From positions 1 through 25,671 of the forward strand of contig CAZUFC010000112.1 of assembly GCA_964619725.1 (NCBI GenBank): a stretch of DNA of 25,671 bases. The letters are read 5' to 3'. This document shows positions 1 through 25,671 of the stretch, piece by piece; the first letter of the stretch is position 1, and each line of letters begins with the position of its first letter. The stretch comes from an uncultured bacterium (GTDB lineage: Bacteria > CSSED10-310 > CAZUFC01). Under the pieces are notes generated by a model. That model had not been told where the DNA came from. It searched no databases and saw nothing but the letters and a program-made list of their open reading frames with translations. The translations under genes were made by a program, and so were the position numbers.

Positions 1-501
1 AGCTCATGTTTGAATTTCGATTAATCAACGCTCTTCTACCGGATATAGGGGGGGCAAAAACTTCACAATTATTATGCCGAGTTGAACTTCAAGAAAATCA
101 CACTTTTTCAATAGGTTGTGACATTCTTGTCAGGAGTTCAGAATTTATGAATTTTGTCTGAAATAAAATCGGAAAAGAACGTCAAAATACATTGGAGCAG
201 GTCATACTTAACACAGCGGTGACACGACGACACGAAAAAAAAAAATAAAGGGAATGAAATTTAACTACGAGAGGAGTTTTTGATATAAAGAAAAAAGAGG
301 GAAGAAATAAGTCTGATTTTCGATTTCAAGTAAATAAGGAAAGGGCTTAATATGAAAAGATATTTCGTAAGGAATGCAGAAAACTCGAATAGTGATAAAG
401 ATTCGATTCTGCTCACTTTGATTCCTGGAAAACAAGGGACATGTAGACAAGTCGGTAGAGGAGACAGCGTAACTTCCAGTCTGAATGGATTTAATCCAGA
501 A

Positions 502-2925
502 ATGGTTTTAATGCCGATAACGCGCTTTCTTCGTCTATTATTCTTTTTAGTTTTCGGATTCTCTTTATTCTTGATATTGAATGAAAAAGCAGCTCATAGT
601 GAAACTGCGATCCGGGACGAAGTGTACGTCGGACAGGGAAGTTATACGACCGAGTTGCCTTCAGGGTGTGAAATTCCCTCTGATTATGCAGGCGATCCGG
701 TGGGTCCATTAATTACAGAAAACATTACAGGTGCGGTTCCGACAAATGATTGGCATTCCTCTTTGGTTTGGGAATACTACCCCGGATACGCTCATTCTCT
801 GAATATGTATTCGCATCCTCTGGCGTTAAAAGCTTTTTCTTCTGGAGTTGGTCTGAGTTATCCCGCAGAACCGGCATTATTCATTCCACCTCCGCCTCCC
901 CACATCGGTGAATACCACTATTGTTACGACGAAGATTTAAGGCTCGGCGTAAGCGGATTGAATTCACCGGATACAAGACTTGATGATTATTCGGATTGGG
1001 TAATAACGGCGCAGTGGGATGACGGCACAAGAAGCCTGAAAGTTACCATGGGGCATGGAATCCCATTCGTTTATGCAGAAATATCGGGAGGCGATGCTCT
1101 GATCGCGTCGTCCTCTCCATTTGAAATTTGGCATAATGATGAAGGCACGATCGGCATGACAGTTAATGGACATCATTATGGGATATTTGCCCCTTATGGA
1201 TCAGTCTGGGCTGTATCGAATACTCTGCAATCTTCTTTGAACGATCAAGATTTCTTTTCAATTGCTATCCTGCCCGACGACGATTTGAACACTTTGCTTT
1301 ATTATCGGAAGAACGCCTACGCATTCATTCGCGAAACTGAAGTATCATGGACATATGATGAACAAAGCGCCGTTCTGACTACTTTTTTTAATATTTCAAC
1401 CGAACTTAAAGAAACAGGGCACGGAAACGTAAACCACGCTTTAATCGCACTCTATCCCCATCAATGGCTTCATTCGAACGAAATTTTGACGGACTATGAA
1501 TATGTATCGTCACGCGGGGTTATGAAGGTCTTCGAGGGTAATTCGTTCAGCACGAATTTGGTTTTCAACGGCATCTTACCGAACTTACCCGATATGGGAG
1601 GATATGATCCAGATATATTGTACGACTACGTTAACGAAGTTTATACCGCTTCAGGAAATTTGGATTTCCCGGATACCTATTGGGTCGGTAAGGCGATGAA
1701 TCGTCTCGCCATGTTGGTTCCGATCTCAGAACATGTCGATCACATTGCTGCAAGAGACTCCTTTTTGGATCAATTAAAGGTTAAATTGGAAGAGTGGTTT
1801 ACGGCAGGCGGGGACAGCGGTTTTTACTATGATGAAACCTGGGGCACCCTGATCGGTTGTCCGGCAAGCTTTAACTCAGGAAAAGAGCTTAATGATCATC
1901 ATTTTCACTACGGTTATTTCCTGCGTGCGGCGGCAACAATCGCCAGATATGATCCGGAGTGGGCCCAGCAGGAGAATTGGGGAGGTATGGTGAATCTGTT
2001 GATCAAGGATACGGCGAACTGGGAAAAAACTGATACTCAATTTCCATTCCTTCGTTATTTCGATCCCTATGCTGGACATAGTTGGGCTAACGGACCGGCA
2101 TGCTTTTCCGCCGGCAATAACCAGGAATCCTCCTCTGAAAGTCTTAATCACGCTGCTGCGATATTTTTATGGGGGGCTCTCACAGAAAATGTAACAGTGC
2201 GAGACTTGGGTATTTTTCTTTATGCCACTGAAGTCAGCGCAGTCGAACAATATTATTTCAACATTGATGGAAATGTTTTTCCGGAAAATTTTGATTTCAC
2301 GACTATCGGAATACTATGGGCCGATGGCGGTGCTTATGCCACATGGTGGACGAGTAATCCGGAAGAAATACACGGCATCAATTTTTTGCCTGTTACCGGA
2401 GGCTCCCTGTACCTCGGCAAAAATCCAGATTATATTCTAACGAATTATCAGGAAATGATCGATCATAACGGCGGTCCTGAAACAGAATGGGTGGACATTA
2501 TTTGGAGTTTTCTGGCGCTGAATGATGCCGGCGAAGCGTTGATTAAATTTGAAGAAAATTCTGATTATTTGCCTGAAACAGGAGAAAGCAAGGCCCATAC
2601 CTATCACTGGCTCAACAATTTGAATGATCTGGGTCGGCTAAAAACGGGCATCGCTTGCGATAGCCCCGCATATGCTGTTTACGAAAAAGAAGGAGAACTC
2701 GCTTATGCCGCTTTTAATCCAGGACCTGATGATCTAATAATTAACTTTTCGGACGGTGCACGTCTTTTTGTCCCTTCAAAAGAACTGGTCGTCGGCGACG
2801 GAACAGAGCCCATGCCTTCCCCCACTCCGACAATAACAATACCGGCGGACAATTCAATTTTTGCTGTTTCGATTATAATGACGTTATCGTTGATCCTGAA
2901 ATTCAGGAATGGAAAACAACGATGA
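502..2925 (+). CDS. Secreted GH81 endo-beta-1,3-glucanase with PT linker and C-terminal membrane anchor/sorting signal
   Basis: GH81 motifs PTNDWHSSL, ELNDHHFHYGYF, FDPYAGHSWANG, NQESSSE. ORF track starts at 352, but the signal peptide (RFLRLLFFLVFGFSLFLIL..AHS) follows ATG 502/511, so the start was moved. C-terminus PSPTPTITIPA + hydrophobic helix + KFRNGKQR. Confidence 0.93.
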   Translation: MVLMPITRFLRLLFFLVFGFSLFLILNEKAAHSETAIRDEVYVGQGSYTTELPSGCEIPSDYAGDPVGPLITENITGAVPTNDWHSSLVWEYYPGYAHSLNMYSHPLALKAFSSGVGLSYPAEPALFIPPPPPHIGEYHYCYDEDLRLGVSGLNSPDTRLDDYSDWVITAQWDDGTRSLKVTMGHGIPFVYAEISGGDALIASSSPFEIWHNDEGTIGMTVNGHHYGIFAPYGSVWAVSNTLQSSLNDQDFFSIAILPDDDLNTLLYYRKNAYAFIRETEVSWTYDEQSAVLTTFFNISTELKETGHGNVNHALIALYPHQWLHSNEILTDYEYVSSRGVMKVFEGNSFSTNLVFNGILPNLPDMGGYDPDILYDYVNEVYTASGNLDFPDTYWVGKAMNRLAMLVPISEHVDHIAARDSFLDQLKVKLEEWFTAGGDSGFYYDETWGTLIGCPASFNSGKELNDHHFHYGYFLRAAATIARYDPEWAQQENWGGMVNLLIKDTANWEKTDTQFPFLRYFDPYAGHSWANGPACFSAGNNQESSSESLNHAAAIFLWGALTENVTVRDLGIFLYATEVSAVEQYYFNIDGNVFPENFDFTTIGILWADGGAYATWWTSNPEEIHGINFLPVTGGSLYLGKNPDYILTNYQEMIDHNGGPETEWVDIIWSFLALNDAGEALIKFEENSDYLPETGESKAHTYHWLNNLNDLGRLKTGIACDSPAYAVYEKEGELAYAAFNPGPDDLIINFSDGARLFVPSKELVVGDGTEPMPSPTPTITIPADNSIFAVSIIMTLSLILKFRNGKQR

Positions 2926-3012
2926 ACGCAATTTCCTTAAAAAATTCTGAATGCCGCTCAGACTGCATCGGCGCCCATTCTGATTCTGCACGAATGATAA
3001 CAGCGAAATTTT

Positions 3013-3043
3013 ATTTGACGTGCCGTCAAATTCTTTTTATATT
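3013..3043 (+). promoter_or_regulatory. Sigma70-like promoter overlapping an 8-bp inverted repeat (possible terminator or operator)
   Basis: TTGACG (3015-3020) - 17 bp - TATATT (3038-3043), upstream of the AAGGAG RBS and ATG 3118. ATTTGACG-TGC-CGTCAAAT (3013-3031) is followed by TCTTTTT. Confidence 0.55.
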
Positions 3044-3117
3044 TATCTTTGAGAGAATAGAATTAAAAATCTGCAGAATTTCGGTAATATGATTTTTTCT
3101 TTTGAAAGGAGAACATC

Positions 3118-6100
3118 ATGAAAAAATTTTTCGTATTGTCTTTTCTGACGATCTTCCTGAGTTCTTTAGGTTTCAATTATTCGGTTCACTCACGATCCAA
3201 CGATATTAACGAAAAGATAGTTTTTCAATCTAACCGCGCTGAAACAACGGATGGCGACTGTTTTCACGTCTATTCAGAAACAGGTTCCGAACCGAAATGC
3301 CATTTTGAAGTCAATTGCGATATAGGAGCTTATGGGGAATTGGAAGAAGGGGGTTTAGATGAAACTGACCTGGGATGCGTATGTGAAGGTAACTTGTGCA
3401 TGCAAGCGAAGATTAATTTGCATCAGGAAGAGCATGCCGGCTGGTTTGTTCGAGCCGGTACTCTTGAGAATCATCAAACCCGGGATATGTCTGGCTTTGA
3501 AAACGGTTGTTTGATCTTTTGCTTGAAAAGTCCCGTTGACCTGGGCGTAGGAATTCGATCTTCTGATATACCGGAAGGGGAAGAAGAATCCAAAATAAAA
3601 CTGTCCGAACTGGGGATATTGCCGGACGACAGATGTCGGGAAATAATCATTCCATTAGATGAATTCAAATCCCGGGATGATCGGTTGGATTTTTCGCAAA
3701 TCGAAGTACTGTTCAATATTTATTCTGATCAGACCACCGGAGGGACAGGAGGACAAAATGTCATTTTTTACGTTGATAGTATTCAATGGTGTAGAGAATG
3801 TCCCGTTCCAACCGAGTCTGAGCTGGATTTTGAGCTTAATTTAAATCCTAAGCTGTATTGGCGTGACGATCATTTCTCTCTCAATGTAATAATTCATAAT
3901 GCAGGACAGGATATTCAAGCCGATATGCACGCTGCGCTGATTTTACCATCCGGTGAAATTCTGTTTTTACCGGATTTTACTGAGATTCCGACTCCAATGA
4001 GAAGATTTTATTATGGGGGGCAAACTTACAAAGAGAATTTACTTAATTTTGAGTGGGACTCGGATATGATTTTAGAGGGATTACAATTTGCAGGAGGGTT
4101 AACGTTTTTAGGAACATACTCGGTAATTGACTTCGATTCGGCGGTTTGGAGCTGCGGAAAATGTGAAATACCTACGCCGACGCCGACTCCGACGCCGTCC
4201 TTCACGCCGAATTGTTACGGCGTTTATTCAGAAACGATAACAGGATGCATCCTGGATGACACCTGCATGATCGGCATCTATCCCACACCAGAACAAATCC
4301 AAAATAACGACGGTTACATTGAACTTGAAGAAGTTGACGATACTTACTGCGAACCGGATTACAGCATGAAAGCGACGATCAATGTTCCGATGCCGGACAG
4401 CTTTGCCGGCTGGTTCGTCAGGGCGGGGACATTTGAAGAGCCCGATACTATCGACATGAGCGATTATGCTGACGGCAGTCTTTGGCTATGCGCCAGGTCC
4501 TCCTTTGAATTAGGCATAGGCATAAGATCTGCCGATATTGCTGCGAGCGATGAGGAATCATGGGTATTGCTGTCTGATTATATTCCCCTTGACGATGAAT
4601 GGCATGAATTCTGTGTACCTATTCCAACCTTCACAAATCTGGAAGATGAACTTGATTTGAGTCAGATGGAAGTGCTGTTTAACGTGTTTTCGAATTCAGA
4701 TACAGGCGGAACGGAAGGAGAAGAAATTTTCTGGATCGATAACGTACGGTGGTGTATCGAACCATGCCCTTATACTCCCACTCCCACCCGCACTGAAACA
4801 AACACGGAGACTTATACTCCAACAATTACTACAACTCCGACACCAATGATTACCGCAACTTGTTACGGCGTTTATTCCGAAACGATATCAGGGTGCAATT
4901 TGGATTCCACCTGTGTGATCGGAATCTATCCTACACCGGAAGGTACACACAAAAATGACGGCTACATTGAGCTAGAAGAGGTTGACGATACTTACTGCGA
5001 ACCGGATTACAGCATGAAAGCGACGATCAATGTTCCGATGCCGGACAGCTTTGCCGGCTGGTTCGTCAGGGCGGGGACATTTGAAGAGCCCGATACTATC
5101 GACATGAGCGATTATGCTGACGGCAGTCTTTGGCTATGCGCCAGGTCCTCCTTTGAATTAGGCATAGGCATAAGATCTGCCGATATTGCTGCGAGCGATG
5201 AGGAATCATGGGTATTGCTGTCTGATTATATTCCCCTTGACGATGAATGGCATGAATTCTGTATTCCTGTTCCTACATTCACCGACTTGGAGAACGAACT
5301 TGACTTAAGCCTGATGGAAGTCTTGTTTAATGTGTTTTCTAATTATGATACGGGCGGAACTGAAAGTGAAGAAAATTTCTGGATCGACAATATTCGATGG
5401 TGCAGCAGTCCCTGCCCTACTGTAACGCCGACCCCTATTACAACGATTACGCCGTACCCCTCAATATCTCCTTTACCTTCTTCAACGCACACTCCCGTAT
5501 TACAAGAATGTTACGGCGTATATTCCGAATCCGTACCGGGATGCATTTTCGAGACAACCTGCGATATTGGTTGTTATCAGGGACCAGGAAGCAGCATAGA
5601 ACTTGAAGAAGTCGGAGGAGCGTATCCATACATGCAAGCTGCCATAAATGTGCCCATGCCGGACGGTTATGCCGGGTGGTTCGTCCGTTGCGGAACTTTC
5701 GAGGAACCTGATACGCTCGATATGAGCGCTTATGCAGATGGAAGCCTTCGATTTACAGCCAGGACTGATGTCGAATTAGGCATCGGTATCCGTTCAGCGA
5801 ACATAGAACCGGGGGACGAAGAATCCAAGACGCTTCTTTCTGATTACATGCTCATTGATGGGCAATGGCATAGCGTATGCGTCCCTATTCCTTTATTCAC
5901 GGAATTGGAAGAAGACATTGAACTGAATCAAATGGAAGCGCTTTTTAATGTTTTCTCCAACTATGATACCGGCGGTACAAGCCGTCCGGAAGTCTTCTAC
6001 ATTGACGAAGTTGAATGGCGTCAAATCCCTTGCGGCTTTGATTCAGTGTCCGACAGGTATTGCCCCCACAGAAATTCAAACTCCTTAATTTCTGAAAGAA

Positions 6101-6582
6101 TGGCGAATGCTCCTCAGGACGACTCGCCGCTGAACATGATTACTCGGAAAACGAATCAAAAGAGCGAAAAAATGCTGTCTCGCCTGGAACATTTCAATCA
6201 GGATCAATATTCAGAAAATTCAATGCAATCGGAATACGAATCTCCCATTACTTTAGAAATATGCCTCAACCAACATCTCTTCTGGGAAAATGAAGAATTC
6301 CTCTTTGAAATTATGGCGCATAATGCTAATGACGATTTGGAAGTTGATTTGTATCTCTGGATCGAGATCGGGGACATCCTGCTCTTTTGGCCTGAATGGA
6401 ATGAGGAAATTCATTGTGAAAACCGCTTTATTGAAGCTTGTGGAACGCTGTCAGAGGAAATAATAAGGATTGCCTGGCCCGGCGATGCAACGGGAAATTT
6501 GACTATCTGCGCTTGCATGTTCTATTCAGGAGCTTTTGAACAAGCGAGCAATGTCGCATGCGATACATTCCGATTTGAATGA
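3118..6582 (+). CDS. Secreted multidomain protein: four Cys-rich ~180-aa CBM-like beta-sandwich repeats, PT linkers, two ~110-aa CTD-like domains; no catalytic domain recognised
   Basis: RBS AAGGAG; signal peptide MKKFFVLSFLTIFLSSL. Repeats at ~3259-3804, 4213-4770, 4861-5418 and 5509-6033 share AGWFVRxGT, D-M-S, LGxGIRS, [IM]ExLFNx[YF]S and F[WY][IV]DxxxW. Pro/Thr linkers lie between them. CBM function is inferred from the fold-like pattern and gene context. Confidence 0.8.
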   Translation: MKKFFVLSFLTIFLSSLGFNYSVHSRSNDINEKIVFQSNRAETTDGDCFHVYSETGSEPKCHFEVNCDIGAYGELEEGGLDETDLGCVCEGNLCMQAKINLHQEEHAGWFVRAGTLENHQTRDMSGFENGCLIFCLKSPVDLGVGIRSSDIPEGEEESKIKLSELGILPDDRCREIIIPLDEFKSRDDRLDFSQIEVLFNIYSDQTTGGTGGQNVIFYVDSIQWCRECPVPTESELDFELNLNPKLYWRDDHFSLNVIIHNAGQDIQADMHAALILPSGEILFLPDFTEIPTPMRRFYYGGQTYKENLLNFEWDSDMILEGLQFAGGLTFLGTYSVIDFDSAVWSCGKCEIPTPTPTPTPSFTPNCYGVYSETITGCILDDTCMIGIYPTPEQIQNNDGYIELEEVDDTYCEPDYSMKATINVPMPDSFAGWFVRAGTFEEPDTIDMSDYADGSLWLCARSSFELGIGIRSADIAASDEESWVLLSDYIPLDDEWHEFCVPIPTFTNLEDELDLSQMEVLFNVFSNSDTGGTEGEEIFWIDNVRWCIEPCPYTPTPTRTETNTETYTPTITTTPTPMITATCYGVYSETISGCNLDSTCVIGIYPTPEGTHKNDGYIELEEVDDTYCEPDYSMKATINVPMPDSFAGWFVRAGTFEEPDTIDMSDYADGSLWLCARSSFELGIGIRSADIAASDEESWVLLSDYIPLDDEWHEFCIPVPTFTDLENELDLSLMEVLFNVFSNYDTGGTESEENFWIDNIRWCSSPCPTVTPTPITTITPYPSISPLPSSTHTPVLQECYGVYSESVPGCIFETTCDIGCYQGPGSSIELEEVGGAYPYMQAAINVPMPDGYAGWFVRCGTFEEPDTLDMSAYADGSLRFTARTDVELGIGIRSANIEPGDEESKTLLSDYMLIDGQWHSVCVPIPLFTELEEDIELNQMEALFNVFSNYDTGGTSRPEVFYIDEVEWRQIPCGFDSVSDRYCPHRNSNSLISERMANAPQDDSPLNMITRKTNQKSEKMLSRLEHFNQDQYSENSMQSEYESPITLEICLNQHLFWENEEFLFEIMAHNANDDLEVDLYLWIEIGDILLFWPEWNEEIHCENRFIEACGTLSEEIIRIAWPGDATGNLTICACMFYSGAFEQASNVACDTFRFE
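4333..4614 (+). repeat. 282-bp direct repeat, copy 1 (identical to 4981-5262)
   Basis: Base-by-base reading from gttgacgatacttactgc to gaattctgt found no mismatch with the copy 648 bp downstream. Confidence 0.92.
4981..5262 (+). repeat. 282-bp direct repeat, copy 2 (identical to 4333-4614)
   Basis: Same comparison; the flanks on both sides diverge at many synonymous and non-synonymous sites. Confidence 0.92.
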
Positions 6583-6663
6583 GGCCGGGGAGGAAAAAAA
6601 TCAGCGGTCGTGATGATCGAAACTGAATAGATGCTTTATTGAATTCTCTCTTTGAATATGATG

Positions 6664-8526
6664 TCAGTTAGAATGATAACTGAATATCCAATCAGCAATA
6701 TTTCCGATCAAACGGTCGTTTTGGTCCAGAACAGCAGAATAAAAAAACAGATTATACAGTGATTCTTCAGTTTCGGGCCATTGGAATGGATTTATTATCT
6801 GCACTATTCCGTAACCGTTTTCGATGACTGCGATTTCTTCAAAATCAATAGCTGTTTCCCATCCGGGCCAGAAAAAGAATTCGCCGTAAACTTCCAAAAT
6901 CACGTATAAATAAACGTCGTTTAAACTTTCGCAACCATTGCAGAACAATGCGCTCAAATAACACTCGCTTCCCGGCGTAAAGGGACTCATCGGCATTTCT
7001 AATCCGGTAAGATAAATATCAGTTCCCGGTCTCATATTGCAATAAGCCTGTTCGACGGCGTAATATTGCAGTTTTTTATTACGATCTTTACTCATTATTC
7101 CCCATCCTTCTTCAGGAGCGCCGGGGTCCATTTTGTTCAACCAGGCGAAGGCGCATCCGCCTATAGTTAAACCTTTTGCCGCGCTGATGCCTTCCGTCCA
7201 CCGGATAGCGTAATCCTGAGCCCGTTCGCAATCGTCATATTGCGACCATTCAGTCGCCCACCATCCGTCGCAACCGTATTCAGTGAACAACAAAGGTCTG
7301 TCGTAATCCCATCCAGGATAATCGGCAATAACCTGTTCCGCTCCTTCATATGAATTGCAGCAATAAATATCCAGGGAAGGGGCATGTTGAATTATTGATT
7401 CGACCGGATTAAGTCCTGCAGCCGCATAACCTGCCGGATGGTTAGGATCAACCGCGTGTATGTTCATGCATTGCTCATTCAAAAATTCTGCGAAAGCGGT
7501 TTTATTTTCTTGAGTATCCGGTTGCAGGAATTCGAATACTTCGTTTCCTGCGATCCAACCCAATATGGCCGGATGATCCTTGTAACATTCGATGAAATTA
7601 GTCAAGGAGTATTCCACAGCCTGCCGGTATACTGAATCTGTATAATCCCTCGGAGGCGAATCCGGCCATTCGCTCCCCGTCAGAATCCAATACCCGGCCA
7701 GAACCTTTAATCCGGCTCCGTGCATTTCATCCAGCGCAGAAAAACTGATGTCGCCCTGTCCCCAGGTTCGAATAGTATTGCCGCATGCGTTTTTCACAAG
7801 TTGGAAGTCTCGCTCATAACAGCTTTCGTCTACTGAGTTATACCCGAATCCCCGGACAAACCATTCTTCATCATCAACAAGCAGTTGAAAATTCCGATTA
7901 GCGAGATTTCCCTGAATGGATACGGCAGATGGAATATCACCTGACCGGGGAAAAACCAACTTGATCTCATCAAAGTATATTTGAACTTCCCGGGATGCAT
8001 CAATCGTAAATCCGAATATGTTGTTGACTGAACTCAAATCATATTCCGATAACCCTTCTATAGTCATATCATGCCAGCTTTCATTAAGCGTAACGGTCCT
8101 GGAAACCTGATCGTCGAACATTACTATTTGGATATTTTCGTTCGCAGTGCCTCGAACAGAAAATTCGCATCGAACGCATCCGGAAAAATCAACCCCCGGA
8201 CCATCCCAATTTGATGCAGAATTCTGCATCCATATACCGTCCCAGTCGTTTTCACCAGTTATAACAACCTTTACGCAATAAACTCCTCCTCTTGGATTCT
8301 CAACACAATCAAAATTGATCGTTTTACCGCCCCCTGCCGACGGCGATCCCATAAAACCGCTCCACGGAAAAGCATGAATATCGTCGTATAAAAAAAGTCT
8401 CTTGTAGACCACAGATGTATTACAGGCTCGGTATCCCGGTTCGTTTTTTTCATTTGAAGCTTTCAAAAAACTGCCGCAAACCATAAAAAAAAGACACGAT
8501 GTAAATATCATCATTTTTGCTCTCAT
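6664..8526 (-). CDS. Secreted clan GH-A TIM-barrel glycoside hydrolase (GH2-like; GH157/GH158 beta-1,3-glucanase-like) with N-terminal CBM-like and C-terminal CTD-like domains
   Basis: NTIRTWG, YKDHPAILGWIAGNEV (acid/base NE), DPNHP, RPLLFTEYG (nucleophile E). Start moved to ATG 8526 (AAGGAG RBS, signal peptide MRAKMMIFTSCLFF..LKA). Exact GH family uncertain. Confidence 0.82.
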   Translation of the reverse strand: MRAKMMIFTSCLFFMVCGSFLKASNEKNEPGYRACNTSVVYKRLFLYDDIHAFPWSGFMGSPSAGGGKTINFDCVENPRGGVYCVKVVITGENDWDGIWMQNSASNWDGPGVDFSGCVRCEFSVRGTANENIQIVMFDDQVSRTVTLNESWHDMTIEGLSEYDLSSVNNIFGFTIDASREVQIYFDEIKLVFPRSGDIPSAVSIQGNLANRNFQLLVDDEEWFVRGFGYNSVDESCYERDFQLVKNACGNTIRTWGQGDISFSALDEMHGAGLKVLAGYWILTGSEWPDSPPRDYTDSVYRQAVEYSLTNFIECYKDHPAILGWIAGNEVFEFLQPDTQENKTAFAEFLNEQCMNIHAVDPNHPAGYAAAGLNPVESIIQHAPSLDIYCCNSYEGAEQVIADYPGWDYDRPLLFTEYGCDGWWATEWSQYDDCERAQDYAIRWTEGISAAKGLTIGGCAFAWLNKMDPGAPEEGWGIMSKDRNKKLQYYAVEQAYCNMRPGTDIYLTGLEMPMSPFTPGSECYLSALFCNGCESLNDVYLYVILEVYGEFFFWPGWETAIDFEEIAVIENGYGIVQIINPFQWPETEESLYNLFFYSAVLDQNDRLIGNIADWIFSYHSN

Positions 8527-8691
8527 TCTGACATTCTCCTTTCTTCTTTTTTCTAAAATGAAGATTAAAAAACAATCGGCAATTGTTAACACTCAAACGA
8601 CGCTGAAGTTTTTTCGATGCTTAGAAGTAGAATTTTTTCTTTTCAGAATTGGCGACACCCCTCTGACCGATAAGATGTTCCATCACTGAGA

Positions 8692-9234
8692 TTATGGAAC
8701 ATATACAATTCTCTGTAAATAGACGGTTCGAGCCTCTTGCTCCGTGAAAACCACCTCGGCGACTACATATAAATTTTCAAGATCAGCTGTGAAAAAATCA
8801 CTTAAAGGAAAAACGTAACTCGTCCAGGCATCAGTCAGAGTGATAGGTATTTTTGTTTCTTCACCATTGTCAGGATCGGCGACATCTTTAATGCCGATCT
8901 CGACGCACTCGCCTCCCGATTCTCCCCGCAACTCAACAGCTAATTTTTTGAAATCAGAAAAATCCTCCGAAGGTCGAGGCGGATCACTAACCGTACCGGT
9001 TACGAAAAATACAGAGCCCCACTCGCCGGAAGGATATGACATTTTCAGAAAACCTTCTTTTTCCTCAAGCCAGTTTGTATTGCCGGAAGAATGAGCTACG
9101 CCTATATCAAATCCCGGATATAGCATTCCTGAATAAATCCTGAATTCATCCTCTTCATCCGGTCCGACAGTTTGATTCAATGTGCAGCCCAGGCAGACCT
9201 GTAAAGTAAACAAAATTAAAAAAAACTTTTTCAT
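8692..9234 (-). CDS. Lipoprotein with a single CBM-like (galactose-binding-like/CBM11-like) domain
   Basis: Lipobox CLGC (Cys17); DFSDFKKLAVELRGESGGECVEIGIKD...LTDAWTSYVFPLSDF pattern; start shares base 9234 with the upstream stop (TAATG coupling). Confidence 0.75.
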   Translation of the reverse strand: MKKFFLILFTLQVCLGCTLNQTVGPDEEDEFRIYSGMLYPGFDIGVAHSSGNTNWLEEKEGFLKMSYPSGEWGSVFFVTGTVSDPPRPSEDFSDFKKLAVELRGESGGECVEIGIKDVADPDNGEETKIPITLTDAWTSYVFPLSDFFTADLENLYVVAEVVFTEQEARTVYLQRIVYVP

Positions 9235-10046
9235 TATTTACCTTCCTTCGTTATTACACGGGATGGAACACTTTTATTTCCTTTGAACAGACGATCATCC
9301 GAGTCCAATTTTTTGATTTTTCTTTGTTGCAAAATAGGCCGAGACGGCATGTCTGTAAAAGCAGGCAGCTCTTTACACCACCTTACATAATCTATCCAGA
9401 ATTCCGTCTCGCCGACCGTTCCTCCCGTTTCACTGTTGGAAAAAACGTTAAACAAAACTTTCATCTCAGATAATCTAAGTTCATCATCTTTTTCCAGGAA
9501 ATCGATTATCGGAATGCACAGTTCCTGCCATTCATCCTTAGGCTCCAGATAGTCCGAAATCAAAATCCAGGATTTTTCATTTCCCTCGTAAATATTATGG
9601 GAGCGTATTCCGATCCCAAATTCAATCGTTGATCGGAAGCAAAAACATAGATATCCGTTCCTGTATTCGTTCATGTCTATAGTGTCCGGCGTATCGAATA
9701 AACCACATTGAATAAACCAACCCGCCCATCCGTTGGGAAAGGGAACATTTAAGACAGTTTTCATGCTGTGATTCGGCTCGCAATATGTCCCGGAAGTTTC
9801 TTCTATTTCTATAGCGGCTTCTCCTCCACGGTATACTCCAATTTTACAATCCTCATTCAGATGACAACACGGTTCGTTCTGACTGTCTGAATAGAGTCCG
9901 AAACAATGTTCCTCGGTCTGTGTTTGAGTGGGAGCCGGATCAGGTTCTGTCGCGCATTCGTCGTCACATCCTATCAACGAACAGAAAAAAATCGCGGGAA
10001 TCATTAAGAAAAATTTAGGTTTTTTCATCGCTTTTTTGTATTTCAT
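9234..10046 (-). CDS. Lipoprotein with one copy of the Cys-rich ~180-aa repeat domain of the 3118-6582 protein
   Basis: Lipobox LIGC (Cys27); domain ~9375-9906 (YCEPNHSMK..AGWFIQCG..FGIGIRS..KVLFNVFSNSETGGT..FWIDYVRWC) aligns with the four repeats; GGAGG RBS and ATGA overlap with the upstream gene. Confidence 0.85.
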   Translation of the reverse strand: MKYKKAMKKPKFFLMIPAIFFCSLIGCDDECATEPDPAPTQTQTEEHCFGLYSDSQNEPCCHLNEDCKIGVYRGGEAAIEIEETSGTYCEPNHSMKTVLNVPFPNGWAGWFIQCGLFDTPDTIDMNEYRNGYLCFCFRSTIEFGIGIRSHNIYEGNEKSWILISDYLEPKDEWQELCIPIIDFLEKDDELRLSEMKVLFNVFSNSETGGTVGETEFWIDYVRWCKELPAFTDMPSRPILQQRKIKKLDSDDRLFKGNKSVPSRVITKEGK

Positions 10047-11017
10047 ATTCCTTTACCTCCCAGGAAAGTCGAACTTCTTATGCCAACAAGAACATCGCCT
10101 TCCGGTCTGTACGAAGGCACGTAATCCACGTTCGGCAAATACCAGACGTTTAAATACTCAATATAAGCAAAAATTTTTGTGGATTTTAAATTTACAGGAG
10201 TCCGACCTTCGTATAGGTTGAATCTCAAACCCGGTCCGTACTTAATGAAATTATTGAAATCAACGTCGTTCCAAGCGCATTCCTGGTAAGCATCCCATTT
10301 CAGTTCCGTTCTGTAATACAAGGAGAAACTTTTATATTGCATGCCCGCTGACGGCGAGAATCCCAGAATGCTGAAATTTTCCTTCTCCTTTACGAAAAAA
10401 TTAGTTCTCGAATAGGAGAATCCGATCGAAATTTCCAACCACCAGTTTCTCCAGGATAATTTTTGTTTTTCATGCCTCCCTTTTAAAAATATCCAGGATT
10501 CAAATCCGTACTTTACATCATAATCCGGCCGGTGACCCGTATAGCTCTCAACATTCGGTAAATAATCGATCTTCAGATATTCGGCAAAAACATTTGTCGT
10601 GAATGTTTCCAGTCTCCTGACAGGTTTTGACGCAATCTGCAACCGTACTCCTCCCCCATAAACAATATTGTTGTTCCAATCATTGTCGTTCCACGGTTCG
10701 TTCGTCCCGAAATCCTTTATTACTTTGAATTTTACGTATGGATTGAACGAGGCATTAATGGAGCTTTTTCCTTTCGGAAATGTCGTCAACTTCATGCCCG
10801 CCTGCATTTCTATCTTTCCCAGAAAATAATCCTCATAATCCTCCACGTAAAAATCGTTCCGGCTCCAACCTAAGTCGGTCTCTATTTCCCACCACCATTG
10901 TTCGTGTATTTTCAGTCCGGACATTGTTTCCTCTGCTTGCAGCGTCGAAATTATCAGGGGATGAAGGCAAATGAATATAATTAAGACAAGTTTTGTTCTT
11001 AAATGATTCATCAACAT
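10043..11017 (-). CDS. Putative outer-membrane beta-barrel protein with a two-fold internal repeat
   Basis: AAGGAGG RBS before ATG 11017; signal peptide ending LQA|EE; alternating aromatic/hydrophobic strands; halves share WWxEI, WNDxDxNNxIxYGxGxR, EYLxxxYLPNV and RPxxDVxxG. It lacks a terminal Phe, so the barrel call is inferential. Confidence 0.62.
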   Translation of the reverse strand: MLMNHLRTKLVLIIFICLHPLIISTLQAEETMSGLKIHEQWWWEIETDLGWSRNDFYVEDYEDYFLGKIEMQAGMKLTTFPKGKSSINASFNPYVKFKVIKDFGTNEPWNDNDWNNNIVYGGGVRLQIASKPVRRLETFTTNVFAEYLKIDYLPNVESYTGHRPDYDVKYGFESWIFLKGRHEKQKLSWRNWWLEISIGFSYSRTNFFVKEKENFSILGFSPSAGMQYKSFSLYYRTELKWDAYQECAWNDVDFNNFIKYGPGLRFNLYEGRTPVNLKSTKIFAYIEYLNVWYLPNVDYVPSYRPEGDVLVGIRSSTFLGGKGI

Positions 11018-11281
11018 GCGATTCCTCCTTAATTGACCGATCATGACTGACCGAAATTTACTTAATTTATTGAAGACTTTGAAATCAATCACGTTTTTCG
11101 AAATTTTCATATCTGAGTCCACCGAGAGAAAAAATTATAAAAATGATCTCTATGCCGGCTCTGTGATTCTCAGAATCAAAAAATTTAATCTCCTTAGAAA
11201 AAAAATTCCTACTTTTTTGGTGTTGATAACCGTTCACCAAAATACACATGCTCGAACAGATTACAAAATTTTTCCTCTTCT

Positions 11282-11310
11282 AAAATAAACATTAAATTTT
11301 TGTTTGTCAA
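11282..11310 (-). promoter_or_regulatory. Candidate sigma70 promoter for the leftward barrel/lipoprotein operon
   Basis: Minus strand TTGACA (11310-11305) - 17 bp - TATTTT (11287-11282); the AT-rich context weakens the call. Confidence 0.4.
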
Positions 11311-11480
11311 CAATTTGAATTTTTGTCTTAGCGCTTCATTCATGGTGGTGATTTTCAATTCATCCAGCTTCTTCAGGCATATGATCGGAAATTCATTCAA
11401 TCAACAAAGCGAACCTGACTCGCGCAAAATATGAGATGCCGTAAGCGAAATTAATTTCACCCGAATAGGGAAAATATCAT

Positions 11481-11508
11481 TTGACAAAAGTCCCATTGCA
11501 TGAATAAT
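11481..11508 (+). promoter_or_regulatory. Candidate sigma70 promoter for the SBP-CHAT operon
   Basis: TTGACA (11481-11486) - 16 bp - AATAAT (11503-11508); GGAGGAG RBS before ATG 11654. Confidence 0.4.
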
Positions 11509-11653
11509 CGTATATTGAGAATAATAGTACCCGTTAATCTGTGAAAAGCAAGGGCTATGAAGAAGAAAATTTTTCGTTAAAGTAATTTGCAAAAGAGGGA
11601 TTTGCGTTGATTCATTATAATTTTCACAGAGAATAATTGGAGGAGAAAAATAA

Positions 11654-14428
11654 ATGAGCGGTGTCAGAACCTTTCAAAAGTTATCGGCCATAACGCTATT
11701 GATTTTAAGTTGCCTAAATGTCGCAAATGCGGGTGAAGATAACGGGCTGATTATCTGGATACCGCCTAATGAGATAGAGTATTTCAAAGGCGCGGCGGGA
11801 CGAGATGAAATTTTTCCTGAACCCGGAGAAATAGAATCATTTTTCAGAGATGTCCATAAATTTTTCAAAGAAAAGCATGATATAGATTTGTCTATTCAGA
11901 TAAGATTGAGTGATGTCTGTAAAAAAGCATTGCAAGATGAGCATTTTGCCCGTCAGGTTTTAGGGCAGAAAATGATTTTTCAAGAAATTAACAAATTCAT
12001 TCAGGATTACGATTACAAAAGGATTATTGAGATCAGATTCTTCGATTGGGAAGAACTGCTTGAAATTCTGGAAAACATGGCTTTGGGCGAAGATAATGAA
12101 CTGCCTCACCTTATTGCCGCTCCATCCACCTGGATAGCTCATCTGGCTTCAAAAGGAGTTCTCATACCCATCGAAGCCGACAGAGAAAATTATGTCGAAC
12201 AATCATTGGAAACATGCATGGTCAAACGTTTTTTTTTGAAATGCAATGATTGCAATTACTTTGCGAAAAGAATCTTCAGAATATTCGGAGCGGATTACGG
12301 CAAGAGTACGGTATACGCCCTTCCATTCTACGTCGACGTGCGCTTTTTCTACTATTGGAAATCTCTTTTTCCCGACAGAAAGTTTGATAACAGAGGAATA
12401 TTTGAAGAAATATTGAATAGCGTCGTGAAAAAACAGCGTAATGAAGAAAAAGTTATTCCGCCGCTATGCATTTCTACGGAAATGGACTGGGATTTGTTGC
12501 ACTTCTTCAGTCTCGTGCTCTGGGGGGCAGGCGGAGATTGGAACGAATTCCCGGCTTTTTTACAAGAGGAACCATCCGATGATGCAGTTGATTCTTTAAA
12601 CAGGCTTCATGGGAATAATGACCTTCAAAAAGCCTGTTATTTACGTGAAAAACGATCCACTATTGAAAATCGTTTCCTCAAAAAGGAATTCGGCAGTATG
12701 ATAACCGGTCTGTGGATGCTGGCCAAATTGAAACATCAGCTTGGAGAAAATTGGAACGAACAGGTCGGAATCGAATTGCCCCCTTTTAATGTCAATGGTC
12801 CTAAGAAAACGTTTATAGGCGGTTTGCATCTCGCTCTTTCGCCGCGTGCAGAAAATAACGAATATGCTGTAGAGTTCATAAAGTTTCTCACGACGGAATC
12901 TGTTCAACGTCATTCTCAAGACATATTCATTATTCCGGGCGATAAAAAAGCATTCGATGACATTCCCGACACGCCTGTAAACCGAATATTGAAGCAGGGA
13001 GTTAAAAACTCAAAATATTATCCGCGTTTCGAAGAGTGGGCATCAATTGAATCGGAATTAACCCGTAATCAACTATTTTGTCTTTTTAAACACATTTCTG
13101 AAGGACAGAAAGAACTCAGCAAACAGGATATCGAAGCGGTGCAAGGATATTTCGGATACCTTGGTCGAAAAATATATTTTACGCCTCTTATTCCCTTTTT
13201 GGCGATTTTGATTTTTGTCATTCTGGCAATCACGGTGAGGTGGTGGTATTACGGATCTAAACGACGGCTGAAAAAAATAATATCAAAGATCAACCCCAAG
13301 TATAAAAATTTTACGGTTACAATCGATTGTCCCTTCGAAAAAGAGAAAAAAATCTATAAGACGGCTTTTATCAAACGATCTAGGGGATGGGCGAATAATA
13401 CCGTAAAAGAAACAGTGAATTTGAATTCACAGACATTCACACTTCTTCGGCAATATGCTGCTGATAGGGCAAATTTAAGTAACATCCAGACAAGCGAACT
13501 GAAAAAATTCGGTAACCTTCTTGCCGAGATCGCTTTGCCGGGTAAAATATTCTACGAATTTAACGAAAAAATAAGACAAATTCAGAAAAAGCGCAAAAAA
13601 TTGCGCCTGCGTCTCAATATTGAGTGCGACGAACTGCGTGAGCTTCCCTGGGAATATTTATATTTCAATCCGGATGAATTGAAACCAGGAAAATTGCGCA
13701 AGTCGGAATGGATGCGGAAAGTGTTCCTGGGCCTGAATCCCGATGTTTCCATAGTGAGATTCCCCGAGTTTGGTACAAAAAAAGTTAAAGGGTTTACCAG
13801 AAAATTAAAAATACTGATCGTAATTTCCAATCCTGCTGCAGGAAGATGGGTCGATCTCGCTAACGCTGAAAAAGAAGAGGATATTATTAGAACAGCTTTC
13901 AGTAAAAAAAGGAAGGTGTCCATAGAGACCCTTAAAAAATGTGGGAATCAGCTCGTAACTGCACAAAATCTCCTCCAAACAATACAATCATATAAACCAG
14001 ATATCATTCACTTGATCATGCACGGATGCCCCAGGAATGACCCTGATGTTCAAGAAGATTCTTTGGTGATGGAAAGTCAAACTGCTCTTCAGTATGAGTA
14101 TTTTTCTTTGGAGACGTTTCTGAATAGAGTCAGAGAAGCTCATGTAAAGATGCTTGTCTTTTCTGCATGTTATATAGGAGGTTCTGAACTCCTTTCCACG
14201 GATACTAATGAAATACCGTTAATCATCGGCAGCCGGTTCGAGTTGCCGGAAAACTGCGGGCTCATCTTCACCAAAGCGTTTTACGAAGCGTTTTCAGATC
14301 ATCTTTACCTGGATGAATGCATATCTTCAGGAAGGCAATACCTGTATGCAGACCAGATTGATGAATTGCCCGTATGGGGACATATCAACTTTTACTGCAA
14401 CAGCAATAAAAATTTTCTTTGGATATGA
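11654..14428 (+). CDS. Extracytoplasmic sugar solute-binding domain - TM helix - cytoplasmic CHAT (caspase-like) protease fusion
   Basis: Signal peptide ..NVANA|GED. Sugar-SBP motifs IEIRFFDWEEL, LPHLIAAPSTWIAHLASKGVLIPI, VYALPFYVDVRFFYYWKSLF, TFIGGLHLAL, AVEFIKFLT. TM helix at ~13172-13251. CHAT motifs LRLRLNI..ELPWEYL, LKILIVISNP, PDIIHLIMHG (His790), MLVFSAC (Cys839), FTKAFYEA. Confidence 0.88.
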   Translation: MSGVRTFQKLSAITLLILSCLNVANAGEDNGLIIWIPPNEIEYFKGAAGRDEIFPEPGEIESFFRDVHKFFKEKHDIDLSIQIRLSDVCKKALQDEHFARQVLGQKMIFQEINKFIQDYDYKRIIEIRFFDWEELLEILENMALGEDNELPHLIAAPSTWIAHLASKGVLIPIEADRENYVEQSLETCMVKRFFLKCNDCNYFAKRIFRIFGADYGKSTVYALPFYVDVRFFYYWKSLFPDRKFDNRGIFEEILNSVVKKQRNEEKVIPPLCISTEMDWDLLHFFSLVLWGAGGDWNEFPAFLQEEPSDDAVDSLNRLHGNNDLQKACYLREKRSTIENRFLKKEFGSMITGLWMLAKLKHQLGENWNEQVGIELPPFNVNGPKKTFIGGLHLALSPRAENNEYAVEFIKFLTTESVQRHSQDIFIIPGDKKAFDDIPDTPVNRILKQGVKNSKYYPRFEEWASIESELTRNQLFCLFKHISEGQKELSKQDIEAVQGYFGYLGRKIYFTPLIPFLAILIFVILAITVRWWYYGSKRRLKKIISKINPKYKNFTVTIDCPFEKEKKIYKTAFIKRSRGWANNTVKETVNLNSQTFTLLRQYAADRANLSNIQTSELKKFGNLLAEIALPGKIFYEFNEKIRQIQKKRKKLRLRLNIECDELRELPWEYLYFNPDELKPGKLRKSEWMRKVFLGLNPDVSIVRFPEFGTKKVKGFTRKLKILIVISNPAAGRWVDLANAEKEEDIIRTAFSKKRKVSIETLKKCGNQLVTAQNLLQTIQSYKPDIIHLIMHGCPRNDPDVQEDSLVMESQTALQYEYFSLETFLNRVREAHVKMLVFSACYIGGSELLSTDTNEIPLIIGSRFELPENCGLIFTKAFYEAFSDHLYLDECISSGRQYLYADQIDELPVWGHINFYCNSNKNFLWI

Positions 14429-14509
14429 CGAATTTGTTTAAGGCAAATAAATAGACATATGACTCACGACGAGTCCCAACAATTTTTAAGCGAATAGAGA
14501 GGTGCAGAA

Positions 14510-16456
14510 ATGTTCAATTCTATAAGAGTTAAAAAAATGTGTTTTGTCCCGCTCCTGTTGACCGCCTTTTTGGGTTGTGCGGCAAAAACCGAGCCAGCAA
14601 TTAAAAAAACAAATGGAAGAAACTCCGACGCAGAAAATTCAAAAGCTGTAATGGAGAAATCCCCGGAAGAAAAAGGATATGCCCATCTAAACGAGGTCAT
14701 GGATAAGCATCAGGAAAAGTTCTACGTATACCTGGACGGATACGAGGCCGGAAACCGGTTCATCCCTTCGGGTTGGATGGGCGACTACGGAGATATTATT
14801 TTCGATGAAGCCTGGACCAAAAATCCTCATTCCGGAAGCTCCTGCACGATGATCACCTACCTGGCGGAGGGTTATCAGAAAGAGTATTGGGCCGGCATAT
14901 ACTGGCAATCGCAAAATGATAACTGGGGCGAACAGCCGGGATATCCCCTGCAAGATGCAGATAAAGTGATATTCTGGGCCAGAGGCGCTCACGGAGGCGA
15001 GCGAATAGAGTTTAAAGCCGGAGGCATCAACCGACCTCCATATAATAATGACGAGAAACCATACAGTGATTCCTTCGGACCGGTCAGCACAGGCATAACA
15101 ACGTTAAGAAAAAAATGGACTCGATACGAAATAGACCTTTCTAAAGAAAACCTTAATTCAGTCATAGGAGGGTTCTGCTGGGTTACGAACAAAAGAGAAA
15201 ATCCGAAGGGCTGCACGTTTTATCTTGATGACGTTTACTACAATAAGTCGAACCTGGATGAATTAAGGTTTCTGGTCAGTTATGAACTGCCGTCGATACC
15301 CGAATACAAAGCCCTCAAAAACGTGGCGTTTGTATACGATAATGCACTGGTCATTCTGGCGTTCTTAGCGCGTGGAACGAAAGAAGATATTCGCAGGGCC
15401 GCCTTATTGGCCGATGCAGCCGTGTACGCTCAAAGAAACGACCGTTTTTTCTGCGAAGAAAAATACGACGGAAGATTGAGGAATGCCTACAGGGCGGGTC
15501 CGCTAGTCGATCCCTTCAGTAAAGAAGCTCTGCTGCCGGGTTGGATGGATAGGGCGGATGAGAAATGGTACGAGGATAAATTTAACGTTTCTACGCATAC
15601 GGGAAACGTCGCCTGGATGATGATCGCATTGCTGGATTATTATGATGCGAGCAGAAATGAAAAATACCTTGCGGCTGCAGAACAAATGGGAAAGTGGATT
15701 CATCAGAATTGTTTCGATGATTACGGATTCGCCGGATATACGGGCGGTTATGAAGGTTGGGAACCGGACGAAAATAATCCGGAAGGCCAGGAAAAATTGC
15801 TGTGGAAATCTACAGAACACAACATTGACGTCTATGTCGCTTTTATGCGTTTGTTTCAACAGACCGGCGATTCCAAATGGAAAGAATGGGCCCTGCATGC
15901 AAAAAAATTCGTGGAGTCGATGTGGAACCATGAAGACGGCCATTTTTGGACGGGGACTCAGAAAAAATGCGCTGAAACAACCGAATACGTTAATAAGGGG
16001 CCTATTCCGTTAGACGTTAATACCTGGGCTGTTATGGCGCTTGGAAACGTCAGTAAATACGGCAGGGGAATTGAATTTATCGAAAAAAAATGCAAGGTGA
16101 CCGATTCTTCTGAAGAATCCTGTCAGGGTTACAAGGGATTCGATTTCAACGACGATAAAGACGGAATCTGGTTTGAAGGTACAGCCCAGGCATGCATAGC
16201 CTACCAGATAATGAATGACGATCAAATCGCGGATAATTACCTCGACCAACTGAGAAAAGTCCAGAAAGAGGCAAAATACGGCAATGGGAAAGGAATTATT
16301 GCCGCCTGCAAGGAAGACCTTACCACTGGTTTCGATTGGATATATTTCGACCGGCTGCATATAGGCGCCACAGCATGGTTTCTCCTGGCCGAACAAGAGT
16401 ATAATCCTTACTGGGGTATAAAAACTGATTCGCCCATCCCCTTTGAAGATTTGTAA
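14510..16456 (+). CDS. Lipoprotein: CBM-like N-terminal domain + (alpha/alpha)6 six-hairpin glycosidase-like domain
   Basis: Lipobox FLGC (Cys23). N-domain FIPSGWMGD..WAGIYWQ..NWG..FWARGAHGGERIEFKAGG..FYLDDVYY resembles the N-domain of the GH-A protein. Helical barrel motifs YDNALVILAFL, TGNVAWMMIALL, KSTEHNID, PLDVNTWA, DGIWFEGTAQ. Confidence 0.78.
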   Translation: MFNSIRVKKMCFVPLLLTAFLGCAAKTEPAIKKTNGRNSDAENSKAVMEKSPEEKGYAHLNEVMDKHQEKFYVYLDGYEAGNRFIPSGWMGDYGDIIFDEAWTKNPHSGSSCTMITYLAEGYQKEYWAGIYWQSQNDNWGEQPGYPLQDADKVIFWARGAHGGERIEFKAGGINRPPYNNDEKPYSDSFGPVSTGITTLRKKWTRYEIDLSKENLNSVIGGFCWVTNKRENPKGCTFYLDDVYYNKSNLDELRFLVSYELPSIPEYKALKNVAFVYDNALVILAFLARGTKEDIRRAALLADAAVYAQRNDRFFCEEKYDGRLRNAYRAGPLVDPFSKEALLPGWMDRADEKWYEDKFNVSTHTGNVAWMMIALLDYYDASRNEKYLAAAEQMGKWIHQNCFDDYGFAGYTGGYEGWEPDENNPEGQEKLLWKSTEHNIDVYVAFMRLFQQTGDSKWKEWALHAKKFVESMWNHEDGHFWTGTQKKCAETTEYVNKGPIPLDVNTWAVMALGNVSKYGRGIEFIEKKCKVTDSSEESCQGYKGFDFNDDKDGIWFEGTAQACIAYQIMNDDQIADNYLDQLRKVQKEAKYGNGKGIIAACKEDLTTGFDWIYFDRLHIGATAWFLLAEQEYNPYWGIKTDSPIPFEDL

Positions 16457-16479
16457 GACAACTTAACAAGTATCGCCTG

Positions 16480-17772
16480 TCAGGGAGAAAAGAACAGGCC
16501 GGTTCCAGGATGACCGAAAAGCTGATAAGCCAGCCAGGTCGGATCATTTTCATCATGGAAAAACCTGTTTTTGATTTCCTGCCGTGCTTGGCGCATCGCT
16601 CTTCCCACGGGTTGATCATGCAGGACGAGGGACTCATACAACTTTTTAGCGAAGTAAAAAGCCGAATGGTCCCTCGGCGTCCATGCATGACCGATAAATA
16701 TCTCAGCGCCTGCCTTCATAAACAAAGGCGCCCACCCGGTTATCCCGCTTAATCCATACCCATGCCGCGACGAATGCGGACAATTCATGAATATCATGGG
16801 TCCTTTAAGCGACGAATCCTTGCAGAACTTTTTACATAGCTTCATCTTCAATGAAAGAGGTTTGACGCAACTCATCACTGCCTCATCAAAAACCAGCGGC
16901 GTCAAATCATCCAGGACGTCCGTGGCGACATTATGGGCCGCAATATGCAATACGTCGAAATCCCATTCATCAATTATCCTGTGAAAATGATCCTTGTCTT
17001 TCACTCTTATTATTTCAAGAGGTTTTTCCGAAAGCTTTGATTTCTTACGGAATATTTCTGTAATCATCTCCGCTTCCGTGATTTCACCCACCTCATCATC
17101 AATTACACTGAAATTAGTCATTTTCGGCTGAACGATCACTACTCTCTCCACGCTTATCCGATTATGATCGGATGCCCGGCTGCAGGGCTGCCTTGCTGCT
17201 GATGAAATTTCGGGCAAAAAACGCCCCTCATGGAAAAGAAGTTCAAAGGGTACAAAAGGATCATTTATGCGGTAAAGCATATCATCGCTGTTTCTTCCGA
17301 AAAGATATTCCTTCTCCGAACCGCTGAGAAGCATATCGGTAAAATCACTCAAAATGCCGCTCAGATCGTCAGCCATATCAGGCTCAATCCTCTCTGCGTA
17401 ACGACTCATGCATTGAAGAAGTTCGCGCCCAATTTTCGCTATGTCAAAAGGGAAATCCTTCTCATAAAACTTTTCGGTGCCGCTGCCGATTAATCCGGTC
17501 CGCATTTCGACTCTGCTTCCCGAAGATTTTCTGAAATGACGAAAATCGGCCATATGCGTATCACTACCGGTTAAGCCAGAATCCGACTGTAATAATGATC
17601 CGCATCCTTTCGCTTCTTCATCATTCCTTTCATCAACTAAATCGAGCGTTGGACGCTCAAACCCCTCATTATCCATATCATGCAAAGCGCAAGAAGCGCA
17701 TGCTCCCTTTTTTCGATTCCAATTTACGGCTTGATTCATAATGAGTTTACCGCTTTTCGTCGTCTGGTTCAT
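16480..17772 (-). CDS. Cytoplasmic CHAT-domain protein with a non-canonical active site
   Basis: GGGAGG RBS; PFVPFELL, FDVLHIAAHN, MIFMNCPHS, GWAPLFMKAGAEIFIGHAWTPRDHSAFYFAKKLYESL, VGRAMRQAR, DPTWLAYQLFGHP (typical CHAT C-terminus). Confidence 0.88.
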   Translation of the reverse strand: MNQTTKSGKLIMNQAVNWNRKKGACASCALHDMDNEGFERPTLDLVDERNDEEAKGCGSLLQSDSGLTGSDTHMADFRHFRKSSGSRVEMRTGLIGSGTEKFYEKDFPFDIAKIGRELLQCMSRYAERIEPDMADDLSGILSDFTDMLLSGSEKEYLFGRNSDDMLYRINDPFVPFELLFHEGRFLPEISSAARQPCSRASDHNRISVERVVIVQPKMTNFSVIDDEVGEITEAEMITEIFRKKSKLSEKPLEIIRVKDKDHFHRIIDEWDFDVLHIAAHNVATDVLDDLTPLVFDEAVMSCVKPLSLKMKLCKKFCKDSSLKGPMIFMNCPHSSRHGYGLSGITGWAPLFMKAGAEIFIGHAWTPRDHSAFYFAKKLYESLVLHDQPVGRAMRQARQEIKNRFFHDENDPTWLAYQLFGHPGTGLFFSP

Positions 17773-18092
17773 GAGTTCCTCCCGAAAAGTGCCATCCTCT
17801 CTTCTACATTATTAGAAGCGGGATTCTCTAAATATTTCAGAAAGGCAGCGGAATCTGGCGGGATGAGCATTCAGTTCAGCAAAAAGGACAACGGCGAGTT
17901 GCAGCTTACATTGCAGTAGACGGATGACTGCGTTTCCGTTAATTCAGCGCCGGTGCGTCCTTAAAATTTCCGAAAGTATTATACCCTGTTAAAAGGAAGT
18001 TTCCTTGAGTCATCTTCGGCTAAGAGGCTTCGACTTTCAGGTCTTTATTGTCATGACCAGAATGATCAAGAAGGGTGCCCGCAGTATCCTCG

Positions 18093-20318
18093 TTATACGG
18101 GTATTTCAGACGCCAGGGCTTTCTGCGCGGCCGTTTTCATGTCGCCTGCTCCGGCCAGGGTGACTTCAGAAGGCAATCTCAAAAGTATGGTTGGCGCAAC
18201 CACAACAGAAAAATCTCTAACTTTCTCAGTTCGCCAGTAACCCTTTTCACGGATCGATTTCTCGATGGCTTTTCTCAATTCATGACGTATATTTTTTTCC
18301 TCTTCCATAGTCGAGACAGTCCTTAATTTCATCTCAGAAACTTTAAGTTTCGCATATTCCTTGGCGAAAAGGAGCAGCTGGTACATAGATTGCTTTGACA
18401 ATACAAGAGACCAGTCGCTTGTTCGATTAGCCCTCCTGTATAGGGCTTCAGGTACCGCTGAACTTGATAGAAGCATGGCTTGACGGTGGCGCTGAAGCTT
18501 TATTTCTTCCTTATCCGTTTCTTTTTCGCCAGGTTTGTCTGTTCTGTTTTTTGTAATCAGAATATCTAAACCCGGATCATGAACAAATACAGATGGAACA
18601 TCCAGCTTCTTGGCCAGGTGTTTTGCTCTCAGATAAACACCTATATTGCGTTCTCCCGGTTTAGGCGATATCCAAATGCTATAGGGTGATCCGTATTCGC
18701 TTGTTATCTGGTAAAGGTCCTGTCTGTTGATGCCGATTCCCTTAAGTTTTCCTTTCTGAAAAATGGGTTGTAAATTATCCAGCGTTTTTCCGTCCAGGAA
18801 CTTTGAAATCTCAAAACGCGTGTTGGCGCCCGCATCAGCCAACGCTTTTAGTTGATTAGTCAACGCCTCCCGCAACAATGACGTCAGCTTTTCGTTGAAT
18901 ACAATTTTTCCCATTTGATCTATTCCTCCCAACATGGCCGATCTCATCTGCTCCGCAAACGGTTTCAGTTCATCGTAATTCACCAATTCGATCGATATGA
19001 TTTCTTCCGCTGCATCGTATTCGTATTCATGCTGAAAAAGGTAAAATATCGGCCAGAATTCGCTGTTCGACCATAAAGGATCGGATATACTGCTTTTATC
19101 CGTTTCAACATACCAGCATGATGCATCATTATCCCAATCAGGCGAATTCTGCTTATCGGACCATCTGTAGTTTTTATCCGCCTTCCAACAGACTCTGATC
19201 TTTTTCCAGGGCTTCGCAGGATCGACAAAAGGCTCCGGCTTTACAAAAATAACCCGGTCCGCAGAAAGACGGTCCTGCTCGATTACTTTATGCAAATTCA
19301 AACGAGGCCATAACCCGTTTTCAGACATCAAATTCATCACAAAACTCGCTCTTCGAGGATCGCCGCTTTTGCCGGATGCCTTTGCAGACTCTATGTGACC
19401 TCCTTCCTGGTTGAATATGAGTCTTTCGGCGCAATCAGGGAATATTGCAGCCTGTTTACTGCTGTGATAGGGAATGTGCACCAGCGTTTTAAATCCCATT
19501 TGCCTGTAAAGGTATGCCTGATTTCCCGCAGCGCCTCCCAATGTCTTGAATACCTTTATAAATTCACCGACATATCTTTTCAAGACGGTTTCCATTTGCT
19601 CACTTTTATTTCCGAATTTATCTTCTGAAAAAGAAGTTTCGGAAATTTGATTCTCAAATATGATGTGAAGCAAATCCTGCAGTTTCTTATCACCTATATG
19701 CGGGTTTAATCCTTCACGCCTCATCAAGCAGATTATACAGGCAAGCAGGTCTATTCCATCAAGAACGCTTTTGTCCAGAGGCTCCTCGTCACTGTTCAAA
19801 GATGCTGCCGCCCTTTTTTCAGCTTCCCGGTAAACATCCTCCGGCTTTAGTCCTTCCCACGCTGGAATAATCTCAACTAAAAAATTCATCACATCTTGAG
19901 TCAATCTTATGCTCAAATCTTCAACCGCTGAAAATCCGCAAAATCGGTACTTATCGTCGAGTTTGTAATTTATCGCTGCATACAGGTATCTGTGCCAATC
20001 TATTAGTTTTTTGGCGTCCTCCAGTTTTTCGGGAATTACTTGCTTCAGTTCCTCTATCCACCAGAATGACGATCTCAAAAGAGTTTCTAAATAATCAATA
20101 AATAAATCAGGAAGATCGTCAGGATTCAGCGCGCGCTTCAGGCATTCGTGAATTTCTTCGTTTATATTCGATTGGTCGATTTCGTGGAATAAAAGGAAAT
20201 TCTTAACCAACTCGTAACGCTTATTCAGCAATCCGCGCTCATTAACTTTCTTCTTAAATTTCTCATTCATATGCTCATTCGCTTCACATCCCTTTTCTTC
20301 TCTATATTTATTGACCAT
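18093..20318 (-). CDS. ADP-dependent glucokinase/phosphofructokinase-like protein (ribokinase superfamily), enlarged and divergent
   Basis: LGGAAGNQA (GG motif), GIGINRQDL (NxxE position), VVAPT..TLAGAGD (anion hole/catalytic Asp) near the C-terminus. Start moved to ATG 20318, which has a GGAGG RBS. Confidence 0.72.
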   Translation of the reverse strand: MVNKYREEKGCEANEHMNEKFKKKVNERGLLNKRYELVKNFLLFHEIDQSNINEEIHECLKRALNPDDLPDLFIDYLETLLRSSFWWIEELKQVIPEKLEDAKKLIDWHRYLYAAINYKLDDKYRFCGFSAVEDLSIRLTQDVMNFLVEIIPAWEGLKPEDVYREAEKRAAASLNSDEEPLDKSVLDGIDLLACIICLMRREGLNPHIGDKKLQDLLHIIFENQISETSFSEDKFGNKSEQMETVLKRYVGEFIKVFKTLGGAAGNQAYLYRQMGFKTLVHIPYHSSKQAAIFPDCAERLIFNQEGGHIESAKASGKSGDPRRASFVMNLMSENGLWPRLNLHKVIEQDRLSADRVIFVKPEPFVDPAKPWKKIRVCWKADKNYRWSDKQNSPDWDNDASCWYVETDKSSISDPLWSNSEFWPIFYLFQHEYEYDAAEEIISIELVNYDELKPFAEQMRSAMLGGIDQMGKIVFNEKLTSLLREALTNQLKALADAGANTRFEISKFLDGKTLDNLQPIFQKGKLKGIGINRQDLYQITSEYGSPYSIWISPKPGERNIGVYLRAKHLAKKLDVPSVFVHDPGLDILITKNRTDKPGEKETDKEEIKLQRHRQAMLLSSSAVPEALYRRANRTSDWSLVLSKQSMYQLLLFAKEYAKLKVSEMKLRTVSTMEEEKNIRHELRKAIEKSIREKGYWRTEKVRDFSVVVAPTILLRLPSEVTLAGAGDMKTAAQKALASEIPV

Positions 20319-20379
20319 CCCTTCCTCCCTGTGCCGGTTATAACTCAATAAAGCATCAATAGACGGTTTTTAAAAAAAA

Positions 20380-21111
20380 CTACTCCTCCGTCTCAAAAGG
20401 CTGAACAGCTCTCCTGGCCGAAATCCTTAAATTTTCCGAGGCCTCCTCATCTTTAATGATGCTCTTCAACGTATTCAGTATCTTCTTCGCATCCGCACTT
20501 AATCGCGACTTACGACCGCCTCTGGTTCGTACCGAACCGCGCGTCCGGATAACTCCGCCCGTCGGAATTGTCGACCTTGCCGACATATCGGCCAAATCAC
20601 CCAACGCCTCTATCGCTGAATATCTTATTCCCTCAGTGGGGCCGTTCTTTGCGTAATCCTGTAAAATTCCGACTGCCTTCGGTCCGCCTATCCTTCTTAA
20701 AGAATCTATTGCCGCTGATATTACATCTTCATCATAGGTCTCTAGCTGTCCTGCGCCCATTCTACTTTTTATATCCTCTAATGCCGTTCCTATAATCGAT
20801 ACAGACTTCTCATCGCCCCACTCTCCCAGAGCTGAAATCACTTCCTTCTTTACCTCCGGACCCCTCTTATCCAAAGCTTCCAATACCGTTTCCATCGCCT
20901 CTTCCTCCATGTCCGAAGGAAAACGGCTCCCCGCAGGCTGATTGATCGTTCCCCTCGTCCTTATCGAACCTCTTGTCCTTATGCCGTGATAACCTAATCG
21001 CGATGCAGCGCTTGCAGCCTTCTCATCCGTCTTGCTCCTTCTCAACCTTTCCAGCCACATTTTTATCTCATAACGGTCAACTTGTTCATTGGAATTATTT
21101 TGTGTTACCAT
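20380..21111 (-). CDS. HEAT-repeat protein with four [IV]RTRG motifs
   Basis: HEAT/PBS-lyase-like repeats EVKKEVISALGEWGD, VISAAIDSLRRIGGPKAV, IRYSAIEALGDL; IRTRGSIRTRG and IRTRGSVRTRG; AAGGAG RBS before ATG 21111. Confidence 0.88.
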   Translation of the reverse strand: MVTQNNSNEQVDRYEIKMWLERLRRSKTDEKAASAASRLGYHGIRTRGSIRTRGTINQPAGSRFPSDMEEEAMETVLEALDKRGPEVKKEVISALGEWGDEKSVSIIGTALEDIKSRMGAGQLETYDEDVISAAIDSLRRIGGPKAVGILQDYAKNGPTEGIRYSAIEALGDLADMSARSTIPTGGVIRTRGSVRTRGGRKSRLSADAKKILNTLKSIIKDEEASENLRISARRAVQPFETEE

Positions 21112-21324
21112 TAAATTTTCTCCTTTCCAGTTTTTCAAATTTAACTTAAGTCCTTTGACTTCGATCTGTCAACATTTTTTTGACCGGCGAAGCCCTATCG
21201 AATTCTTACATCAATTTGCTCAATCATTTAAAATGATTTTCACGTTAATCTCCTTTACGATGTTTTCGTTTTTACTCTTTTCAACGTCCTTCCTTTTCTT
21301 CGCCCGACGCCTCCCTTAAAGCGT

Positions 21325-21344
21325 TAAACATATAGACGTCTATA
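21325..21344. promoter_or_regulatory. Putative operator: perfect 14-bp palindrome TATAGACGTCTATA plus a shared 15-mer
   Basis: Palindrome 21331-21344 lies immediately downstream of the minus-strand -10 box. TAAACATATAGACGT (21325-21339) recurs with one mismatch at 23501-23515. Confidence 0.62.
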
Positions 21345-21372
21345 ATTATATCTCTTTTTGAGTGAATGTCAA
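21345..21372 (-). promoter_or_regulatory. Consensus sigma70 promoter for the HEAT - kinase (- CHAT) genes
   Basis: Minus strand TTGACA (21372-21367) - 16 bp - TATAAT (21350-21345); both hexamers are perfect. Confidence 0.72.
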
Positions 21373-21650
21373 GCAGAAAATCTTTTTTCCGCCGCAACGT
21401 CGAATCGTCGAACCGGTCCGCTTCCATGCGGGATAGGATTCAGTTTTGGAATTGCCGCCGTAATGAAATTTTTACGATTCGCTGCATCTGAAGTATTGAG
21501 GAGAAATTCCGGCATTGGACAGCGGGATTTTTCGATAAAGGCTTAAAAGGTGCGTAACATTGGGAGAAAAAGTGATTTACCAATTTATGCCGTTTGGAAA
21601 TACAAAAAAATGGAAATATGGAAATAATGAAAGAAAGGAGTGCGGAAATA

Positions 21651-23249
21651 ATGTTTAAAGTAATGGCCGGCATAGAGTCGGAATATGCGTTTGCGTCTGA
21701 AGGACATGCCGGGAAGGGGCATTCTAGAGAGAAGGCATTGAGTTCATTTTTTGAGGCAGCGCGGCGCAAATGGAAATATTTACCGGATATGGAAGGGAAG
21801 GGGATATTTCTGGGAAACGCATCTTATCTTTATCTGGATGCGGGATTGCACGTGGAGCTGTCCACGCCTGAGTGTCTGAATCCTTATGACGTCGTAAAGT
21901 ATAAGCTGGCGGGCGAAAGGATAATCGAACAAACGGCCGCCGAACTGATTAGGGCATATCCTGATATAAAGGAGGCGCTGTTTTTCAAATGCAATGTGGA
22001 TTACAACGAGGAGTCTGCGTCCACCTGGGGATGCCACGAATCTTACATGTACCGGACCGATTTCACGACCCTGAGCGCTCAGTTGCTCCCTCATCTTGTC
22101 AGCCGGATAATTTATACGGGCGCCGGCGGATGGCATCCTTTTTCGATGGGGGCTGAATTCCTGATTTCGCCGCGGGCGGCTCACCTGGACTACGTTCAGT
22201 CCAGCAACAGCACATCCAACCGCGGCATTATTCATCTGAAAAACGAGCCCTGGGCCAAAAAAGGTTATAAACGCCTTCATCTGATTTGCGGAGAAAGTTT
22301 ATGCTCGGAAACCGCGTCCTTTCTGAAAATCGGGACCACCATGCTGATCATAACCCTGATAGAGGCAGGATTCTATCCCGGCGATGCTGCAGGCCTCAGC
22401 AATCCCCTGGCCTCCCTCAATCTTTTCAACCGGGATACCGATTGCGACAAGCCCGTCCCCACACTCTCCGGCAATTATCTCACCGCAGTCCAGATTCAAC
22501 GGCTATACCTTCAGGCAGCGGAAAAAAATATCCATAAACCTTTCATGCCGGTCTGGGCCGAACATCTGTGCCGGAAATGGAGAGAAGTCCTCGACAAAAT
22601 TGAAAACAGGGATTTCGATTCACTCGCTTTGATGCTGGACTGGCCCATGAAACGGCAACTTTTCCGAAAATACATGAAAAAGAAAGGCTTGAACTGGTAC
22701 AAGGTCAGCCGACTTAATGAAATCGTGAAAAGATACGGCAATAACGAAACCGCAAAAAAACAAAAACAGAAAAATAATCCCCAAAGGCAAAAATTGAATT
22801 TCCTGAAAGACCTTCTCATTGCCGGCGCCAAAAATATCTCCATAAATAAATTGAATGAATTCCTCGCATTCAGAGCAGAACTCTTCGAAATAGACTGGCG
22901 GTTCAGTCAAATCGGCGAAAACAGCATCTTCGCCGCACTGGATCGCTCAGGCTCCCTGAAACACCATGTGACGGGTATCGACAACATCGAACGCGCCGTT
23001 AAAAATCCTCCGCTGCAGGGCAGAGCAAGAATACGAGGCAATTGCATCAAAGAATTCGCAAAACAAAACGACGGATTTCGATGCCATTGGGACAGAATAT
23101 TCGATTATAACCGGAACCGAATGATGGACCTCTCCGATCCATACGAATTCACCAGAAGATGGGGCACGATCAAACAAAACAGTTGCGACGAATCAAACCT
23201 CCTCGCCATCCAAAACCTGGCCGCCCGACTCAGACTAAACCGAAGATAA
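21651..23249 (+). CDS. pafA: Pup-protein ligase (PafA/PafA2) family protein
   Basis: GIESEY, FLGNASYLYLDAGLHVELSTPEC, FKCNVD, WGCHESY, LVSRIIYTGAG, ISPRA, NRGII..EP, KRLHLICGES, FLKIGTT, LDWPMK, PP..RARIRG, DLSDPY. The short spacer after GxExE (no Dop loop) and DxGxH favour a ligase over Dop. AAGGAG RBS before ATG 21651. The symbol denotes the family, not proven orthology. Confidence 0.88.
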   Translation: MFKVMAGIESEYAFASEGHAGKGHSREKALSSFFEAARRKWKYLPDMEGKGIFLGNASYLYLDAGLHVELSTPECLNPYDVVKYKLAGERIIEQTAAELIRAYPDIKEALFFKCNVDYNEESASTWGCHESYMYRTDFTTLSAQLLPHLVSRIIYTGAGGWHPFSMGAEFLISPRAAHLDYVQSSNSTSNRGIIHLKNEPWAKKGYKRLHLICGESLCSETASFLKIGTTMLIITLIEAGFYPGDAAGLSNPLASLNLFNRDTDCDKPVPTLSGNYLTAVQIQRLYLQAAEKNIHKPFMPVWAEHLCRKWREVLDKIENRDFDSLALMLDWPMKRQLFRKYMKKKGLNWYKVSRLNEIVKRYGNNETAKKQKQKNNPQRQKLNFLKDLLIAGAKNISINKLNEFLAFRAELFEIDWRFSQIGENSIFAALDRSGSLKHHVTGIDNIERAVKNPPLQGRARIRGNCIKEFAKQNDGFRCHWDRIFDYNRNRMMDLSDPYEFTRRWGTIKQNSCDESNLLAIQNLAARLRLNRR

Positions 23250-23469
23250 TCACAGCCTGAACGGATTCTTATGAAAACTACGACGGCGATCATCGAAGAT
23301 TATTATACCGGCGCAACCCTTCTGCCGTCATCTTGCGACGCATGCACGCGCCGCTGGACAGGGCTCTCCTGGTCAAACCGATACACGGTTCAATTCTCTG
23401 CCGATTGCTTCCCTCCCGCTTACCCCGCACGTTTCATGAAAAAAAATTCAAAAAAATTCGCTTTTACTG

Positions 23470-23498
23470 TTGCAATTCGCGAAAACCCCGGTTATAAT
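23470..23498 (+). promoter_or_regulatory. Sigma70 promoter upstream of the small ORF and sigma-factor gene
   Basis: TTGCAA (23470-23475) - 17 bp - TATAAT (23493-23498), with an A-tract UP-like region upstream. Confidence 0.7.
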
Positions 23499-23500
23499 AA

Positions 23501-23515
23501 TAAACGTATAGACGT
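23501..23515. promoter_or_regulatory. Putative operator over the predicted transcription start
   Basis: TAAACGTATAGACGT is 14/15 identical to 21325-21339; contains GTATAGAC and overlaps the dyad AACGT-N4-ACGTT. Confidence 0.55.
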
Positions 23516-23580
23516 TCAAACCTTTTGGGGACGTCCCGAGTGAAAAGAGATGCCCGTTATCGCAAATGAAAGGAAAACCG

Positions 23581-23847
23581 ATGAAAAAAAACAATAACCG
23601 GGAAAGCCTTGAAATTCGATACGCGGACAGCCATGGAACCGCAGCGGATACGGCGCTGAAGCCGGATGAGCGTGCCGCGGCGAGAGCAGATAATCCATTG
23701 GAAATCTCGAAATTTCATCCGGGCGCAACGGGGACCGCCTGTGCTGATGCTTGCGGAGGGAGGTTTCCGCAGGATGCGCAGGAGAGTAGAAGCGAAGAGG
23801 ATTTCAAAATTAAAATCATTGTTATTGTAAGGAGAGACAAAATATGA
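23581..23847 (+). CDS. Small hypothetical protein (88 aa), possibly translationally coupled to the sigma factor
   Basis: AAAGGA RBS, downstream of a good promoter, ATGA overlap with 23844; no recognisable domain. Confidence 0.35.
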   Translation: MKKNNNRESLEIRYADSHGTAADTALKPDERAAARADNPLEISKFHPGATGTACADACGGRFPQDAQESRSEEDFKIKIIVIVRRDKI

Positions 23848-25355
23848 GCTGCGTTGAAATATCGAGAAGTTGGAAATGCGCCGGTTTTGAGGAGCGGGAA
23901 ACAGGCCGTTACGCAGATATTGCCGTGCCGTCCAGGCCTGAGAATTTGCTTTGCAAGTCGGCCAAACCGCCGGAGAATATTTTGTTAAATACCGTGAAGC
24001 CGGCCGGGAGGCCCGGATCGGCATCGGAGTTTATCGAAAGGTGCGGGGACGGGAGCGAGGGGATTTGCGAGGACAAGGCAGGGAAAATAATAGAGGAAAA
24101 GATGAGAGAAAGATGGGGAAGATCAGCGCCGGATATTGTGGAAGAGTCGTTGAAAAGGTTATTGCCTTATGTGAATTCAGCTTTCAAGGAGACCAGCGTG
24201 ATAACCGGGAAAGGCAAGAATAACTTTCTGCTGAATGAGCAGACGAAAGCGATCGTATGTGCGTGCTGGAACGAGAGTCATGGCGCAGATTATGTGAAAA
24301 TGTTGCTGAATGACCTGGCGAGGCTTAATAAGACCATTGTAGACACGACGGAACTGGAGGACTTTTATTCCCGGCCGGAACGTATAATCGATTCATACGT
24401 AAGATGGGGCGAGCAGGTTGAGCTCATCCGCCGGCGTGATCCGCCGTCGCAGTTCATCAAATCGATCATAGCGCCGTTCGTCAGTAAGAACGAAAAAAAA
24501 TGGCAGAAGGACTGGGATGAAGGGGGAATGACGAAGGCTGACTTCATAAGAACGGCAGTCGGCTGGATATGCGGAAGGATCAATGAATATCGATATGAGA
24601 TCGATTTCAGATACTGGGCGGAGGCTGTCGTCAAAGATTGCATAAAGCAGTTGAAAAACTGCAGGAAATGTCAGGAGCTGGTGGATTCCATAGCGAACAG
24701 GAGTTTGAGCTGCAAAGACCGGCTGCGGATAGAGAAAAACATCAGGAACTGGTGCAGGTCAAGGGGTTGGACAGACATTCTGAAAAAAGAGGGAATGGAG
24801 GAGACAGATTTCATCAACACGTTATGGGAGAGATTATTTGAAAAAATACACACGTTTAAATATCGCAGCAACCTGGATTCATGGATATACTCCATAGCAT
24901 CGAATTACGTGAGGGGTTTGCTGCGCGGCAAAAAAACGAAGCCCAAAATACTGACGCGAACCAAACCGAATCCGCATGAAGAGACCGAAAAAATGATAAT
25001 TAATGAAATCGAAGACACGTCAAGCCTGTCCGCAGATCGAATGACCGAGCTACAGGAGATTTTCCGCAGAGTCAAAGAAAGAACCGAAGATTCAAAGGCA
25101 AGAAACAGGAAGGAACAGGAAAAAATAGAGGTATTGCTGAAAAGGTTCGTGGAAGGCAAAAAATACAAGGAAATCCAGAAGGAAACCGGGGTCCCCAAAG
25201 GCACAGTAGCGACCTGGATTAAACGGGCCAAAGACCGCTTCAAAGAAAACGAACGAATAAAAGACGGATCACTAATCGAATACCTCAAGATAATTTATGA
25301 AGATTACATCCTTCCCCTATACCTGGAAACATGCCCGGAAGAAAACGGCCGCTGA
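23844..25355 (+). CDS. ECF-like sigma70-family factor with a long N-terminal extension and tandem sigma2-like domains
   Basis: Region 2: DFINTLWERLFEKIHTFKYRSNLDSWIYSIASNYVRGLLR. Region 4 HTH: EVLLKRFVEGKKYKEIQKETGVPKGTVATWIKRAKDRF. TAAGGAG RBS. Confidence 0.85.
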   Translation: MSCVEISRSWKCAGFEERETGRYADIAVPSRPENLLCKSAKPPENILLNTVKPAGRPGSASEFIERCGDGSEGICEDKAGKIIEEKMRERWGRSAPDIVEESLKRLLPYVNSAFKETSVITGKGKNNFLLNEQTKAIVCACWNESHGADYVKMLLNDLARLNKTIVDTTELEDFYSRPERIIDSYVRWGEQVELIRRRDPPSQFIKSIIAPFVSKNEKKWQKDWDEGGMTKADFIRTAVGWICGRINEYRYEIDFRYWAEAVVKDCIKQLKNCRKCQELVDSIANRSLSCKDRLRIEKNIRNWCRSRGWTDILKKEGMEETDFINTLWERLFEKIHTFKYRSNLDSWIYSIASNYVRGLLRGKKTKPKILTRTKPNPHEETEKMIINEIEDTSSLSADRMTELQEIFRRVKERTEDSKARNRKEQEKIEVLLKRFVEGKKYKEIQKETGVPKGTVATWIKRAKDRFKENERIKDGSLIEYLKIIYEDYILPLYLETCPEENGR

Positions 25356-25671
25356 TTTTTTTGACATAATGGGAACTGTCTAATTAGTTACAATCGCTTG
25401 ACATTAATTAATATTTCTGATTTTATTTGAATGCGATACGATTGGAGAATGCGAAATGTCTAAAAATCAGAAATTTCTTCTTGAAGAAGACGGATTAAAA
25501 AAGTTACGTCCATTTGGCTTTAAAGCTGGTATAATCAATGTTAACAGACAATCGTAGCTGTAACGGAAGATATAAGAATAAATGAATAAAGGAAGTTGAA
25601 GGATTTGGAAATGTTCAAATTCACATCTCCTGACATTCGCTAATAAAAAATTGTGAAATGTTTGACGAAAA

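Follow-up and report, generated by a model that had tools for sequence, protein, structure and literature searches.

Whether a bacterium can answer an extracellular sugar directly with proteolysis in its cytoplasm is the question raised by P0001, a protein encoded in the 25,671-nucleotide stretch of DNA analysed here (the window). Bacterial glycan sensing is known to proceed through phosphorelays (hybrid two-component systems), pairs of anti-sigma and ECF sigma factors, and DNA-binding regulators that sit in the membrane, for example SusR and BguR. Solute-binding proteins (SBPs) are well known to feed signals into chemoreceptors, kinases, GGDEF/EAL proteins and Ser/Thr kinases, and the word ‘protease’ occurs zero times in the main text of a review on SBP signalling (PMC8050422). 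A first-pass annotation of the window had proposed that P0001 is a one-component receptor, in which binding of an oligosaccharide to an outer SBP domain activates a caspase-like CHAT protease inside the cell. If true, sugar binding would lead directly to cytoplasmic proteolysis, a new output logic for one-component signalling; the range of ligand-switched CHAT and caspase proteases would grow from the nucleotide signals inside the cell that govern SAVED-CHAT and craspase to nutrients outside it; and a compact, engineerable part would be at hand which turns an extracellular ligand into intracellular cleavage. The features of the locus are compiled in Table 1.

Table 1. Features of P0001 and its neighbourhood, with positions in the window.
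Feature	Positions	Strand	Basis or remarks
GH81 endo-beta-1,3-glucanase	352..2925	+	Pfam Glyco_hydro81C 2.6e-60; PDB 6fop 4.7e-185
GH158-like enzyme (endo-beta-1,3-glucanase family), N-terminal CBM-like module	6664..8592	-	PDB 9oro 8.6e-18, 6pal 1.3e-13
Shine-Dalgarno-like GGAGGAG	11640..11646	+	Read from sequence; 8 nt 5' of the P0001 ATG
P0001 ORF	11654..14428	+	924 aa, ATG start, without internal stop; signal peptide - SBP - TM - CHAT
Predicted Sec signal peptide	11654..11731	+	Residues 1-26, A-N-A/G at 24-27 (slash marks cleavage); inspection and hydropathy
CUT1-type solute-binding domain	11732..13168	+	Residues 27-505, predicted extracytoplasmic; Pfam SBP_bac_8/SBP_bac_1
Single TM helix	13181..13243	+	Residues 510-530, then basic stretch RWWYYGSKRRLKK; hydropathy
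CHAT module, caspase-like clan CD	13292..14422	+	Residues 547-923, predicted cytoplasmic, full-length
Codon of predicted catalytic His790 (M-H-G)	14021..14023	+	Aligns to H375 of SAVED-CHAT
Codon of predicted catalytic Cys839 (S-A-C)	14168..14170	+	Aligns to C422 of SAVED-CHAT
648-aa lipoprotein-like protein	14510..16456	+	Weak (alpha/alpha)6-type matches
Second CHAT protein, soluble, 430 aa	16480..17772	-	Pfam CHAT 2.6e-8; hhalign vs CHAT alignment 95%

The order of parts from outside to inside was found as the annotation had given it. The Sec signal carries R5 and K9 and a hydrophobic core from about residue 10, and an N-terminal hydrophobic segment was present in all 11 family members examined. 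Residues 505-534 form the sole stretch with a 19-residue Kyte-Doolittle mean above 1.6, peaking at 2.67 over residues 510-528, and the 20 residues following this one transmembrane (TM) helix comprise seven K/R and no D/E, compared with three K/R and two D/E before it. Signal peptide and positive-inside bias together place the CHAT part on the cytoplasmic side, so that P0001 is predicted to be a single-pass type I membrane protein with the SBP outside.

The ectodomain was matched above the Pfam cut-offs by both SBP_bac_8 (residues 149-435, E 1.4e-12, 48.5 bits, cut-off 27) and SBP_bac_1 (31.1 bits, cut-off 26), which bears out its assignment to the ABC-type sugar SBPs. Its closest solved relatives are CbpB of C. 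thermocellum (7x0i, 7.9e-16; identity taken from the PDB molecule name) and the beta-glucoside binder betaGlyBP of Thermus thermophilus (7c63, 8.7e-12). The likeness to CbpB extends over the C-terminal two thirds only and at low identity; W354 of P0001 probably corresponds to the stacking Trp of CbpB, given an inferred numbering offset. When the Atlas model of P0003, a homologue 36% identical to P0001, was compared with SBP clusters, 382-397 residues were aligned and the TM-score by target was 0.76-0.84 in six of the seven rows listed, values which describe the model of the homologue and not of P0001 itself. Both solved relatives are soluble or lipid-anchored transport SBPs of about 410-420 residues encoded next to ABC permeases, whereas the ectodomain of P0001 has about 480 residues with family-specific N-terminal and internal insertions. 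CbpB is reported to bind the cellodextrins G2-G5 and laminaribiose (PMC9601137), and from these two relatives the most likely ligands of P0001 appear to be beta-linked gluco-oligosaccharides, either laminari- or cello-.

On the cytoplasmic side, Pfam CHAT (PF12770) matched residues 658-908 over profile positions 32-281 of 289 with 32.6 bits, just 8.6 bits over the cut-off of 24, and a leave-one-out profile of 31 relatives gave 207.9 bits on residues 547-923. The closest solved CHAT to the alignment profile is SAVED-CHAT (8tl0, E 2.2e-26); His790 falls into the invariant His column and Cys839 into a Cys column conserved to 90% or more, which in SAVED-CHAT hold H375 and C422, its proven dyad. 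The CHAT domain is complete as claimed, with His790-Gly791 and Ser837-Ala838-Cys839, though divergent. Neither a SAVED nor a TPR domain (Pfam) nor an HTH family (Pfam and NCBIfam, E up to 1) was detected in P0001.

The gene lies among beta-glucanases as annotated, since the window encodes a GH81 enzyme, a GH158-like enzyme related to 6PAL, which is BuGH158 (PMC7157763), and several weak CBM11/CBM30-like proteins; this association of the SBP-TM-CHAT design with glucanases refers to one locus, that of P0001. The gene of P0001 is divergent from the CBM/GH operon. On its own strand, the gene of the 648-residue lipoprotein-like protein starts 81 nt downstream with no + strand terminator-like site between the two, and they are possibly co-transcribed.

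How often this architecture occurs was determined among 155 proteins, consisting of the best 150 of 1518 matches among 1.84 billion representatives together with word-search matches and cluster members. SBP and CHAT profiles were found together in three of them, P0001 and two further proteins, P0007 and P0113, each a singleton. Forty other genomes, including 13 from its own phylum, held no match to P0001; a word-based search with its CHAT part returned 28 matches, none with an SBP except the query, and one with the cytoplasmic part of P0113 found P0113 alone. In the genome of P0001, nine further CHAT loci, read as fragments, yielded no TM-anchored or SBP-linked CHAT. Likewise, no related loci were obtained in genome or metagenome contigs with alignment A3 as query, nor for P0009 in metagenome contigs or P0004 in genome contigs. 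In the SBP tree P0001 belongs to a clade of ten SBP-TM proteins (support 100/99), whose outputs are CHAT in two, sigma54-AAA+ in three, Clp-like AAA+ in one and short or coiled-coil tails in four. P0113 is placed outside, in another SBP clade, and the starred branches of the tree then require the CHAT label to have changed at least twice. In the CHAT tree P0007 groups with P0092/P0133 (SH-aLRT 100), apart from P0001; a single clade of P0001 and P0007 was not rejected by the AU test (p = 0.267). Judged from these sequences, the SBP-TM module is rare and acts as a portable sensor cassette with exchangeable outputs, and with its swappable sigma54-AAA+, Clp-AAA+ and CHAT parts it represents an undescribed sensor family that deserves cataloguing.

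The reading we prefer, with a probability of about 0.5, is that P0001 is a one-component receptor for beta-glucan oligosaccharides with a protease output. After cleavage of the signal peptide the mature SBP domain would reside outside the cytoplasmic membrane, where it would bind laminari- or cello-oligosaccharides released by the GH81 and GH158-like enzymes. The TM helix and a linker of only about 17 residues would connect it to the cytoplasmic CHAT with His790 and Cys839, and the ligand may alter how the receptor oligomerises or packs and so switch the protease on by induced proximity, in the manner of SAVED-CHAT. Once active, CHAT would cut a cytoplasmic protein, which could be a regulator or another protease, and cleavage would couple the availability of glucan to the expression of utilisation genes. 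Candidates are the soluble 430-residue CHAT protein, as partner or substrate, and an ECF sigma factor with a 300-residue N-terminal extension, as substrate; for P0001, neither a substrate nor a DNA-binding domain nor an anti-sigma-like partner was identified. The reading gains support from the other signalling outputs borne by the SBP-TM module (sigma54-AAA+, Clp-like AAA+), from the recurrence of SBP-TM-CHAT in P0007 and P0113 and from the fact that the nearest solved CHAT is ligand-switched by oligomerisation. What the annotation had proposed is therefore upheld in anatomy and beta-1,3-glucanase context and supported in part for the receptor role, while the nature of the ligand, activation by it, cleavage by CHAT, the protein that is cut and the physiological output are what we infer; its comparison with signalling from Dectin-1 to MALT1 stands as an analogy only. 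More tentatively, and with the odds rather against it, P0001 may be the first of a class of TM glycan receptors with caspase-like proteolysis as output, in which a laminari-oligosaccharide clusters the receptor, CHAT cuts a regulator (perhaps the soluble CHAT as a zymogen, or the ECF sigma factor) and use of beta-1,3-glucan is turned on, the SBP-TM cassette having been plugged at least twice into CHAT and also into sigma54- and Clp-type ATPases. As all this is deduced from the sequences of three singleton proteins of metagenomes, P0001 is regarded as a lead for testing and not as an established mechanism.

CHAT proteases act in CRISPR and CBASS-linked systems, and the nearest solved one, SAVED-CHAT, comes from a defence system; P0001 was also considered as an effector of conflict or programmed cell death, whose SBP would sense a danger cue (a competitor, phage or damaged-envelope glycan) and whose CHAT would destroy or start a cascade. 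Several close CHAT relatives of P0001 have N-terminal adaptor-like domains, and among the closest are proteins whose N-termini are effector-associated, as is typical for conflict systems and not for nutrient regulators. Moreover, the genome contains 18 CHAT matches, and the second CHAT gene of the window lies 2 kb from P0001, reminiscent of the cascade from SAVED-CHAT to PCaspase. However, this second gene belongs to a different transcription unit, and the window's two CHAT proteins share no significant pairwise similarity and none past family level. PADLOC assigned no defence model to P0001 or to four of the five window neighbours scanned, the fifth showing a generic HEAT-repeat match alone; the neighbours are glucanases and CBM proteins, and the sister sensors bear sigma54-type activator outputs. 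Such a role in conflict is therefore considered unlikely.

Slightly less probable still is that the CHAT part is a pseudo-protease, a dead scaffold or dimerisation domain, and that signalling, if any, takes place by protein binding. The divergence of the domain leaves room for this as well as for an unusual specificity: its end branch in the CHAT tree, calculated on the core, has a length of 3.17 where the median is 0.69, no more than 30 of the 45 columns conserved to 80% or more are kept, and the losses cluster right after Cys839, where LIIGSR stands in place of AVIAMQ and a deletion removes two conserved columns. A TM-linked CHAT with an incomplete active site is indeed reported in DdvA (PMC11506125). 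Against a dead domain, P0001 retains His790, Gly791, Ala838, Cys839, the P-W-E-Y motif, R702, P727 and R894, and dyad motifs are also kept in P0007 (G-H-G and N-A-C) and P0113 (N-A-C).

The outer domain of P0001 belongs to ABC CUT1 SBP families and TM-anchored SBPs exist, which would also allow P0001 to be a membrane-anchored SBP for an ABC importer encoded elsewhere, with CHAT in an accessory task such as transporter turnover. The 9.17-Mb assembly offers 28 permease matches (BPD_transp_1), but none of the 28 is on the contig of P0001, which is the whole window, and no permease domain was found in window ORFs of at least 150 aa, in accordance with the annotated absence of a permease nearby. 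An ordinary SBP on contig C2, in contrast, adjoins two permeases. Since the outputs attached to relatives of the SBP-TM module are signalling or ATPase parts instead of permeases, and a conserved protease module of 377 residues is unlikely as a mere anchor, we consider an importer subunit very improbable.

The receptor reading can be set against several known systems. HetF of Anabaena PCC 7120, the founder of the CHAT family, is a protease that shares with P0001 its anchorage in the membrane by one TM region, a CHAT domain (the catalytic part of HetF) in the cytoplasm and a further domain on the extracytoplasmic side. Its CHAT is reported to degrade the cytoplasmic regulator PatU3 (PMC9457339), but its domains come in the opposite order (CHAT-TM-periplasmic TPR), with a TPR and not an SBP outside, and the setting is cell differentiation without a known ligand instead of a glycan locus. 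With the CHAT part of P0001 as query the best matches, at about 26-32% identity and E values of 1e-18 to 1e-11, were CHASE2-TM-CHAT proteins (P0044, P0074, P0083, P0103, P0108 and P0116 among the matches listed), known as database architectures only, which share the N-terminal extracytoplasmic sensor, membrane span and C-terminal CHAT and differ by a CHASE2 sensor with 3-4 TM segments in place of an SBP with one; CHASE2 was not found in the genome of P0001. SAVED-CHAT of Haliangium ochraceum is described as being activated by ligand-induced oligomerisation and as cleaving a second caspase-like protease, whose own target is a sigma factor (bioRxiv 10.1101/2023.06.23.546230); it shares the dyad columns with P0001, yet is soluble and serves CRISPR/CBASS defence with a SAVED sensor for cA3. 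DdvA of Myxococcus xanthus (PDB 8rot/8rw5), weakly matched by the CHAT alignment profile (8.8e-4), is likewise a single-pass membrane signalling protein with CHAT, although here, as reported, a TPR-CHAT is periplasmic and an anti-sigma domain cytoplasmic (PMC11506125). In BguR and SusR of Bacteroidota, too, a signal peptide precedes a periplasmic glycan sensor, from which one TM helix leads directly to the cytoplasmic output, and BguR is described as a one-component regulator beside laminarin (beta-glucan) utilisation loci; their sensor consists of tandem beta-propellers and Y_Y_Y and their output is a GerE helix-turn-helix (bioRxiv 10.64898/2026.01.10.698779), whereas P0001 has an SBP sensor and a putative protease output without a DNA-binding domain. 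A catalogue of 2010 (PMC2853523) contains clan-CD peptidases of cyanobacteria joined to extracellular ligand-binding domains, namely metacaspases with CHASE2 or ANF_receptor sensors, in that source only as listed Peptidase_C14 proteins and not CHAT. No description of an SBP+CHAT fusion was found in literature text searches, and to this extent the annotated novelty of the architecture stood; the broader concept is not wholly new, in view of CHASE2-TM-CHAT proteins, the TM-anchored HetF with its known substrate, ligand-activated SAVED-CHAT and the metacaspase fusions.

Finally, the continuity of the ORF was followed in Logan contigs. Run X1, possibly the source sample, matched positions 11400-14700 without differences. 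In a second sample, X2, a contig of 1005 nt was identical to 12425-13429 and hence reached from the C-terminal half of the SBP through the TM helix into the cytoplasmic part as far as about residue 592, and pieces of X3 match 13152-13339 and 13497-13653. Although P0001 is a singleton, its metagenome-assembled genome shows 6.5% contamination and positions 13654-13883 were covered by X1 only, an assembly chimera or fused gene call is hardly credible, as the independent sample X2 joins SBP, TM helix and juxtamembrane stretch, no joints across the gene were reported in X1, X2 or X3, GC content is even over the SBP/CHAT junction, the CHAT profile match begins in frame 17 residues past the TM helix, and P0007 and P0113 carry the same architecture. 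P0001 is a real gene, and its SBP-TM-CHAT domain composition is confirmed. Rfam families were not found in the window, a search for RNA runs returned none, and promoter and terminator scans performed no better than on shuffled sequence; the 531-nt region upstream of the gene shows short AT-rich repeats only.

The first-pass annotation had described P0001, a 924-aa protein, as a signal peptide followed by a sugar-type solute-binding protein (SBP) domain, one transmembrane (TM) helix with basic residues behind it and a CHAT domain, and this anatomy was borne out by hydropathy and by scores above the Pfam cut-offs. The N-terminal half was matched by SBP_bac_8 (residues 149-435; 48.5 bits against a cut-off of 27) and SBP_bac_1 (31.1 bits against 26), the C-terminal third by CHAT (residues 658-908, 32.6 bits, cut-off 24), and the proposed His790-Gly and Ser-Ala-Cys839 are both present. 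At the N-terminus a basic n-region precedes a hydrophobic core and the motif A-N-A followed by G, and residues 510-528 form the sole strongly hydrophobic internal stretch (Kyte-Doolittle 2.67), with seven K/R and no acidic residue in the 20 positions after it and three K/R and two D/E before it. Because of the signal peptide features and the K/R excess after the helix, the SBP domain is predicted to lie outside and the CHAT domain inside.

Features of the P0001 gene and its surroundings on the contig
Feature	Position	Strand	Remarks
GH81 endo-beta-1,3-glucanase			upstream of P0001, in upstream/divergent gene group
Secreted protein, 1154 aa	3118-6582	+	upstream of P0001; four CBM-like modules
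GH158-like enzyme			upstream of P0001, in upstream/divergent gene group
Two small CBM-like proteins and 359-aa protein without matches			upstream of P0001, in upstream/divergent gene group
270-aa protein	9234-10046	-	
P0001	11654-14428	+	924 open codons, ATG start, GGAGGAG upstream of ATG
Lipoprotein-like protein, 648 aa		+	81 nt downstream of P0001
Second, soluble CHAT protein, 430 aa	16480-17772	-	2 kb from P0001 gene
Pup-ligase homologue (551 aa, 9e-86), HEAT-repeat protein, 751-aa protein	18093-23249		further downstream of P0001
ECF-type sigma factor, 503 aa	23844-25355	+	TIGR02937, 2.5e-14, residues 299-468

Continuity of the reading frame in reads, a check proposed in the earlier annotation, was supported by contigs of sequencing runs. 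The stretch is present in four runs, all of one microbial-mat study, and no joints were seen in the run contigs over it. In X1, which may be the source sample, a Logan contig spans 11400-14700 with 0 differences, and a single contig of X2, another sample, is identical over 12425-13429, reaching from the C-terminal half of the SBP domain across the TM helix to about the 60th cytoplasmic residue; a third run, X3, holds the pieces 13152-13339 and 13497-13653, and 13654-13883 is covered by X1 only. An assembly chimera of SBP and CHAT parts was rejected in view of the bridging X2 contig, a GC content that is even over the SBP/CHAT junction, and the recurrence of SBP-TM-CHAT in other proteins, the last being weighted above even GC in regarding P0001 as a real fusion.

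An exhaustive search with P0001 (1.84 billion representatives, E up to 1e-3) yielded 1518 matches, and among the best 150 none matched end to end except the query itself. SBP and CHAT occurred together in three of 155 proteins examined (the best 150 of 1518, word-search matches and cluster members), namely P0001, P0007 (808 aa, from a 6.9-kb contig; signal peptide, SBP, TM helix, coiled coil and a short CHAT with G-H-G and N-A-C) and P0113 (974 aa, from a 12.4-kb contig; SBP-TM-CHAT with N-A-C), each its own singleton cluster. The nine closest SBP relatives within these best 150 of 1518 are 31-38% identical and have in common a signal peptide, an ectodomain of ~480 residues and one TM helix, whereas their cytoplasmic parts vary between sigma54-type AAA+ (P0002, P0006, P0008), Clp-like AAA+ (P0004), CHAT (P0007) and short or coiled-coil tails (P0003, P0005, P0009, P0010). 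With P0001 they form a clade supported by 100/99 in the SBP tree; P0113 was placed in a different clade, so that the starred branches require the CHAT label to change two or more times. SBP_bac_8 was matched by 45 of 49 further long SBP proteins, among which HATPase_c (3), HisKA (2), SpoIIE (1), Sigma54_activat (1) and CHAT (1) were the recognisable outputs. Since outputs are interchangeable, these comparisons show the SBP-TM unit as a putative sensor cassette, not a transport component. Among these 49, most SBP-TM proteins of 870-1050 aa (e.g., P0014, P0016, P0019, P0025-P0027) carry 400-500 cytoplasmic residues without Pfam match. P0002, P0004, P0006 and P0008 share a conserved C-terminal block of ~90 residues, independent of ATPase type. 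SBP-fused, membrane-anchored sigma54-type activators appear to be undescribed.

On the CHAT side, the top matches among those listed were six CHASE2-TM-CHAT proteins of ~775 aa. P0007 groups away from P0001 in the CHAT tree (SH-aLRT 100), and a common CHAT origin of the two was not rejected by the AU test (p = 0.267). A search of 40 other genomes, including 13 from its phylum, gave no match to P0001, and its own genome holds neither a second SBP-TM family member nor CHASE2.

As judged from alignment, the CHAT module of P0001 is complete yet divergent. When residues 536-924 were aligned with 31 related CHAT sequences that the exhaustive search had yielded, all seven invariant columns were retained (P-W-E, R702, P727, H790, R894) and Cys839 fell into the Cys column, at least 90% conserved. 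A query-free profile scored P0001 at 207.9 bits across residues 547-923; the whole module, N-terminal beta and helical sub-domains included, therefore begins 17 residues past the membrane. The alignment profile matched SAVED-CHAT of Haliangium ochraceum (8tl0) with E 2.2e-26, and the aligned GHG/NAC residues, H375/C422 (chain numbering offset by 20, counted here), are the published catalytic dyad (bioRxiv 10.1101/2023.06.23.546230, in part). Divergence is seen in 15 of 45 strongly conserved positions, clustered right after the catalytic Cys, in two conserved columns deleted just past it, and in a terminal branch of 3.17 substitutions per site (median 0.69).

The closest solved match to residues 27-505 was CbpB (7x0i, so called by its PDB molecule name, and five more entries; E 7.9e-16), followed by a 'sugar ABC transporter periplasmic sugar-binding protein' from Thermus (E 8.7e-12; 7c63 and further entries) and by trehalose/maltose- and acarbose/maltose-binding proteins. 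CbpB binds cellodextrins G2-G5 and laminaribiose and shares 39% identity with betaGlyBP, a beta-glucoside binder of Thermus (PMC9601137, in part). An ESM Atlas model of the homologue P0003 (36% identical to P0001) could be aligned to SBP clusters across 382-397 residues; the TM-scores by target, which refer to this homologue, were 0.76-0.84 in six of the seven rows shown. The claimed beta-glucanase surroundings are present with the GH81 and GH158-like genes, GH158 being an endo-beta-1,3-glucanase family (6PAL, BuGH158; PMC7157763), and the claimed lack of a nearby permease holds, as none of the genome's 28 ABC permease matches lies on this contig; an ordinary SBP on another contig adjoins two permeases. 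Together, family, nearest solved relatives and locus point to a beta-gluco-oligosaccharide as the probable signal.

Such a ligand would cluster or repack P0001 and so activate the CHAT domain, which would cleave a cytoplasmic regulator and thereby bring about expression of the glucan-utilisation genes. Precedents for this chain are SAVED-CHAT, the nearest characterised CHAT, in which ligand-driven oligomerisation leads to cleavage of a second caspase-like protease whose own targets include a sigma factor (bioRxiv 10.1101/2023.06.23.546230, in part), and HetF, whose cytoplasmic CHAT degrades a specific regulator (PMC9457339, in part). By analogy, candidate targets are the 430-aa CHAT protein nearby and the ECF sigma factor with its N-terminal extension. 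While the anatomy is observed, we infer every step of the mechanism; the receptor interpretation is partly supported, and a glycan receptor signalling via caspase-like proteolysis is given a probability of about 0.35.

Craspase is a ligand-activated CHAT. SAVED-CHAT is another (bioRxiv 10.1101/2023.06.23.546230, in part), HetF and DdvA are TM-anchored like P0001 (PMC9457339, PMC11506125, both in part), and the CHASE2-CHAT proteins share the sensor-TM-CHAT architecture but with CHASE2 in place of SBP. Kindred are metacaspases fused to CHASE2/ANF_receptor domains, already catalogued (PMC2853523), and BguR, a membrane-spanning one-component beta-glucan regulator (bioRxiv 10.64898/2026.01.10.698779, in part). 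In literature text searches no publication was found that links the CHAT domain with a solute-binding protein or with CHASE2, nine papers combining CHAT domain and substrate-binding had none on an SBP-CHAT fusion by title, and the word 'protease' is absent from the main text of a review on SBP signalling (PMC8050422). The first-pass annotation, which knew of no description of the architecture, stands within these text searches as to the SBP-CHAT fusion and falls short where TM-anchored, sensor-linked and ligand-activated CHATs in general are concerned; what is new is the combination of SBP input, protease output and glycan locus, each kind of element being known.

No defence system was recognised by PADLOC among P0001 and five window neighbours scanned, one of which gave a generic HEAT-repeat match. 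The 1154-aa protein contains four Cys-containing modules of ~200 residues (weak CBM30 match) with Pro/Thr linkers between them, and the 270-aa protein is made of the same module, possibly an undescribed family of beta-glucan-binding modules. In the 430-aa CHAT protein the His is flanked as A-H-N, and the Cys lies one position off the Cys column of the profile; the protein bears no pairwise similarity to P0001, and the two have the weakest Pfam scores of the genome's CHAT matches. The Pup-ligase family gene is divergent from those of the HEAT-repeat and 751-aa proteins, the latter weakly resembling ADP-PFK/GK in its C-terminal region. The contig, 25.7 kb in its entirety, belongs to a signalling-rich assembly (9.17 Mb, 91% complete) with 18 CHAT and ~35 sigma54-AAA+ matches. 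The ECF sigma factor is unusual in its N-terminal extension of ~300 residues without family match and could be proteolytically regulated.

What the first reader, a model, noticed from the sequence alone, without database searches (positions are those of the whole stretch)
11654..25355. Candidate glycan-triggered proteolytic signalling system: receptor-CHAT, second CHAT, kinase, RTRG-HEAT protein, PafA-like ligase and sigma factor
Seen: two CHAT genes about 2 kb apart, followed by contiguous kinase-like, HEAT, PafA-like and sigma genes, with a shared operator-like motif linking the HEAT and sigma promoters. Known: CRISPR-linked CHAT systems couple protease to sigma factor (Csx29-Csx30-CASP-sigma; SAVED-CHAT/PCaspase loci with sigma and kinase genes). 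Inference: a CRISPR-independent analogue whose input is an extracellular sugar, serving catabolic induction or a danger/defence response. Caveat: the two halves are convergent at 16456/16480 and could be unrelated neighbours.
Basis: inference. Interest (0 to 1): 0.85.

Follow-up and report, generated by a model that had tools for sequence, protein, structure and literature searches.

The report
Gene mosaic, not one six-gene system
The genes are all really there, but they belong to several separate modules, of which a rare HEAT-repeat/sugar-kinase-like pair seems wired to a sigma factor circuit and a protein-tagging system rather than to sugar sensing.

Summary
All six genes and the shared promoter motif are confirmed. 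Comparative evidence does not support one glycan-triggered six-gene system.

- **HEAT-kinase pair.** The HEAT(RTRG) protein and the ADP-glucokinase-like kinase are adjacent in 4 of 4 known loci. The three foreign loci lack the SBP-CHAT, the PafA-like ligase, CHAT2 orthologues and the sigma.
- **PafA-like ligase.** It is the detached ligase of a Pup(GGQ)-Dop-Mpa-like AAA-JAB-Ubl-E1 operon on contig C195 of the same genome bin. Its orthologues sit inside such operons elsewhere.
- **SBP-TM-CHAT.** It is a plausible beta-glucan receptor protease beside a GH81 locus. Its sensor module also occurs fused to sigma-54 activators. Nothing links it to the right half.
- **Two links inside the right half.** A 14-nt motif found only twice in 9.17 Mb sits at the +1 region of both strong promoters. 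The tandem RTRG motif occurs in only two proteins of the genome: the HEAT protein and a zinc-finger anti-sigma factor just downstream of Pup on C195.

Verdict: partly supported. The HEAT-kinase cassette and its RTRG link to an anti-sigma factor are the novel part. Function is untested.

The parts
11654..14428 (+). SBP-TM-CHAT receptor protease (924 aa): signal peptide, periplasmic CUT1-type sugar-binding domain, one TM span (about residues 507-531), cytoplasmic CHAT domain with His/Cys dyad
   Evidence: Pfam. Sequence. Nearest solved SBPs are CbpB 7x0i (E 6.4e-15) and the sugar-binding protein 7c63 series. Same architecture in P0130; the sensor module is fused to sigma-54 activators in P0133, P0137 and P0140. 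Dyad alignment.
14510..16456 (+).
   Evidence: GH127 catalytic domain E 5.2e-5, LANC_like E 1.3e-3, both below their cut-offs. No informative solved relative.
16480..17772 (-). CHAT2: stand-alone 430-aa CHAT protease with an about 170-aa N-terminal region of unknown fold; 320 bp downstream of the kinase gene on the same strand
   Evidence: Pfam. Dyad (AAH......MNC). No orthologue in 13 same-phylum genomes. No PADLOC hit.
18093..20348 (-). ADP-dependent gluco/phosphofructokinase-like (ribokinase superfamily) enzyme with large insertions; probable true start gives 741 aa
   Evidence: The motifs GGAxxN, NxxE/D-L, VH[DG] and AGAGD are invariant or nearly so in 5 homologues. The profile hits ADP-PFK 6c8z at E 1.5e-7.
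20380..21138 (-). HEAT(RTRG) protein: about three PBS-lyase-type HEAT repeats flanked on both sides by [IV]RTRGx[IV]RTRG; C-terminal residue Glu
   Evidence: All 6 family members carry the motif and end in Glu.
20950..20979 (-). first tandem RTRG motif (RTRGSIRTRG)
20518..20547 (-). second tandem RTRG motif (RTRGSVRTRG)
21345..21372 (-). consensus sigma-70-type promoter TTGACA-16-TATAAT of the HEAT-kinase(-CHAT2) unit
   Evidence: 12 of 12 matches.
21325..21344 (.). operator-like site: TAAACATATAGACGT overlapping the perfect palindrome TATAGACGTCTATA, directly after the -10 box
21651..23249 (+). PafA-type Pup ligase homologue (532 aa from the recorded start; the ORF begins at 21594)
   Evidence: Orthologues lie in Pup-Dop-AAA-JAB-E1 operons. 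The rest of that operon is on contig C195.
23470..23498 (+). sigma-70-type promoter TTGCAA-17-TATAAT of the orf93-sigma unit
   Evidence: 10 of 12 matches.
23501..23515 (.). second operator-like site TAAACGTATAGACGT
23566..23847 (+). orf93: 93-aa ORF whose stop overlaps the sigma start (ATGA); no family hit; reality unproven
23844..25355 (+). 503-aa sigma factor: ECF-type regions 2 and 4 at residues 299-468, preceded by an orphan 300-aa N-terminal extension
   Evidence: In 401 genomes only the C-terminal part finds relatives.

Best explanation
The span is a mosaic of separately evolving units. It is not one six-gene pathway.

**Unit A (11654-16456).** This unit belongs to the beta-glucan utilisation locus upstream (GH81, CBM-repeat protein, TIM-barrel hydrolase). 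Its SBP-TM-CHAT protein is a one-component receptor. Inferred mechanism: an oligosaccharide binds the periplasmic SBP domain and switches on the cytoplasmic CHAT protease, which cuts an unidentified cytoplasmic regulator.

**Unit B (16480-21372).** This is a rare, patchily distributed two-gene cassette: a small HEAT protein with tandem RTRG motifs and a C-terminal Glu, and an ADP-glucokinase-fold enzyme with intact catalytic motifs. Here it is followed by a stand-alone CHAT protease.

**Unit C (21651-25355).** This unit holds the PafA-type ligase of the genome's Pup system and an N-terminally extended ECF-type sigma factor. The Pup (ending GGQ), Dop-like enzyme, Mpa-like AAA ATPase, JAB, Ubl and E1 genes are on contig C195.

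**Wiring of B and C in this genome.**
- A genome-unique operator sits at both strong promoters.
- The tandem RTRG motif occurs only in the HEAT protein and in the ZAS anti-sigma factor that follows Pup and an ECF sigma on C195.

**Inferred working.**
- RTRG is a docking or processing signal read by a component of unit B: the kinase-fold enzyme, the HEAT repeats, or CHAT2 cutting next to Arg.
- The cassette thereby controls the anti-sigma/sigma pair, and Pup tagging with the AAA unfoldase disposes of the processed protein.

**Shown and inferred.**
- Shown: gene identities, synteny, motif distribution, promoter placement.
- Inferred: every biochemical step.
For: **HEAT-kinase pair**
- The two genes are adjacent and co-oriented in 4 of 4 loci: the window, L002, L003 (Pirellulaceae MAG) and L004 (Rhodothermales MAG).
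- The family is very rare.
  - The 5.8-billion-protein index returned one protein besides the window's own for the kinase (P0002) and one for the HEAT protein (P0006).
  - Scans of 185,579 species genomes gave 0 loci with kinase patterns and 2 with HEAT patterns.
  - Only G000 itself matched among 41 genomes, and only G401 itself among 401 genomes of its phylum.
- The kinase motifs are conserved and the fold assignment is supported.

**PafA-like gene**
- 792 relatives were found, the closest at 40-48% identity.
- In the 3 sampled genomes of 400 that carry it, 3 of 4 copies sit beside an Mpa-like AAA ATPase and a JAB protein. L014 also shows a Dop-like paralogue, ThiF and a 67-aa Pup ending GGQ. 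The fourth copy lies near a contig end.
- G000 carries exactly those partner genes on C195, but no PafA-type gene there.

**Operator**
-.

**RTRG motif**
- The six-frame scan of G000 (18.3 million residues) gives 3 hits. Two are in the HEAT protein and one is in P0279 on C195.
- P0279 has two HxxxCxxC motifs. Its start overlaps the stop of sigma P0280. It resembles zf-HC2 clusters at score 0.96.
- The back-translated DNA pattern gives 3 hits and 0 control hits in G000. In 400 other genomes it gives 4 hits against 11 control hits.

**Unit A**
-.
Against: **No biochemistry**
- No expression data could be found. No RNA run holds the stretch.

**The B-C link rests on one genome bin**
- G000 is a 344-contig bin with 6.5% estimated contamination.
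- C112 and C195 share no end sequence. They could be far apart or, less likely, from different cells. Their tetranucleotide profiles are both within the bin, at the 82nd to 89th percentile of distance from its mean.

**The RTRG-Pup link is not general**
- G402 has the HEAT-kinase pair but no Pup_ligase match.
- G268 and G241 have the Pup operon but no tandem RTRG by the strict pattern.

**CHAT2 is not a conserved member of the cassette**
- L002 has an unrelated 331-aa gene in that position. L003 has nothing there. L004 has a non-orthologous CHAT-FGE gene 5 kb away on the other strand.

**Other gaps**
- The 15-mer pair alone would not be significant in an unrestricted repeat search.
- No 20S proteasome gene was found in G000, which is 90.9% complete.
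- No ribokinase-fold enzyme is known to me to act on proteins (recalled, not tested).
Confidence: 0.5

Rival explanations
1. All six genes form one CRISPR-independent cascade. A sugar binds the SBP-CHAT, which activates CHAT2. CHAT2 cuts the RTRG-HEAT protein and releases or activates the sigma factor. The kinase and the PafA-like ligase act as accessory modifiers.
For: - All the parts are adjacent on one verified contig.
- The receptor build of the first CHAT protein holds up.
- A two-protease cascade with a sigma factor and a kinase is documented for SAVED-CHAT/PCaspase loci (passages of the preprint 10.1101/2023.06.23.546230).
- The HEAT and sigma promoters share an operator.
- An anti-sigma factor carries the same RTRG motif.
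Against: - The left and right halves converge at 16456/16480 and share no motif.
- None of the 3 other HEAT-kinase loci has an SBP-CHAT, a Pup ligase or this sigma.
- The only other SBP-CHAT found (P0130) could not be placed in a genome context.
- The PafA-like gene has a different conserved home.
- The kinase is not a protein kinase by fold.
- The two CHAT domains are unrelated beyond the family level. With about 14 CHAT genes in the genome, proximity of two is not rare.
Confidence: 0.1
2. Pure neighbourhood. Units A, B and C, and the C195 operon, are functionally unrelated accessory genes. The shared 14-mer and the RTRG stretch in the anti-sigma factor are coincidences or reflect unrelated constraints.
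For: - A 14-of-15 match is expected about 0.3 times in any 2.8-kb all-against-all comparison (my estimate).
- The region is full of lineage-specific genes without orthologues in 13 same-phylum genomes.
- The RTRG-Pup association is not seen in G268, G241 or G402.
Against: - Both 14-mers fall within about 20 nt after the -10 boxes of two strong sigma-70-like promoters (12 of 12 and 10 of 12 matches, among 29 promoter-like hits in the scan of 11000-25671), and nowhere else in 9.17 Mb.
- The only other tandem-RTRG protein among 18.3 million six-frame residues lies on the 11.6-kb contig that carries the partners of the ligase gene next to the HEAT gene.
- The two RTRG stretches use different codons, so they are not a recent DNA copy.
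Confidence: 0.2
3. The HEAT protein is itself a Pup-like modifier or carrier. Its invariant C-terminal Glu would be ligated by the adjacent PafA-type enzyme to a lysine or an amine, and the sugar-kinase-fold enzyme would act on the tethered group.
For: - All 6 HEAT family members end in Glu although the preceding residues differ: ETEE, HLEE, PLAE, SQE, PLTE and GLGE.
- The ligase gene is divergently adjacent. Pup ligases use the side-chain carboxylate of a C-terminal Glu (established knowledge of PafA, recalled).
Against: - A canonical Pup ending GGQ exists on C195 and next to the orthologous ligase in L014.
- G402 has the HEAT-kinase pair but no Pup_ligase match.
- 3 of 3 foreign HEAT-kinase loci lack a ligase gene within 10 kb.
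Confidence: 0.07

Closest known systems
CHASE2-CHAT and other sensor-fused CHAT proteases
   Same: An extracytoplasmic ligand-binding domain, a membrane span and a cytoplasmic CHAT domain with a His/Cys dyad. The window's CHAT domain finds CHASE2-CHAT proteins among its nearest relatives.
   Different: The input is a CUT1-type solute-binding domain, not CHASE2. Only one other representative with this build (P0130) was found among 1.84 billion cluster representatives. No substrate is known for either kind.
Type III-E Craspase: TPR-CHAT cutting Csx30 to release CASP-sigma (listing and abstracts; passage)
   Same: A CHAT protease and an ECF-type sigma factor lie in one neighbourhood. A non-enzymatic helical-repeat protein is a candidate protease substrate.
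   Different: There is no CRISPR array or cas gene in the window and no TPR on either CHAT protein. The sigma has a 300-aa N-terminal extension and reaches no CAS_III-E_sigma score. The HEAT protein travels with a sugar-kinase-fold enzyme, not with a sigma factor.
SAVED-CHAT / PCaspase cascade with PCc-sigma, PCi and the Ser/Thr kinase PCk (preprint 10.1101/2023.06.23.546230, passages read)
   Same: The parts list looks alike: two caspase-fold proteases, a sigma factor and a 'kinase'. Relatives of those loci also hold a ThiF gene.
   Different: There is no SAVED domain. The second protease is CHAT, not C14. The kinase is ADP-glucokinase-like, not a protein kinase. The ThiF gene of this genome is on another contig, inside the Pup/Ubl operon.
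Pup-Dop-PafA-Mpa tagging system, and the Ubl tri-ligase system coupled to Pup conjugation noted in Thermofonsia and Planctomycetes (Kaur et al. 2020, PMC7159879, passage read)
   Same: A Pup_ligase-fold enzyme scoring slightly better as PafA than as Dop. A Dop-like paralogue, a Pup ending GGQ, an AAA ATPase with proteasomal OB domains, JAB, a Ubl and E1 are all present in the genome.
   Different: The ligase gene is detached from the operon and sits between the HEAT and sigma genes. All scores lie far below the equivalog cut-offs (227.9 against 551.3 bits). No 20S proteasome gene was found. A sigma/anti-sigma pair follows Pup on C195.
ADP-dependent glucokinases and phosphofructokinases (PF04587; PDB 6c8z, 1l2l, 1ua4)
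   Same: The fold and the order of conserved motifs (N-terminal sugar-binding Asp region, GG motif, NxxE, C-terminal GxGD) agree.
   Different: The protein is 630-940 aa with large insertions and an extra N-terminal region. It is always paired with the RTRG-HEAT protein. It occurs in Hsp70/STAND/CHAT-type neighbourhoods rather than in glycolytic ones.

Membership tests
Type III-E Craspase module | CRISPR array and Cas7-11/gRAMP gene next to the protease | tested here: not met
   No array-like tandem repeats in the window. No Cas domain among the 17 ORFs scanned.
Type III-E Craspase module | TPR repeats fused to CHAT | tested here: not met
   Pfam finds SBP+CHAT and CHAT only.
Type III-E Craspase module | Sigma factor of the CAS_III-E_sigma family (NF041236, cut-off 100 bits) | tested here: not met
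   The best NCBIfam score of the window sigma for any family is 53.2 bits. The C195 sigma reaches 40.1 bits for NF041236.
Type III-E Craspase module | Csx30-like substrate that holds the sigma factor | not testable with these tools
   No Csx30 model or sequence was at hand. The structure models of the sigma and CHAT2 were unusable.
SAVED-CHAT / PCaspase cascade | SAVED sensor domain on the CHAT protease | tested here: not met
SAVED-CHAT / PCaspase cascade | Second protease of the C14 caspase family | tested here: not met
   The second protease matches CHAT (PF12770), not C14.
SAVED-CHAT / PCaspase cascade | Ser/Thr protein kinase (PCk homologue) | tested here: not met
   ADP_PFK_GK fold by Pfam, the ESM Atlas and a PDB profile search. 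No Pkinase hit.
Pup conjugation system | Pup_ligase-fold enzyme | tested here: met
   PF03136 E 9e-86. Solved Dop and PafA structures match at E 9e-53 and 1e-39.
Pup conjugation system | PafA equivalog score | tested here: not met
   227.9 bits against a cut-off of 551.3. Dop scores 224.8 against 492.3.
Pup conjugation system | Small Pup protein ending GGQ or GGE | tested here: met
   Not in the window. A 96-aa ORF ending QQGGQ lies at C195:2182-2472, and a 67-aa ORF ending VGGQ lies beside the orthologue in L014.
Pup conjugation system | Dop-type paralogue and Mpa/ARC-type AAA ATPase with OB domains | tested here: met
   On C195: Dop 271.5 bits against PafA 230.6; pup_AAA 257.2 bits; Prot_ATP_ID_OB_C hit. 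All are below the equivalog cut-offs.
Pup conjugation system | 20S proteasome subunits | tested here: not met
   No PF00227 match in G000, which is 90.86% complete.
ADP-dependent sugar kinases (PF04587) | Score over the Pfam gathering threshold | tested here: inconclusive
   The window protein scores 22.1 bits, under the cut-off of 27. The homologues in L003 and L004 score 36.2 and 42.9 bits.
ADP-dependent sugar kinases (PF04587) | Catalytic motifs (GG, NxxE, C-terminal GxGD with the catalytic Asp; motif names recalled) | tested here: met
   G261-G262, N531 and G723-A724-G725-D726 are invariant in 5 sequences. They align to ADP-PFK 6c8z.
Sensor-fused CHAT receptors | Extracytoplasmic sensor, TM span, cytoplasmic CHAT with His/Cys dyad | tested here: met
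   The topology is read from the sequence, not predicted by a dedicated tool.
ECF sigma factors | Regions 2 and 4 over the TIGR02937 cut-off | tested here: met
   53.2 bits against a cut-off of 42.9, residues 299-468.
ZAS anti-sigma factors (for P0279 on C195) | HxxxCxxC motif, gene coupled to a sigma gene | tested here: met
   Two HxxxCxxC motifs and a 4-nt overlap with the sigma gene. Atlas neighbours carry zf-HC2 in 92-96% of members at score 0.96. Pfam itself gave no zf-HC2 hit at E 0.05 or better.

The most novel reading that the evidence does not exclude
Tandem RTRG is a dedicated processing or docking signal. A rare mobile cassette (RTRG-HEAT protein plus a ribokinase-fold enzyme, here with a CHAT protease) reads it. 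Through it the cassette controls a zinc-finger anti-sigma factor and hands it to a Pup/AAA degradation machine. That would be a CRISPR-independent route from stress or invader sensing to a sigma factor. The sugar-kinase-fold enzyme might act on a protein-borne group, either the Thr of RTRG or a sugar attached to it. That would be a new activity for this fold.
Probability: 0.15. Interest if true: 0.85.

Novelty: new variant of a known kind. Interest (0 to 1): 0.55.

Why it matters
- **A candidate two-gene module.** The work separates a tempting but unsupported six-gene story from what the data carry. A HEAT(RTRG)/ADP-glucokinase-fold pair recurs in four distant lineages, often among Hsp70, STAND and CHAT genes. 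I found nothing about it in print: searches for RTRG with HEAT repeat, for 'RTRG motif', and for ribokinase with HEAT repeats, Hsp70, STAND and CHAT gave no relevant paper.
- **A testable handle on function.** In this genome the pair's signature motif reappears only in an anti-sigma factor beside a Pup tagging operon whose ligase gene sits next to the HEAT gene.
- **A possible new receptor type.** If the SBP-TM-CHAT receptor is confirmed, it would show that bacteria can couple periplasmic sugar binding to a cytoplasmic caspase-fold protease, in parallel with fusions of the same sensor to sigma-54 activators.

Tried and rejected
- **Complex prediction.** A job with the kinase (alignment A4) and the HEAT protein (alignment A5) gave no verdict. 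The score was 0.00 in both runs and the controls were not run. It counts neither way.
- **Structure prediction.** AlphaFold2 single-sequence models of the sigma (mean pLDDT 38.2) and CHAT2 (34.6) were unusable, so no fold search was made.
- **Expression.** No RNA holder was listed for 16400-25400. Only 4 DNA runs of one study of microbial mat metagenomes hold it.
- **Defence-system models.** PADLOC matched none of the 8 window proteins except a weak generic HEAT-ARM hit.
- **RNA and repeats.** Rfam gave no match in the window. Tandem-repeat search gave no array.
- **Kinase patterns.** They found nothing in the species-genome collection.
- **Candidate third RTRG gene.** A site at G401:C64 encodes PTRGVRTRGAVRTRG in a 94-codon stop-to-stop frame. 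It has no clear start codon, and none of my query proteins matched the surrounding 19 kb. I left it unexplained.
- **Contig adjacency.** C112 and C195 share no end sequence.
- **ECF-type promoter reading.** I considered whether the shared DNA motif is an ECF-type promoter (AAC...CGT). I rejected it because the two elements are only 8 nt apart and both sites lie after sigma-70-type -10 boxes.
- **orf90.** I considered the 90-aa ORF at 23271-23543 as a Pup-like gene. I rejected it because the sigma promoter lies inside it and it has no GGQ or GGE end.
- **Supplementary files.** I did not open those of the cited papers. Gene-neighbourhood tables in the supplements of Kaur et al. 2020 might list the Pup/Ubl operon type or the HEAT-kinase pair.

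Full report
**What is in the window**

The window is the whole of contig C112 of a 9.17-Mb, 344-contig genome bin. The bin is 90.9% complete with 6.5% contamination, and only 13 other genomes of its phylum are held.

ORF listing and family scans give this order:
- GH81 (352-2925 +).
- A 1154-aa protein with internal CBM-like repeats (3118-6582 +).
- A TIM-barrel hydrolase (6664-8592 -).
- Three small genes on the minus strand.
- SBP-TM-CHAT (11654-14428 +).
- A 648-aa lipoprotein with weak alpha-toroid hits (14510-16456 +).
- CHAT2 (16480-17772 -).
- An ADP_PFK_GK-like protein (18093-20348 -).
- A HEAT protein with two [IV]RTRGS[IV]RTRG motifs (20380-21138 -).
- A Pup_ligase protein (21594-23249 +).
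- A 93-aa ORF overlapping the start of a 503-aa sigma factor (23844-25355 +).

It needs two corrections. One gene, the lipoprotein, was left out. The 'kinase' has a sugar-kinase fold. Independent contigs from two further samples of the same study bridge the convergent junction. One contig of the probable source sample spans 14914-25646, so the adjacency is not an assembly artefact.

**The shared DNA motif**

- TAAAC[A/G]TATAGACGT occurs at 21325 and 23501.
- The 14-mer AAACRTATAGACGT occurs only at these two places on both strands of the whole genome.
- Each copy lies directly after the -10 box of a strong sigma-70-type promoter. One is a perfect TTGACA-16-TATAAT on the minus strand for the HEAT operon. 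The other is TTGCAA-17-TATAAT for the orf93-sigma unit.
- The first copy is part of the perfect palindrome TATAGACGTCTATA. The core TATAGACG occurs nowhere else in the window.
- An unrestricted repeat search of 2.8 kb would yield such a pair about once in three tries (my estimate). The evidence for co-regulation therefore comes from the position and the genome-wide uniqueness. I rate it as good but not conclusive.

**The HEAT-kinase pair**

Rarity:
- The kinase-like protein has one relative in the 5.8-billion-protein index (45% identity).
- The HEAT protein also has one relative there (40% identity).

Loci recovered:
- Collection scans recovered three foreign loci: L002 (a metagenome contig), L003 (a Pirellulaceae MAG) and L004 (a Rhodothermales MAG).
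- In all of them the HEAT gene is followed directly by the kinase-like gene.
- L002 has a second, rearranged cassette.

Sequence features:
- All six HEAT proteins carry the tandem RTRG motif and end in Glu.
- The five kinase-like proteins keep the GG, NxxE and C-terminal AGAGD motifs.
- Their profile hits solved ADP-dependent phosphofructo- and glucokinases (E 1.5e-7).
- ESM Atlas neighbours are ADP_PFK_GK clusters (score 0.93).

Neighbours differ from locus to locus:
- L002: GrpE, two Hsp70 genes and a STAND NTPase.
- L003: housekeeping genes.
- L004: a ClpB-like ATPase, a Ser/Thr kinase, Hsp70, a GAF histidine kinase, a response regulator and a CHAT-FGE protein.

What the foreign loci lack:
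- None has an SBP-CHAT, a Pup ligase, a CHAT2 orthologue or the long sigma within 10 kb.

Distribution:
- The pair was not found in 40 other genomes (13 of the same phylum, 27 from elsewhere in the domain).
- It was found in only 1 of 401 genomes of the phylum of G401, namely G401 itself.
- Such a distribution fits a mobile accessory cassette.
- No PADLOC model matches.

**The PafA-like gene**

- It has hundreds of relatives at 40-48% identity over more than 90% of its length. It has none closer than 36% in its own phylum.
- In a broad sample, 3 of 400 other genomes carry the family at E 1e-70 or better.
- In 3 of the 4 copies the gene lies beside an Mpa-like AAA ATPase with proteasomal OB domains and a JAB protein.
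- L014 shows the full series: ThiF, several small proteins, JAB, AAA, a Dop-like second Pup_ligase, a 67-aa ORF ending GGQ, and then the orthologue of the window gene.
- Two copies in G306 are fused to WD40 repeats.
- The same series, minus the PafA-type gene, lies on contig C195 of G000: ThiF, a 179-aa protein, a 311-aa protein, a 92-aa Ubl-like protein, JAB, AAA, a Dop-like enzyme and a 96-aa ORF ending QQGGQ.
- This operon type matches a remark in Kaur et al. 2020 about a Ubl tri-ligase system coupled to Pup conjugation (PMC7159879, passage read).
- The simplest reading is that the window gene is the detached Pup ligase of that system. It is not a dedicated part of a CHAT pathway.
- No 20S proteasome gene was found in G000.

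**An unexpected link between HEAT and the Pup contig**

- On C195 the Pup gene is followed by an ECF-type sigma (274 aa, P0280). A 299-aa gene (P0279) follows, and its start overlaps the sigma stop.
- P0279 has two HxxxCxxC motifs and resembles zf-HC2 anti-sigma clusters.
- Its linker reads GVIRTTGAIRTRGAVRTRG.
- A six-frame scan of the whole genome for the tandem motif gives three hits only. Two are in the HEAT protein and one is this one.
- At the DNA level the degenerate pattern gives 3 hits and 0 control hits in G000. In 400 other genomes it gives 4 hits against 11 control hits, which is chance level there.
- The codons differ between the copies, so this is not a recent DNA transfer.
- In this genome the signature of the HEAT family has therefore been placed in an anti-sigma factor that sits beside the partners of the ligase gene next to the HEAT gene.
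- I take this, together with the shared operator, as evidence that the right half of the finding and C195 form one regulatory network.
- Two limits apply. The link is not general. It also depends on both contigs belonging to one organism.

**The left half**

- The SBP domain is closest to solved CUT1 sugar-binding proteins: CbpB 7x0i at E 6.4e-15 and the 7c63 series. From recall, not from a call, these bind cello- and beta-gluco-oligosaccharides.
- An exhaustive HMMER search found one other SBP-CHAT (P0130, 35% identity).
- It also found several proteins in which the same SBP+TM module is fused to sigma-54-activator AAA+ domains or to another AAA domain.
- The CHAT domain's nearest relatives include CHASE2-CHAT proteins.
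- Both window CHAT domains keep the His and Cys of the dyad.
- This supports a receptor protease that senses a glucan fragment. That fits the GH81 neighbourhood.
- Its substrate is unknown, and nothing ties it to the genes across the convergent junction.
- No orthologue exists in the 13 same-phylum genomes.

**The sigma factor**

- Only residues about 311-480 find relatives (13 of 401 genomes at E 1e-8 or better, all ordinary ECF sigmas).
- The 300-aa N-terminal extension is an orphan, and its structure model failed.
- Whether it is an autoinhibitory segment removed by a protease remains open.

**Comparison with known systems**

Craspase cuts Csx30 to release a sigma factor. SAVED-CHAT activates PCaspase, which cuts a sigma factor, in loci that also hold a Ser/Thr kinase.
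- The defining features of both were tested here and not met. There is no CRISPR array or cas gene, no TPR, no SAVED domain, no C14 caspase and no protein kinase.
- 'Works somewhat like' remains possible for the right half. 'Is a member of' does not.

**Verdict**

My odds for the four readings:

| Reading | Odds |
|---|---|
| Mosaic, with unit B (HEAT-kinase-CHAT2) and unit C (ligase, sigma, plus C195) wired together, and unit A (sugar receptor protease) separate | about 0.5 |
| Pure coincidence of neighbours | about 0.2 |
| The HEAT protein as a Pup-like modifier | about 0.07 |

All mechanisms are inferences from sequence.

Noticed in passing
window 6664-8592 (residues about 531-642 of the 642-aa hydrolase): The C-terminal domain of about 110 aa has well over 100 tblastn matches on dozens of contigs of the genome. 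It is probably a secretion or sorting domain shared by many exported proteins.
   Followed up: no
window 3118-6582 and 9234-10046: The 1154-aa protein holds four tandem copies (39-50% identity) of the domain that makes up the 270-aa protein on the other strand. Weak CBM30 and CBM11 hits suggest a family of glycan-binding modules.
   Followed up: no
window 25616-25671: The last 55 bases have about tenfold higher contig depth and many loose ends in all runs. The contig ends in a repeat.
   Followed up: no
G000 contig C195 (locus L031) 1-11589: A complete Ubl/E1/JAB plus Pup/Dop/Mpa-like operon is followed by an ECF sigma and a ZAS anti-sigma factor with a triple RTRG linker and a C-terminal beta-sandwich-like domain.
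   Followed up: partly
L002 9250-17557: Two HEAT-kinase cassettes stand in tandem. The second has a short HEAT protein, a 294-aa unknown protein and a 938-aa kinase-like protein. GrpE and two Hsp70 genes lie upstream and a STAND NTPase with TPR repeats lies downstream. The set looks like a conflict-type locus.
   Followed up: partly
L016 8262-10910 and L017 1-3549: In genome G306 the PafA-like domain is fused to WD40 beta-propellers (882 and 1183 aa). This may be a built-in target-recognition module.
   Followed up: no
G401:C64:37333-37361 (L040 9177-9461, minus strand): A 94-codon stop-to-stop frame encodes PTRGVRTRGAVRTRG in the genome that also has the L003 HEAT-kinase pair. It has no clear start codon, and none of my query proteins matched the surrounding 19 kb.
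   Followed up: partly
window 23271-23543: This 90-aa ORF contains the sigma promoter and the operator-like site, so it is probably not a gene.
   Followed up: partly
proteins P0133, P0137, P0140: Periplasmic SBP plus TM modules are fused to sigma-54 enhancer-binding AAA+ domains. This would be a membrane-anchored one-component sugar sensor, which I have not seen described (recall only).
   Followed up: no

Follow-up and report, generated by a model that had tools for sequence, protein, structure and literature searches.

Modules in which a protease activates an effector have lately emerged as a widespread design in bacterial immunity and signalling, and most of their substrates are unknown. 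LcCaspase cuts an alpha/beta-hydrolase effector, LcHydrolase, at two sites, and the R|G junction is conserved in 161 homologues (PMC12642450). The caspase of type IV Thoeris strictly requires Arg at P1 (10.1101/2024.10.24.620036). PCaspase, from the SAVED-CHAT cluster of Haliangium ochraceum, cleaves a sigma-linked protein as well as an inhibitor whose gene adjoins that of a toxic kinase; the cluster comprises PCc-sigma, PCi, which is both cut and inhibitory, and the toxic kinase PCk (10.1101/2023.06.23.546230). In the Craspase-Csx30-CASP-sigma and CalpL-CalpT-CalpS systems the protease cuts an anti-sigma-like protein and an ECF-type sigma factor is freed (PMC12642450; 10.1101/2023.06.23.546230).

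The window, that is, the whole stretch of 25,671 nucleotides analysed from an uncultured bacterium, encodes a HEAT-repeat protein with four [IV]RTRG motifs in two loops. The original prediction was that a CHAT protease of the same locus cuts these motifs at R|G, on the ground that caspase-like proteases cut after Arg. That ground agrees with the published P1 Arg-specific bacterial cases, one of which has two R|G sites (PMC12642450; 10.1101/2024.10.24.620036), and the protease-substrate reading of the loops is thereby supported by context.

The gene content of the window is like that of the PCaspase cluster, with two CHAT genes, an ECF sigma factor, a HEAT protein and a kinase-like gene (Table 1). 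However, PCi is described as CI-2-like and PCk as a Ser/Thr protein kinase, while the proteins of the window are of the HEAT and ADP-PFK/glucokinase-like kinds and, unlike the SAVED-CHAT cluster, the window has no CRISPR or SAVED part (10.1101/2023.06.23.546230). LcCaspase/LcHydrolase is similar in that a protease gene lies beside its partner, that R|G is conserved across homologues as it is in the HEAT units, that the protease has sensor domains (STAND, repeats) either in the same polypeptide or encoded beside it, and that there are two cut sites in LcHydrolase, as there would be in the HEAT protein (PMC12642450). On the contrary, LcHydrolase is itself the cut effector, a zymogen, whereas the HEAT protein is a non-enzymatic solenoid and the enzyme a separate neighbour, and the putative HEAT sites are tandem unit pairs, unlike the sites described for LcHydrolase (PMC12642450). 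Compared with the Craspase and CalpL systems, the HEAT protein lacks an anti-sigma domain, is seldom encoded next to a sigma gene and shows no sequence relationship. The locus would place a very clear and readily testable candidate cut site on a separate regulatory protein and not on the effector.

Table 1. Features of the window discussed in the text.
Feature	Coordinates	Strand	Remarks
Solute-binding, transmembrane and CHAT protein, 924 aa	11654..14428	+	SBP_bac_8 1.4e-12; CHAT 7.3e-8
CHAT-domain protein CHAT430, 430 aa	16480..17772	-	Pfam CHAT E 2.6e-8
Partner K, 751 aa	18093..20348	-	ADP-dependent PFK/glucokinase-like (ribokinase superfamily)
HEAT-repeat protein gene	20380..21138	-	ORF, 252 aa from TTG start; Pfam HEAT_2, HEAT_PBS
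Loop 2 tandem motif IRTRGSVRTRG	20518..20550	-	P0001 residues 188-198; pLDDT 57-63, without secondary structure
Loop 1 tandem motif IRTRGSIRTRG	20950..20982	-	P0001 residues 44-54
Pup-ligase (PafA/Dop) family homologue, 551 aa	21594..23249	+	Pfam Pup_ligase E 9e-86
ECF-type sigma factor, 503 aa	23844..25355	+	NCBIfam sigma70-ECF E 2.5e-14

The HEAT gene probably starts at the ATG at position 21111 rather than at the TTG; the database version of the protein, P0001, begins at this ATG and has 243 amino acids. P0001 passed the Pfam gathering thresholds of HEAT_2 (PF13646; E 5.8e-14, 52.6 bits against a cut-off of 27.7) and HEAT_PBS (PF03130; E 3.7e-07, 30.4 bits against 20.9). Its AlphaFold2 model (pLDDT 86.8, pTM 0.85) predicts an alpha-solenoid of paired helices, 10 in number, and the best Foldseek matches were alphaRep and designed HEAT proteins (E about 4e-5). 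In repeat type and fold P0001 resembles the PBS-lyase-type HEAT proteins (HEAT_2/HEAT_PBS; NblB), while the hairpins at its two termini, both motif loops and the genomic neighbourhood set its family apart. Identification as the phycobilisome degradation protein NblB was rejected, NCBIfam NF045915 scoring 33.1 bits against an equivalog cut-off of 300, and a weak generic HEAT match was all that the PADLOC models gave for the proteins of the window.

The model indicated two non-helical stretches, residues 47-65 (block pLDDT about 70) and 181-205 (block pLDDT 57-63), so that the second unit of loop 1 and the whole of loop 2 are non-helical. Both motif loops are predicted to be exposed, flexible linkers joining confident helices, which bears out, at the level of a model, the earlier view of them as loops between HEAT helices. 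The first unit of loop 1 (residues 44-48) was modelled at the end of helix 29-46, a position that argues against a cut site there.

Re-translation of both stretches returned the four RTRG copies where they had been reported, with exactly the codons quoted. Read on the reverse complement, the codons are ATA AGG ACA AGA GGT TCG ATA AGG ACG AGG GGA in loop 1 and ATC CGG ACG CGC GGT TCG GTA CGA ACC AGA GGC in loop 2. The four 15-nt units have 8-12 of 15 bases in common; the sole DNA-level repeat was that of the adjacent 18-nt units of loop 1 (78% identity), and no repeat was found at the DNA level between the two loops. When the whole 9.17 Mb genome was translated in six frames (18.35 million residues), RTRG occurred 270 times, a frequency at which about 0.05 pairs no more than 12 residues apart would be expected in the whole genome by our own calculation. 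The pairs found were those of both HEAT loops, one in a protein encoded on contig C195 and one in a DNA tandem repeat on contig C37, and a chance origin of the tandem motif is excluded. A literature search with the motif strings VRTRG and IRTRG found nothing relevant.

The HEAT family consists of rare proteins of 160-270 amino acids distributed across phyla, and 20 sequences with 25-50% identity were aligned. Two x-R-x-R-G units were present in loop 1 of 18 of the 20 members, and loop 2 carried at least one unit in 12. Nine columns of the alignment are invariant, R45, R53 and G54 (20/20) among them, and by this alignment the loop 1 motif is the best-conserved feature of the family. R-x-R-G was constant in all 63 units of the 20 members, which were gathered by the same pattern; the original contention that the peptide is conserved and the DNA is not extends, on this count, to the family. 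At P4 the residue was V in 43 units and I in 10, at P2 T in 49 and V in 7, and the residue following the Gly was A in 27, S in 15 and G in 8. The variation at the middle position (T, V, C, I, M, F) makes a phospho-Thr site unlikely. Like the substrates of Arg-specific caspase-like proteases, all 63 units offer a P1 Arg followed by a small residue, in loops modelled as exposed.

A profile search of 1.84 billion representatives with an alignment, A2, was dominated by giant multi-HEAT proteins, and only eight small full-length relatives were among the best 150 matches. The family alignment, A5, revealed no relative in viral contigs.

Taken with this context, we regard it as an even call whether the HEAT protein serves as a regulatory 'safety catch', cleavable by a protease, on the enzyme encoded by the next gene downstream, which is ADP-PFK/glucokinase-like in the window and belongs to a second family, X, in other lineages. 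The cut sites would be the tandem Phi-R-x-R|G units of both exposed linkers, and the cutters would be Arg-specific caspase-like (CHAT or peptidase C14) proteases from the same loci, switched on by a sensor part: TPR, a STAND NTPase or, in the window, a periplasmic solute-binding domain. Once both loops were cut, the helical hairpins at the N- and C-termini would come away from the HEAT core and the activity of the partner enzyme would change. We infer the cleavage of the loops, the binding of K by the HEAT protein, the direction of the effect and the identity of the acting CHAT protein from sequence, model and gene order. If this is true, the HEAT protein would represent a new class of cleavable inhibitor and [IV]RTR|G a ready peptide substrate for uncharacterised CHAT proteases.

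The start of the K gene lies 31 nt past the HEAT stop codon. K carries the motifs GGAAGN and, C-terminally, GAGD, the latter invariant in 7/7 sequences. Window K scored 22.1 bits with Pfam ADP_PFK_GK (PF04587), under the cut-off of 27, and its homologue in locus L150 scored 36.2 bits, above it; the K family profile matched the ADP-dependent phosphofructokinase of PDB 6c8z (E 3.7e-8), and K has an Atlas score of 0.93. The AlphaFold2 model of K (pLDDT 51 from a 7-row alignment) was too poor for a fold search. To our knowledge, an ADP-dependent sugar-kinase-like enzyme is an effector kind not previously linked to protease-effector modules. K is 31% identical to the gene downstream of HEAT in L150 and 45% identical to that in L154. 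Profile searches, with three candidates scored per genome, placed the K family in one of 14 genomes of the phylum of the window and in one of 301 genomes of the order of G041.

The same-strand gene after HEAT was K in 8/13 cases and X in 3/13. X and K are unrelated families; X showed weak NAGPA similarity in three of six members (best E 0.0011), was not found in the genome of the window and had no relationship to CHAT430. The HEAT tree had three clades matching the partner types K1, K2 and X, and mapping the partner labels onto it required four changes, the minimum possible, with 0/200 shuffles as good. By these sequence comparisons, HEAT has diversified in step with its downstream partner.

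The constancy of the partner also bears on a different role for the tandem loops, which we consider unlikely: that they are docking or pseudosubstrate elements rather than cut sites and that the complex is held or autoinhibited, an Arg-faced extended or hairpin segment binding either the groove of the HEAT solenoid itself or a pocket of K or X that is acidic or binds phosphate. K or X follows 11 of 13 HEAT genes and is thus more constant than the protease, and the tracking of partner type by the HEAT tree points the same way. The spacing of the tandem is strict (6 residues) and the residues A..SRFP are conserved downstream of the loop 1 tandem, both of which exceed the needs of a simple cut site and suggest a structured interface, so that a docking element would fit too. 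Loop 1 is of intermediate pLDDT in the model and not wholly disordered, and the solved folds nearest P0001 include designed armadillo proteins with bound (KR)n and (RR)n peptides. Docking does not, however, explain why the motif is identical in the K and X groups although K and X are unrelated, nor why the cassette recurs in an anti-sigma-like protein of contig C195 and an HTH protein of locus L040 with no K or X gene nearby, and it leaves the enrichment of caspase-like genes unaccounted for.

The invariance of Arg and Gly and the basic character of the units could also reflect RGG-like binding of nucleic acids or polyanions, or Arg modification by the adjoining kinase-like or phosphodiester-glycosidase-like enzymes; K being sugar-kinase-like and X weakly NAGPA-like, small-molecule chemistry is indeed encoded next door. 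This explanation appears very improbable, as no nucleic-acid-related domain is conserved across the loci, RGG segments share neither the hydrophobic first position nor the fixed register of the units, and the papers found offer no precedent.

The preferred reading, cleavage by a caspase-like protease, gains from the genes found near HEAT. The CHAT430 gene lies on the same strand as K, 320 nt downstream of it, and its product is a candidate protease of the locus, with HIAAHN and FMNCPHS as possible catalytic motifs and Cys331 as the putative active-site Cys, judging from its sequence; the search for CHAT430 homologues gave one weak match only. The 924-aa protein, whose Cys839 lies within MLVFSACYIGGS, is a second candidate. 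Co-occurrence of RTRG-HEAT homologues with CHAT or caspase genes, proposed at the outset as a check, was observed: a CHAT/C14 gene was present less than 7 kb from HEAT in five of the seven loci of at least 6 kb (the window, L157, L159, L160 and L161), against about 2% expected. In the genome of the window 1.6% of positions are less than 7 kb from a CHAT match, and the binomial P for at least 5/7 loci is 3e-5 even at 7% background, related loci not being independent samples. The remaining long loci, L150 (from a Pirellulaceae genome) and L154, had no Pfam-recognisable protease nearby. Overall, 5/12 HEAT loci had a caspase-like protease gene; none was present in the five short loci, whose length (1.1-4.4 kb) does not permit a judgement. 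The CHAT gene comes after the HEAT-K genes on the same strand in three loci, the window, L157 and L161.

It had been argued that motif homologues in genomes lacking CHAT or caspase genes would speak for another role; both other genomes examined hold many CHAT genes, the counts in the three genomes concerned being about 14, 11 and 35. This general abundance of CHAT genes also lessens the weight of the co-occurrence. The HEAT-adjacent CHAT proteins do not form one orthologous group and are distant or unrelated by BLAST, so that a shared, very specific site would need recognition by diverse proteases. STAND NTPases, TPR proteins and HSP70 pairs, which are typical of protease-effector conflict systems, were found near the HEAT genes in L154, L159, L160 and L077.

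Analysis of the sigma factors bore on a further suggestion of the original prediction, that the HEAT protein might be a cleavable anti-sigma factor. This was not supported: no anti-sigma domain was recognised in the protein, a sigma gene was near HEAT in one of 12 loci, namely the window, and the conserved partner is the kinase-like enzyme, which the prediction had not included. The window sigma has an N-terminal extension of about 300 aa and is a paralogue of a sigma factor encoded on C195 (25% identity, E 2e-11). The C195 tandem-motif gene adjoins this ECF sigma gene; its product is unrelated to HEAT, with VIRTTGAIRTRGAVRTRG in a linker and two HxxxCxxC motifs. Pfam zf-HC2 gave no score on this protein, and no homologues of it were found. 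It likely follows the Craspase/CalpL-type logic, in which a cleaved anti-sigma protein would release the adjacent ECF sigma; bearing the same cassette as HEAT, it would be cut by the same kind of protease. The HTH protein of L040 carries VVRARGAVRTRGAIRTRG, and from these occurrences the tandem cassette is portable between unrelated proteins. If the cleavage reading is true, further substrates such as the C195 anti-sigma-like protein can be found by motif.

The genome of the window has two Pup-ligase family genes in all, and these adjoin its only two tandem-motif proteins; the one in the window is divergent from the HEAT gene. Each pair adjoins one of the two paralogous ECF sigma factors, and the C195 set also holds an Mpa-like AAA ATPase, a JAB peptidase and a ThiF-type E1. 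It is conceivable, if improbable, that in this genome the cassette is a recognition element for a PafA/Dop-like enzyme or an AAA+ partner, through which ECF-sigma regulators would be tagged and degraded. PafA chemistry acts at C-terminal Glu and at Lys; the C-terminal residue is Glu or Asp in 10/20 HEAT family members, but the motif itself has neither a C-terminal Glu nor a Lys. Moreover, none of the 11 other HEAT loci had a Pup-ligase gene among the ORFs scanned, G042 gave no Pup-ligase match, the matches in G041 were on other contigs, and no tandem RTRG was present in seven Pup-ligase regions from five other genomes. Pup is a small disordered protein with a GGQ or GGE end encoded alongside PafA/Dop; P0001, confidently folded in the model and ending in ...FETEE, was rejected as Pup or another ubiquitin-like modifier.

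Cleavage and tagging might also be combined, which seems to us a long shot: the cassette would be a portable switch joining CHAT cleavage, of the HEAT catch and of the C195 anti-sigma protein, to PafA/Dop-like tagging. The PafA/Dop-like enzymes would recognise the cassette or the cut ends and tag the fragments for the Mpa-like AAA+ unfoldase, and one signal would free the kinase-like effector and fire the pair of ECF sigma factors. If true, caspase-like cleavage would for the first time be connected with Pup-like tagging outside the Actinobacteria.

A degenerate DNA pattern scan of genome contigs, which is not a census, returned at least 118 stretches, mostly noise. This included GC-rich DNA repeats and an undecaprenyl-diphosphate-synthase-like motif, IRTSGEIRTSGF, which was matched because the pattern also permits Ser. 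A second tandem match in G041, on contig C64, was rejected as a geneless frame at the level of the reversed-pattern control. The strict tandem pattern gave one real match in 401 cyanobacterial genomes, and L068, L077 and L040 were plausible tandem-motif loci among the matches listed of the DNA scan.

Re-translation of the HEAT gene returned the four RTRG units of the original prediction, with the same peptides and the same differing codons. Only 8-12 of 15 bases are common to the four 15-nt units, and the sole DNA repeat is formed by the adjacent 18-nt units of loop 1 (78% identity), loops 1 and 2 being the two inter-helix linkers that bear tandem units. Pfam analysis of the protein (P0001) indicated HEAT_2 (E 5.8e-14) and HEAT_PBS (E 3.7e-07). 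When all 9.17 Mb of the genome were translated in six frames, RTRG appeared 270 times in 18.35 million residues, for which our own arithmetic predicts about 0.05 pairs at most 12 residues apart by chance. Such pairs were seen at four places, namely both P0001 loops, one protein of contig C195 and one DNA tandem repeat of contig C37. When the pattern was relaxed to [IVLM]RxRG-x(0-3)-[IVLM]RxRG and frames of 100 aa or longer were scanned in the same genome, nothing was recovered beyond the three sites already seen in P0001 and the C195 protein. In the C37 repeat a single frame yields three or four copies of ALRTRGSCF; this repeat is probably unrelated to the protein motif.

Coordinates and arrangement of the features in the window and at the compared loci
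Feature	Location	Position	Strand	Remarks
HEAT-repeat protein ORF	window	20380-21138	minus	252 aa from TTG start
P0001 (database protein)	window	ATG start at 21111	minus	243 aa
Loop 1, IRTRGSIRTRG	window	20950-20982	minus	translation
Loop 2, IRTRGSVRTRG	window	20518-20550	minus	translation
Acidic C-terminal tail	window	20380-20400		
Pup-ligase family gene	window	21594-23249		divergent from HEAT gene
ORF after Pup-ligase homologue	window	23271-23543		90 aa, no family match, ends ...GRPE
Protease candidate	window			430 aa CHAT protein, same strand, 320 nt after K
Second protease candidate	window			924 aa: solute-binding domain, transmembrane segment, CHAT domain
Secreted proteins	window	352-11122, 14510-16456		
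Two secreted proteins with a common repeated module	window	3118-6582, 9234-10046		module of ~190 aa
Operon-like row, RING-like to VIRTTGAIRTRGAVRTRG protein	L002 (C195)	279-11301	minus	weak RING-like, ThiF-type E1, two unknown proteins (179, 311 aa), JAB peptidase, Mpa-like AAA ATPase (proteasomal-ATPase OB domain), Pup-ligase homologue (632 aa), ECF sigma (274 aa), 299 aa protein
ALRTRGSCF repeat	C37	~45009-45060		
Mpa-like AAA ATPase	L020 (G002 contig C448)	~11974		beside Pup-ligase homologue
HSP70 pair	L154	5271-9672		
Pyruvate-kinase homologue	L155	922-2655		full; after HEAT gene
TPR-CHAT protein	L157			end of same operon
C14-NACHT protein	L159			
CHAT-STAND protein	L160			
HSP70 pair	L160	2061-6002		
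Two TPR-CHAT proteins	L161			one on either side of module

A word-indexed search returned one homologue, P0002 (40% identity to the window's HEAT protein), which retains IRTRGSVRTRG in loop 1 and carries three units in loop 2. A degenerate DNA pattern scanned over one genome per species gave at least 118 stretches, noise for the most part, and among the matches listed L068 (a Pirellulaceae MAG) and L077 (a Xenococcaceae cyanobacterium) were members of the family. Nine further loci (L154-L162) were derived from a metagenome scan, and a profile searched against 1.84 billion representatives had eight small full-length relatives in its best 150 hits. No HEAT-family relative was found in viral contigs, and the strict motif pattern had one real match in 401 cyanobacterial genomes. 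The degenerate pattern also catches a conserved IRTSGEIRTSGF stretch (L026, L030, L035, L045 and other loci) of genes that presumably are undecaprenyl-diphosphate-synthase-like, a false-positive class for motif censuses permitting Ser.

Alignment of 20 HEAT-family members, 25-50% identical to the window's protein, revealed only nine invariant columns, three of which are R45, R53 and G54 of loop 1; T46, R47, G48 and R51 are conserved in at least 90%. Loop 1 carries two strict x-R-x-R-G units in 18 of the 20 members, at a spacing of six residues in 17 and of five in one, and loop 2 carries at least one unit in 12/20, with two or more in nine. In a tally of 63 units, V (43) and I (10) dominate the first position, the middle residue is T (49), V (7) or else C, I, M, F or G, and Gly is mostly followed by A (27), S (15) or G (8). 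This makes hydrophobic-R-x-R-G (Phi-R-x-R-G) the core. A phospho-Thr site was argued against, since the middle Thr is replaceable. Plant metacaspase 9 and MALT1 prefer sites of the VRPR and LxSR↓G type (the arrow marks the cut), which resemble [IV]RTR↓G. An acidic C-terminal residue after Leu-x was observed in 10 of the 20 members (tails FETEE, HLEE, PLAE, PLTE, DLGE, QLDE, RLDE, KLDD and LSQE), reminiscent of the TPR-docking EEVD tails. Genes for TPR-CHAT, TPR and HSP70 proteins are frequent neighbours of HEAT-family genes.

With this alignment as input, AlphaFold2 gave a confident model of P0001 (pLDDT 86.8, pTM 0.85), in which the HEAT core (66-180) is preceded by a helical hairpin at the N-terminus (13-25, 29-46) and followed by another at the C-terminus (206-220, 226-240). 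Residues 47-65 and 181-205 are predicted without secondary structure at reduced confidence, and the first unit of loop 1 lies at the end of helix 29-46. A Foldseek search with the model gave generic alphaRep, HEAT and armadillo solenoids only.

The strict tandem register and the conserved flank would suit a docking element equally well, and this is the main rival to a protease site, in our judgement an improbable one. Tandem units are found in other proteins as well. In the C195 protein (299 aa) two HxxxCxxC motifs precede a linker that contains VIRTTGAIRTRGAVRTRG, and the C-terminal part beyond it is beta-sandwich-like; the gene for this protein directly follows an ECF sigma factor gene. The third carrier, an HTH protein, is encoded on a Planctomycetota contig (L040). 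Recurrence of the cassette in linkers of unrelated regulators is as expected of a protease site. The anti-sigma role once proposed for the HEAT protein is a misfit there and suits the C195 protein instead, given its HxxxCxxC pair and the adjoining sigma gene.

The genes downstream were compared for thirteen HEAT-family genes at twelve loci. Family K is the next same-strand gene in seven (the window, 751 aa; L150, 739 aa; L154, 743 aa; L157, L158, L159 and L161), and follows the second HEAT gene of L154 with one gene in between. Family X, which is unrelated to K, is next in three (L077, L156 and L160); L155 has a pyruvate-kinase homologue in their place (PK barrel E 4e-87), and L162 is too short for the next gene to be identified. 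X proteins are ~330-540 aa long with a weak Pfam NAGPA match in 3/6 members (best E 0.0011); X also lies after K in L154 and L159 and before the HEAT gene in L161, while a search of the window's genome returned none. By sequence, K is ADP-dependent phosphofructokinase/glucokinase-like: the Pfam ADP_PFK_GK score is 22.1 bits for the window's K, below the cut-off, and 36.2 bits for that of L150, above it, the family profile matched PDB 6c8z at E 3.7e-8, the Atlas score for ADP_PFK_GK clusters is 0.93 and a C-terminal G-A-G-D is invariant in 7/7 sequences. When the 20 HEAT proteins were placed in a maximum-likelihood tree, three clades emerged that coincide with partner types (support K2 100/100, X 100/97, K1 80/97), and the partner labels require four changes, the minimum possible, equalled in 0 of 200 shuffles. 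This agreement means that the HEAT protein evolves jointly with the enzyme encoded downstream. The module has a sparse and patchy distribution: K turned up in 1/14 genomes of the window's phylum and in 1/301 genomes of the order of the Pirellulaceae genome (three candidates per genome scored).

Pfam was searched with the ORFs of 110 aa or longer that lie no more than 7 kb from a HEAT gene. A CHAT or peptidase C14 gene was present in five of the seven loci of at least 6 kb; none was detected within 7 kb at L150 and L154, nor within the 1.1-4.4 kb of five short loci. L154 encodes a STAND NTPase, GrpE and two HSP70 proteins. The window's genome has about 14 CHAT genes, with 1.6% of positions within 7 kb of one, and two other genomes have about 11 and 35; even at a 7% background, five or more of seven gives P = 3e-5, a value that overstates the significance, as related loci are not fully independent. 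The CHAT proteins beside HEAT genes do not form a single orthologous group. The HSP70 pairs of L154 and L160, each of one canonical and one divergent copy (the latter with TPR repeats in L154), lie upstream of the HEAT modules and adjoin STAND or CHAT-STAND genes.

Modules of a protease-controlled effector or regulator are an already known kind. LcCaspase, which is caspase-like, is reported to cleave a neighbouring alpha/beta-hydrolase effector at Arg73 and Arg117, with R then G conserved in 161 homologues and two protomers of the tetramer modelled on both sites (PMC12642450, bioRxiv 2025). The type IV Thoeris caspase is described as strictly requiring Arg at P1 (10.1101/2024.10.24.620036). 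In Haliangium, SAVED-CHAT is reported to activate PCaspase, which cleaves a sigma-linked protein and a small inhibitor, both encoded beside a toxic kinase (10.1101/2023.06.23.546230), and Craspase-Csx30 and CalpL-CalpT are given as sigma-releasing proteases (PMC12642450, 10.1101/2023.06.23.546230). The literal motif was not found in a relevant context in the literature, and these proteins have no counterpart among the PADLOC 2023 models. What is new here is the candidate cleavable HEAT component, the kinase-like partner and a candidate cut site that is unusually explicit.

On the whole of the evidence, the simplest reading is that an Arg-specific caspase-like protease would cut both loops at Phi-R-x-R↓G and thereby release the two terminal hairpins from the core, the HEAT protein serving the downstream enzyme as a cleavable regulatory subunit. 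The genomic context supports the substrate part of the original prediction. We give this reading about an even chance, because cleavage is putative, L150 and L154 have no visible protease and docking fits too. It lies within reach of ordinary biochemistry.

The window's genome has only two genes of the Pup-ligase (PafA/Dop) family, one beside the HEAT gene and the other on C195, as the second gene upstream of that for the anti-sigma-like cassette protein. The C195 row (L002) resembles a set for ubiquitin-like and Pup-like tagging that is coupled to a sigma/anti-sigma pair, and the ECF sigma factors adjoining the cassette and Pup-ligase genes in the window and on C195 are paralogues (25% identity, E 2e-11). 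No Pup-ligase gene was found among the scanned ORFs of the other 11 HEAT-family loci; genome G042 had no Pup-ligase match, G041 had matches on other contigs only, and seven Pup-ligase regions of five other genomes had no tandem motif. The adjacency is kept as a lineage-specific association. The window's Pup-ligase homologue has one single ARIRG at residue 478. In L020 the AAA ATPase has one FRTRGSG just past the Walker B region, probably a coincidence.

The secreted proteins of the window are glycoside-hydrolase-like in appearance, and two of them (3118-6582 and 9234-10046) have a repeated module (CYGVYSE...GWFVRAGTFEEPDT...) in common. Together with the solute-binding-CHAT protein, the secreted proteins hint at polysaccharide sensing rather than phage defence at this locus.
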